Source: Lingula anatina (lineage: Eukaryota > Animalia > Brachiopoda). From it: a stretch of 64,000 nt of DNA. Below, piece by piece: positions 1 to 64,000 of the stretch. Both the position numbers and the translations under genes were made by a program. The stretch is taken from assembly GCA_051362555.1 (NCBI GenBank), contig CM120641.1, positions 9,238,001-9,302,000 of the forward strand. The letters run 5' to 3'. Positions within the stretch are counted from its first letter, which is position 1. Each line of letters opens with the position of its first letter. The notes under the pieces were generated by a model. That model was not told the DNA's origin and did not search any database. It worked only from the letters and a program-made list of their open reading frames with translations.

Positions 1-2531
1 AGAAATAGGGTCCACAAAAGGTACACAGGCCGATACTGATAAGGGACAGAGGCATATTTAATATTCTTAGGACTTCACAAATTTGCCAAACATTACTTAG
101 TGTTCCCAGTTGCATGCCTTCAACCACCCTTAAATAGAAATTATCTGCAGTACTTGCTCTCAATTAAGTCATAAACCCCTAAGGGGGGAAAAAGACACAA
201 TTAGGCTCCAAGAAAAGTAAACTGTATTCAAGAAGTGTGTCAAGTGCCACTTTTGTATCTGTGTTTTTTTTATAGGAAGGGGCTCTGTGAGACTGTATGT
301 GCTACAGAGCTGTATGTGCAACTAAGAGAGCATTCACATCGAGAAGAGCCGAGGTCTAGCAAGGCCGAGACCTAAGTATGGCTGACCTACTTGAAAGGAA
401 GACCGCGTAATCCTTTTAAAGTCTCTTAATGAATGTCATATTTTCCCATATATACCAGTGATGAATGAATCCATTCCTACATGCAGAGTTTGTCCTCTTT
501 TTTTTTTTTTAATAATCTCTTAAGAGGTATAGCCATCTATGAAGGTCCACGTGGTCTGATGGCAAGAATAATTTCCAGAATTATTACCCCTATTTTGGTG
601 GTAAAATGGAATTTATTATATTTCAATTAGTAGTTTACAATGTTTTTTTTTTTTTTTTTTTTGTGGAATGTGAATCTCATTTAAATAGTTACGTATATTT
701 CTTTAAAGAAGCTCTGTGACATTCTTCCTCATTTTATTGAGATGAAATGATAAAATGTGTCAGAAGAAAGAATCTGATATGGTTTCTATGCTGTATGTTT
801 GTACTACCTTTCTTAGCTAATGTTTCTTATAGTTCATGTCTGACGTCAGGTAGGGATCCTTATAGGTGTTAAACTTAAAATAACATGCTTTCATTTTTTA
901 TCAATATTGGCTTTCATATTGACATGGCATGCAGCCCTAAATAAAGGTCTGGATAAGAAGTTTTTAGCAGCAGGTCTTTGATCCTTAATATCCTACGAAA
1001 GTCTAGAAATAGTTTGATTAAAAATAAAGACTCAATAGCAAGTCTTTTAATGACAGTACTTCAAAGCAAATTGAAATGAAGACCTACTTCACATTGGCCT
1101 AGTCTTGGCTAGTGCCAAAAAGTACATTGAAAGTCTATGGCTGTATTCCCAGAGCTTTTAGATCGATCTATCCCTGCGGGGAGTCTCACTAGATTACTGT
1201 CAGATAATCCGGCTGAAATGTCCGTCCCGCCTACTACAAGCTGTAAGGGGGTAATTAACTTTCGTGTCCGCTCGGCTGACAGCTTTTTAGCGTGAACCCC
1301 CAGGGAGTTAGGTCGATCTAAAGTAGATCGATCTAATCTCTTGAAATGGGGTCTATGTTACTAAACTGTTTCAAAGATGTGGAAAAGGATAACCCATTGT
1401 TCTAGTCCAGACTTTTAATGTGGTGTAATACATAGAGTTGATGATCTGAAGCAGAACGCATTTTTCCTTTATCTCCATATTGGTTGGGAGCCATGCCATC
1501 AAAATTAAATTAGCTTTAGGTGATAAGTTCCAAAATAGCAATGTGTGTATTTTGAAACCATATTTTGGATATTAATACTAGGTTAAATGCTTTGCAGACA
1601 AGGTTAAATTGATATCAAAATACATTGAAACTTAACTAAGTGACACCATCACATTGTGATAATCTATTTTTGAAAAGAACCAACTAACTCTGTGCCTTTT
1701 GGTTGAATTATAATGCAGTAATGGGTACATGTGAACATAAGCTTATCTAATATTTATTAAACAGTGGCAGACATAGGTAGAGAATTAGAAAAGTCCTCCT
1801 TCAGGAATGATGTTGAATCACAGCTGTTATATAAATTAGTTCTTTCTTTCATCTTGGGGGCTCCATTGTGTGGTGAAAAATATGGACAGTAATGGAGGGG
1901 TAAGATAATGTAGTCCTGGGGTGAAAAAGATGCTGAGGAAAATTAATTTAAAATCTCCAAGTAATTGTAAAACAGTATCCAACACTGGTTAGCTTGCTTA
2001 TTTGTGTGAACATGCTGTATATAATGCTGCATAACTGGAGTCAAATTGAATTTAACACTGACGTCATTTAGGTGTAGCTAGGAACACAGAACGGAATGAG
2101 AAAGGGCATTCCATGACCCCAGGAGACTACATATTAAATGTACACGCTGTAGAAATTTAGTAACAAAGTCAGTGGTTATTTTTGTGACTGAAGGCCTGTA
2201 ATACTGAATAAATGAACCTGAACTTGATTATTTATGTATGTTTTACTTGTAAATTGTAACTTTGGTTCATGGTCAAACTTTGTTAATTTCTCAAGAATTA
2301 TTTTTAAGGAATAAAGCCTGGCCTTGTTTTATCTAAAAAGTGCTTTTCATGATTGATAATGTATTCATATTGTCAGGCTTATTTGCCAAAGGTAGCGTTG
2401 TAAAGTGATTTTACTTAATTTTTTAAGCTACCATTAATTTTTACATTATCAGTATTTTGGGCACATGGTATGTTCTATTAAAATTATGTTCTTTGATACT
2501 GTAATGAAATGCATCTATTTGTTAATATCAG

Positions 2532-5500
2532 GTGAAGTCCAGTTGGAGTCCAGTGTTGAGGATGGGCAAACACAATTGCCAGTTAATGGAGAACAGTTAC
2601 CATGTTCAACAGAAATGGCAGCAGGTCTTACTACAGCCACTGCAGATACAGGTCTTGGTGGCCAGGAAAACACAAACAACCCCACAGACAAAGGACACAC
2701 AGGCATTCTCCCCCTTGCTGAAACAAAGGAGGTCCAGCCTGTGCAGCAGTCACTGTCAGATAAAGACAGTCTCACCACTGCTTCTAATACTATCACCACC
2801 ACAGACATGTTAACCCAGGAAAATTCTATACGTGATGTAATATCATCCGTGCACCCTGGTCACGTTCAGGGGGAGCTAGTCACACAACCACCAGAGGTCA
2901 GCACAATTGACCACATAATTAGCTCTACATCGGAAGATCCACGCACTGTGCTCTCTGCTCCCACCAGTGCTAACACCCAGGGGACAGAGGTGACCTCAGA
3001 GGACACTATAGTGCATAGCAGTGCTGCTGATTTAACTGGGATGACCAGGGTGTTTGTGGATGAACAGGGCGTTATAATTGGGCAGGAGCATTCCCCATTG
3101 ACAACAGTGGAGGAACACCAGACAGATCAGCCTCAGTTGGATGGTGATAGTATTGTTCCTACTGAAGCTGAAGCATCCCTCAACCATCAGCAAGAGCACA
3201 GGCTGCCAGCCAATGTGATGGTTGTAACAGCAGATGGGAGCCAGGAGTCTTACACCATACAAGACACAGAACACATCACCCAGGCAGAGCACCATGTGGA
3301 CACCACAGTAGAGGGTGATGGCGAAACAGACCACATGTCCAAGGTGGTCCTTGTGACTGACCCCAACACTGACATGACCGCTGAGACTTTTACCATACAA
3401 ACCTCAGAAGATGGCTCACAGCAGCCCATTATCATTGCCACCAGCCCTGAACAGGATGGGACCGTCACTATTGTTACAGACAGTGGCAATGGAACGGACA
3501 TTCCAACAGAAATATCTGCTGTTGTCATTTCTTCTGATTCAGAAAGTATACAAACTATGGCCAACCAGCAACACATTGTTGCCCCTGTTGTGGTGCCTCC
3601 GGTAGGCCATGATGGGTTCCCAAGAGCAACACCCATCATGTCCACTATAAACCCTGCTGGGCACCATCACCTGCAAATACATGGCATGGTGTCACAGCCT
3701 TTGGAACCACCTCCCAAGTGTATGGTCTGTGGAGACAAGTCTTCAGGTGTACATTATGGTGTACTGGCTTGTGAGGGGTGCAAGGTGAGTCTGTTGCCTT
3801 GACTTGTAATTTTGTTGCAGCAGCCCACTTTTGCCCATTTTGCCCACTTTTGCCCTTAACTTGGGAATGGCTTTCAGGATATCACCTCATATTGTTTATA
3901 GACCAAAACAAAGGGGACATCTTTAGAAGTACTGAAGGTCTGAGGGAACTGCACTACAAGTAATCTGCAGGTCCTCCTAATGTGCTGGTCCGAACTAAGT
4001 AACCCATAATGATAAGCCTATGTTTACATGTGATTTGTCTTCATTTATTGTATTATCATGCATTATCAAAAATTTTGCTGGTCGTTGGGCTCTTCAGCAG
4101 TCATGACCGATCGGAGTGACAGTTTCCCTTGCCTGTAGATCTTTACGATGAATGTAATAGCAGTTCACAGGTTTAGCTTTGATGTGCATTAAAAAAAAGA
4201 GATGTTGAAAAGTATATAATCATGAAAGACACAATTTTATATGTTTTTAATGTTGGCATTTTGTAATTTCAAAAAAAAAGGGGTGAACTTTTGTGGGCTT
4301 CTGTGGAATACTGGAAAAATTGCTTTTTAAAAGTTATGAGTTAGTTTTAATTTACAAAGATCTCAAAAGTTGCATATACAAATTGATGTCATCATAATTA
4401 TCTAATGTATGTCATTTTTATCATCAGGGATTTTTCAGACGAGCTTTACAGGACATTGGAGATCCAAGTCGTAAAAAATGCTATTACAATAAGAACTGTG
4501 AAGTGACAGTACAAACTAGGAACAGGTGTCAGTATTGCCGCTTACAAAAATGTCTAGCTCTGGGGATGTCACGTTCAGGTAATGTTTTGAGAGTGTTTTT
4601 CTTATCAATTTTGAGTGAATAATGGCAATGTTAACTTTTCCTCTGGTATTTATTCCACTTAAGATTAAAGTTTTGCTGATACTTTAAATGTTTGGTTTTA
4701 TAAAAGACAAAAACAAAATTATACCATGCAGTAGTCTTGGCTATGACATCTAATCAAATCAACCAAAATTTTTTTAGTGTGCTGTTGAATTTATTTTGAT
4801 TACTTACTTAGATTATGAGAGATTTGCTGACACAGAATCATTCTTTTAAAAGCTCTTGTTTTATTATAGCTGCCAAACTTGGTCGAAGATCCAAAAAGAT
4901 GCGTGAAATGATCAATGAAGCATGTCGCACCATTGAAGACTCACAGACAGCACAAGCTTTACATGGACTTCTCAGCCTCAAATCTGATTCCGGCCCAGGG
5001 GATTTCCCATCCCTTCTGAAAGCTGTTGGAGAACAGATGTCGCAACCAGGGAGAGCAGGTACAGTAGCAGCGGGACTGGCTGTTGCTGCTACAGGGGCGG
5101 GAATGGGAGCTGGAGGGGATGTTGAGAATGGAGAGAAAAAGGCACTGCCAATGAAAACACCAAAGTCTACACCCAAAAGAACCAAGAAAAATGAACAGAA
5201 GGTCACTCCAACATCAACGTTTGCCGCTGCTCGAGCAGGAGTTGGAATGCAGTTGGCTCCCATATTGGCGACTCCACAGTACCCTCCTATGCATCAACCC
5301 ATCATGATGGTGCCACAGTTACAACCTGGGCAACAAGCACCCATGATGGATCTGCTGATGAAAATGCAAGCAGCCAATCAGACGGTTGGACAAGCCACTG
5401 CAACTACGGCAACAACAACCAGCCCAGGAGCCCAAACAACCAGCAAGGTCAAGGCTGACCTGAGGAGGATAATACTAAAACAGCACCAAAGTAAAGATGG

Positions 5501-7757
5501 TTCCAATATCCAACAGTACATTATACAAGAGGATGGAGGGGATGGATCACAGGTTTATCCTATAGATTTGGCTATGCGCACATCAGATGGAGCAAATTTA
5601 CAGTCTATTCCTCAGCCATTACAGTTAACAACAACGACCACTGGTCAAATTGTTAGTTCTCAAGAGACTGTTGTTACAGCAACAACATCACAGCCTGTTG
5701 TTATTGCAATGAAGCCAGCTAGTTCTAAGACCACTGACCAGGTTTCAAGAAGTCCACTTAAGAAAAGGCCAATCCGGCAGCCCTCACCCTTACAGTCCCC
5801 TATAGAGAAGCGAGCAAAGATGGATGGCACGTTGGATCATATGGGCAGTGACAATCAGTTGGCAGAGAATCTCCAACAAGAGAGTCAACAGCTTCCACAA
5901 CATATTGGTAACCATGTGTCTTTGACACCTCAGTCACAAGAATACAATTCATCCCAGCTGGAAGGCATTTCCAGTCTGATTTATGAAGCTTATAATGACA
6001 CTTTGAGGTTCACATATAAGAACACACAGATGCTGAGACAGAATTTGCCAGTTGAAAAGCATGTTGAGAATGCAGCAAATGTAAGTTACTTTTACCTTCT
6101 AAGTTTCAGTAATTTGTTTTATTTTCTAAGCTGGCCAGGCATTTTATTGTGAATAAAAAATGTGAAGCTTTTTTTGCAATTGGTTTAAATGATGAAAATT
6201 GGTGCATTCAACAACCATTTACTTAAATTGAATGACTGTTTATGAGTCTTTTATTTTCTCCTAATTTTTATTGTGTATATATAGCATGATATTCTACCCT
6301 TCTTATTATAATTAAACTTCAACATTTCTTCGTCTCAAGGGTAATGAACCAAGTGAAGAGGCCATAGCCAGAAAGCTGGCCTCTGCGTGCTGGACAGGCT
6401 TTGAGTCTACCTTTTACAACAAGGCAGTACCAGAGGTAGTTAAGTTTGCAAAAAGAATTCCTGGCTTTAGCAGCTTGGATACTGATGACCAGATATTGCT
6501 GATTAAAGGGGGTTGTTTTGAGGTAAGACAATATTTTGGCCAATATTTTAAGGGGTGTTCAAATTGATTTTTTTTTTCTGTGAAAATATATTTATAATAC
6601 GAAATATTTAGTAAATATCTGACTTTTATATTATGGGCAATTTATTGTTGTCTGGCTTTATCCATTATTTAGTTATTTTAAATGATGTTCAATCTGTGAA
6701 TTTTATTTAAATCTTTGACATTATCTAACATGTTGTAGGCATTGACTAATTTTATTGTGCAGTCCAGATTATTTTAATCTTTGCATAATATTTTGTGTGA
6801 CACATTGTGGTATTGGAGCTATGTTTACATTTGTCTTTCATAATTTGCATTGGAGTAATTTATGAATTAGTCTATACACAGAGCATGGCATTTTCCCTTT
6901 CGATTATCTTTGAAAACCAATACTGTATATTGGTTTTCAAATTGCAGGTTTGATTTCTGTTTACATGGGTTAATTTGTCAGTCCTGTTGTTAAATTGTCT
7001 CCTCTGTTTCATCACATATCTAAATGCATTATGTAAATGTTGCCATTGTTTATTATTTACAGGTAGCATGTGTAATGAACTCTGCATTCATAGATGTGGA
7101 CGGCAACACCATGCTAATATTGGAGAATGGAAAGAATTACACCAAGGAGAATCTCAAGTCAGAGTTTCTGCTGGGCGAAAACTTTGTGGAGTTAATGTTT
7201 AATTTCTCCTTACGTTTCAATGTATTCAAGCTAACAGACTCTGAGACAGCTCTTTTTGCTGCTTTGATGTTAATATCTCCAGGTATTGGCTGTTTTTGTA
7301 TTCATGTGATAATTTGTCTGTTGGAAATCATTAACAAAGCCGATTGTACTTAGGCAGTATCCTCATTAATTTCTTTAAAACATTTGCACTCACTGTGTAA
7401 TTGATTTTTAATTGTCTTTTTTTAATATAAAATACCAGTTGATATTTTATAAACTGACATGCTTTGAGTTTACTTACAAAAAATAATACAACAGAATTGT
7501 GCCGATCTTTTATTGTAGAACGTCCAGGCATCAAGAACAAGGAAGAGGTATCCAAGTTACAGGAGCTGATCATCCAGACGTTACAGGGGCAGGTCAATAT
7601 GAATCACCCTACAGAGGTTGGCCTTTTTCCGCGTCTTCTCATGATTATCTCCAATCTCAGAGAACTCAATGTAGAGCACAGGAGAATGCTATCGTCTCTT
7701 CGGGGAAGGATTGTGTTCACTGATGGCTTGCTCATTGAAATATTTGGCAGTGATTGA
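2532..7757 (+). CDS. Nuclear hormone receptor, NR1 subfamily (HR3/ROR/E75-clade-like, divergent); probably 5'-incomplete
   Basis: Six exons with GT/AG boundaries and consistent phases: 2532-3784, 4428-4578, 4870-6080, 6340-6522, 7063-7282, 7519-7757 (TGA). DBD CMVCGDKSSGVHYGVLACEGCK|GFFRRALQDIGDPSRKKCYYNKNCEVTVQTRNRCQYCRLQKCLALGMS with P-box EGCKG. LBD signature VVKFAKRIPGFSSLDTDDQILLIKGGCFEV, then ALFAALMLISPERPG and LFPRLLMIISNLRELNVEH, and AF-2 LLIEIF. The first exon has a phase-1 acceptor at 2531, so upstream exons probably lie outside the window. Confidence 0.93.
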
Positions 7758-10341
7758 ATGCTGTCTGTGTGAGAGATAGTTAATATGAAGTGTGTGTACA
7801 TACCTGTCTGTACTCAAGATCATAATATAAAGGGTTGATGAATTGGGCTGTACCAGTTATCAATATAATTACAGTAAAGCAGTATTACTAATCGTGCTAG
7901 TGCATATACCTCCACTAAGACTAGTATATTGCTTACGTGAGTTATGGCAGTGGAAAATTGATTGGCATATTGCAGATTAAATGGTGACAAAGTGCATTTA
8001 TATCTACCATAACAGTACGTTCACTTGCACATATATTGTTGAAGTTCATCAGATTTCTTAAATGAAACTGTTATTTGCAATTTGACTGCAATTGTGTTTG
8101 TTGTTAGATGAATCTCATTGACTGTGAATAGGGCTATGTATCATACTTGTGTCGTTAACTCTGGATACCTAGTGGCGTGTTTTAGAATCAGGACTGCTTT
8201 CTTATGCTAAGTCTGTAGAATTTGATGTTTGTTTATAAGAAATACAATGGTTCATTGTCAACCCTAAATACATACCTTTTCCTTGTATCAGATCTTGAGT
8301 GTAAATATTTAACAGATATTGGATAATAAGTAGTGGAATCTGCTTTAAGAGGAGAATGGAAGTCACAATATTATAAGGGAATGTCTGAATGCACAAATTT
8401 TTACAATTATGATTAGTTTGCTGTTAGTTATCAATATGATATGAGGCTTCCAATCAAAACAGCTTGTAGTTAACAAAAGAAGTCATATTAAACGAAAGCC
8501 TGGAATTTCAGATAACAGCCCATCTAATCTTTACTGAATCACATTTTCACTCACTGGATGTGATCACATATTATGACCATGTTTTTAGATATTTAACTAT
8601 GCAGAGTACAAAATGTGAATTGAGGTTGTATTTAGTTTGTATTTATATTGGGTTTTATTTATTTCAATAGGCCAATATATATGTGTGTATGCTTTATATT
8701 ATTGCTTTTACATGCAGATAAGGAAGTCTCTATATGCTGGTCATTTCTGTTTTGTCTTAATAAGGAAAATGATTACATTGTCTGTTAAGGCACTATTGTT
8801 AATATTGTTACATAGTATCTGCATTTATAAAATGTGTGTAGTTAAATAGGCTTGTAGGGTCAAGGAAAACAATGCAAGGAACAGATGCTACTAGCTAAAA
8901 AAGAGAGTGAACTGTGAACATTGAAATGAAAAGAAGTTCCGAAAGACGAAAAATGGGAAATTGTTTTAGTTTCTGCTAAATTTAAGTTGTGATGTTTTAA
9001 ATCTTAAGTAGCACTTTTTCAGCATTTCTTAAAAGAAAACATGCTTACATTCTAAGTATTTTGCCCCAGGAGAAGCAAAGACGAGCTGTTGGAAAGAAAA
9101 TGTAGTTTGCCTGACATTTGCTGTATAAATTGGAGAAATCAGAAAGTCAAACAAGAAAGGTAATTCACTAAAGACTTTTTGAAAAAAAAATTTTAACTTG
9201 CTGCAGTTTTGAGATATCACGTAAACTCTCCTGAACTATGTTTTGTTTGCCCACTTACCATGAATGTTTTTTGACAAATTTGTAAGTTGTCATTTTAAGC
9301 CTATACTAAGTTGGCCTGTGCATTCATTCTACTTCATTATGTCATAGCCTTAAGCATAGTTGAGAAGTTAGGACTAAATTTGTATAATTTTTAGCTCATG
9401 ATTTTTATATTCAGACAAGATTTAATTGTCATGAATGAACTAAGGTGAAGAATGAACTGGCAAGGAGATGTTTCATTGCTAATTGTGTCATGATGTTATG
9501 TAGAAGTTGTTTTTTTCTGTTTTATTGATGATTTTTTTAACTGTCCCTTTTAGGAAAGAAAAATATTTGTCATAACTACAATTATACAAAATAATAAAAG
9601 TAATCTTGGTACTCTAAAAAGAAATTTAAGATCAGTCACAGATTTGGAATTATCTCTTTTGGCTAATTTTCATTTTTTATTTTATTCCAAATCAAATGAC
9701 ACAACAGAAGTACAATTTTATAGTATGGGCAAAAAAGGCATTGTCATTCTTAGAAACAAATGAGGCCTGAAGATGCGTCTCATACTCTGTTCAGGGATGA
9801 TGGGTGAAATCTTAAATTCCAATCCTAATTTTTGCAAAAAGAGTTCATTCAGCAAGAACACATTGTCAAGTAAATTAAGAAAATGCTTTCAGTTATTTTT
9901 GAGTTAATTCATTTATTATGTTGATTTCAGCAGATTATAAGGCTAAATGTTGCATATTGAAAATTTCTAATTTGGTTCAAAAATAGCATATTGAAAAAGC
10001 AGTTTTGAGAATATTTGATGAAATTAAATATGCTCACAGGAATCTTGTGGGTGAAATATAAGTCAACAAGTGCTACTAATCCATATGAAAACTCTAGTAG
10101 AACTTGGGTTGAATTTTGAACATAAAAGTTTGTGCGGTGCATTGATATTAGTTGTTACCTGAAGTTTCATGTTGAGCATGCTAATTGAACTGTTAGCCTT
10201 GAAAATGATCTTTTAGGTACCAGACACATATTAAGCAATATGCAAAGATATAGAGGCTTGTATTAAGACCTTATTTTCTTCAATTGACAGGCTTTGCTTT
10301 CACACAACCTAATTGATGTATATAGTTATTTATTGTAGGCA

Positions 10342-10347
10342 AATAAA
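10342..10347 (+). terminator. Candidate poly(A) signal of the nuclear receptor gene (implies ~2.6 kb 3'UTR)
   Basis: AATAAA followed by GT/T-rich downstream sequence, just before the TE remnant and promoter of the next gene. Confidence 0.4.
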
Positions 10348-10594
10348 TGTTTGTTGTGAAACTAAATTGTGCTTGTCTGATCGTCTTTCTTCTTTAAAAA
10401 GCAATTAGTGTAAGAGGAGATAAATAAGAATTTATCATCTTTGTAACCACATCTCTTGGATTTTAGTTTTTTGAAAAAAGTCTCTTTCAGTAATTTATGA
10501 TTTATTAATACGACAAGATCTTTTTTATTTTCATAAATGTCTCTTTATGATAACATTCTAAATGCTTAATCTAGTATCAATATAAAGATTTCAT

Positions 10595-10967
10595 TACCTT
10601 CTCCATTATCCAAGATGTTTTTGTTACTTTTGATTAGTGGGTTTGTCTGTGTACAGCATTTCACAAAAAATAATCAAAGGACTTTGATAAAATGTTCGAT
10701 CACAAGTGGCCCAAAGAATTAATGATTAGATTTTGATGATGGTCCATTAATTGATAAATTATTTAATAATTAAATTTTCAGGATAGGTCACATGTGTGCC
10801 AATTTTATGAAATTTTCAGGATAGGTCAGATAAAGGAAGAAGCGATTAGATTTTGGTGATCATCCATTAATTAATAAAATAGTTAATTAACAAATTAATC
10901 AATTAATTAATTTAACAATTTATTAATTAATCCAATAATTGTCTTGGCGGTGTGAGTGTTATTCTAG
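10595..10967 (+). mobile_element. Old degenerate DINE-1/HINE-like Helentron (same family as 14800-15211)
   Basis: Shares internal motifs (gaaattttcaggataggtcaga, gattagattttggtg, aagtggcccaaag) and a ...cttggcgg...ttctag 3' end with the 14800 copy. Confidence 0.5.
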
Positions 10968-11059
10968 TCATAAACTCTGGATGGCTCGTCTTGAATAGCA
11001 GAAGATAGTAAGAACCCGGATGCTACCCCATTCAATAGCATACCTTTTATTCCGTTTTA

Positions 11060-11204
11060 AAATGACGTACCGTAGATGACTATATTGAACATTTGAGGGA
11101 TATGGTATAGTATCGCCATTTTGTATGTGAAGCGAATATTTTACCATATACAGTACAAAATTGAGCTGAATATTCCCAATGAGGTAGCTGTGATGAGCTA
11201 AACT
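11060..11204 (+). promoter_or_regulatory. Putative promoter/5'UTR of the DnaJ-GW182 gene
   Basis: Local CpG enrichment, a CRE-like TGACGT at ~11063 and a YY1-type CGCCATTTT at 11114-11122, all shortly upstream of the ATG at 11205. Confidence 0.5.
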
Positions 11205-14200
11205 ATGGGATCATCGGAGAAGGAGAGGTCATGTGAGATTCTTGGAATCGACCAAAGTACGCCAGAAGGTACGATTTAAGAGATTGCAGACATTTTTCCG
11301 GGGTAAACAAACTCGCCGAATTAGGTCAACCCATCAAGTATGTATCGGTATGATGTGCAATTGTGTGTAATTTCTTCGTAAAATTTTAACACGTTTGCTC
11401 TCAGGAAGGGAAGATATTAACAGAACAGCACAAATATACTTAATGGCTTCATTGATTTTGCATGTGGTCTTTGCAATCTGTAAATATTGTGTTCATCCGT
11501 GACCTGGCGGTGTCACATATCTCACACTGTCAACGATTATGAAAGTCGTTTTAATCCTATAAAACAAATGATTTAATCAAAAAACAGATAACCAATCAAT
11601 CAGCTGTCTAGTGCATTAATGCATTCGTATTCGAATAATAAGGATTTCTGGATATTCAAAGTTGTAGAATTGTCACTATTGTAAGAACTGTCAGAACAGA
11701 TAAACCCCACCCCCTTGCCCCTTAAGCTTGGACTTATTCTTGGGATAATAGAAATTGTCATTTTAGTCAGAAGATATGCCAAGCTTATTACTCAGGATAT
11801 TAGATAGTTTGGGGATAATTGTCCATGAACATATATTGCTTGTTTCTGTACATGTTTCAAGCTGATTGAAATCATGGACATTCTGCTGAAAAAACAACTT
11901 GACAATCCAGGTGGCAAAATAAGCACAGTTATGTTGAAGTGATGCCTTTACTCACATTTTTCCATAGGAACTAGCAACTAGGGAAACCTGGTACTTAGTA
12001 ATATAATTTGAGATACATAATTAAACAGAAAACATATCACAAAACAATCTAATCACTTTCTTATGGTCTAATGTTTGAGATGCAATAATATCTCTAGACA
12101 TTTCCTATGCAAATCTTTCCTCAGCTTTATAGACTTTTTTTTCTGCACAGACATGCTGAAACTGTCGGTCAGATCGGTCATGTCTGGCAAAATTTATCTG
12201 GACCGGTAAAAAATTGGACGTGGTCGGTCCAAAGGACCGACAAGAGTTTTAAGAACCACCATTTTGAATTTATAGTCATCATTCGACATACTTCACTAAT
12301 AACATTATATAAAGCTCAAAGCATTTTTTCCCTTCCATTTCAAACTGACCACATTCACAAATGAAGTAAGCTACCTAATCGTAGTATCTGTCTCAAACAA
12401 ATAGGGTGATTTTCGGTCCGGCAAAAATCCATTCGGTCCGGCAAATTTTTCATTACTGCTGGTCCAAATGCCCGGCCATTCTGAAAAGTTTTCAGCATGT
12501 CTGCTGCAGTTTAAGGAGAAATACAACTGTGTCTTAGACAATTATATCTCTTAGACACAATTTGATATACAGAGAAAAGAGCACATTTGTTGCCATTTGG
12601 AAAGTGCTTGGTAAGTAAGAAAAAATGAACAGAACAGAACAGGGCAAACTTTAGTCTGCTGTTTAAAGGGATAATTACTCTTTGTATGAGATCTATATTT
12701 CACAATAAAAACATTGTGAATAACTCATAGAAATATAATATATTCTGTTTTACCACAAAAATGGCAGTTATAGCTATTATTCTGATATCTGAGCTTGTCT
12801 TTAGACCACATGACCTCCATTGATGGCTATACTCTGTTAAAATCTCTTAAGAGATTTTAACAAATAACCAAACTTTTTAGAAAAAAAACAGGGACTAACT
12901 TTGAATGTAAAAATGGATTCATTAACCATTGTTAAGTATGGGAAAATTGTTGTTTACTCCAGGAAAATTCATTTTTTGGCCGAAATGAAGAGTTATTATC
13001 CCTTTAACTTACCAGCGTGGACATTTGCTGATTTTAGTAATTTTTTAATCTGCACCGTGGTTGACTGGGAATGGGAAAGAAGCATTTACAGTGCACTTGT
13101 ATTTTCTTGACATCTTGTTTTTATCTACTATTTTTTACCATCCCATGATTGTACAGGCCGTACAACTCCTCTACAATGGCAATAAGTTGGATAAGAGAGG
13201 AATAAATTGACTCTTCATTGTTAGATATTATAGTCACATGGATTACTGAGTTAATCAGCACTAAGGTAAACCACCACAACTTGACCGAAATTACCCTTTT
13301 AGACACATGGTTGTGTACCAAGTAAGTTTTCAGTCAAACCTTGACAGGTAGACAGTGAGCTACCTGGCTGAAGGCCAAAATATAAGATTCTTCACATGCA
13401 CTGAATGTTTATATATATATAAGTAAATTAAGGGGATAACAACTCTTCATATTAGATTCATATTTCACAATAAATACATTATAAACAACTCATAGAAATA
13501 TAATAATATATAATATAATAATTCCATTTACCACCGAAACAGCAGTCATTGGAATTATTTTGTTAATAAAAACCAAACTTTTTAGAGGACAAACTCTGCA
13601 TGTCAGAATGGATTCATTTACCATTGGTAAGTATGGGAAAATGGTGTTTACCCCAGGAAAATCTGTTTTTTTACGAGCAGTTGTTCTCTGTTTTATTTTA
13701 GACATTTAGACGTTCTTTGCTGTTTGACGCCAATTTGCCTAAGCACAAATTTTTGTTGCAGTGCACCAATATATGCTAAATTTTTTTTAAAAATTACTCA
13801 CTGACACTTCCCATAAGAAAGTTATAACAAATTTATTGGCTACTCCAAACTAGCTAACATTTTATGGATAGACAAATAAGGTGTCAGGTGCATCAAGATC
13901 ACTACAAACATATACTAGAACAGAACGGATGACAGTAAGAATAAAAGATCAAATTCAGATGCTCTGTCTGTCACGTAAAGCACACATCTGTTATGATTAA
14001 AGCATGCACAGTCAACAAGTGTGTCGTTTCAGTATCTTCTCAATACGTTTTGAGCAACCACATTGTCTGCTGGAATTTTTAAAAATAATCAATAGATGGT
14101 TGATTTCCAAGAGAGGATCCATTGTCAACAAACACTCAGACGTAAACACAACCATAATATACTTTTAAAATGGTGTAGCATTTGCTCAGTGGATAATAAC

Positions 14201-15558
14201 ACACATAATATTATAGGGGATAGATGGCTTCAATAAAATGTATGGCCACATGTGAGGGTCCCATGGGGGGAGGGGGTGTGATCACAGTTTATGGGAAACA
14301 AAATCATCAGTTCACAAATCACAGTAAATAAAACTTTATCAGTATCTCACCAATAATGTACATCAGAAATCCTGTAAATCCTTGGGTTTAATGACTTTGT
14401 TTCATGAATGCCAGAGGATAAAAAAGCATTCTCAAGCATTTGCATTCACAAGTCGCAGGAATGGGGTGTTTTCAGGGATAACATAAATACCCAATTGGAC
14501 CCTCACACATGGACAAGAACTGCGAAAGACAAAATTTTACAGAAAAATTCCAAGGAGGTGTTCATTCTAATAAAGTAGTATTAACCCTGGATTTAGGTTT
14601 TAGGTTGTGGTTTAATCACTAGTGCTTTTTAAATTAAATTAAAATTAAAGTGACAGTATGACCATGTTTCTGTGATTTGACCATCAGGTACACCACTTTT
14701 TCTTTCCAGCAAATCCTCTCACCCCCACTCCCAATTCATTTACAGTGGGTCCTAAGGTTAAAACAGTCTCAACATATGAAGTTTTGTGGTTATGGTTGAT
14801 TACCTCCGCCAAGGAGGTTATGTTTTCACCCCTGTTTGTTTGTCTTTCTGTCTGTCTGTCTGTTTATCATCATCATAACTCAAAAAGTTATGGATGAATT
14901 TCAATGAAATTTTCAGGGTAGGTCAGAAATGGGTTAATTTAGAAGTGATTAGTTTTTGGTGGTGATCAGGATCAATAATCAAAAATAAAAAAACTAAGTT
15001 ATGGACGGATTTTGAAGAAATTTTCAGGAACTGTCAGAAGTGGGCCAAGGAACAGATGATTAGTTTTTGGTGGCGATCTGGATCAATAATCAATCAATAA
15101 TCAAAAATAAAAAACTAAATCATTATAAAATGAAAATTTAGGGGTGAAACGGCATTAGGTGGAGACTTTGCTGCCTTGGCAGAGGTCTGCGCTCTCGGAG
15201 TGCTTTTCTAGTTTCTCATAAGATGTTGAGCCTAGTTTCAAATCAAATACTACTTTACATGGTAACTTGTTGCTGATCACTACAGTCCTAAGTATGTTTT
15301 TATGTCATAGATGTCCTTGGAGATTTTATGTCCCTAATGCAACTGTACTGTTGCATAAGCATAGCCGAGTTATTTTTGTTCTTATTTTCTTCATGTTCTA
15401 ATTAATACTTTGGAACAGAAGCACTGTAAAGCAAATTAGTCTAGGATCCCCTCATACACATCTCAATATTCATATGTCAGTAATTTAATTTGTGCATTGT
15501 GTTTGTAACGCATTTGTTATCTGTACGAAGACTGAAATTAGGAATGTGCAAATCTACA

Positions 15559-15600
<42 letters not shown>

Positions 15601-18600
15601 TTTTTTTTTTTACTGCCACAGTGTGTACTGGTGTTTTGTGTTTGTAAATAGTAAAACAGTGCTGATCATGTGGTAGCCTTGCTATACATTGTGAACTTCA
15701 CCTGGCATAAAACCTGCTTATAAACACAAAATAATGCAAAAAAGATATATATTAATTAACTTTTATTTAATTTTAACTGGAAAACACTGCAACAAGGAAA
15801 AAATTAGATGATGTTGGTTTGGCTTTTATACAGATGTTGGTAGTTGCTATACTTGGTTCTAACAGTGAAATATGCTGCAGTAGACCCAGGGCTGAACACA
15901 TATTTGTATGATCACTGTTGTTGTCAGGGCTACAGGCATTGACTGTCAGCATATTATAATTACATTAGCACTGTGCATCATATAGTAATTTGCATGGAGA
16001 GGAAAAAAATGTATATTTCTGGATTAAGTCCCAAATACGTCTGCACATTTTTTTAAAGATCTATGGTACAGAGTTTGACTATTTGACCAATCATTATTGG
16101 CTGATTTTGGTGCATTTATTTTATGTCATTTTATAAGATTTGTATTAATTACTGTTTCAGTGTCCTGTCAATGAATGATATAACTCAATACAGATACTGA
16201 ATAAAAACAGATATATTCTGAAGCATGTACACTAACAATTTGATACCCAAAATGTGAACATGTAATATATGACACTTGTTTAGTATAACCTTCAACTTTT
16301 TTATGTTACATTCTTAGTTGACGTAGACATAAATACAGTGTTGCAGGTTGTTTTGACTTTTTTTATGTACAGACACATTTGTGTCTGTACATTTATCCAT
16401 CACCTGCATCTGTTATTGCTGTTGTGGACTTTCAAGGTTAAAAGGATAAGTGTAAAACAGTTCCATCTTATGTCTTCAATCTTACAGAACTGATGAATAC
16501 TCTTTAAGTACATCTCAAATTAGAAAATCAGCTTGATCATTTTTCCAAGAGTTATGCTGTTTTTTTCCCTTTTACAGAATATTTTATCCATTGTTATACA
16601 AATAAATAAAAACTGATACTTTTTGTTTACAAACTTACAGATATGCTGAATATTGATATTGTTGGTGCTAAGCATTATTTAATTCTGCACTGCCATTGCA
16701 TCTAAATTGACAAAAACCTTATTTTGGGCACTAACACCATTTTACTAGTAACCATTTAAGGAAAACAATGCAACTTCTTTAACATACAGAAAAGATTTAT
16801 AGGACTGAACTACAGGTTGAGTTGAAAAACCAGCTTGATTCCATTCTTTTTCTGGAAGTTATGCAGTTATATGGGACATTTTCATTTTTCACATATTGTC
16901 ATTTTCAATGTGGGACTTTGAACTCCCATGGGCATTAAACAGTTTAGTACTTATATTTTTTGAATGTCCTTGTTAGATAAAGTAGATGATAGCCCTCTAG
17001 AACCTCACTGAACTATATTCTGCAGCTGTTATCACAGGTGGTGGTGGTGGTGTCTTCAATACTTACCATTTCACCTCATCTGTACTCTGGCTCATGTTGT
17101 GATTAGCTGGGTTGGGTACAACATTGTCTTTCACCAAGCCTAAATATATGCATACATGTGTTGGAACTGGTATTTTCATCTGAAGTAAGGGTTTTAAAGG
17201 TTATTTAAATGAATATTTTGTCAGTTTATTGAAAATAATCCTGCATGTAGTGGCAGTGTACACTCTCAGAATCCTAGAGAAAATAGTGCTTATAAAAACT
17301 ATAATTGATAGAATTTGAATTTTATTATTATATATTATACTTATAAATTATATATTTTATACTTTCATTCAAGAAAGGAAAAAGTGATCATACTAGGTTA
17401 CTGATTTTTTTTAATGATGTCTATTAAAAACAGGACTGTATGCATTTCTAGTTTTAAGTAAAAACATAATTTCCAGATTATTGATATTTGTAAAGTCTGT
17501 ATAATATGAATCTCTCATTTAAAATATTATATGATGATTTTAAGTGACTTTTTTCTCTGTTATTCTTGATGTTTTTTGTATGACTATATCATTTTTATGT
17601 ACAGACACAGATGTGTCTGTACATATTGCCATCACCTGCGTCTGTCGTCGCCGTCCCTGTCGCCGTCGATGTCGCCGTCGCCGTCGCCGTCGCCGTGCAC
17701 TTTCATCGTTAACACGATAAGTGGAAGACAGTTTTACTTTTTGGCTTTATATTTACAGAGCTGATGAATATTCATAAAATGCAGGTCAAGTTCGAAAATC
17801 AGCATGTTTGGGCAATTATTGTAGTATTTATGCTGTGTTTTCACTTTTTAGCATATATGCAACACTGTTAACACATTTCAAGGAAAACCGATAGGCCTGT
17901 TGTCATAAAACTCACAGGAGTAATCAATCTTACTAAAACGCAGATCAAGTTCGAAAATCGGCATGATCAGGCCACTATTTTAGTAGTTATGCTGTTTTTT
18001 TTCACTTTTCAGCATATGTGCAACACTGTTAACACATTTCAAGGAAAACCGATAGACCTGTTGTCATGAAACTCACAGGAGTAATTAATCTTACTAAAAT
18101 GCAGGTCAAGTTCGAAAATCAGCATAATCGGGCCATTATTTTATAAGTTATGCTGTTTTTAAACATTTCCTCAGATTCAATTCTTAGGCATGTTAACAGT
18201 CTCATTATTTAACTAATAAGATTCGTAAAAGTGTTTGTTTGACATTTCCTGCATCTTTACAACATTGTTAGTTGATTATGTAAAAATGATGGTAAACTTG
18301 TTATCATGTATTGTATAATAGAGTTTCAAAAATGGAAATAAACTCATATCATTGCAGTTTGTCAGATTCATTCATTGACTATGTTCAGAAACTCAGAATG
18401 GAGGAAATTGGACATTAAACACTGTTCTATTGATATTTTTCCCATCTCATCAATTTTCTTAGTTGATCATATATAAATGGCAGTAAATTGTTAATTTTGT
18501 TATATGTTAAAAAATTGTTAAAAATGGGAAAAAAAAACATTTCAGGACAGTGCTGTCTTGTCTACATTTTGGCATTTTCAAGGTGTGACTTTGAAGTTCC

Positions 18601-21600
18601 TTTGGCCTGAAGACCTTTGCTAGGAACATTTTCTGAATATCCATGATACTAATATTTTATTATTAAAAATTGATGGTAATTATCCTGTTAAACATTATGT
18701 AATAGTGCATCAAAATTTGAAGACACCCCTATTTTGGACACTGCTCCCATGATGACCATTTAAGGAAAACCATGTCACTTACTGTTCTCAAACTTACAGG
18801 AAGAAACATGGGACTTAAATAAAGCTTCAGTGGGCAATGCAGACTATTTGGTAAATTTTTCTGGCAGTTAATCAGTTTTTTGTGAAAATTTAATTTTTCA
18901 CATATTGGCATTTTCAAATGTGACTTAGAACCTCCACGGGCTTGAAGACCCATACTAGTCACATTTTCTGAAAATCCATGATACATATATTTTATTATGT
19001 ACAGACACAGATATGTATGTACATATTGCCATCACCTGTGCCTGTCGTCGCCGTCGTCGATCATGTCGCCGTCACTGTTGCCGTGCACTTTCAGCATTAA
19101 CACCATAAGTGGAAGACAGTTTTACTTTTTGGCTTTATATTTACAGAGCTGATGAGTATTCATAAAACGCAGGTCAAGTTCAAAAATAAGCATGATCGGG
19201 CCATTATTGTAGAAGTTATGCTTTTTTTTCACTTTTCAGCATATATGCAACATCGTTAACACATTTCAATAAAAACAGATAGGCCTGTTCTCATGAAACT
19301 CATAGGGGTAATCAATCTTACTAAAACGCAGGTCAAGTTCGAAAATCGGCATGATCAGGCCACTATTTTAGTAGTTATGCTGTTTTTTTTCACTTTTCAG
19401 CATATGTGCAACACTGTTAACACATTTCAAGGAAAACCGATAGACCTGTTGTCATGAAACTCACAGTGGTAATCAATCTTACTAAAACGTAGGTCAAGTT
19501 CGAAAATCAGCATAATCGGGCCATTATTTTATAAGTCATGCTGTTTTTTCACATTTCCTCAGATTCAATTCTTAGGCATGTTAACAGTCTCATTATTTAA
19601 CTAATAAGATTCGTAAAAGTGTTTGTTTGACATTTCCTGCATCTTTACAACATTGTTAGTTGATTATGTAAAAATGATGGTAAACTTGTTATCATGTATT
19701 GTATAATAGAGTTTCAAAAATGGAAATAAACTCATATCATTGCAGTTTGTCAGATTCATTCATTGACTATGTTCAGAAACTCAGAATGGAGGAAATTGGA
19801 CATTAAACACTGTTCTATTGATATTTTTCCCATCTCATCAATTTTCTTAGTTGATCATATATAAATGGCAGTAAATTGTTGATTTTGTTATATGTTAAAA
19901 AATTGTTAAAAATGAAAAAAAAAACACATTTCAGGACAGTGCTGTCTTGTCTACATTTTGGCATTTTCAAGGTGTGACTTTGAAGTTCCTTTGGCCTAAA
20001 GACCTTTGCTAGGAACATTTTCTGAATATCCATGATACTAATATTTTATTATTAAAAATTGATGGTAATTATCCTGTTAAACATTATGTAATAGTGCATC
20101 AAAATTTGAAGACACCCCTATTTTGGACACTGCTCCCATGATGACCATTTAAGGAAAACCATGTCACTTACTGTTCTCAAACTTACAGGAAGAAACATGG
20201 GACTTAAATAAAGCTTCAGTGGGCAATGCAGACTATTTGGTAAATTTTTCTGGCAGTTAATCAGTTTTTTGTGAAAATTTAATTTTTCACATATTGGCAT
20301 TTTCAAGGTGTGACTTAGAACCTCCACGAGCTTGAAGACCCATGCTAATCACATTTTCTGAAAATCCACGATACGGATCTTTTATTATTAAAAACTGATG
20401 GTCATTATGCTGTTAAGCATTATGTAATATTGCATTAAAATAGAAGAAAACACAATTTTGGGTGCTGCTGCCATGATGACCATTATGGGAAAACCATGTT
20501 ACTTATGATTGTCAAACTTTGAAAAAAGAAACAAAGGACTAAAATGCAGCCTGAGTTGGAAAAGCAGTCTAATTGGCTTCTTTTTCTGGAAGTTATACAT
20601 TTTAGTGAAATATTCATTTTTATCATGTTGGCATATTCATTGTGGGACTCGAAGCTCCCATGGACATGAAGCCAAATGGTAATCAAATTTTCTACATGTC
20701 CATGCTATTTATAGTCAATAATCAAAAATTGGTGATAATTATTCTGTAATTTATTATGTAATGTTACATCAAAATTGACAAAAATCTTTTTGCACTGCTA
20801 CTACAAACATTATGAAAAGAAAACTATGTTACTTATTATTATTTTCAACTTACAAGTATGATTTGTAGGATTGGCATGCAGTTCAAATTAGAAAGCCAGC
20901 TCAAATGGGTTATCATTTATTATTGAATTTAAGCAGTTTTATGTGAAATTTTCATTTTTCTCATTCTGGCATTTTCAAAGTGTGAACTTAAACTCCCATG
21001 GGCCTGAAGCCTTACGCTTGTTACACATTTCACTTACATTGGTATTACCTGTTGAGCATAATTAAAATTTGATGTTGAATTTGCAGTTAAGCATAATGTA
21101 CTTTTGCATCAGAATTGACAGTAGCCTGTTTTGTGTATTGTTATTGTCTGCTTTTGTCTGTACATTTGACAGCTTTGCTGCCTTGTTTTACAAATATATT
21201 TAATAATGACATCATTCCATTTCGTATTGCCTCTTCAAACAACTATAACACTGCCATTCGATAACAGCCACAGTGTCATGGCTAGTATACAATATGTGAT
21301 GTCACGGTACTAATTTTTTTGGAGAAACAAAATGCCCCAACACACAGCAGCATCATAATTTGAACAGTAGATTCTCATTCTTCAATAAATTATAACTCAC
21401 AGTACAAACTTTCAGGTTGATTTTACATGTATTTTGTTAGCAGACAGATATTTATTTTCATAGAGTTATTTTATGCAGGATAATATCATTCGTATACATT
21501 CTGAACGAAAACATTACTGATGTTTATTTTATTTCCCAAACGGCATTTATTTAATTCAAACTCTTTACAATATAGCTTATCCAATATAACAATTTAAATC

Positions 21601-24600
21601 TAGTGACCCCTTGCCACGGCCTTTGCTCGCTCGTCACATGCAAGGGATTTTACGCAACACAAAGGTATTCGCGATATAGTTGCTCTATCAAGCAGTTAAA
21701 TTATCGTTTTGTTGTTGCATTCTCCCTAAATTATTTCTTTTTACACGACTGGTTCTTTTCTCATGATTGATTGACTTGCGAGAGAACGTCTATTTATAAC
21801 CTATGGTCTGTCTGTGTGTCGCTCCTCGTCTCGCCATTGGCTGATTAGTGCAGTGTTCAAGGCAGGGACGTTACATGCCCAGCTAAACTGTGATAATGCA
21901 GCACAATGTTCCTTTTCTCTCTTGCCAAGTTGTGACTTTGTGATCTCAGGGATATCTAGTCATTCCATACAACCTTCGGGGTAAGTTTCAGCTGTTTTAA
22001 AGTCCTAATGAAGCGGACGATCAGACGGGAGAGGTTGTTGTTTTGTTGCACAGATAGGTGACCTTTTTCTCCGCAGTCCACCATATTGAAAATGTGCCTG
22101 GATATCTCGTAAGGGAAACTGTATTGGTTGAGGAATTGTACGGCTCCGTGAGTTCAATTGATGTGTAAATTTTGTAAATCTTTTTCCAAGTACTCAAACA
22201 CCAAGTCTTGTACGTTTGTCGCTGTGGGAATTGAGTGAGTGCGTCGTTTGGTCACGTTTTTGATGTACCTGTCTAATCTTTGCATTCGAAAAAGATATCA
22301 GCTTTTGGTTAAATAGCTTATATGGAATTATAATCTCGCTCAGAGCGCGAAATGACAGATGTTGAACAACTATCCCTTTGTATTTGTTGTCTGCAATAAG
22401 ATATTTCTATATTAAAATAGTTATTTTTACAGATGAAGACTACTGTGTCTTAATTTGATTGGGCTATCAGCCGCCATATTGACCTAGATTTTAAGCGAGT
22501 TTGCCTTTTTTTTTATTATGATGCTATCATTCGCCAAGGAAAGAATTAGAGGAATGTTTATCAGTGGTTATCTCACAATATGATATTAACATATTGTTTT
22601 GCTGAAAGGTAGATTTATGTTATGAATATTTAATACTATTGTCATATTGAATATTATTAACTGATATATATAAATCAATGGGTAAGTCAGCGACAGATTG
22701 CTGTTTTTAAAGCATTGCTCATTGACACTTGAAGGTAGAACTGTTTAAATAATGGTAACGTGCACTATGTTCATGGGTTTATATTTAGAAGCACACACAG
22801 AAAGGATTTACTGCAGTGCTTTGGAAACTTGGCAGTTTTCCTAGTGATATGATTGAACTAAATAAAGGTGTGGGTAACCATGAATCACACAGGTTTTTTT
22901 TATTTATTGAGAACGTAAATGTGGTGAAGAGATGTAGCTTGCACTGTTTCAAAATTATGTTTGTTATTTACACAACTGATTGAAAAAGGTATGGTGAAAA
23001 CCTTATTTTCATCTGTTTGACAACTAGAATTAATTTAGAATCATAGATCTATCAATTTCTGACTCAGCACATAGCATTTTAGTTTAAATGTAATCACTTA
23101 TCATGTGATAAACTGCTGAATGATTTTTTCTTTTTCTGTCTTTGTTTAATTCAGTTATTTAAGCTTCCAATTTTGTTTTAGAACCTGTAGCTAAGATATT
23201 GTAGACATTTTAACATAGTTAACTGACAAAAATAAATGTAAAATCAAAGCTCTTTTGTTATATTGTTGGTCCTACAGTTCTTGTGGGTATATTTATATAG
23301 GTTCTTGATCTGGAAAGAAAGTATTTACCAAGCCTAATACAACACAGTGTAAGATTTAAGTAGAATGTATCCAAGGACCTGTATTGGTCTAAGAATTTAG
23401 GCAGGTAAGTTGTCTACATGTAATAACTTCTTGATGAACTTCACAATCCAGAGGTCAGTAGTTGAAGGAATGGCAGAATTTAAAAAGTAAAGGGACTTCC
23501 TAATTTTCCCAGATTGTAATGACGATTTTGGAGTGGGGGGGGGGGGGGGGGGGATCAAGGAGGTTTGTTAGTCAGAGAAAGGTACTCCTGGAATTTTTTT
23601 CTTTTTTTCATGGGGGTGGGGTGTCTTTATACTGCACATCTTTAGTTATAAGGATGCATCGCACTAATTTATTCTCCTCCCAGGCCCTTATGATTTACAT
23701 TCTTTTTCCAGTTGATATCCAAAGAGCATATCGCCATCTTGCCCTCCAGTACCACCCTGACAGATGTAATAATGCAAACGTAAGTATCAGGAAAATATTG
23801 CTAAAGGCTATTTAATGATTTAGCACCAAATATCTACTCAAGCTAAGGAGTCTTTAGTGAAAGTTTTGCAAGCTGGCATTAAGACAGACCTTTTGGTTAA
23901 TATTTAAAAATATTTTTTTCTTCTTTGAATTTATATTGCAAAACTATATCCATTGCAGTTAAGTTTGGCTTCTGACTTACACTGCACTTCAGCACATCTT
24001 TTTGTCCGAGTCATTTTGTGACTGTGCTAATGAAGGTTATTGTAAATAATTGTAAATAATGATTTGTCAACCACTAAGAATGTATCACAGCTCCCATATA
24101 AACTAAGCATCAAGCGGATGACCTGGATTGATATTCTCAGCTGCTGTATTCATATTGTTAAAAAATCAATAACTGTGGAAAAGCCAGCTTGATAACAGCT
24201 TACTGCATATAGTGTTAACTGATGGCCCTGCAACAGATTGCATACGGTGCCTTAGTCTGATCATCACCTGTGAGAGGAAATTGTTTGGCGTGGTATATTA
24301 ATTTTTTTTTTAATCAAATATGGGGGTGATTGAAAGCAGAAGTGTGAATTTAATTTAATCTTATTTCTGAATTGCAAGATTAATTTAAGTAAAGTATATT
24401 GAGAAGGTGTGAAGATAAAGGTCTGTTATTCAAAAACTAGTTGAATATCAAAGGTGGTGATTTGGCATAGTTAAAGTTTTGAAAATGTTTGAAAATTTGT
24501 GAAATACTTGACCCATGAGGAAATATTCATACAAACAAAACTACAAAATAAATTTCAAAATATTAGAAGTGATACTCACGACCAAGAACTGGGCTTTCAA

Positions 24601-27600
24601 CCATTACCCAAAGCCTTGATCACTTCGACACAAGATGTTGATGTTGTTATTTAACAGGAATTGGAGAAGTGCTGCCCAATCAGTCGAATGATATATTTTA
24701 ATATCATTTATTTAAATATAAGATTTATATTCATATTGTTACCACAAAATATTGTGTGTGTACTTATAATTTGAAAAGTGTTATTGAAAAGGAGAAAAGG
24801 TTTTAAATCTGGTTGACTTGGTGAAAAGCATGAGAGAGGTCTGTTGTTTAACAAATATTTAACTGGTTTAAATCTTTTTTATGTAGAATATGTTGTGTAT
24901 TAAAATGAACCCCAAATGATCAATGTAATGTTTTTTCCAGGATTTTGCCAAATTTCAGTTGATTACGACTGCCTACAAACAACTTTCCCCTGGTAAGCCA
25001 TTTTGATTTTAAGCCAAAATAAACAGTCCATTTAGGAACAGATAGAGTGGGTCACTTTTGAATGTCGATATCGTTGAACTGATTGAAGTTTTTTTATATT
25101 ATTCAGGAGAAATTTTTGTACTTTGCTTTGTTTAAAATGATTTTTGTCTTTTTTCTTTAGATCTTGAAAGTCTGTCCGATCCTGAACAGGTAGGGTTTTT
25201 TTTCTCTATTATAGCTACTAGTTACATTTCTACAAGGCATTTTATCTTATCCACATCCCTAAGCCTAGGTCCCAACTACGTTTTGGACGCACGGTTTTTG
25301 GGTTCCTTGCATCCGGCTAGGACGTAGCTAGATCGCAGGGAAAAAATCAAGTAAATAGTGAAAAGTTTCTACGTGCTGTTTGCGTCCTCCAAAAGTCACA
25401 TGATGGACGTGCTCCTCACGGACTAACTCCCACATTTTCCCCATTTTATTTGGCCGTAGACCACAGGTAGCAGCCCGTACATTTGGTTTGGACCTAGGCT
25501 TTACTCAAGTTTGTTACTCTCACTGGTGTTGGGAGCATTTCCACAACTTATGGTTGTTTATCTGCATTTTTATGAGGAAAATATTTATCTAACTGTTTTC
25601 ATATTGTTCAAGTAGAATAGTCATAAATAAGAGTGAAATAATAAGTTTATGTCAACCCAGCTACTAGAAATAAAAATGTCCATTTCAATCCTGCATTGTG
25701 AACCAATATTTTCTCTGTGTTTCATACTCTAAATGTTGTCCATTTACTTTGCTTTTAGATTTTCTTTACTGTGTTCAAAGATGTGCTTTTATACGAAGAT
25801 GATGGAGGTAGGTTTAAATTGTTATTTTGTTTTGATCTACAAAGTTTTTCTTTTGTATTTGTATCAGTGTTTAATAATAATTACATTTAAATAAATTTTC
25901 TGAATGGCATAGACTTTTATTGTGCAAATATTCATGTGTTGAATGTACTGATATGAGATGTGTTTGTTTGGTGCAAGCATTAGTTTAATACAGATCTGCA
26001 GATTTTGTTTGGCTAGTCTAGTCCCAAATATTTATCAAAAAAAAAAAAAACATACATACATACATACGAGTATGTATTCATTAACTGCATGAAAGTTTTT
26101 TTTTCCTTTTTCTAGATTACGGTCTTTATGCATTTTTCTCAAGTAGTCAAATACTAGGTGAGTAGAATGGCTATTTCTCTTTGTAAGAAAGTTTTCAATA
26201 ATAGGACAGCTTTGTTCTTAAGAACAGGATATTTATGTACATTGGTGTACAATGATAGGATGGCTGTGTACTTAAACGGGCATACAAAGTGGTTTTAGTT
26301 AGATATTATTCACAAAAACAGTCACATCATCAAACACTCTAAACAAACAAGATCTATTTCGAATTTAATGTCTAACACACGCCCAGTATGTAGAAATAAA
26401 AAACTAAAAATTAAATCAACATCCCGCAATTGAAACACTCCTTGCGTGTCACGTGAGCCAGACACTAGCCGAATGCGCAGGCGTACCACGTGACTGCCCT
26501 AATTTAGCAAGTCAATGTAGCGGACAATGCGAAGAAAAAACTTTAAAGCACATAAGAGGGTTAAAAAAAAAAGACAAAACTTATCTGAATAAAAGTAGGA
26601 TTATAATAGAGAGGGCAATGGAATGTCAACAGAGGTAAATAAGACATTAAACATTTGGAGACCTTGCACTGAGACAACATCGAATGATGCAATGGTCACA
26701 CTGGTTAGGATGCCCTGATAGTATTATATAGTAGTAAAAGGTGTACACGCAGTGAATGAATTGTGCGCGCGAAACCCGTTTTCAAAGACAGCAGAGCGTA
26801 AAACTGAATGTGAAGAATGGACAAAATAAGATGTTGAAATCGCGTTTTGTTGAATAATATACACATCAAATGGTGATGATTATTTAAGTATACAATTTAA
26901 GACACCATTCTTATATCATCTCAACAACTATGACAGCACCCTCCCTTGGTTTGTATGCCCCCTTAAGTGCAGGATATCTATAAAAACCCTGGAGTATTGT
27001 CAGGATTTTAAAATGGCTTTTCCAGAGTGCATTTCTTTACTTCCTCTCCCCTTTTCTCCCTGAGTACAAGTCACCTATTCAAAGAATTTTAGCAAGCCTT
27101 CGTAGAGGCTGGGCAACTTGCTCGCTTAGCACTTGATATACATTATAAATTGGGAGGGAAACGTTATTTTGTATTTGACTTCTTTCTTTATTTTTTGGTC
27201 AATTTTCTGTCTTACCAGGTGCTTCAAAGTCCTCTGCGGATGAGATGTACATAGAAGATGATGAGGATTCAGATACAGGAGAAAAAGATTTTGAAAAATT
27301 TGCAGAGATTGTAAAGGTAAGTACTGTGGATTTCATGTTGTATCAATGGCCAAAGGTGAAATTTTTTAAAACAGTTGATTAGTGTATGTTGCATGACACT
27401 TTTTCCATTTAGTTACGTATTGAGAACAGATGAGGTAATAGTTATTTTTGTTTGTTTGTTTTTAAAGAGGAGCAGCTGCATATGTTTGAACAAGTGGTAG
27501 TGTTTTAGATTTGCTGTATCAGTAGGTTAAAAAATACAAGGATAGATATATGAAACGTTTTTCTGACTGTATTCTTGCCAAAGTTATGTAAGCGACAAAT

Positions 27601-28379
27601 TACCTTATTTTTCTACAAAAATAAAAGATTGTGTTGATATTGAAAAACCATTGTGGTTAATCCATAACTTGTGCTTCTGCAAGTGCATTCTGATAACTTT
27701 AAAATTTGCGATAGGTTACAGTGTGAGTCACCAAGTTGTATGGTCAGAAGGCTGGTACTTAACTGAAGTACATACCACTTCCATGATAAGTGATGGAATT
27801 GAGTATACATGGATAATAGAGATGTTGCAGCAGAGGACAGCACTCAAGATGATGTTTTTATAGCCAATTTTAGTGTCTGTTCTTTTCCCTTTCTATATCT
27901 GTGCAGTTTCTCTTTAATTTTTATGTTTTTGGAAAAAGGTTAGATTGATGTGTTCCATTTGAGGGTTGAATGGCTGCTTAATTAGATGGAGCTATTGATA
28001 CTTATGAAGTCGACTATATTTAGGAATTAGTTTGATGTCTTAGTATTTATATTACTTGGGACCTATTTTCAATGCCAAGTTTAAAAAAAAGGCAACCCTT
28101 GCTTTTACTAAGTAATGAACATGCAGGGATAATAGTTGTGAAGCGGTTATCTTCACTTATCAGTCCTTGAACACAAATATTTGTTGCAGTTTGAGAAACT
28201 CCAGTTCCTTGTCTTGTTTTCATGTCTTTTCATCCCAGTAGAAAAGTTACTAGAGATGTCATTGGTGGGTTTTAGGGTGCATAAAAGCTTCAGGTTGTAC
28301 ATAGTTGGGAGGAAGACCCGGACTTTTTAACCCCAGATTTGCTACTGTGTGCGTTTATTCCAAATTTGGAATCTTGGGG

Positions 28380-28450
<71 letters not shown>

Positions 28451-30616
28451 CTGTCATCTTTACAGCCTATTGTAAGGTGTCTTTCACATTTACAGAATTG
28501 CCGTTTAAAAGGGAAACCTGTGCCTGAAGGCTTCACAGATGAGAGAATAGAGGAGTTAAGAGAGATTCTTATCAAAGAAAAAGAAGCGTACAAAAACGAC
28601 GGAGCTCAGAATCCGTCTCTGACCAAAATCAAACAACCAAATCAAGTGCCTCTTGTAAAGGTGAGAAATGGTTATTATTTTGTCTGGATTTTTATAAGGG
28701 ATTGGATAGGATATTGTTTTTGTGAATTTTATGTACTTATGTGTACTACTGAAGAGAGTAAATAATTGGTGCCCATAAATTGATATACTTGGGGTTATCT
28801 TTTCTTCAAAACTGATAGGCATGCTTCTTAACTGAGAGATGGTTGAGGTCTGATAGATGTTTTCAGACATCATTTTCGAAATTCTGAAGTGCTGAAATGT
28901 ATTAATTGACTGAAAAACTTTTTTAGAATATTAACTGACTTATAAGATGAGTGAAATTATTATTATTTTTTTTTGGGGGGGGGGGGGTGACAAAATGAAA
29001 AATGCTACAATCCGTTTATTTGGTCTTCATTTTTTTAAAAGCAAAAGCCAAAGTCGAAGAAGCAGAAAGAAAAAGAAGCTTGGAGGCGGGAGAAGGTAAG
29101 TGAAGTTAATTTAATTGATAAAAAATGTCCCATTTGTTAAGGGAGGCGGGAGTTACAGCAGATGTAATAAAAATTTTTGACATTTTATTTCCAGTGAATT
29201 TTTTAATGTTCATTGCAGGAAATGGAAAATATCGCTTATGCGATACAAGAAAGAAATAAACAAGAGGAAGAACGTGCAGAGAAAAAGAAGATAGTAAGTA
29301 CAAAAATATTGTTTTTGAAATTAGCCGATGTATGTTATGTTTGACCTTATTCAGACTTGTGGAAAAGTTACTTGTTTTTAAGGGACATTTAAAGTTGGTT
29401 CTTTTTGTTTCTTATATTAGGCAGAATTAGAAAAACAGCGCCGCCTTGAAGAAGAAAGAGCTCGCCAATTAGCAGAGGATAAAAAAAGAAGAGAGCAGTA
29501 AGTTACCAACCTCTGATTGTCAAAAAAGGGATAGATTTGTTTAGGTGCTGCATTGAGATATGGTCTTGACAGGCAATATATCTATCATATAATTCAAGTA
29601 TTTTGTTTAAAAAGGGTGAAGTGTATTTAATTATCTCAATTGGTCAAATTACAGAGAAGAGCGTGAGCGCAGAGAGCGTGAGGAGGAAGAAGTGCGTAAG
29701 AAGGCTGAAGAAGAGAAGCGTAAAAAAGAGGACAAGAAGAAAGCTGCAGAAGCAGCTAAACAGAAGGTAGGCCATTTTCATTGCAAATTACGCCGTATTG
29801 TTGTTATGTGATTATTTTCTCACCTTTTTTCAAAACTGCCTGCTTCTGAGCCCCACTAGAAATGACCTTAAAGGGATAATAACTCTTCGTATGAGACCTA
29901 TATTTCACGATAAAAACCTTGTGAATAACTCATAAAAATATAATATATTCTGTTTTACCACAAAAACAGCAGTTATAGCTTTTATTCTGATATTTGAACT
30001 TGTCTTTAGACCACGTGACCTCCATTGATGTCTATACTCTGTTAAAATCTCTTAAGAGATTTTAACAAAAAAACAAACTTTTTAGAAAAAAACCAGGGAC
30101 TAACTTTGAATGTAAAAATGGATTCAATAACCATTGGTAAGTATGGAAAAATTGTTGTTTACTCCAGGAAAATTCATTTTTTGGCCGAAACGAAGAGTTA
30201 TTATTGCTTTAAACATGGCTGTAAAATTGATGAATTTAAAAAAAGGGTAAGCAAAGTCATAAAATTCATGAGTCTACAGTAAAACTGAAATATATTTTTG
30301 TACAGCAAATAGTTGACCAAAAAGCCAAAGAGGAGGAAGAAAAAAAGAAGGCTACAGCTGCCAAGCAGAAGAACCAAGCACAGCAGCAACAGCAAGCATC
30401 CACCCAGCAGCAACTGCAGCAGCAGCAACAAAGACAGTATCAGCTGCCGCCTCGGTTTGCTCAAAAACAGCAGCAGAAGAATAAGATGCAAACAGTGCCA
30501 CCTGGTGGCCAGAATTGTGGTAAGTTTAAAATTAAAGTGATGACAGAGTATTAAATTAAATTCAGTTATGCTTAATATTCTAATTGCTTCATTTGCCTAA
30601 AGAAGGGTTCAACATT

Positions 30617-30691
<75 letters not shown>

Positions 30692-33600
30692 GACTTAGCT
30701 GATCTTTTGACTGTTTAGTGTTAATTATTGGAATGTTTCAATTTGCAGATACAGAAAGTCAGGAAATTGGTACATGGCAAAACCCAGAGGGTGACTCTGC
30801 CAATCCTATTCTTACTTGGGGTAATCAGGCCTCTGCCAGCAGCAGTGGTAGTAGTGATATTATTGTGGATAGTCGGGACAAAGAGCAGTGGCCATCCATT
30901 GGTGACCAGTCTGAATCTGCATCTGAGGCAGGTGACGACAACGCATCTGTCCATTCGGGATCTGTGATATCTAGCTCAAGCAATCCAGGACCAGACGGGG
31001 GTCAAGGTCAAGGGTCAAGTGCCATTCAAGGTCAAAGTGCTTCCAGTGATTGGGGAGCCAACTCTTCTGACAATAAATTAGACTCAACAACATCCTGGGG
31101 AACTAGTAGTCTCTCTCCAGGAGGTGCCAACAACTCAAACTCATCATCTGTTTCGTGGGGGGAATCCATTCCCTCCCAAGCTGTGAACCAAGGACATAAT
31201 ATGCAAGCCAATAATAATAACCCAAACTCCCCCATTGAGTGGGGTAGTTCCCAGCAGAATTCCATGCCAGCACAAGGCACAGAGCATGGACCAACAAACC
31301 AAGGTGCTCAAAGTAGTAATGGTAGCAGAAACTCTCCTGCCACCACTGCCAACTCATGGGGAGGTATTTCTTCTTCAAGTCGTCCGTCTAGTGTCCAGAG
31401 CCTGGGGGATGTTGCAACCAACAGCAAGGCAGATATGAAACAAGGAGCTTCACAATGGGGGATGATGGTGCCACAAGAGTCCTCTGCTAGCAACAATCAA
31501 GGAGATAGTAATGGCAAGGTTGGTGAAATCAAACGGGGAAATGATATGCGAGGAACTAGTCAATGGGGAATGACAACCCAGGGCTCCTCAAGCTCCAGCT
31601 CCTCCAGCAGTGGCAGCCAGTGGGGAAACGTGTCAAAAGATGAGAAAAGTTCCATGAGAGGAGGATCAGGTTGGGGTAGTCCCAGCCCAACGCCTAGTCC
31701 AAGTACCAATACAGGAGACTGGGGCAAGTCTGCATCCAGTGTCCAGCAGCCAAACAGTTTACAGTCCATGTGGGGAGATCCCACAAACAGTGAGAGCTCT
31801 CAGTGGGGTGGGGGCAGTCACTGGGGGCCAGCTCCAGGGAGTTCCCAGAGAAGTGATAGTGGCAGCAGTGGCAATAGTTCCGGCAATCAGCGTAGTGCCA
31901 AAAGAATTGGATCATGGGGTTCAGGAGGGGGTTCAGTTGGTCAGACTGGAAGCTGGGCCAACAGCAATTCAAGTGGCAGGGATTGGGGAGAGTCCCAATC
32001 AGGCCAACAGTCTCAATGGGGGAACAATGGTGCCAGTCAGTGGGGCAGCAGCAGTGTAGGGCAATCACAAACAGCCGGGTCAGGATGGGGTGATGCCACC
32101 GGCACTTCCCAGCAACAGAACAATCCAGGCGAAGGATGGGGTAGTGGAACAGCCACTCAGAACAATGGGTCAGACCAGTGGGGGAGGCAGCCTACGACCA
32201 ATCAGAAGGACCCTTCTCAGCTCAACCCAAACAACCCCCAGGGACAGTGGGGAAATGTTCCGTCACCCACCAACTGGGGAAGTGCATCGACACAAGACAA
32301 CTCCCAGAGCCAGTGGGGTAATATGCCAGTGCAGAACAATGTAGCAACTAATCAGTGGGGTAATGGTGCCCCTCAGCATGGAAACAGTTCACAGGGGGCA
32401 TCCTGGGCTGGAACTTCACCAGGACCCACCTCACCCGCAGCATGGGGTAGCGGGAGCTCGTACGCCAAAGTTCTGAGCCACAATCTTCCACAGCCCCCAC
32501 CGTCTCAGCAAAAGCCTGCCAAATCAGCATTTGAGGAAGAAATAAGCCGCCAAGTTGATAGCCATGAAGGGTGGGGCATGCGTCCTGTTTCTCAAGACAC
32601 TAACTGGGATGCAAAGACCTCCCCAGAACCAAAGCGTAAAGCACGTCCAGAAGATGACTCTGTGTGGCGCCAAGAAGTGAATAATGGTACAGCCATATGG
32701 GAGTCTGTGAAAAATACATCAGGGAAACCTGCCTTCGAAGAAAAGCCTGTTGTGAGAAATGATAATTCCATTACCTGGTCTGGACCTCCAGCCCAGCAGG
32801 CACCGCCTCCTCGCAATGACACCAGTGCCTGGGGTGGGGATGCAACTACAGATGGCATGTCCTGGGGAGGAGCTGGACCTGCCAAGGAGAGATCTTGGCC
32901 CAGTGGGGCAAACAATCCTCCTGCAGCTGCTAATACAGCCGCCACGCCAAGCAATTGGAACAAACCCCCACCCACCAACAATGCCAGCTGGGGTGGCCAG
33001 GAACCGCGTCCTCTGCCAACACAGTGGGCTGGGGCTACCAACAACTCTGCTCCACAAGATGGATGGGGCGGAAGTGGATCTGCACCAAGAAGTTCCCAAT
33101 CTTCTGCTAGAGGATCGACCTCCTCTTCTGGATGGGGAGATGATGTGAAGCCAGCTACTGCTGGGAAGTCTACTGGTGGAACTGGATGGGGAGCACCATC
33201 CCCTCCTACCAATCGCAAGTCCACAACGGATGTGGATGATGGTACTGCTTTCTGGGGTGATCCTACTCAGCCTACACAATCAAAACCCCAGAACTGGAGT
33301 ACCCCGAGTACTCCCAATACTCCAATCACTCCTTCAACTAATCCAGTGTTCCCAGGCCAGAGACCTAAATCTGGTGATATGGGGGGTGCCATGTGGGGCC
33401 AAGGACCCCCACCCCCCAATATGCCTACCTCTGGAGGTTGGGGAGATGCTGCTAATCCAATAGCCAACAAAAGTGAGGAGGTCTCTTCCATGTGGCCTGG
33501 TCCTTCTCAGGTAGATATTGCATGAAAATTATGTTATATTTTTATGTCAGCTTATGCATTTCTAAAATATAATGGCTTACGTTTTTTGAGGATGTCCAAT

Positions 33601-36600
33601 GTGGTAAATTGTGCCTGATCATCCCTGTTGAATTCATTAGAGCATACTGCTTATTACAATTCCAGAGCTCCAGCGGTTGGGGTGATTCATCTGCCAGTCA
33701 GTGGCCGGTAGGTGGTGCTAAGCCAAAGACCCCGTCTACAAGTGGCTGGGAAAGTGATAGCATGCAGTGGAATGCACCAGGGCCTCGTAAGGTAGGCGAT
33801 CATACTGGTTTGCAGGGTGATCAAACAAGCAGGCGTTTGCTGAATGGGTACAGTGGACCTGGAAATGACTGGAATCACCACAGGGTAAGAGAAAACATAA
33901 ACTGCATGACAAGGGGTTCAACTGAATATCACTTTCCTTGGTTGTTCAAATATACTGTCTATGGCAGTTAAAAGGTAATTTTTTTAAACAGTCAAAAATC
34001 TGTACGTCATGCACTTTGTGATTCTATCAAATCTAACCAATATGAAGTAATTGCTGTGTTGTGAAGTGTACATAATGGACTTGGGTCAGAATGGATACAG
34101 AGATATTTCTAGGGAAGTACATTGAAAATTGATGTTTGAATAAATAAAGTCGATATTTGTCATCAGAGTTCCACATCTGTATCCAATCTTGGCTCTTCAT
34201 TAAGATGCAGGAAACAAGGTTGTTTTGAACATTCTGTTCTCTGCTTCCTAATGGTGAGAGTAAAGTATAGGTCAGAAAGGCTGAAACCACAATCAGATGC
34301 AAAGCAGCAAAGGCAAGCCACATTTTTTCTCTTGTTTCAAACCTAACCTGGTGTGGGCTTGTTACTAGAGTGGTGTGTGCAGTGCTTGTGTAGCAACTAA
34401 ATCATCCCCCCCTCCCAACTAATTTGATTGTCAGTATTAATTATGCGGGAGCCATTGCTCACTGTTATCATGATGGGATAATAAATCTCAAGTATAGACC
34501 ATCCTTATTATTCAAGGTCACATCATTATATGTAATGTAGTTGGCTTTTGAAAAATGGTTTTTGAAAAATAAGTGAATAAGCCATTTTTTGGACACTCAA
34601 AGAAAGATATATCTTGTGTCCCATTGTTTAAATTTTGAATAAATATGTGTAGCTGCACTTTACATGCATTTCTTCACTTTCAGACCAGTGAATCCAGCTG
34701 GAATGATGAGAACTGGGCTGAGACTGAGGTTGGTGAGTGGGACTCTGCCCAGGAAAACTCCACCTGGAACAGTGCACAAGGATGGACTAACAGAAATGGT
34801 GCAAAGAAAATCACTGGAATGCCCTTCTACAACAAAAACTCAGCCATTGTAAGTAGCAGATTGTTCTCGATGCAAAGTAGGCTTCTAGTTGGCTCTAAAA
34901 AGTATGAGGAATTGGGCATCAATGAGATAAATAATTTTCAGTTAGGATGAATCTATGTTGTAAGACTTGATTTTACATGTGGACCTTTCTTCCAGGGTGC
35001 TAAATTGAGTAGTCTTAACATGAATCCTCAACAGCCTCAGATGCGTAGCAGGCTGCTTCAACAGCTGACTGAAATGGGATTCAAGGTAACATGCTTTTCC
35101 TTTACTATTTGCATTACAACTTTAATGATGGAAAAATGTGTTATGATATGTAACATTATGAACTGGGAAAAACAAGGTATTTTCAGCTTGGCCTTAACAA
35201 TTCTAATTTGCCCTTGTGTTGTTTTTCATTACAGAAAGAAGATGCACAAAATGCTTTAATAAGCAATAACATGAATCTTGAAAGTGCCATTGGTAAGTGT
35301 AATGAACTTATCTTGTACATTAAGTTGTTATAGTGGTATCATCCTATATTGTTGTCTCATTTAGTCATTCTGTTGTTGATTTATTGCTGATGGTTGTAAA
35401 GTTAAGGGTGTTGGTTTGTTAGACTTTGGAATCATTTCCAACTTTCTTACATATTGCCATTTCATTTTAGCTGAACTCTTTGCTGGTGCTAATATGGACA
35501 AGCGGGATGATAATGACTTGGACAGAAAGAATCGCAACATTCAACGCCAATTCTCCGCTATCCATCAGCAAGACAAAGCAGACTTTGACAACAGTGATCC
35601 GTTCTCTCAAAATACTCCAAATTTATCCAATGCTCAACAACTGCTAGGCAAGCAGGGCAGTGTCTCTTCTAGTCCCAATCCCAGTATTAATCCAGTTGCT
35701 CTACAACAAAGGCTTCTCATGCAACAACAACAACAACAACAGCAGCAGCAACAGCAGCAGAACATGCCACCATCTCAGGGTCAGGTGCTCCGCGGTCAAG
35801 TCCCTAACATGGCCGCAGCGGCAGCCTCTGCTGGCGTGTCTGCTTCTACTCAGCAACAGCTTCTCCAGCAGCAACAGATTGTGCAACAGCTGCAGATGGC
35901 AGTGCGTGCAGGCCTGATAAATCCTCAACTCCTGAACCAGCAACTCACTCCACAGATGTTGGTGCTACTTCAACAACTGCTTCAGCTTCAGACCATTCTT
36001 CAGCGGCTCGTCCAACAGCAGCAACTGCTGCAGGCCAATAAGACGGGCATGAACCCTCTTCAGCAACGCTCCCAAATGGAGCAGAATGCTGTGGTGATCC
36101 AGACCATAAAGCAGAAGATCCTGCAACAGCAGCAACAGATTGCTCAAGCTCAGCAAGCCATGGCAGCATCCTCAGCTGCCAAGGATGCTCTTTCCAGTCT
36201 CCATCCCAAGATGACTAGTCTCTCTATCAACGAAGATTCTCTTCTCCAGACGCCAGCTGGTGCTCCCCAGTCACGTCTCACTCAGTGGAAACTGCCCTCC
36301 CCAGACAAAGAAGTGAATGAGTACTTAGACAAAGCTCCAGGCTCCAAGCCCTCCAACATTCATCAATCGCATTCCACACCCAATCTGCAAGACAAGCTGG
36401 ACTTCTCTTCCTCTCTCAGTGGAGACAGTATGTGGTCCACTTCAGTCTCCTCGTCCACGGCCGGCTCCTCCTGGCCTACTTCCAGTGCCATAACCTCCAG
36501 TGCCCAGCTTTTGGTCAAGGATAACAGCCCAGCCCAGTCTGACAACAAAGAATCTCAATCGTCCAATAGCAACAGTCAGTCTACCACACCAGTATTTGAT

Positions 36601-38298
36601 ATCAGTAACATGATTGAAGAGTTTGTGCCTGGTAAGAAGTGGCAAGGCACTGTCACCAAGAGCGTGGAAGAGGATCCACATATCACCCCGGGCAGCGTGG
36701 CTAGTGTTGCCAATATGTTGACCATCAAACCTGAAGTGCTGAATGCTCTGTCATCAAGTCCTACTGCCAACACTGACCAGCAGGTCTCATCCTGGTCTGG
36801 CATGAAGGATTTTCCACGTTCAATCAGCACCATTGCTAGCAACAGTGGAGGTTCAAAATCCACCTGGAGCTCTGGCAACACTTCAACTGTTGCCTCTGGC
36901 AGCCTGACACCCACATCCATTTCTTCTGAACTGTGGGGAGTGCCAGTGCCAGGCAAAAATGCCTCCAATGCTGCAAGTCGCCCTCCACCAGGTTTGACAA
37001 ATCAGAAGGCTGGAGGTGGTGGTGGTTCAACTGCTATGTGGGGCAGTGGTGGTGGAAGTAGTGGGGGTACCAATCCTGGCTTCAGTAGAGCCAACTCATG
37101 GGCTGGAGGATCTGCAGGTTCTGCATTTACTCCAGGTCAGTAATGGTAAAGCTGTTATAAAGCTGTGAGTTACTTTCACAATTTTTCAAGGGAGTGTTCA
37201 AGTGTTATTCCAAAAATATTGACTATTGCATATGTATAGTTTGACATATTTATTGCTTGATACCTTTTATAAATTCATGAAGCTTAAAATGTATGAAAAG
37301 GGTAACATTTTAATTGTCAATGTTTGATTCAGTGAGTATTTTTGTCAATTTATAACAGTTGAAAATATCACTAGCAAATTTTTCAATTTCAGTGGGTGCC
37401 TCTTGGGATCGCATGGGATCCAATGTATCTACTTGGGTTGTGCTAAGGAACCTGACTCCACAGGTAGGTTTAAGACTTGATAATTTAAATAAAAGTTCCC
37501 ACAGTTTGGAGGAGCTATGTTGTATGGATACGGAAAAAAATAGTAATGTGTCTCTTGTGAAAATCTCTGTAATCTTTCGGAATTTTTGATAATGTGTTTA
37601 GATAATGTGAAAAGTAGGTGAGTGCATAAACAAAATGCGAACATAAATGATTTTTGTCTTTTAAACCATTGATGGTTCTGCCCTGAAGAAGTGTGGATAA
37701 AAAAAACAAAGTAATGTGTCTATTGTGAAAATCTTTGTAAAATATCAGACTTCAAAAAAAAAAAAAAAAAAAGGGATGTTTAGATAATGTGTTAAGTAGC
37801 TATAAACAAAAAAGATAAGATGGGAAGATGAATTAGTTTTGTTTTTTGAACCAGATTGATGGCTCTACCCTGAAGACATTGTGCATGCAGCATGGCCCTG
37901 TTCAGATGTTTTATCTGAGTCTCCATAATGGCACTGCTGTTGTGCGTTACCACACCAGGGAAGAGGCTATGAAAGCACAGAAATCCCTCAACCACTGCAT
38001 CCTGGGCAACACCACCATCATTGCCGATTTTGCCAGCGACGCAGAGATGCAACGCTTCAAGGAGCAAAACACACAAACTTCTAATTCATGGTCACAAGGC
38101 ACCTCTACTCCGACCTTCCACCGCTCTGCAAGCACCTTTGCTGGCAAGAATGATGTGAACCAGTGGAACGGCTCTAGCCTGGGTTTGCAGAGTAGCATGT
38201 GGGGAGGAAGTGGCCTCTGGGGAGGATCTTCCACTCTGGAGGAACGCCACACCCCTTTCATGCCAGACATGAACATTCTCAGTGGGGATCAGATCTAA
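11205..38298 (+). CDS. TNRC6: GW182/TNRC6 (trinucleotide repeat-containing 6; miRNA silencing scaffold) with N-terminal DnaJ domain, ~2190 aa
   Basis: 21 phase-compatible coding exons: 11205-11268, 23712-23779, 24941-24992, 25161-25189, 25759-25807, 26116-26157, 27219-27316, 28496-28660, 29042-29095, 29219-29293, 29421-29497, 29655-29766, 30306-30519, 30749-33510, 33666-33884, 34684-34848, 34996-35085, 35235-35292, 35471-37135, 37393-37463, 37855-38298 (sum 6573 nt). Hallmarks: LPPRF motif, dozens of GW/WG repeats, AGO-hook [14 protein letters not shown] ([31 protein letters not shown]), Q-rich/M domain, CIM-1 [13 protein letters not shown]2 [31 protein letters not shown], and [28 protein letters not shown]. 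Confidence 0.93.
12148..12503. mobile_element. Non-autonomous DNA transposon, CAG...CTG termini, 5-bp TSD (hAT5-like)
   Basis: TIR cagacatgctgaaa / tttcagcatgtctg, flanked on both sides by ctgca; internal cggtcc subterminal repeats. Confidence 0.7.
12667..13003. mobile_element. Kolobok-like MITE (337 bp, TTAA TSD)
   Basis: ttaa|agggataattactct ... aagagttattatccct|ttaa. A near-identical copy lies at 29872-30208 and a partial copy at ~13430-13670. Confidence 0.8.
14800..15211 (+). mobile_element. DINE-1/HINE-like non-autonomous Helentron (family C)
   Basis: 5' ttacctccgccaaggagg followed by a (TGTC)n microsatellite; 3' subTIR ccttggcagaggt, short hairpin (gctct cg gagtgc) and terminal ctag before tt. 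Confidence 0.8.
15562..15598. repeat. (GT)n microsatellite
   Basis: Perfect GT run of about 18 units. Confidence 0.95.
16360..21185 (+). mobile_element. Head-to-tail cluster of DINE-1/HINE-like Helentrons (family B)
   Basis: 5' ends atgtacagacaca..gtgtctgtacat (subTIR plus inverted repeat) at 16365, 17597 and 18997, followed by a (GTCGCC)n microsatellite and ~160-bp internal repeats. One 3' end: gtctgtacat plus hairpin cagctttgctg plus ccttg at 21156-21185. 17597-18996 and 18997-~20390 are near-identical. Confidence 0.8.
21800..21980 (+). promoter_or_regulatory. Putative internal promoter and non-coding alternative first exon of GW182
   Basis: CpG-enriched unique sequence with reverse CCAAT boxes (attgg at 21836, 22123, 22458), a strong donor cggg|gtaagt at 21980/21981 and a YY1-like ccgccatattg at 22471. 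The ATGs in the candidate exon are followed by stops. Confidence 0.45.
25262..25500. mobile_element. PIF/Harbinger-like MITE
   Basis: TIR agcctaggtcc / ggacctaggct with 3-bp cta/tta flanks. Confidence 0.6.
26276..26962. mobile_element. Kolobok-like non-autonomous DNA transposon (TTAA TSD)
   Basis: ttaa|acgggcatacaaa ... tttgtatgccccc|ttaa. Confidence 0.6.
28382..28450. repeat. Poly-G tract (~69 nt)
   Basis: Uninterrupted G run 45 nt upstream of the exon 8 acceptor. Confidence 0.9.
29872..30208. mobile_element. Kolobok-like MITE (337 bp, TTAA TSD), second copy
   Basis: ttaa|agggataataactctt ... aagagttattattgct|ttaa; highly similar to 12667-13003. Confidence 0.8.
30620..30687. repeat. (TA)n plus poly-T tract
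   Basis: About 15 TA units followed by ~37 T, upstream of the exon 14 acceptor. Confidence 0.9.
30749..33510 (+). CDS. TNRC6: GW182 exon 14: GW/WG-repeat Argonaute-binding region
   Basis: Lies within ORF 30718-33525; acceptor tttgcag at 30748, donor after 33510. Contains the motifs [27 protein letters not shown] and [11 protein letters not shown] (33232-33264). Confidence 0.95.
35471..37135 (+). CDS. TNRC6: GW182 exon 19: Q-rich, M domain, CIM-1, PAM2, P-GL
   Basis: Lies within ORF 35416-37143. Contains [29 protein letters not shown] (36271-36300), [12 protein letters not shown] (36613-36648) and SRPPPGL (~36976-36996). Confidence 0.95.
37855..38298 (+). CDS. TNRC6: GW182 last coding exon: RRM and C-terminal W-rich tail
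   Basis: [59 protein letters not shown] is the characteristic GW182 RRM; stop TAA ends at 38298. Confidence 0.96.
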
Positions 38299-39985
38299 GC
38301 TTATCTCAGAGACTGTGGTTGACTTTTTATTATTGATGAATTATTTAGACTGTGGTGGGTATCATCCAAATGATACAGGATCGATCAACGAATAGCTGAA
38401 TGAAAGAACCATGCATCATCAAAAACTATATTTGTCACAGCTTTTGCCTCTCTTGGGCAGAGAAAACTATGAAGTGCTGAGAGATTTGAGGGTGGGGTCT
38501 TGCCTCACTTTGTATGCATTGACTGGCCTTTGAAAGGGCTTGATGCACTTTGCGATCTCTTGTTGCAGGGGGTTTCAGTATTGATTTAGCAGCTTTACAA
38601 TTTGATATGTACGCCATGATGAGATGTTGTTATGGAGATGTTGCATTCCGAGTACAAAGAACACCAAATCATAATTATCTTGGTGCTATTAGCTTCGTTC
38701 CTAGAAGCAGGGGCACTTTTTAATCTCAAAAGAATAACAAAAAAAAAAGTAAGCAAAAAAGAAAAAAAAAATAAGAAAAATAAAAATAAAAATGACTATT
38801 TCAAAAACCAATGTCTTTCAGAAAAGGTACCTTGTGAGAAAAAAAAATGCTTACTTTGTAACTTGTGCAATGTTACATCTCCTTTTTATTTTAGGGAGGG
38901 GGATGGACAGATATGACATTTAACCTCCAAGTGGTTTCCTCATAATGATGGAGCCAGTGATTTAACTTGCAACATATTATATTAAACGGACAAAAAAGGG
39001 AAAAAAGAAAAAAATGTAAAAAAAAAAAAATAATGCTTATTAAATCATTGTAAGAGTCTTAAATCATTCTAGTGCTGGTTTTTGCAATCGTTGAATAACA
39101 TTTAAAAATGGCCATTTTTTTTTTTTTTCTTTCTTCACTTATGTGGAACTTATTTTCTGCAAGATGTGCGACTCCGTCTTTGCAGCGGGTGTCATTAAAT
39201 TTTGTGTGTCTTCTGTCTTAATGTGTGATCTGCTCTTCTGAGTTGTACTCTATTATTATCATTATTATTAATATTATAGTGGAACTGGTGATAATTCAAA
39301 TAAAGTGTGAGGGGACTTAGGGTCTAGTGACTCAAACCTCTACTTAGCAGAAGTATTGTTGTTATGTTTTACTATTTACAGATGTTTCTTTCAGCTAGAC
39401 TTGTTAGAGGTGGCAAGCATGAGGAAGGTGGTTCTCAAAATATTGTAACAATATATATCTTATTTTAAAATGTGCCTAGTGATACTTTCACTTTAAATAC
39501 AGTTCCAAATTCCAAAGGTTAGAATGATAGTTAAATTGATATTTGCATTTATATGTTGTAGATTTGTCAGAAAATGCATGCAGTTCTTCTGTATATCTCT
39601 ATTCATAAGATTTTAAAACCAAATTGTCAGGTCCCAAGTTGTGGGCCTATCGAAAGTGCTCTTCAAAAAGTTGTAAATGCACAATAGTCTGGCATGATAA
39701 TATACCAGAAAAGAGGCCAATAGTTATGTATTTGACAAATGATACTTTTATGTGCAGTGGTGATATAAAGTAATAAAGCAACACATAAACAAAAAATCGA
39801 CTTCTCATTTCTCTCCTAAAAGGCAAAGCTACAGAGGAGACGCCCAACAAACAATAATATCAAGTTGTTTTAATTTGAAGTGCAGAGAAGGTAGGGTTAT
39901 ATAATTTTGTTAGAAAGTAATAAACGTATTTATATATAAGGAAATAATGATAAATTAAATCCACACACATGCTTACACTATTTAC

Positions 39986-39991
39986 AATAAA
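39986..39991 (+). terminator. Candidate poly(A) signal of GW182 (3'UTR ~1.7 kb)
   Basis: AATAAA at the end of an AT-rich UTR-like stretch; an alternative AATAAA lies at ~39878. Confidence 0.4.
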
Positions 39992-40654
39992 AGATTTCAT
40001 GAAACTTGACAGCCGATGATGCTGGACCACGTGCACTGCCTTTGTAAAAATAGTTCAAATGCAGGGTGACGCTCGCCCAAAGAAGATAGTAAAAATTAGA
40101 AATGTACTTTTTAATCTCTTGGTAACCGTAACATGTTGCAAATTTCATTCCCAATCACGAAAAAGTCTTATGACAAGTGATCACTTAAAAGAGAAGTAAA
40201 GAAAAAAGATTTAGTGGTAAACAAAATTCCAATAAGTGAGAGCACAAAAACGGTAATTGGGGCGAAAACCATATTTACTGTAATTAGTATCGCATTTTAA
40301 CTTAGTGCGTTTATTTTTACGAATAATAATTCATAAAAAGATACGTAAGCTAGTGCGTTTTTGTGATAGCCACCTCTACGACTGGTGGTGGTGGTGTGTG
40401 TGTGGGGGGGGGGGGGGGGGGGGGAGCTTTCTGTCATTCCAAACATACAATAAAAGCGCGTTGGGGCTGTTGTGGCAAAAAATATCTTCTTTTCTTCAAA
40501 ATTCAATAACTTTTCCTCAATGATTTTGTGTTAAATTGATTTTTTATCATCACAACTTACGTTTAAGATAACGAAAATGTTGAAACGAAGCCACAAAGAT
40601 GTAGAAAGATTAGAAGAAATAAACTCGTCTGAAGAAAACCCATCCAGTAAGACC

Positions 40655-40870
40655 GTGCCACCGGAAGTAATGCAGGTACTAAAGATGAGCTTTGCATTTA
40701 GATCCAATGCATTTCTTAAACTAAGTGACAACCGGGATCAAATCATTTTGCTTGTTATCTTCATCTAAGAGATTTATAATTTCCAAATAAAACCGCAACT
40801 CCTTCGAAGTATAATTATTCATTCTTGGAATTAGTTGCACCCAATACAAGAGGAGCCATCAGGACTCAAA
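40655..40870 (+). promoter_or_regulatory. Putative promoter of BTB-ZF copy 1 (ETS site CCGGAAGT at 40661)
   Basis: The block accggaagt(a/t)atgcaggt...ccaatg.atttctt...ccttcgaa..aattattcattcttggaattagtt.cacccaa is conserved upstream of both paralogs (copy 2 at ~52213-52330 and ~53120-53215). Confidence 0.55.
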
Positions 40871-41393
40871 CGTGTGGTATTATGTATTATTTGGAATTGC
40901 TTAATTTGATTTTCAGCCCCTAAACATTGCCACACAGTAAGTTTAGGAGCCGGGCATGAACACAGAGTTTTGCCATTTTTGGTTCTTAATAATGTTTAAA
41001 AACATTATTAAGAACCAAAAATGGCAAAAGATTGTACTGTACATGAATGTAGATTAGGGAAAATGAAGGCAGTTTCGAGGTAAACGTGCAATGTGAGAAA
41101 TACAGATTGATACAGTGAACATGAGTCTATTAGAAATTGCCCCCCTACTGACTGAACGGAACAATGAGCCAGCCATGATGGGTGGTCTGCGTTTTCTGGG
41201 TGCTTTTCTAATTATTGTTTTGTTCACAATTTTTCAAATGGGAAGACGTAGTATTGCAGTGCATGTATACCTTTAGTCAAGTCATCTATTTTTTTATCAT
41301 TGTTCCTCTAGGTGTTTTCACGTGGTACTAATTGACTCACTCTTCATTCTTAAATATTTTAGTTTTCATTTTTCAGAGATTGTCCTTTACAAA

Positions 41394-44300
41394 ATGGCAG
41401 GAGTACATGTAACTATGCAGATCAGTGTTGAAGCCCAAACTTCATTTCTTCAAAATGCTTTTAGACTGAGATCTGACCAGTGCTATTGTGACATAGAAAT
41501 TCACATAGGAAACACATCCTGTAGCGCCCATAAACTCATCCTTGTCTCTTACTCCAAATACTTTGCTGATTATTTCCGTCTTTCAAAATCTAACCAGTCA
41601 CACATTGTGCTTTCTGATATAAATTGGGAGATGTTCAGCTATATCCTAGACTATATGTATGGCCAGAAAGTTAAGATACCAGTCCCTTGCTGGGATGAAT
41701 TTCTAAAGACTGCTAAAAAGTTGGAGATTCAGGATTTGCTTGACAAGTGGGATGCAGGCCAAAAGAAAGGCTTGAAAACTAGAGGAGGACTTGATATTAA
41801 GTCTATGACTTCAGCAGTTTCCACATCCAGCTTTGATGTTGAAAATGAGTGTAATGCATTGGATGATGGTGATGAGGCTGACTATACAAACGGAATGTCA
41901 GCTTGTGTTATAAATACAGAACAGGTGAATAATGTGAATAATGCCTTGGGTGTTGAGGAGTCCCTTAAATCTAGTTCTGAACATTTGGCAGGCAAGAAAT
42001 TGGAACAATTTACAACTGCCGAGAAGTGGAAACCTTTAGAAGATCTGAGTAGTCTTGATAAGACCTGTAGTTTATCCAAGTTAAGTTTACCAGGCCTCAG
42101 TGGTGGAAGTGAATATAGGGGCAAATATACCTGTGTTGCATGCAAGTCTATTTTTCCAAGCATAAAAGAAAAAAGTCTACATTACTTGACCAGAAGCTGT
42201 TCTGGTGGTCTGCTGAAGGTTGCACGGCAGAGGTTTTCTAGGAGTTTTAGAAAAGAAAGCAGAAGAAAAATTCCTGTTAAAACAAGTATTCCAAACCATG
42301 TGTGTTACACTTGCTTTAAAGGATTCATATCCAAGTCTGCACTTTTGAGACATTTTCAGTTAAACCACAAGAAGAAAAGTTTATGGAAATTTCCATCCAG
42401 TCAAGTTAGGGATAGCAAAAATACTGCAGCTGCTACAAAGTCTCCTAATAGTGTCCCATTTCCATTAAAAATACCTGGTGGTAAAGGAAGAAGCAGTGAA
42501 TCTAAACTGAAAGAAATAAAAAGAGATCTGAATCGATGTGAACAGTGTGGTAACGTGTTTGCGAAGGAAAAGGCTCTGGTGATGCATCGGGCTAAGACAC
42601 ATGGCTTGGGTGTGTTTTTGCAGGCTGTTCACTGTCCTAACTGTCCTCAGGAGTTCAATGTAAAAGAATTCTACAGAGGGCACCAGCTTAGAAAACATAA
42701 GAAACATGTTCAAGTCTGCTCAGAAGAGGGGTGTGATTTTACATGCACTACTATTCGAGACATCACCAATCATTTGAAGGAAGAACACAACACTGATCCT
42801 CCACACAAGTGCCCCCTCTGTAACTATGTTACTCCCTTAAAAGGCTATTTAAAACGACACATCGATAGGCATTTTCTTCGTGGCAAGTTATACATTTGTG
42901 AGCTGTGTCCAAAGGTGTATATGACGGAGAAAGCACTATTGCAGCATAAGTACACTCAGCATGGTTTGGTTGATGCAGAGAAAGCTGTACGGTGCACTTA
43001 TCCAGATTGTTCATTCTTGACATATAGCTTGCTTACTATGGAAGATCATTGCAGAGCAAAGCACACTGAGGAGAAGAATTTCCCATGCCCCCAATGCAAT
43101 CGAAAGTTCTCAACAAAAGGGTAAATAAGCATGATAATGTAACATGTTACTTGTATCATGTAATGAAAGGTGATATTCCTCTAGACACAGCAAATGACCA
43201 TGTCTAAACTGAAATAAGAACTTTATTGATTATATAATTACTGTACGTACCATCAAAATCAAATCAGTTTCAAGTTTCCTCATATCTGGCCTGCATGTAC
43301 CCTGAAAATTTTTATCAAAATCTTTCTATAATGTTTTAGATAATAATGCTCAAAGCCAAACAGACAGTCAATGGAAGCAATAACAAGATCTTTGGCAGTT
43401 GGTTCCACATTATGTATATAGAAATGCTGTTATCAGTTATTTTTTACTTGAGTCAACTTTATACAATTTTAATCAGTATTACTTTGCATGTTTCACCTTT
43501 TATTTTAGTTCTCTAAAGTCCCATAGATTGTCTCGCCATGAGCTGCGCTATACATGCAGTTGTCCAAATTGTGGTAAAATGATGGTTGACAAGGCATCTT
43601 TGAAGATGCATCAGTTGCGGTGCATCGGAGCTCGAAAAACCTTCTTATGTTCTCAATGTGACCACTCCACATACGTCAAGGATAGACTTGAAGGTTTGTA
43701 TTGTAATCAAGTAATCTTTTTCACCTTAAAAAGTTAGCATTGTTTATTGGGTATGTAAAACCTACCAATAATTTATATTACTTACATTCATAATGGTGTT
43801 TAATTTTCAATTATGTGTCTGTATATATAGCCATCACCTGTGTCTGTTGTCACCATTGTCGCCATGCACTTTCAGTGTTATATTGGCATATTTTATCCAC
43901 TGTTGTACAAATAAAGTGAAAATCATTTTACTTTCAACCTTGAACCGCACTTTTTCAAGGTTTAAGTCCCAAGCAATTTTCAAGCTCTTAAATTTACCAT
44001 TAAACTTGGATGGGAAGTCTTTTATTCACAGTCTTACTGCAACTTAAGATTTGACAAATTTGCTTTTCCTCACGATTTTGTTATAAATTGTAATTTTCTA
44101 CAAAATAATTTGTAGAGCTTGTCAAGCACATCACTGGAGGTGGTGTCCCTTTTTTTTCCATACAGATGCGCATACTCTAGTGGTACAATATCGAGAGGCA
44201 GTATTGCCTCTCTGATCCTGTAGTGAAAAATTGGTGGTGATTATGCTGTTAAGCATTATGTAATATTGCATCGAAAATGATTTTAAAAACTTTTTTGTGT

Positions 44301-47300
44301 ACTGCCACTACAAATGTTCTAAAAGGAAAACTATTACTTATTATTATGTAACTTACAAGAATCATTGACTTATAGCTCAAATTGGCAAACCAGCTTGATT
44401 GGATTATTTTTCATTCTTGATGTCTGTACATTTCACAGCTGTGCTGCCTTGTTTACTAGGCCTTTTTTGTTTAAAATGAATTTGCTTAAAGTGAAAAAGA
44501 TGGAAAACATTTGACCTAGACTTACATTAGATTTACATTTGGCTAAAAAAGAAATAAAAAAAAAATACATAAGTGATGCATACTTTTTCTTCCCAGCTCA
44601 CCAGTTTAAGCAACATGGTATACTCCCAAGCAAAGGCAAGATTTACAGTTGTGAACTGTGTGACTACACTTGTACAATGAAATGTAGATTAAGTAGCCAT
44701 ATGCAGAAACATACAGGTAACCATTGTTATTTAAATGCGGCATTTTCTTGCATGTTTTGATAACACTACTTAATGTAGTTTGAAAAAAATCTGAATGATT
44801 TCCCCTTAAAATGTTGCTTACATTCTTGTTACGTGTATGTGTCCTTACAGGTAGTATGTTATTATATACTTGCCCCCAAAAGGAACCGATGTTTTTGACC
44901 ACAGTGCTTCAAAATGCCCAAAAATGCACCTTTTAGTCTGGTCACTGTATTCAATGACATAATGCTATCTTAGTCCTTCAGTAGAATACAAAAATAACAA
45001 GTCCCAATTTATATGTACTTAAAATTATGTATATGGTCTGCTATAGTGCTGTTGGTCTTAAAGGAAACTGAAACTTCAAAATACAAAGTGTCTTTTTATA
45101 AAAAGCATCATGGGCCAAACTAAGAATTTGTATATATTCCTGGTTTGGAGTGGCAGACCATGCAGTTTGTTTTAAACTAGTATGATGTGATTTCCATAGG
45201 CATACAAGTTAATGGAGCATCTGTAAAAGAGTTTTAACTAGAGGATCAGAGAGGCGATACCGCCTCCGAATATTGTACCACCAGCTGGAGCAAGCGCATT
45301 CGTATAGACCCCCACATACACAAAATAAGGGACATAGCCACCAGTTTTGTGCTTGACAAGCTGTAAAAATGCAATCAACAAGAATTTTTAAACTATTGCA
45401 AAAAATATATATGGTACAATCAAATTTAAGTTCTTCGTAAGGTAGGTCAAGGGTCAATTTCAAGGTCACAGTAAATTGCCAGTATATGACTTCCTAATCA
45501 AGTTCAAGAGTAACTATGGACCTATCTCTGTCAAGTTTGAAGTTAAAAGAGAAAGAAATTAGCAGAGTTCAGTTCATGATAAAAAGTAGGTCAAAGGTCA
45601 ATTTCAAGGTCACATTTAGATTGCCAGTATATGACTTTCTATTCAAGTTCAATAGTAACTATGGACCTATCTCTGCCAGTTTTGGAGATAAAAGGGAAGC
45701 AAAATTTGCAAAGTTCAGTTTATGGTGAAAAGTAGGACAAAGGTCAATTTTAATGTCACATTTATAATGCCAGTATATGACTTCCTATTCAAGTTCAATA
45801 GTAACTACGGACCTATCTCAGCCAGTTTTGGAGATAAAAGGAAAGCAAAATTTGCAAAATTCAGTTTATGGTGTAAAGTAGGTCAAAGGTCAATTTTAAG
45901 GTCACATTTAGATTGCCAGTATATGACTTCCTTTTCAAGTTCAATAGTAACTATGGACCTATCTCTGCCAGTTTTTGAGATAAAAGGAAAGCAAAATTTG
46001 CAAAGTTCAGTTCATGGTGAAAAGTAGGTCAAAGGTCAATTTTGAGGTCACATTTAGATTGCCAGTATATGACTTCCTATTCAAGTTCAATAGTAACTAT
46101 GGACCTATCTCAGCCAGTTTTGGAGATAAAAGGGAAGCAAAATTCAGTTCATGGTGAAAAGTAGGTCAAAGGTCAATTTCAAGGTCACATTTAGATTGCC
46201 AGTATATGACTTCCTATTCAAGTTCAATAGTAACTATGGACCTATCTCTGCCAGTTTTGGAGATAAAAGGGAAGCAAAATTTGCAAAGTTCAGTTTATGG
46301 TGAAAAGTAGGTCAAAGGTCAATTTTGAGGTCACATTTAGATTGCCAGTATATGACTTCCTATTCAAGTTCAATAGTAACTACGGACCTATCTCAGCCAG
46401 TTTTGGAGATAAAAGGAAAGCAAAATTTGCAAAATTCAGTTCATGGTGTAAAGTAGGTCAAAGGTCAATTTTAAGGTCACATTTAGATTGCCAGTATATG
46501 ACTTCCTATTCAAGTTCAATAGTAACTATGGACCTATCTCTGCCAGTTTTGGAGATAAAAGGGAAGAAAATTTTGCAAAGTTCAGTTTATGGTGAAAAGT
46601 AGGTCAAAGGTCAATTTTAAGGTCACATTTAGATTGCCAGTATATGACTTCCTATTCAAGTTCAATAGTAACTATGGACCTATCTCTGCCAGTTTTGGAG
46701 ATAAAAGGGAAGAAAAATTTGCAAAGTTCAGTTCATGGTGAAAAGTAGGTCAAAGGTCACTTTCAAGGTCATAGTAAGGTTGCCAGTATATGACTTCCTA
46801 TTCAACTTCAATAGTAACTATGGACCTATCTCTGCCAGTTTTGGAGATAAAAGGGAAGCAAAATTTGCAAAGTTCAGTTCATGGTGAAAAGTAGGTCAAA
46901 GGTCACTTTCAAGGTCATAGTAAGATTGCCAGTATATGACTTCCTATTCAACTTCAATAGTAACTATGGACCTATCTCTGCCAGTTTTGGAGATATAAGG
47001 GACTAAATGTTATAATTTTGGAGTTACCATAATGTGCCTTAAATTTCGTACAGAAAAAATTAATTAAAATAAAGAAAATGTCATTTTGGTCAAAATTCTT
47101 GAAATAGGAGGTGCTCTGAAGTTTCAGAAGTTCAAATTTGATGAAATAATGTCATTTTTGAACACAAGTTGTCTGCTTTGCCAAGCCTTATGTTTTATTT
47201 TTCCAGAGTTCAAAATTTATTATCCATTACCGTACTGCACATTTTGCTTTTACCACCAATATGTACTTTTTGATACAGCGTAACTCGAAAACCATATGGA

Positions 47301-48879
47301 ATACAAAAAAAACGAGACCACCTCCAGTGTTGGGCTTTACATGCTCTACAAAATGCAAAAAAGAATGGGTCTCTAGCATTAACGGTTCCCGAATTAGAGA
47401 CAGTTTTCAGTTTCGGTATCTTATGGCCGCTACTCCCGTGAAAATGCACCGATTGACCCCAAATTCATGGAGATGAAAGATGACCTGAAGGGTAACACCT
47501 TCCAATAATATTATTGGTTAAGTCTGTGTGGTGTCTGAATAACAGGGCAAAAAAAATTTTTTTCGTAAAAAATTTAATTTTTTTGAAAATTTTGGCCCAT
47601 TTGACCTTGAAGTAAAGGTCAAAGGTCAAATACAAGGGTATATTTGAAATCTACACATATGACTTTTGGAAAGCCGTCTATAGAAATTTTTCCCATAACT
47701 CCTTCCGTAGGGTAGATAATTAGCATTTAATTTTGCCATTTTTAGACAAGGGTGCATTGCAATGAGTGCCACACCCAGACCCCAATACCGACAAAGCCCA
47801 AATTTTACGTGGAACGAGTTGAGATTATAGGTGACCTAAATCCATGAGATGGGTACGGGGGCCCTTACTGTCTAGGAGGAGAAGCGGTAACGGTAGCCGT
47901 CCGGCGGAGCCGGCGGAGCCGGCGGAACGATCCGGACGGGACCGAAACCATGTGTACCGCCAGCGCTAACGCTGGTGGTACAATAATCCAATTCATAAGT
48001 TCCCAATGGATGAATGATTTTAGCTCTGGCAGAGTCTGAAAGTTGGTAACAAATTGACCCTGTGTTCCTTTTGTTATATGCTGCAGATTTTCATACACTG
48101 GAAATTTGCTTGTTCATGGAAAGGGTCCATTATCCCTCTCATCAGAATACTTTATATACATTACTGGCCCCCAGGAAAGTGTAATAGAAAAGGGGATGGG
48201 GTTAACATGTTTGCAGATGCTTTGTTTATAAGTAATGCTTAATATTTTTAACTCTCTGTAGGAGAAAGGCCAGAAGTATGCGACATTTGTGGTAAAAAGT
48301 TTCCCTTAGGCAGCCTGAAGACTCACATGAAGGTTCATAAAACCACATATGATTTTCAGTGCATGTACTGTGATTACAAAACACGGGTAGGTTTTATTAA
48401 TATCTTTTTTATGTGCCAATATTTATTTATGATTATTGTAACAAATTTATGTAAAAAACAGTGGGCATTTCAAGCATACTGCAGTTGAGCAATCTTAAAC
48501 AAAATGAATTTTGTCCCTGCTTGCAGTTCAAAACAACAGGATAATTGCACTTTTATTTTTCTTTAAAAAAGTGTACTCTGGCATTGTATGTCAATATGCT
48601 TCAGTGCATTCAAGCGAAATACAAGTGCAATTATCCTATTGTTTGTTGCCAAGATGTTGATATCATAAAAACAGACATTATTTTTTTTCTCTTTTCAAGT
48701 GGGAGTATCATTTCAAAACACACATCCGCCTAAAGCATACAGAAGGTGAGAAGAGGCCTTACAAGTGCAGCTATTGTGACCACAGAACTAACTTCAAGGG
48801 GAATTGTGTGAAACACATCAAAAATGTCCACCCTGGTAAAGAACCTGCAGTAATTCACCTTAGTGACAATGCTTTGTGA
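41394..48879 (+). CDS. BTB/POZ domain and C2H2 zinc-finger protein (ZBTB-like), copy 1, 778 aa
   Basis: Exons 41394-43120, 43509-43693, 44597-44716, 48262-48386, 48700-48879 (TGA); phases consistent, 2337 nt. BTB signature YCDIEIHIGNTSCSAHKLILVSYSKYF...ILDYMY...FLKTAKKLEI. About 15 C2H2/C2HC fingers with HTEEKNF, HTGERP and EKRPY linkers. Confidence 0.93.
43812..44455 (+). mobile_element. Degenerate HINE family B copy with a nested family A 3' fragment (~44085-44223)
   Basis: 5' atgtgtctgtata..ccatcacctgtgtctg and 3' gtctgtacatttcacagctgtgctgccttg; internal gagaggcagtattgcctctctgatcctgtag. Confidence 0.6.
45238..47986 (-). mobile_element. DINE-1/HINE-like non-autonomous Helentron (family A) carrying a 146-bp tandem array
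   Basis: Read on the minus strand: 5' subTIR ttattgtaccaccagc plus inverted repeat (gctggcggtac), then a (GGCTCCGCC)n core. The 3' end has subTIR gctggtggtacaata, hairpin gaggcg-gtat-cgcctc and terminal ctag|tt. A homologous copy lies at 59061-60683. Confidence 0.85.
45440..47000. repeat. Tandem repeat, 146-bp monomer, ~11 copies
   Basis: Register gtaggtcaaaggtca at 45442, 45586, 45732, 45878, 46024, 46161 (preceding unit 137 bp), 46307, 46453, 46599, 46745 and 46891. Confidence 0.97.
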
Positions 48880-50113
48880 TTTTTTTTACAGAACTGAATC
48901 AAAATTGATGGTTTGTGGGATGGGACTGCCTAATCACCTCTATACTCTGGATCTTTTCAGGGTTACGATTAACCCCAGTCCCCTGACCGCTGACAAGCCC
49001 TCTAACTGCCTTATTGGTATATTTACCTTTTTTGTTTTTCTGTGGTACATGTATTAAGTAATGGTAAAAAGGATGGAAATATGGCCTTGAAATTAATTTA
49101 GTATTACAGATTTTGATTCATTGACTTGGTCACATATATAATGCTGTAGTACTACTTAAAAGTTGTCTGACAATAGCATTATTAATTTTTTGCACACATA
49201 TTATTTTAGTTATCACATGTAGAGAAATAAACTCAATAAATTTGTGGTGAAATATTGGTCATTCGGCTGCAAGATTTCCACTGATTCTCCACATACAGGT
49301 GTGCCTAACATTTTTATTAAAATATGAAGTGAAAAGCGAGTGGAACAATTGTTTGTCCAAGTGGAACATTACTTACATCGGTCTGGCAGCTTTAAAAACT
49401 GAAAAAAAAATTAGATTTATCTGTTCTGACACAAAAAAATAGAAAAACGTACGTGGACTAAATTTTAAACCTTCGTTACTGTCGCTCATAGCAACATCTC
49501 ACATTCTCCTTGTTTGTTTTTGCTAAAGTAAATATTTGCAACTTGTCAAGAAGTGACCATGATGTCTCAGAATATTTTTTTAATGTTTAAAGCAATAAAT
49601 AACTTGAGCAAGCTACTCCTTTTGCGGTGTCGCCCGACATAAAAATTTGGGGGAAAAACTTCGTGCTGTCTTTTATCGCAGGCCATTTTTATTTGTTTGA
49701 TGATTTTGTGATATTTTAGACATTATTAATAAAACATCTTAAATTCAGTTATATCCATGATCAGCAAGACGATATCCTAACAGAGAACAGTGAAATGTTT
49801 TACACGAAACGAGGCAAAACTACATTCTGTGAGAAAATAACTTGTAAAACTCTCGTTACCAGGCATTGTGAAAAATATACTTGAACTTGAGGACAAAATG
49901 TATCACAAGAAACCATGGACAAAATTATGTCCCAGAAGAAACACAAATATGTCATACCCCTGTAGCGCAGTCTAATTTTTGTTAGCATTAGAAACGTGCA
50001 AATATTATACAAAAGTTACTTTTTAAACTGTCGTAACTAGAACCTTTGTTACTGAAAGCGAAAACTATGCATATTTGTAAGGCATGAATCGGAAAACGTT
50101 TCCATGATTACAC

Positions 50114-51546
50114 GTTGTTGAGGAAATGCAGTCAGCCTACAAATTCAATCATAGCACAGAATCTGCACTTTTGAGAATTAAAAATGATTTGTTAAGTGGT
50201 GTTCACAAACATTCTGCTATGTTATTGGTACTGTTAGATTTGTCTGCTGCGTTTGACACAGTAGACCATAATATTTTATTGACATTTCTAGAGCAGAGTG
50301 TAGGGGTTAGAGATAAGGACTTAGATCTTTTACGATCCTATCTTGTTGGGAGAATGCATCAAGTTAATATAAATGGTGTGCTTTCTGAACTCTCACAGCT
50401 TTTATTTGGTGTTCCTCAGGGGAGCGTTCTTGGCCTGCTAAAGTTTTGTGTTTACACGTTACCCCTTGGAGCAATTCTGCGTTATCATTAGATAGGTTAC
50501 AACTTTTATGCCGATGATACCCAGTTGTACACATCTTGTAACATCCATGATCCAGCATTGTCTGTGAACACCATTGTTGATTGCATATCAGACCTCAGAG
50601 GTTGGCTCATTTCAAACAAATTGAAGATAAATGATGGAAAAACAGAATTTTTAGTCATTACTCAACCCTACAACAAGGGCCTTGCTCATAACTTGCAACT
50701 TAAAATTGGAGCTAGTATGGCACTATCCTCCCCCATGTAAAAAATTTAGGAGTATATTTTGATTCTTCACTTTCAATGGACAAACAGATCTCTAACATCA
50801 CAAGGTCTTAATTGTTTATTCAACATTCGGAATATTGGCACCATAAGGAAATATCCGAATCAATCATCTGCTGCTACTGTTATACACTCATTGGTAACTT
50901 CCAGGTTGGACTATTGCAATTCTGTATTATATGGATGTCCAGATGATAAGATCAAAAGATTACAACGCATCCAGAATATCTCAGCACGGCTTTTAATGCT
51001 ACAGCCTAGGGATTGCCATATCACTCCAATTAGCAGCTGCACTGGTTACCAGTTAGGGCCAGAATTTTATTTAAGGTTTTAGTTTTTATACATGCTGCTT
51101 TTTATAACCTACATGTAGCTCCACCATATATTACTGATCTAGTAAAACATTATAGCCCTCAAAGATCCCTGAGGTCTGGTGACAAACTTTTACTGAAAGT
51201 TCCCAAATCAAAGTTATAATCATATGGTGACATCATTTTGTGTAGCTGCACCAGTAGAGTGGAATAAGTTGCCAATTTTTATGAATAGAATCACAAGAAT
51301 CTTTTAAAAAGGAATTGAAAACTCACAATTTTAAGACATTTTATTCAGGAATTTTTAATTTTACATTAAGAAACCTTGGATTTTTTACTTTTATTACTGT
51401 TTATTACAATTTAGTCTAGTTCTGATTTATATATTATATATCTTAACTATTTTTATTTATAAACTTCTTTGTATTTTATGTTGTACAGTCTATTGAACAT
51501 TTTATGGATTTTAGACTCGAAATAAATATATTATATTATTATTATT
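50114..51546 (+). mobile_element. 5'-truncated, decayed LINE, L2/Crack/Daphne-type reverse transcriptase
   Basis: QSAYKFNHSTESALL, LLDLSAAFDTVDH, GVPQGSVLG, YADDTQLY, KTEF, RLDYCNS and LQRIQN across ORFs 50126-50491, 50525-50740 and 50759-51082, broken by a stop and frameshifts. (ATT)n 3' tail; candidate TSD attacac (50107-50113 / 51547-51553). Confidence 0.92.
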
Positions 51547-52331
51547 ATTACACAAAAAGCTAAATTTAACACTTTCTCAGCCTCCTTCTGCTAACTGTCT
51601 TGCACCAAGTACTTGAACAAAATGAAACATTTTTTTACATTTTTCTAGGGAACATGTTACCTAGCCATGACACAAAGCCCCTTGAGTTAGGCCCCCCTAC
51701 AGTTTAAATATTTATAAAAATATACTCACGTCATGTCTATAATTTACCATGACTGAACCACTACAAAGTAAACGCGATATAAAAATTAAAATTCATTAAG
51801 TTACCGTACCAGGGGCGGATCCAGGGTCATTTGAAGTGGGGGGGGGGGGGGGGGAGGGGGGGGGGGGTCCGTAACGACAGGCATCAGATGCGAAGCCGAC
51901 TATCGCCCCCTTGGTGTGGGGTTCGTGGCCTGCTCAAGAGCCCCGAATTTTTTTTTCTTTTTTGAGAGCAAACCGTGGTAAGGTTTAGAACTATGATTAA
52001 GCTAGTAAAAATGCTAATTTCAAGAGAGGAATCTTGGTGAGATATATTTTTCAGAAACTGAAGGGGGGGGGGGGAGGTAATTGATTTCTTATCACCACAT
52101 ATTGACGTAAATATAGAAAAGTGTACACGGCAAGCCATAAAGACGGCTTACATTTACTCTTCCATGGATTTACAATCAATATTCTTGCCTGGAAAATCAT
52201 ATACGAGAGTGACCGGAAGTTATGCAGGTGTAGGCATACTGTTGTAGCTAAAAACTAGCCTGGTATTTAGAACCAATGTATTTCTTCAACTAAATGGCTA
52301 ACAGATCAAACCATTTTGCTGTTGTCTTAAT

Positions 52332-53112
52332 GGGGTCCGCCATATAGATAAACGTCCCAATAAAATATTCGCCCCGATAGATACGTCTCTATACATACAC
52401 GTCTCAATAGATTTACGTCTCGTTAAATTTACGTTCCGATAGATCCACCAACAGATTCCTATAAACCCACGTATCTTTAGATCCAGGTACCGCTAGATCC
52501 ATGTATCTGACATCGTAATCGGCTAAAAGGCCCATATCAACTTGCGTTGTGAACTTTAGAACACATTTTTATGTTCTTTTTTGTTTTGATTTGTTTAGAA
52601 CACATTTACATGTAAATTCAGAACACTTTTTACGTGTTCGAATGTTGCATTTTGAGAACGCTTTAAACAGTGTTCTGACGCTAGAACAGTAATTAAGCGT
52701 TGTGAAATATAGAACACACTTTTGTTCTTTTTATGTTCTTTCACTGAGTATTGTGTGAAAACGATCTAGTAGAATAATATATTGCTGACTGCGTACTGCC
52801 GTTTTAAAGAAGTGCATTTTATGTACTGAGAAGTATACCAACTATTTCGAGCAATAGTGTACCTGTAATGGATCTATCGGTATTTGGATCTAAAAATACG
52901 TGGATCTATAGGTATGCGGATTTAAAGGACGTGGGTTTATGAGGACGTCATATCTATAGGAACGCAAATATATAGGACAGCAGAAAAAAATCGGATCTAT
53001 CGGTATTTAAATCTAAAAAGACGTTTTTTCTGTTTTTCCTTTATGTATCTATCGGTAACGGGAGTATAGGGACGTGTAATATTTTGGGACTAAATTTTAT
53101 CCGTACGTACCC
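52332..53112. mobile_element. Foldback-type non-autonomous DNA transposon, 8-bp TSD
   Basis: gtcttaat is duplicated at 52324-52331 and 53113-53120. Arms are built of ~16-bp subrepeats (atagatccacgt... versus ...acgtggatctat). The segment is absent from the homologous promoter of copy 1. Confidence 0.75.
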
Positions 53113-53665
53113 GTCTTAATTACATGTAGTGTATAAATTCGAAATAAAACCTTAGAGACTCCTTCGAATAATTATTCATTCTTGGAATTAGTTACACCCA
53201 ATTCAAGAGGAGCCGACGAGCCGATATGTACATGTACTCTTGAGTGAGTGTGTGAAATGATTTATTCTAAGGTGATTTATGTATCATTTAGAATTGCTTA
53301 TTTGTTTACTGCGCCTACCAAGGTCAGGGGTGACATGTACTTGTGACTGATATGGAATATAAAGTTAAAGTTCCTGGTGATTTTAAGTTTTACCTGAATT
53401 AAGACGTACGAAAAGTCACAAGTTTTTCTAATGTTGTACAGACGGGGTCATACACCGAAGGTTCAATAGTCCGAAGATACCCACACGTCTTATTATGACT
53501 AAACATTTTGAATCATTTCATGAAAACAAAAGGCTGTTCTTGTTATAACGACACCACGTTTGCCCCTTTTTAAGACGCCATTTTAAAAGCTGAGCCAAAA
53601 TACTGCCTAACTCAAATTCCCCCTGACAGACATACATTGTACATGTACGTACTGGGTGAGTGTAA

Positions 53666-54179
53666 GACCGCATTCACAACGAGTTGAGCCATGGCTCTAC
53701 AAATCCACGAACTAAATATGGCAGACGTACATGAAAGAAAAACCACCTAATCTTTTAGTAGTCTCTCTGCCTCTCACACGCCTCCCCACACGTCGTCCCC
53801 GGTGGGGGTACAGTCATTAAATCTCATTTCCATTCGCCATGTGGAAGCTACCTGAAAAATATTAAGTGCGCATGCTCATCAATTAAACTCGAGGTGAAGA
53901 AAACATGGCGGCTGGAGGCGATTGAAGGACAAAAGCCCTTCTGCTCTATTATCTTTCAAAACAGAGACGAAAAAGGAATGAATTTGCCCGTAGAGCAGCA
54001 ATGAATCAGCTATCTACGGAGATAATGTTACCAGAGATATTCACGAAGATACCCAGCCCCGCAGGCGTGTGAGAGGCATAGAGACTATTAAAAGATTAGG
54101 CGCTTTTCTTTCATGTATGCCCGCCATATTTAGTTCGTGGATTTGCAGAGCCATGGCTCAACTCGTTGTGAATGCGGTC
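53666..54179. mobile_element. PIF/Harbinger-like MITE with long (~120 bp) inverted arms, TAA TSD, possibly nested
   Basis: taa|gaccgcattcacaacgagttgagccatggctct ... agagccatggctcaactcgttgtgaatgcggtc|taa. Inner inverted pair gtctctctgcctctcacacgcc / ggcgtgtgagaggcatagagac. Confidence 0.85.
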
Positions 54180-54655
54180 TAAGGCATTTGCGGCACAATA
54201 TATAAGTATAGAAACTAGGCATGAACATGCAGTTTAAAATTTGGTTATACAATATCTTAAAGAGAGAAATATAAATGTGAAACTGGAAAAAAGAAGTGAA
54301 GGAAGTGTGGTTTACAAACACAATATGGGAAATAAAATCATACAATGTATTTTGTAAAGTGTGTGCAGTAGAATTTGCTCTCGAAACATTGACTTAATGG
54401 GAACAGCCATGACCGGAGGTCTACGTTTTCTGAGTGATTTTTTACTTAAGTATAATAATATAATAATTATTGTTTTGTTTATAATTTTTCAAACATGCAT
54501 ACAGTATTGAAGAACATGTATATATACCTTTAAGTCATCTTTTATTTGGTCAGAGTCAATTTTAGAGACTTCACTGAGTTCACTGAGTACTGATTGACTC
54601 ACTCTTCATTCTTAACTATTTTAGTTTCCTTTTTTCAGATTTTTGCCTTTACACA

Positions 54656-57600
54656 ATGGCTGAAGTATCTATCCAGATTAGTGTTGAAGCCCAAACTTCA
54701 TTTCTTCAAAATGCTTTTAGACTGAGATCTGACCAGTGCTATTGTGACATAGAAATTCACATAGGAAACACATCCTGTAGCGCCCATAAACTCATCCTTG
54801 TCTCTTACTCCAAATACTTTGCTGATTATTTCCGTCTTTTAAATTCTAACCAGTCGCACATTATGCTTCCTGATATGAATTGGGAGATGTTCAGCTATAT
54901 CCTAGACTATATGTATGGCCAGGAAATCAAGATACCAGTCCCTTGCTGGGATGAATTTCTAAAGACTGCTAAAAAATTGGAGATTCCGGATTTGCTTGAC
55001 AAGTGGGATACAGGCCAAAGACGAGGCTTGAAAACTGAAGGTGTACTTGATATTACATGCAAGTCCATGACCTCAGCAGTTTCTACACCCAGCTTTGATA
55101 TTAAAGATGAGTGTAATACATTGGATAATGGTGATGAGGATGACTGTACAAATGAAATGTCAGCTTGTGCTACTAGAACAGAACAGGGAGATGTGTATAA
55201 TGTCTTGGGTGTTGAGGAGTCCCTTAAATCTAGTTCTGGATCCTTGGTAGGCATGAAAATAGATATTACAGAGCAATTTACAACTGAAGAGAAGTGGAAA
55301 CCTTTAGAAGATTTGAATATTCTTGATAAAACCTGCAGTTTATCCAAGTTCAGTTTACCAGGCCTCAGTGGTGGAAGTGAATACAGGGGCAAATATACCT
55401 GTGTTACATGCAAATCTATTTTTCCCAATATAACAGAAAAAAGTTTACACTACTTGGCCAGAAGCTGCTCTGGTGGTCTGCTAAAAGTTGCACGACAGAG
55501 GTTTTGTAGGAATTTTAAAAAAGAAAGCAGAAGAAAAATTCCTGTTAAAACAAATATTCCAAGCCATGTGTGTTACACTTGCTTTAAAGGATTCATATCC
55601 AAGTCTGCACTTTTGAGACATTTTCAGTTAAACCACAAGAAGAAAAGTTTATGGAAATTTCCATCTAGTCAAGTAAGGGATAGGAAAAACACTGCAGCTG
55701 CTACAAAGTCTAAAAATGTCCCATTTCCATTAAAAATACCTAGTGGCGAAGGAAGAGGCAGTGAATTTACACTGGATGAAATAACAAGAGGTTTGAATCG
55801 ATGTGAACAGTGTGGTAATGTGTTTGCAAACGAAAAGGCTCTGGTGATGCATCGGGTTAAGACACACGGCTTGGGTGTGTTTCTGCAGGCTTTTCACTGT
55901 CCTAACTGCCCTCAGGAGTTCAATGTCAAAGAATTCTACAGATGGCACCATATTAGAAAACATAAGAAATATATTCAAGTCTGCTCAGAAGAGGAATGTG
56001 ATTTTACATGCACTACTATTCAAGATATCACCAATCATTTGAAGAAAGAACACAACACTGATCCTCCTCACAAGTGCCCCTTCTGTAACTATGTTACTCC
56101 CTTAAAAGGTTATTTAAAACGGCACATTGATAGGCATTTTCTTCGTGGCAAGTTATACATTTGTGAGCTGTGTTCGAAGGTGTATATGAATGAGAAAAGG
56201 CTATTGCAGCATAAGTACTCCCACCATGGTTTGGTTGATGCAGATAAAGTTGTACGATGTACTTATCAAGATTGTTCATTCCTGACATATAGTTCAGTTA
56301 CTATGGAGAATCATTGCAGAGCTAAGCACACCGAAGAGAAGAATTTCCCATGCCCCCAGTGCAATAAAAGGCTCTCAACCAAAAGGTAAATAAGCTTGAT
56401 AATATACACTTTGTATCAAGAAATGAAAGGTGATATTTCTCTAGATGAAGGCAGAAGTAATATCCTGCAGTGAACATTATGATGTGGAAAATGACCTTTC
56501 AAATTTGACCGTCCATGTCTTCATTGAAATAAGACCTTGAAACACACAGAAAATGCAGACATCTGCCAAAACGGGGGCGTCTCGATAGTCCGAAGGTTCA
56601 TTGGTCCGAAGGTTCATTGGTCTGAAAAGTGGTAACATTTTCATCGATTTTTAAATCAGGTTCATTGGTCCGAAGGTTCTATAGTGAATATTCGGATCAA
56701 TGAACCTTCGGACTATTGAACCTTCGGACTATTGCTACGGCCCCGCCAAGCCAGCTCAATTTCAATATCTTTAATTAATAATCTATTACTTAATGGATCA
56801 CTGCTTCATTTTTAATTTATTGATTAATTACCACCAAAACCAATTATTAGTTAGCCCATTTCTGACCTATCCAGAAAATTTCATTGGAATCGGTCCATAA
56901 TTTTTTAGATAATGTTGCTAACAGCCAAACAGACAATGGAACCAAAATTTATCTCGTTGGCAGAGGTAATAATCACAACACTTTGATAAAAGTGAGTTGG
57001 GTCCACACAGAAATGCAGTTATCAATTATTTTCATACTTAAGTCCACTTTATACAATTTTAAACAGTATTACTAACATATACATGCTTTGCCTTTTATTT
57101 TAGATCATTACATGCCCATATATTGTCTCGACATGAATTGCGCTATACATGCAATTGTCCAAACTGTGGCAAAATGTTGATTGACAAGGCGGCTTTGAAG
57201 CTTCATCAGTTGCGGTGCACCAGAGCTCCAAAGACCTTTTTATGTACTCAGTGTGACCACTCTTCATATGCCAAAGGGGAACTTGAAGGTTTATATTGTA
57301 ACCAAATGATCTTTCTCATGTTAAGAGTTTGCATTGATTATTTTTATGTAAAATCTATAAGAAATGATTATTGCTTTGGCATAGGCACCATTGGTTACGA
57401 GGATAGATCCAATTCCAAGAGGACTCACTGAATGTAATCAGTTTAACAGATTAACAGGCCTCCTGAGATAATGGTGAGAAGGCTTGTCTTTCACTTAAGC
57501 TGATTGCGCTTAGCAAAGAGTCCCCGCAGAGTTGTTTTGATCTGCATAGACCAGTGGTGTCTATGGGAATGGGTCTTGTATTCAAAACCCTGCTTAATTC

Positions 57601-57863
57601 TTAATTACTGTTTTCTTTCCTACATTCTTGTTCAGAGAAGAATTTCAGATTACATTCAGTGTTAAGACTGACAAAAAAGATAAATAAATGAAGTCTGATT
57701 TCAGCCTTTTTTCCCCAGCTCACCAGTTTAAGAAACATGGTATACTCCCAAGCAAAGGCAAGATTTATAGTTGTGAACTTTGTGACTACACATGTACAAT
57801 GAAATGTACCTTAAGTCGCCATATGCGGATACACACAGGTAACCATTGTCACTTAAGTGCAGC

Positions 57864-57920
<57 letters not shown>

Positions 57921-60567
57921 CACTTCTACTAGTTTCTTACATGATTGAAAAAAATCAGCATGCCAAGGGAAAAACTAAATTAATAACTTGATCGAATTGA
58001 CCCTATGTTCCTGTTGTTATATACTGCAGATTTTCATACAATTTGCTTGTTCATGGAAAGTGTCCATATCCCAGAATACCCATCATGTGAATACTGTTCA
58101 TACATTACTGGCTCCCACAAAAATGTTACAGTATAGGGGGTGGAGTTAACATGTCTGTAGTTGTTTTATTCATAAGTAATGTCTATTCTTTTTAAATGTC
58201 TGTAGGAGAAAGGCCAGAAGTTTGCGACATTTGCGGTAAAAAATTTCCCATAGGCAGCCTAAGGGCTCACATGAAGGTTCACAATACTACTTATGACTTT
58301 CAATGCATGTACTGTGATTACAAAACTCAGGTAGGTTTTATAAATATCTTTCTTTTATTTATTTGCCAGTTTATATATGTTTATTGTAATGAACTTATAG
58401 GATTTAAAATAAGCACTTCTAGCATGCTTTAGTTGAGCTACCTCTACTAACTGAAATGAATTTTGACCATGCTTTCAGTTTTTCCTTAGAAAACTAACTT
58501 CAACTTGCTGATTCAAGACACTGTCTAAATGCATTTCCCAGCTAATTTTAATTTTAGGTTGGTGCTTCCATTTCAGGCCAGGGCCCCCGTAACTCGAAAG
58601 CATTGTGCATTGCGACCGAGCACAAGCGTCTCGATTCCATAACTCGGCCATACTCATCCCATATGGGGGTTATGGAATCGAGACTCTTGTGCTCGGTCGC
58701 AGTGCGTAATGCTTTCGAGTTACAGGGCCCAGGATGATCCTCCCTGGAGCAACTTCTGTTCTTATCTCTTATCTCCTGACTAGTGCTTGTAACAATAGGA
58801 TAATTACACTTGCATTTTGCTTACAAGAAACATATGCTATCATTGCAATTCAATATGCTTCATTGCATTCCAAGCAAAATACAAGTGTAGTTATCTTATT
58901 ATTTGAAGCACCCGCCATGCTGGCATTTTTCTGTATGTGACTTTAAGAGTGTTATTATATTTCAGCTGCATAATAACACTTGTATGCCACATCCAGTTAG
59001 GGACAAGTGTTGAAACTAGTACTTATTTTGCACAATTTGTTGACAATCACAGAACTGGTTTTATTAGTACCACCAGCTTATACGCTGGCGGTACTCATGG
59101 TTTTAGTCCCGACCCGTCTCGTACAGCTCCGCCGGCTCCGCTGGCTCCTGCGGCTCCGTGGTCGGGCGCCGGAAACAAGTCACCGTTACCGCTTCTCCTC
59201 CTAGACCGCCAGGACCTGTGTCCCCATCTCTTGGATTTAGGTCACATATAATCTCAACTTGAACACCCTGGTTTTTTTGTCTCTGTCGGTGCATTGGCCT
59301 GGGCGTGACACTTGTTAAAACGCACCCTTGTCAAAATTTTTGAAAATTCAAGGCTAAATATCTCCCAATCCAAAGGAATTATGGGAAAAATTACTACAGA
59401 AGTCTGACCGAAAGGCATATGTGGAGATTCCAAATATGCCATTGGATTTGACTTTTGACCTTTTTTTCAAGGTCAAACAAGCCAAAATTTTCTAAAAATG
59501 GGAATTTTCTGCCAAAAAATATTTGTTTGTGCTATTTTTTGGAAACTACACAGATCTAAGCTCTCCTGTTATAGTGAGAGGTTACAATTGGGGACTCCTT
59601 TCATCTTTGGGAGTTATGGGTCAATCGGTGCAATTTCACGGGAGAAGCAGCCATTAGATACCGAAACTGAAAACTTGCTTTTATTCTGGAATGGTAAATG
59701 CCAGAGACCTTTTGTTCATCGCATTTTGTAGAACTTGTCAAGTGCAATACTGGGGGTGATGTCCATTTTTTTGTTTTCGATATGGTTTAGGCATTGCGCT
59801 ATATCAAAAATTACAACATTGCAATATTCAGTGGGGAAAATGTTAAATATTCCAAAATTAGCAGAGATATGCCCATAGTTACTATTGAACTTCAATAGGA
59901 AGTCATATACTGGTAATCTAATTGTGACCTTGAAATTGACCTTTGACCTACTTTTCAACACGAACTGAACTTTGCAAATTTTCTATCCCTTATATCTCGA
60001 AAACTGGCAGAGATAGGTCCAAAGTTACTATTGAACTTGAATAGGAAGTCATATATTGGCAATCTTACTGTGACCTTGAAATTGACCTTTGACCTACTAT
60101 TTATGATGAACTGCACTTTGCATGTTTCCTGGCCTTCATATCTCCAACATTGGCAAAGAAATGCCCATAGCTACTATTGAACTTATACAGGAAGTCATAT
60201 GCTGTGACCTTGAAATTGACCTTTGACCTACTTTTTTACCACAAACTGAACTCTGCATATTTTCTTGCCCTTCATATCTTAAAAACTAGCAGAGATCTGC
60301 CCAGTGTTGTCCCTAGGTTTTCTCTTTTGTCAGCATACCGGTATATGCAATACTGATAATGCATTTCAAAGAAAACCAATAGGCCTATTGTCTTGAGAAT
60401 CACAGGAGTGATCAGTGTTAGGAAAATACAGGTCAATTTGAACATCTCCTTGATTGGACCATTTTAACTATTATGTTTTTTCGATTTTTTTTTCTTGTTG
60501 CATATTTTGAGAACTCTTGTTTATTGCATTTTATAGAGCTTGTCAAACACAAGACTGGTGGTGGTGT

Positions 60568-60600
<33 letters not shown>

Positions 60601-61971
60601 GGGGGGGGGGGGTCCATACGAATGCGCTTACTCCAGCTGGTGGTACAATATCCAGAGGCGGTATCGCCTCTCTGATCCTCTAGTTTTGACATGGAGGCTT
60701 TAACTGTTTAATGAGCTATTTTTATGTACAGACACAGTAGTGTCACTTTTATACAACCTAAAAACCCATTTTAACCTACTCAAGCCATCTCTCAAAACGC
60801 TAAAACCAGTGATTTCAATGAAATGTTCTATTTGTCTAAAATACAAAACATACTTCATGCAATCAAATCGAACCCAAAAAAGAACTTCCAGAAAAAACAG
60901 TATGACCTTTATAAAGATAACAATTTTATTTATGCAAATCTGAAAGAAGCATGGTTGCATCTAGATCATCAAGTCTGGATGTATTTTCGGCCAAAGCCTG
61001 TGCACTGTGAACACAGGCATGCTTTCATGCAGTTCCGTCCCAACCTGTGCTGCCATTGCCTCCAGCTCTGTTTTGAAACTGTCCACTCGTGTAGCAATTG
61101 TAGTCCTAGGCATTTTCAAGTCTGACAGCAAGCAGTCTGTTTCAGTATGTAATACCTTCGTCACAATGATAAGACTGACCTTTTTACATACTATCTTTTG
61201 TCAATCAGTCACTTAAAAACTCAGTCACAACACAGTGACAAAAGAATTGTTTGTACATAGACTGTTGCTTAAGCCTGGTCGTGTCATTTTGCCTTCATTT
61301 GATTTATTAGCATGTATAATATCAAGGAAGCACTGATAAGGCAAAAAAAAGGAAATATGGGGTAATGAACCAACCGTTTACCTAGGCTAAAATGACCTTC
61401 ACATTTAACATGTATGATGATCATGCAGTCATGTACAGCTCTATTTTTTAATATATTTTTTCTGTTTTGGTTATTTTGAGTAAGGCAAAGTTTTAGAAAC
61501 ATGAAATCAAAAAAAAAAAAAAAAAAAAAAAGAAAAAAACACTTGCCTAAGATATATGATGGTTCTCAAACCTGAATTTGTGTAGTTCTGATAATTCATG
61601 TGCCACCAGCCAATTATATAATGGGTCTGTGCGACATTACACTGTTTAACACACAAAATTATTTTTAGTCATGATGCGGTGGGAAAGAGGTATTTTGGGG
61701 GAATATGATTGTGATAATACCAGTGCTACCACTTCCAGGGCATCTCTTGATATATGGTAACAACAGACATGATTTTTTTTCTGTTTACAAGTGGGAGCAT
61801 CATCTCAAGACACACATCCGCCTAAAGCATACAGAAGGTGAGAAGAGGCCTTACAAGTGCAGCTATTGTGACCACAGGACTAACTTCAAGGGCAATTGTG
61901 TGAAACACATCAAAAATGTCCACCCTGGTAAAGAACCTGCAGTCATTCACCTTAGTGACAATGCTTTATGA
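54656..61971 (+). CDS. BTB/POZ domain and C2H2 zinc-finger protein (ZBTB-like), copy 2, 779 aa
   Basis: Exons 54656-56385, 57104-57288, 57719-57838, 58206-58330, 61792-61971 (TGA). Exons 2-5 have the same lengths as in copy 1 (185/120/125/180) and the frame is open throughout (2340 nt). Confidence 0.93.
56573..56744. mobile_element. Small foldback MITE with 15-bp subrepeats (tagtccgaaggttca)
   Basis: Left gggggcgtctcgatagtccgaagg and right ccttcggactattgctacggcccc; imperfect 8-bp flanks gccaaaac/gccaagcc. A related fragment lies at ~53444-53480. Confidence 0.7.
57869..57918. repeat. (CA)n microsatellite
   Basis: About 25 perfect CA units; absent at the homologous position in copy 1. Confidence 0.95.
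58582..58729. mobile_element. Palindromic PIF/Harbinger-like MITE (148 bp, CAG TSD)
   Basis: cag|ggcccccgtaactcgaaagcatt...aatgctttcgagttacagggcc|cag, with ~65-bp near-perfect arms. Confidence 0.8.
59061..60683 (+). mobile_element. DINE-1/HINE-like Helentron family A, second copy (3 monomers of the 146-bp repeat)
   Basis: 5' ttattagtaccaccagc..gctggcggtac followed by a ggctccg core. Monomers tgaccttgaaattgacctttgacctac at ~59924, 60071 and 60205. 3' gctggtggtacaata, gaggcggtatcgcctc hairpin and ctag|tt at 60680-60683. Confidence 0.85.
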
Positions 61972-62659
61972 TTTTTTTGAAAGGATGGAATCAAGAGCGA
62001 TAGTTTTGACCGATGGGACTGCCTTATCACATCTGTACTCTGAATCTTTTTAGTGTTAGCTTGTTAACCCTGTCACTACTGCTTTATTGGTATCTTACCC
62101 TTTTTTGTGTGTGTGTGTGTGTTTTTTTTTTTTTTTTGTTTTTTTTTTTTTTTGTTTTTTTTTTTTTTTTGTTATTAAGTTATGTTTAAGATGTTTATGT
62201 AAAAGAAAAGGATGAAAGTGTTAACCTTGAAATTAATTATTGTATTACAGGTGTATTACAGGTTTTAATTCATTGCTCTTGTAACATACATGTATAATGC
62301 CATTGCAGTAAGTGTAAGTTTGACAATTACATTTTAAATTTTTGGTACATAATTTAATCATCAAATGTAGAGAAATAAACCCAATAAATGTGTGGTAAAA
62401 TAAGTTTTCCACCAATACAGGTACAACCCTTAATAGGCATTACACACGTACTTCACAAATTGTTGGCCTTAAGTAGTTTGATTTCTAAATCCAGCTTCAA
62501 AATTTCCTTTCTTAAGTTTTTCATATTGAATTTTCTCAATTTCCTCCTTCAGTAATACTTTTTGAAGTTCTTCTCTCTTTGAACAAGATGTAGTAAACCT
62601 TTTGGTTGATGCAATGGCTGGCTTAGCTTGTTTGCGTTTCGACATGTTTTCTGTGGTTT

Positions 62660-62840
62660 CTGATAACTGTCTTGGGTCGCTTTCTGTTAGATAGATCCTT
62701 CTTTGCTTTGGAGTACAAATCTTTCCACTTGTGTTTTAACTCTTTCAAGGTTCAATTAGCATTGATGTCAGCTGTAATATTTGCCAAAGTTTCATCTTCT
62801 GCTCGGCAGTGGTTGAGTTGGTTAATTTGCAGAAGTCACC
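62660..62840 (-). pseudogene. Decayed Myb/SANT-like DNA-binding domain (transposon-associated type)
   Basis: Across one frameshift and one stop the minus strand reads KLTNSTTAEQKMKLWQ/ITADINAN*TLKELKHKWKDLYSKAKK, matching the Myb_DNA-bind_5-type W...I...INA...R....K.KW..L.S.AKK pattern. Confidence 0.6.
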
Positions 62841-63499
62841 CACCATTGCATTAGGGGAGGACATGTACAAAACACGGTTTTCGTACGACTCAAACCGCAT
62901 TCTTGGAGGCATGTCTGCATTTAATGCATCTTTGCTTGAATTCTCTGGTGGGTTTTCACACATCTGTGTAATCATCTGACTTCGAAGCAAGTTGGCCTTT
63001 GTCATCTCAAGGATGTCTGTTAGGGTGTCCACAGCTGTCATCTCAAGGATGTCTGTTAGGGTGTCCACAGCTTTTCCAGTGACAAGATTTCTCTCAGCAC
63101 ACTGTAAGGTTGCGTCCATTCCTGTGACCAATCTCTGAAAAAAGCTTCTACCGTCTGCTTGTGTTGAAATAATTCTAGTGTTGTGGGGCAATTTCTCTGT
63201 CCCGGCAGCATGGCTGGTGTCTTGTGGTGCGGTAACTGTGGCCTGTTGGACTTCAGGGATTATATCGCACATTATGGGTGCCTCATCATGAACACTTCTG
63301 GAAACAGACCCAGGGGGTGATCTCTCAGTCCCAGCAGGACAGTTGACTTGTGGCACGGTTTCTGTGGCTTGTTCGACGTCAGGGTTTGCATCGCACATCA
63401 GGGGAACCTCACCAGCAACATGATTGGAGTTGGACACTGGTGTCGAAGTTGGTGTTGCACTAGCTTTGCTGGAAATTGCATCAATCATATCAAATTCTG

Positions 63500-64000
63500 A
63501 TGAAAATGCAAGTCAGTTGGGTGGCCAAGATCAGTTTTCCAGTATCCATTCACCACTGTGCTGCAGCCAAAAATGCCCTGCCGACAAGCTGACTAACCTG
63601 GTACACAGTAACCCTTTCTCCTTGACGGAAAATACTTTTCTCTTTCAATGTTGTACCACCATTTCAGAGATTTGAAAAAGTTCACATGTAAGGGTTGCAT
63701 TGTGTGCAGGCCCGTAGCCAGCAATTTCAAAAGGGGGGTTCTTTTTCTGAAAAAGTGGACCTTTTCCCATAAAAACTTCATGTACCTAGATCAAATTTTA
63801 ACTGGAGTGGACCTTTTCCCAGCAAAAGGGGTGGTTCTTTCGAACCCCCCGAACCCCCTCTGGCTACGGGCCTGGTGTGAGTGGTGTGAGGAGGGAACAA
63901 AAGCATAACAACACCATTATCTCAAGCAAGGTTTATAACTTGAAGATTCTTTGTGTGCGATGCATGTCCATCAAGCAGAAGAAGGACCTTGTGTTCAGCA
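63500..64000 (-). mobile_element. Decayed pogo/Tigger-type (DDE_1) transposase, runs off window end
   Basis: Minus strand reads AEHKVLLLLDGHASHTKNLQVINLA*DNGVVMLLFPPHTTH[insertion]TMQPLHVNFFKSLKWWYN, matching the DDE_1 motifs LLLDGH.SH and PPHTTH..QPLD. It has an in-frame stop and D->H at the third catalytic position. Confidence 0.85.
63707..63874. mobile_element. hAT5-like MITE inserted into the pogo transposase, 5-bp TSD
   Basis: gtgtg|caggcccgtagccag ... ctggctacgggcctg|gtgtg. Removing it together with one TSD restores PPHTTHTMQPL. Confidence 0.85.

Follow-up and report, generated by a model that had tools for sequence, protein, structure and literature searches.

The GW182/TNRC6 locus

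The window (the whole 64,000-nucleotide stretch of Lingula anatina DNA that was analysed) carries a GW182/TNRC6 gene on the plus strand. In a quick tree it falls within Lophotrochozoa (SH-aLRT 97 for this placement) and outside the molluscs, and the closest named homologues of its C-terminal RRM are TNRC6 and Gawky. The parts of the gene are listed below, with the evidence for each after the semicolon.

11105..11268, plus strand, first exon 1a, start about 11105-11150; sense reads in stranded runs X1-X3, junction to 23712
21900..21980, plus strand, alternative first exon 1b, start approximate, at or before 21910; 21980>23712 reads
23712..23779, plus strand, exon 2, J helix II and HPD; PF00226 match
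24941..24992, plus strand, exon 3, J helix III; frame and homologue alignment
25161..25189, plus strand, exon 4, linker and beginning of post-J helix; frame and homologue alignment
25759..25807, plus strand, exon 5, conserved amphipathic post-J helix; homologue alignment, Lineus model
26116..26157, plus strand, exon 6, short post-J helix; matching block missing from one Owenia isoform
27219..27316, plus strand, exon 7, acidic linker and helix with internal Met111 (ATG 27245), the predicted J-less start; frame, homologues
28496..28660, plus strand, exon 8, conserved helix pair ending the post-J region; homologue alignment
29042-29095, 29219-29293, 29421-29497 and 29655-29766, plus strand, exons 9-12, long E/K/R-rich helix; junction reads
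30306..30519, plus strand, exon 13, end of the charged helix, Q-rich stretch, PPRF motif; 29766>30306 reads, motif survey
30749..33510, plus strand, exon 14, GW/WG-repeat, Argonaute-hook-type region; GW/WG count and RNA reads
34951..35259, plus strand, ORF with the first part of a UBA-like segment (ORF limits, not exon borders); by eye against homologues
35380..37143, plus strand, ORF with the Q-rich/M domain and PAM2-containing silencing region (ORF limits, not exon borders); Pfam
37837..38298, plus strand, last coding ORF, RRM and stop; PF00076, E 3.6e-6

As the preliminary description had proposed, the 13 exons upstream of the GW exon (64, 68, 52, 29, 49, 42, 98, 165, 54, 75, 77, 112 and 214 nt) have AG/GT borders throughout and compatible phases, and form a single stop-free frame of 1287 codons that begins at ATG 11205, crosses the GW exon and reaches 33510. 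No weight was given to a naive phase probability of (1/3)^13, since the exon borders had been chosen and the null would not be fair. Exon 14 contains 49 tryptophans and 36 GW/WG motifs in its 920 codons, and the Pfam scan gave no Ago_hook match in it; in the ORF at 35380..37143, PF12938 (E 3.7e-7) and PF16608 (E 3.4e-11) are both above cut-off. For the Nematostella GW182 orthologue, Argonaute binding and CCR4-NOT recruitment have been demonstrated (PMC5314787).

Five of the 13 model junctions are directly seen in RNA reads, the other eight lying outside the 15 of 313 joints listed. Reads in 4/4 runs cover 29095>29219, 29293>29421, 29497>exon 12 (through a +15-nt allele) and 29766>30306, the last of which (66, 7, 19 and 22 reads) had been put forward as a check on the gene model. 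Implied depth is fairly even in X4, X7 and X9, at 17-33x on exons 2, 5-8 and 9-11. The residues encoded around exons 9-12 are strongly charged (62% E+K+R over aa 190-320), and the region is a continuous helix (192-299) in a predicted amphioxus model.

Two alternative first exons

Exon 1a consists of a leader with three uORFs of 1-2 codons, followed by ATG 11205 in a strong context (A at -3, G at +4) and by J helix I. Its junction to exon 2, 11268>23712, had likewise been proposed for checking and is found in 4/4 runs (5, 7, 6 and 13 reads, agreement 1.0), scored from loose read ends that correspond to the opening 30 nt of exon 2. The interval 7701-23711 offers 255 open phase-1 donor candidates, and of these the donor at 11268 matches helix I best (E 0.0014, against 0.41 for the next).

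The junction 21980>23712, from exon 1b, leads into exon 2 more often than any other (88, 22, 19 and 23 reads, longest side 70 nt); upstream of exon 1b a reverse CCAAT-like pentamer is visible by eye at 21836-21840. Exon 2 depth approximates the sum of reads from the two first exons (91 vs 88+5 in X1, 32 vs 23+13 in X9, 23 vs 22 in X4, where exon 1a has no depth), and exon 1a accounts for about 5% of first-exon use in X1 and about 36% in X9. The J-bearing form of the gene described earlier is supported, but transcripts with the complete J domain are the minority, and exon 1b, the major first exon, had been missed.

Exon 1b has an in-frame stop at 21941-21943 and thereafter no in-frame ATG. Since the dominant first exon offers no usable in-frame start, a J-less protein beginning at Met111 would be the product of most transcripts. 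We consider it probable that exon-1b transcripts begin translation at Met111 or at a second internal methionine, Met209 (29222, exons 9-12), and so encode no J domain; even with a hypothetical non-AUG start within exon 1b, the protein would still be without helix I. The equivalent of Met111 opens the J-less records P0242, P0246 and P0131. By species, J-less records opening at this methionine make up 1/8 sequences in Lineus, 1/3 in Owenia and 3/3 in Tubulanus, and the X3 isoforms of Nematostella and B. belcheri are likewise without the HPD motif. The methionine itself is present in 5/5 bilaterian J-bearing sequences and is missing in Nematostella.

The J domain and the helices that follow

The HPD motif occupies aa 36-38 (nt 23753-23761). 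A Pfam DnaJ scan had been proposed as a check, and the exon 2 stretch, scanned by itself rather than as part of the spliced protein, scores 29.1 bits against PF00226 (E 1e-6, cut-off 27.8); exon 1 alone gives no PF00226 match. A J profile made from 5 homologues, the window left out, gives the spliced window 66.8 bits, and 46.3 without exon 1. Identity of the window to these homologues over the J domain is 56, 50, 48, 39 and 35%; HPD is invariant and the basic helix II conserved in 6/6 sequences, and in helix I the window has Cys where 4/5 homologues carry Tyr. In a model of the Lineus protein, used as a stand-in, helices I-III overlay J domains with deviations of 1.0-2.0 A across some 50-57 residues, with a non-canonical helix IV. 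The J domain very probably stimulates Hsp70, and a J-bearing GW182 would likely bring Hsp70 to the silencing complex, as the preliminary description had conjectured for miRISC or P-bodies. In Nematostella GW182 the C-terminal domain represses on its own (PMC5314787), so the J domain is not the silencing effector.

Residues 63-101 are acidic and hydrophobic rather than Gly-rich in the window and the 5 homologues, i.e., there is no G/F-rich linker. The segment DPEQIFFTVF in exon 5, previously likened to the DIF motif, instead opens a conserved helix in a separate post-J region, of which aa 102-189 are 40-49% identical to the 5 homologues. The folds discussed here were predicted for homologues rather than for the window protein, from 5-6 sequences. 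The model of Lineus residues 1-179 has a pLDDT of 79 and a pTM of 0.76, and its residues 3-82 overlay DNAJB6b 1-106 with Z 6.3 and an rmsd of 2.3 over 76 aligned residues, in one comparison for which only the range is available. This Z is middling for a helical protein, a mitoribosomal J protein scoring higher (7.3). The aligned DNAJB6b range takes in helix V (96-104), which in DNAJB6 blocks Hsp70 binding (PMC10624832). The homologue model thus weakly suggests one post-J helix where the inhibitory helix V of DNAJB6 lies, and, tentatively, such a helix may shield the Hsp70-binding face until it is released.

Like DNAJB6 and DNAJB1, the Lingula protein has J helices I-III and then a Phe-bearing helix predicted in a similar place; unlike them, it has no G/F-rich linker, canonical helix IV or class-B client domains, and it has further helices downstream for which no structural match was found. 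Foldseek returned no match at E<=0.001, and structure searches gave the post-J helices, searched within the longer model, no clear match beyond J-protein rows. ESM Atlas yielded no usable match for the post-J region, from which neither absence nor novelty follows, and with exon 8 as query 0/21 candidates matched.

Distribution and possible function of a J-bearing GW182

Moran et al. 2013 describe the DnaJ domain as absent from bilaterian GW182 (PMC3840309), and in the 448 genes from 185 genomes surveyed by Zielezinski 2015 Nematostella alone had it; no report of a bilaterian J-GW182 was found in the open-access literature. Homologue models, J profile and tree now bear out the preliminary claim that a bilaterian GW182 carries, like that of Nematostella, an intact J domain at its N-terminus. 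It is not, as that description implied, peculiar to the Lingula genome. The N-terminal extension is collinear throughout in Lineus longissimus (XP_064639340.1), Owenia fusiformis (CAH1795036.1), Ptychodera flava (XP_070580602.1) and Branchiostoma (KAI8512270.1, XP_078692795.1); these four genera, a nemertean, an annelid, a hemichordate and a cephalochordate in that order, have models of single-chain J+GW182 proteins, collinear with Nematostella. PF00226 is present in the Lineus, Owenia and Nematostella models, and XP_070580602.1 and KAI8512270.1 (B. belcheri) combine the N-terminal J domain with C-terminal UBA/RRM or PABC-binding domains in one polypeptide. Nematostella GW182 (XP_032234471.2) shares with Lingula the J domain with HPD (35% identity), the post-J region (40% over aa 102-189), the charged helix, PPRF motif, UBA, RRM and a J-less isoform (X3) on record; the Lingula copy differs in being bilaterian and in its much larger GW region. 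J+ and J- records both exist in Lineus, Owenia and B. belcheri, as in Lingula, although the names of these gene models are silent on the J domain, and in Lingula both first-exon junctions are backed by RNA reads.

Of the cnidarians and lophotrochozoans whose survey was called for earlier, Nematostella, Lineus and Owenia have the J domain; the Tubulanus records (3/3) are J-less and molluscs gave none; absence in molluscs, echinoderms, arthropods and vertebrates is judged from protein models only. No J or post-J match was found in Polyodon, Myxine or 8 named arthropod models, and the lack of a J domain in human and fly is taken from papers, both proteins lying outside the compared set. The long TNRC6A forms of vertebrates (GW220/TNGW1, GW195) and Drosophila Gawky resemble the Lingula protein in their GW hooks, UBA, Q/M, PAM2 and RRM, and in Polyodon TNRC6A, too, a K/E/R-rich stretch is followed by the PPRF motif. 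The isoforms of mammalian TNRC6A are reported to differ at the N-terminus only, with P bodies nucleated by GW220 only (PMC3514032). Single-chain J+GW182 proteins in several bilaterian phyla, collinear with Nematostella, argue for an ancestral architecture rather than a one-off fusion; the sequences are best read as a J-GW182 that was likely ancestral to cnidarians and bilaterians and that has since been lost, or missed in annotation, several times.

Might the J and coiled exons nevertheless belong to a gene of their own, or to a short transcript that stops ahead of the GW exon? Eight of the 13 model junctions, 30519>30749 among them, are outside the 15 of 313 joints listed; the intron before the GW exon contains two ATTAAA hexamers (30531 and 30550, background 2.5 per kb) and its retention leads to a stop at 30554; N-terminal-only models exist in B. 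belcheri; and the RNA runs contain no long reads. However, the flanks of 30519>30749 are collinear within single Ptychodera and Branchiostoma chains (by eye in Lineus too), no start codon was found near the 5' end of the GW exon, and reads across position 30949 in that exon (61, 14, 24 and 30) are in line with upstream exon depth. The B. belcheri models, named 'NST1-like' and covering the N-terminal half, do bear out the expectation that annotation could split or miss the gene, but they break inside the GW region and not at intron 1. We regard a separate gene as extremely improbable, and one transcript spanning exon 1a to the GW exon as highly probable. A vestigial J domain in Lingula, mostly untranslated leader and drifting to loss as in other lineages, would fit the low use of exon 1a (about 0-36%), the three uORFs, the helix I Cys and the fact that 1/2 variant sites in X9 alters a residue (S18N). 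An identity of 48-56% with the Lineus, Owenia and Ptychodera sequences, the invariant HPD, the strong start context and the recurrence of the J+/J- pair across other phyla make it very unlikely.

Equally slight is the chance that J and post-J helices form a closed module for a non-Hsp70 partner, or a guard of the protein's own aggregation-prone GW/Q regions: the pTM across both suggests a single packed unit, canonical helix IV is replaced and low-rmsd matches end at about 55 residues, but HPD and a basic helix II in every sequence are expected with Hsp70 as partner. The same gene structure could also serve Argonaute loading, the J domain bringing Hsc70/Hsp90 to empty Argonaute and the loaded complex passing to the GW hooks. 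Moran et al. proposed a loading role for cnidarians (PMC3840309), and work on C. elegans describes a J protein, DNJ-12, that links ALG-1 to HSP70 and is required to load some miRNAs (PMC11194074). Yet, by the same work, loading is already served by free J proteins (PMC11194074), and the J domain is missing from most Lingula transcripts. GW hooks, moreover, prefer RNA-loaded Argonaute, and loading seems to us unlikely. In Drosophila, Droj2 is a free Hsp40 in Argonaute loading. DNJ-12 and Droj2 resemble the Lingula protein in having a J domain adjoining Argonaute and Hsp70, but are separate proteins acting before loading, whereas the Lingula J domain lies in the silencing-scaffold chain itself. 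DNJ-12 is reported not to be found on active miRISC (PMC11194074), and a tethered J domain could therefore still act once loading is over.

The reading we lean towards is that of a GW182 with two first exons, whose J form would be a built-in, probably gated Hsp70 co-chaperone at Argonaute-GW182 complexes. The minor exon 1a completes an HPD-bearing J domain, the major exon 1b supplies no start codon for it, and the form with the J domain would activate Hsp70 at these complexes, leading to their remodelling or recycling. It is an even call whether, jointly, the GW hooks hold Argonaute, the charged helix of about 110 residues spaces the J domain, and Hsp70 acts after loading on miRISC or GW-bodies, not on empty Argonaute. 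More speculatively, and with rather less confidence, the cnidarian-bilaterian ancestor may have had a GW182 in which a self-gated Hsp70 co-chaperone module was turned on or off by the choice of promoter; the post-J bundle would then be an undescribed regulatory domain, the long N-terminal extension of vertebrate TNRC6A a J-less remnant, and J+ isoforms would set the rate of miRISC-condensate remodelling in particular tissues or conditions.

With four bilaterian phyla and the Lingula genome, what passed for a cnidarian oddity becomes a likely ancestral trait that the standard model animals have either lost or carry without annotation, and 'absent' in a mollusc or echinoderm may mean that a minor first exon was missed. 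The natural pair of J+ and J- transcripts would provide a built-in control for a chaperone role in miRISC after assembly.

J domain exons in the GW182 reading frame

The preliminary description proposed 13 small exons that encode a J domain and splice into the GW-repeat exon. After trimming to the nearest AG/GT, all 13 indeed join the GW exon without a stop, leaving 1287 codons open.

Exons of the GW182 gene (exons 1a to 13: AG/GT borders, open frame)
11205-11268, + strand, exon 1a (coding part), the first exon that opens the J domain
23712-23779, + strand, exon 2
24941-24992, + strand, exon 3
25161-25189, + strand, exon 4
25759-25807, + strand, exon 5
26116-26157, + strand, exon 6
27219-27316, + strand, exon 7
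28496-28660, + strand, exon 8
29042-29095, + strand, exon 9
29219-29293, + strand, exon 10
29421-29497, + strand, exon 11
29655-29766, + strand, exon 12
30306-30519, + strand, exon 13
30749-33510, + strand, exon 14 (GW exon), continuing the same open frame

The exon 2 stretch by itself scores above the Pfam DnaJ cut-off (29.1 versus 27.8 bits, E 1e-6), in agreement with the proposed domain. Exon 14 encodes 36 GW/WG dipeptides and 49 Trp, and in ORFs downstream of it Pfam recognises the M domain of GW182, the TNRC6-PABC region and an RRM.

Other features of the window
2438-7698, + strand, upstream nuclear receptor gene (PF00105 and by eye)
41277-43737 and 54587-57431, + strand, tandem BTB and C2H2 zinc-finger paralogues (Pfam, alignment)
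45692-46602, + strand, two near-identical ORFs, 575 bp apart
50108-51082, + strand, non-LTR reverse transcriptase-like fragments (by eye)

In the nuclear receptor gene, a C4 zinc finger (PF00105) preceded by a long acidic N-terminal region ends ORF 2438-3802; ligand-binding-domain-like exons were recognised by eye, the last ending at 7698. The BTB/C2H2 pair shares 84% identity across 575 aa, and the ORF pair at 45692-46602 suggests a tandem repeat unit.

Transcript structure and probable alternative first exons

Six of the nine RNA raw-read runs for the species (X1-X9) were used, at 6-30% of each. Region 10950-30949 was compared with X1, X4, X7 and X9, and the best 15 of 313 joints, mostly in intron-1 repeats, include five of this gene: 21980>23712 (88/22/19/23 reads in X1/X4/X7/X9), 29095>29219 (62/14/24/17), 29293>29421 (75/19/22/24), 29497>exon 12 (57/17/10/18) and the predicted 29766>30306 (66/7/19/22). 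The joint into exon 12 runs via an in-frame allele: reads in all four runs carry a displaced joint at 29655-29658, where in X1 19 letters replace 4, lengthening the E/K/R-rich charged helix of exons 9-13 by 15 nt. Exon 1a was compared separately (10500-11900; X1, X2, X3, X9). Transcription on the + strand starts at approximately 11105-11150 and depth drops past 11268, where the loose read ends of all four runs (5, 7, 6 and 13 reads) agree with exon 2 over its first 30 nt, bearing out the predicted 11268>23712 junction. Reads thus cover at least five of the 13 proposed junctions, four of them among the best 15 joints and one through the separate exon 1a comparison; the remaining eight, 30519>30749 included, lie outside that set. 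The intronic repeats at 12284-13007, 17590-21190 and 29626-30292, which include a direct duplication approximately 1389 bp apart, have 100-700x RNA depth drawn from other copies.

Could the J exons form a separate transcript? Two ATTAAA hexamers in the last intron count against continuity. However, implied depth is fairly even in X4, X7 and X9 (17-33x over exons 2, 5-8 and 9-11), and 61/14/24/30 reads (X1/X4/X7/X9) overrun the ends of 10950-30949, presumably for the most part on the right, where the region stops within the GW exon, since X1 and X9 have no depth at the left end. Even depths and overrunning reads support one continuous transcript, albeit indirectly, and we regard a separate transcript as very improbable. 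A further point against continuity is that in X1 alone, exons 5-8 (25624-28958) have 18-37x implied depth versus approximately 90x on exons 2 and 9-11, which suggests possible sample-specific skipping of the helical post-J region, although no skipping joint is among the best 15 of 313.

The main source of reads entering exon 2 is an exon ending at 21980 (exon 1b), which was absent from the preliminary description and is presumably a true first exon, no joint into it being among the best 15 of 313. The frame is stopped within exon 1b at 21941-21943, and the exon has no in-frame ATG thereafter; the next are the internal Met111 (27245) and Met209 (29222). The share of exon 1a among first-exon reads is about 5% in X1 and 36% in X9, both rough values given that the counts come from separate comparisons; in X4 exon 1a has no depth. 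Three uORFs of 1-2 codons (11125-11201) precede the ATG of the J-bearing form, the third stopping 3 nt short of that codon, making translational control possible.

J-bearing GW182 in other animals

With the RRM as query, 319 of 1.84 billion representatives were hit, the best 150 of them listed. The comparison set then comprised 220 proteins; 117 were 900 aa or longer, and many of these were redundant records from oysters. Three match the Lingula J region: Ptychodera XP_070580602.1 and Branchiostoma belcheri KAI8512270.1, both with Pfam DnaJ, and the truncated B. floridae record C3ZJT1. A query with Ptychodera aa 1-215 matched four of 748 candidates. This brought in Lineus longissimus, Owenia fusiformis and Nematostella; each of them carries PF00226, and the preliminary description had already named the J domain of Nematostella GW182. 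Alignment spans the whole N-terminal extension (J domain 35-56% identity, aa 102-189 40-49%), and HPD, on which Hsp70 stimulation by J domains depends, is invariant in six of six sequences. The Lingula J domain scores 66.8 bits on a J profile made without it, a profile matched by 20 of 266 collected proteins, every one of which comes from these five genera, training sequences included. J-less records begin at the Met111 equivalent in Lineus (1/8), Owenia (1/3) and Tubulanus (3/3), and HPD is absent from the Nematostella and B. belcheri records designated X3.

Models of seven mollusc genera, two starfish, eight arthropods, Polyodon and Myxine gave no J or post-J match; being protein models, they may lack the domain without its having been truly lost. 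The Saccoglossus model is partial. The latter (P0111, XP_077869661.1) opens with an exocyst Sec3 fragment and is probably a mis-joined gene model masking the true N-terminus. Three B. belcheri records (P0221, P0222 and P0224; XP_019614958-60) are GW182 N-terminal halves named 'stress response protein NST1-like' that terminate in a shifted frame within the GW region. In a quick 26-row tree built from C-terminal regions, the Lingula protein falls inside Lophotrochozoa with an SH-aLRT of 97 and outside molluscs with one of 100, its order relative to Owenia and nemerteans not being separated. Past the charged helix, a PPRF motif occurs in 32 of 155 long proteins, from Nematostella through Polyodon TNRC6A. 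At the motif level only, it may link the invertebrate extension with that of TNRC6A, which passages of Zielezinski et al. describe as having no invertebrate counterpart (PMC4615383).

The J-bearing GW182 of Lingula anatina is real. Such proteins are known from cnidarians (PMC3840309, PMC5314787), and passages of the literature treat the domain as absent from bilaterian GW182 or unique to Nematostella (PMC3840309, PMC5314787, PMC4615383). We found no report of a bilaterian J-bearing GW182, or of a switch between forms with and without the domain, in the open-access literature outside supplements. As bilaterian models are already public with the domain computed, the novelty lies in an unreported pattern and not in unseen sequence.

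Predicted structure and function of the J domain

Structure models were made for homologue stand-ins. The Lineus model (aa 1-179; pLDDT 79, pTM 0.76) has helices at 2-12, 21-35, 45-62, 73-85, 94-98, 122-139 and 150-178; the amphioxus model has the same order plus a continuous helix at 192-299, its overall pTM of 0.33 reflecting a disordered remainder. Foldseek gave no match to the Lineus model at E<=0.001, the top rows being J domains (1-2 Å across approximately 55 residues), and the best 60 of 65 PDB sequence matches are all J-domain proteins, covering profile positions 1-79 only. A wide structure search placed Lineus 3-82 on DNAJB6b 1-106 with a middling score (Z 6.3, rmsd 2.3, 76 residues); two entries for mitoribosomal J proteins rank higher, at 7.3 and 6.8. 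In DNAJB6, helix V (96-104) is described as blocking Hsp70 binding (PMC10624832). The segment previously likened to a DIF motif is predicted to be placed like helix V and, judging from this one stand-in match, may be a gate; unlike in DNAJB6, however, there is no G/F region.

What might the J domain do? A role in Argonaute loading is conceivable but doubtful, as a free J protein is described as already serving loading and as absent from active miRISC (PMC11194074). A vestige is improbable, and a non-Hsp70 partner or a self-guarding role equally so. We lean towards a post-loading co-chaperone, given that J domains stimulate Hsp70 (PMC3840309), that Nematostella silencing maps to the GW182 C-terminal domain (PMC5314787), that loading has its free J protein, and that mammalian TNRC6A N-terminal isoforms differ in P-body nucleation (PMC3514032). 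GW182 would then carry an Hsp70 co-chaperone tethered within its own chain, possibly gated, that would work on already assembled Argonaute-GW182 complexes.
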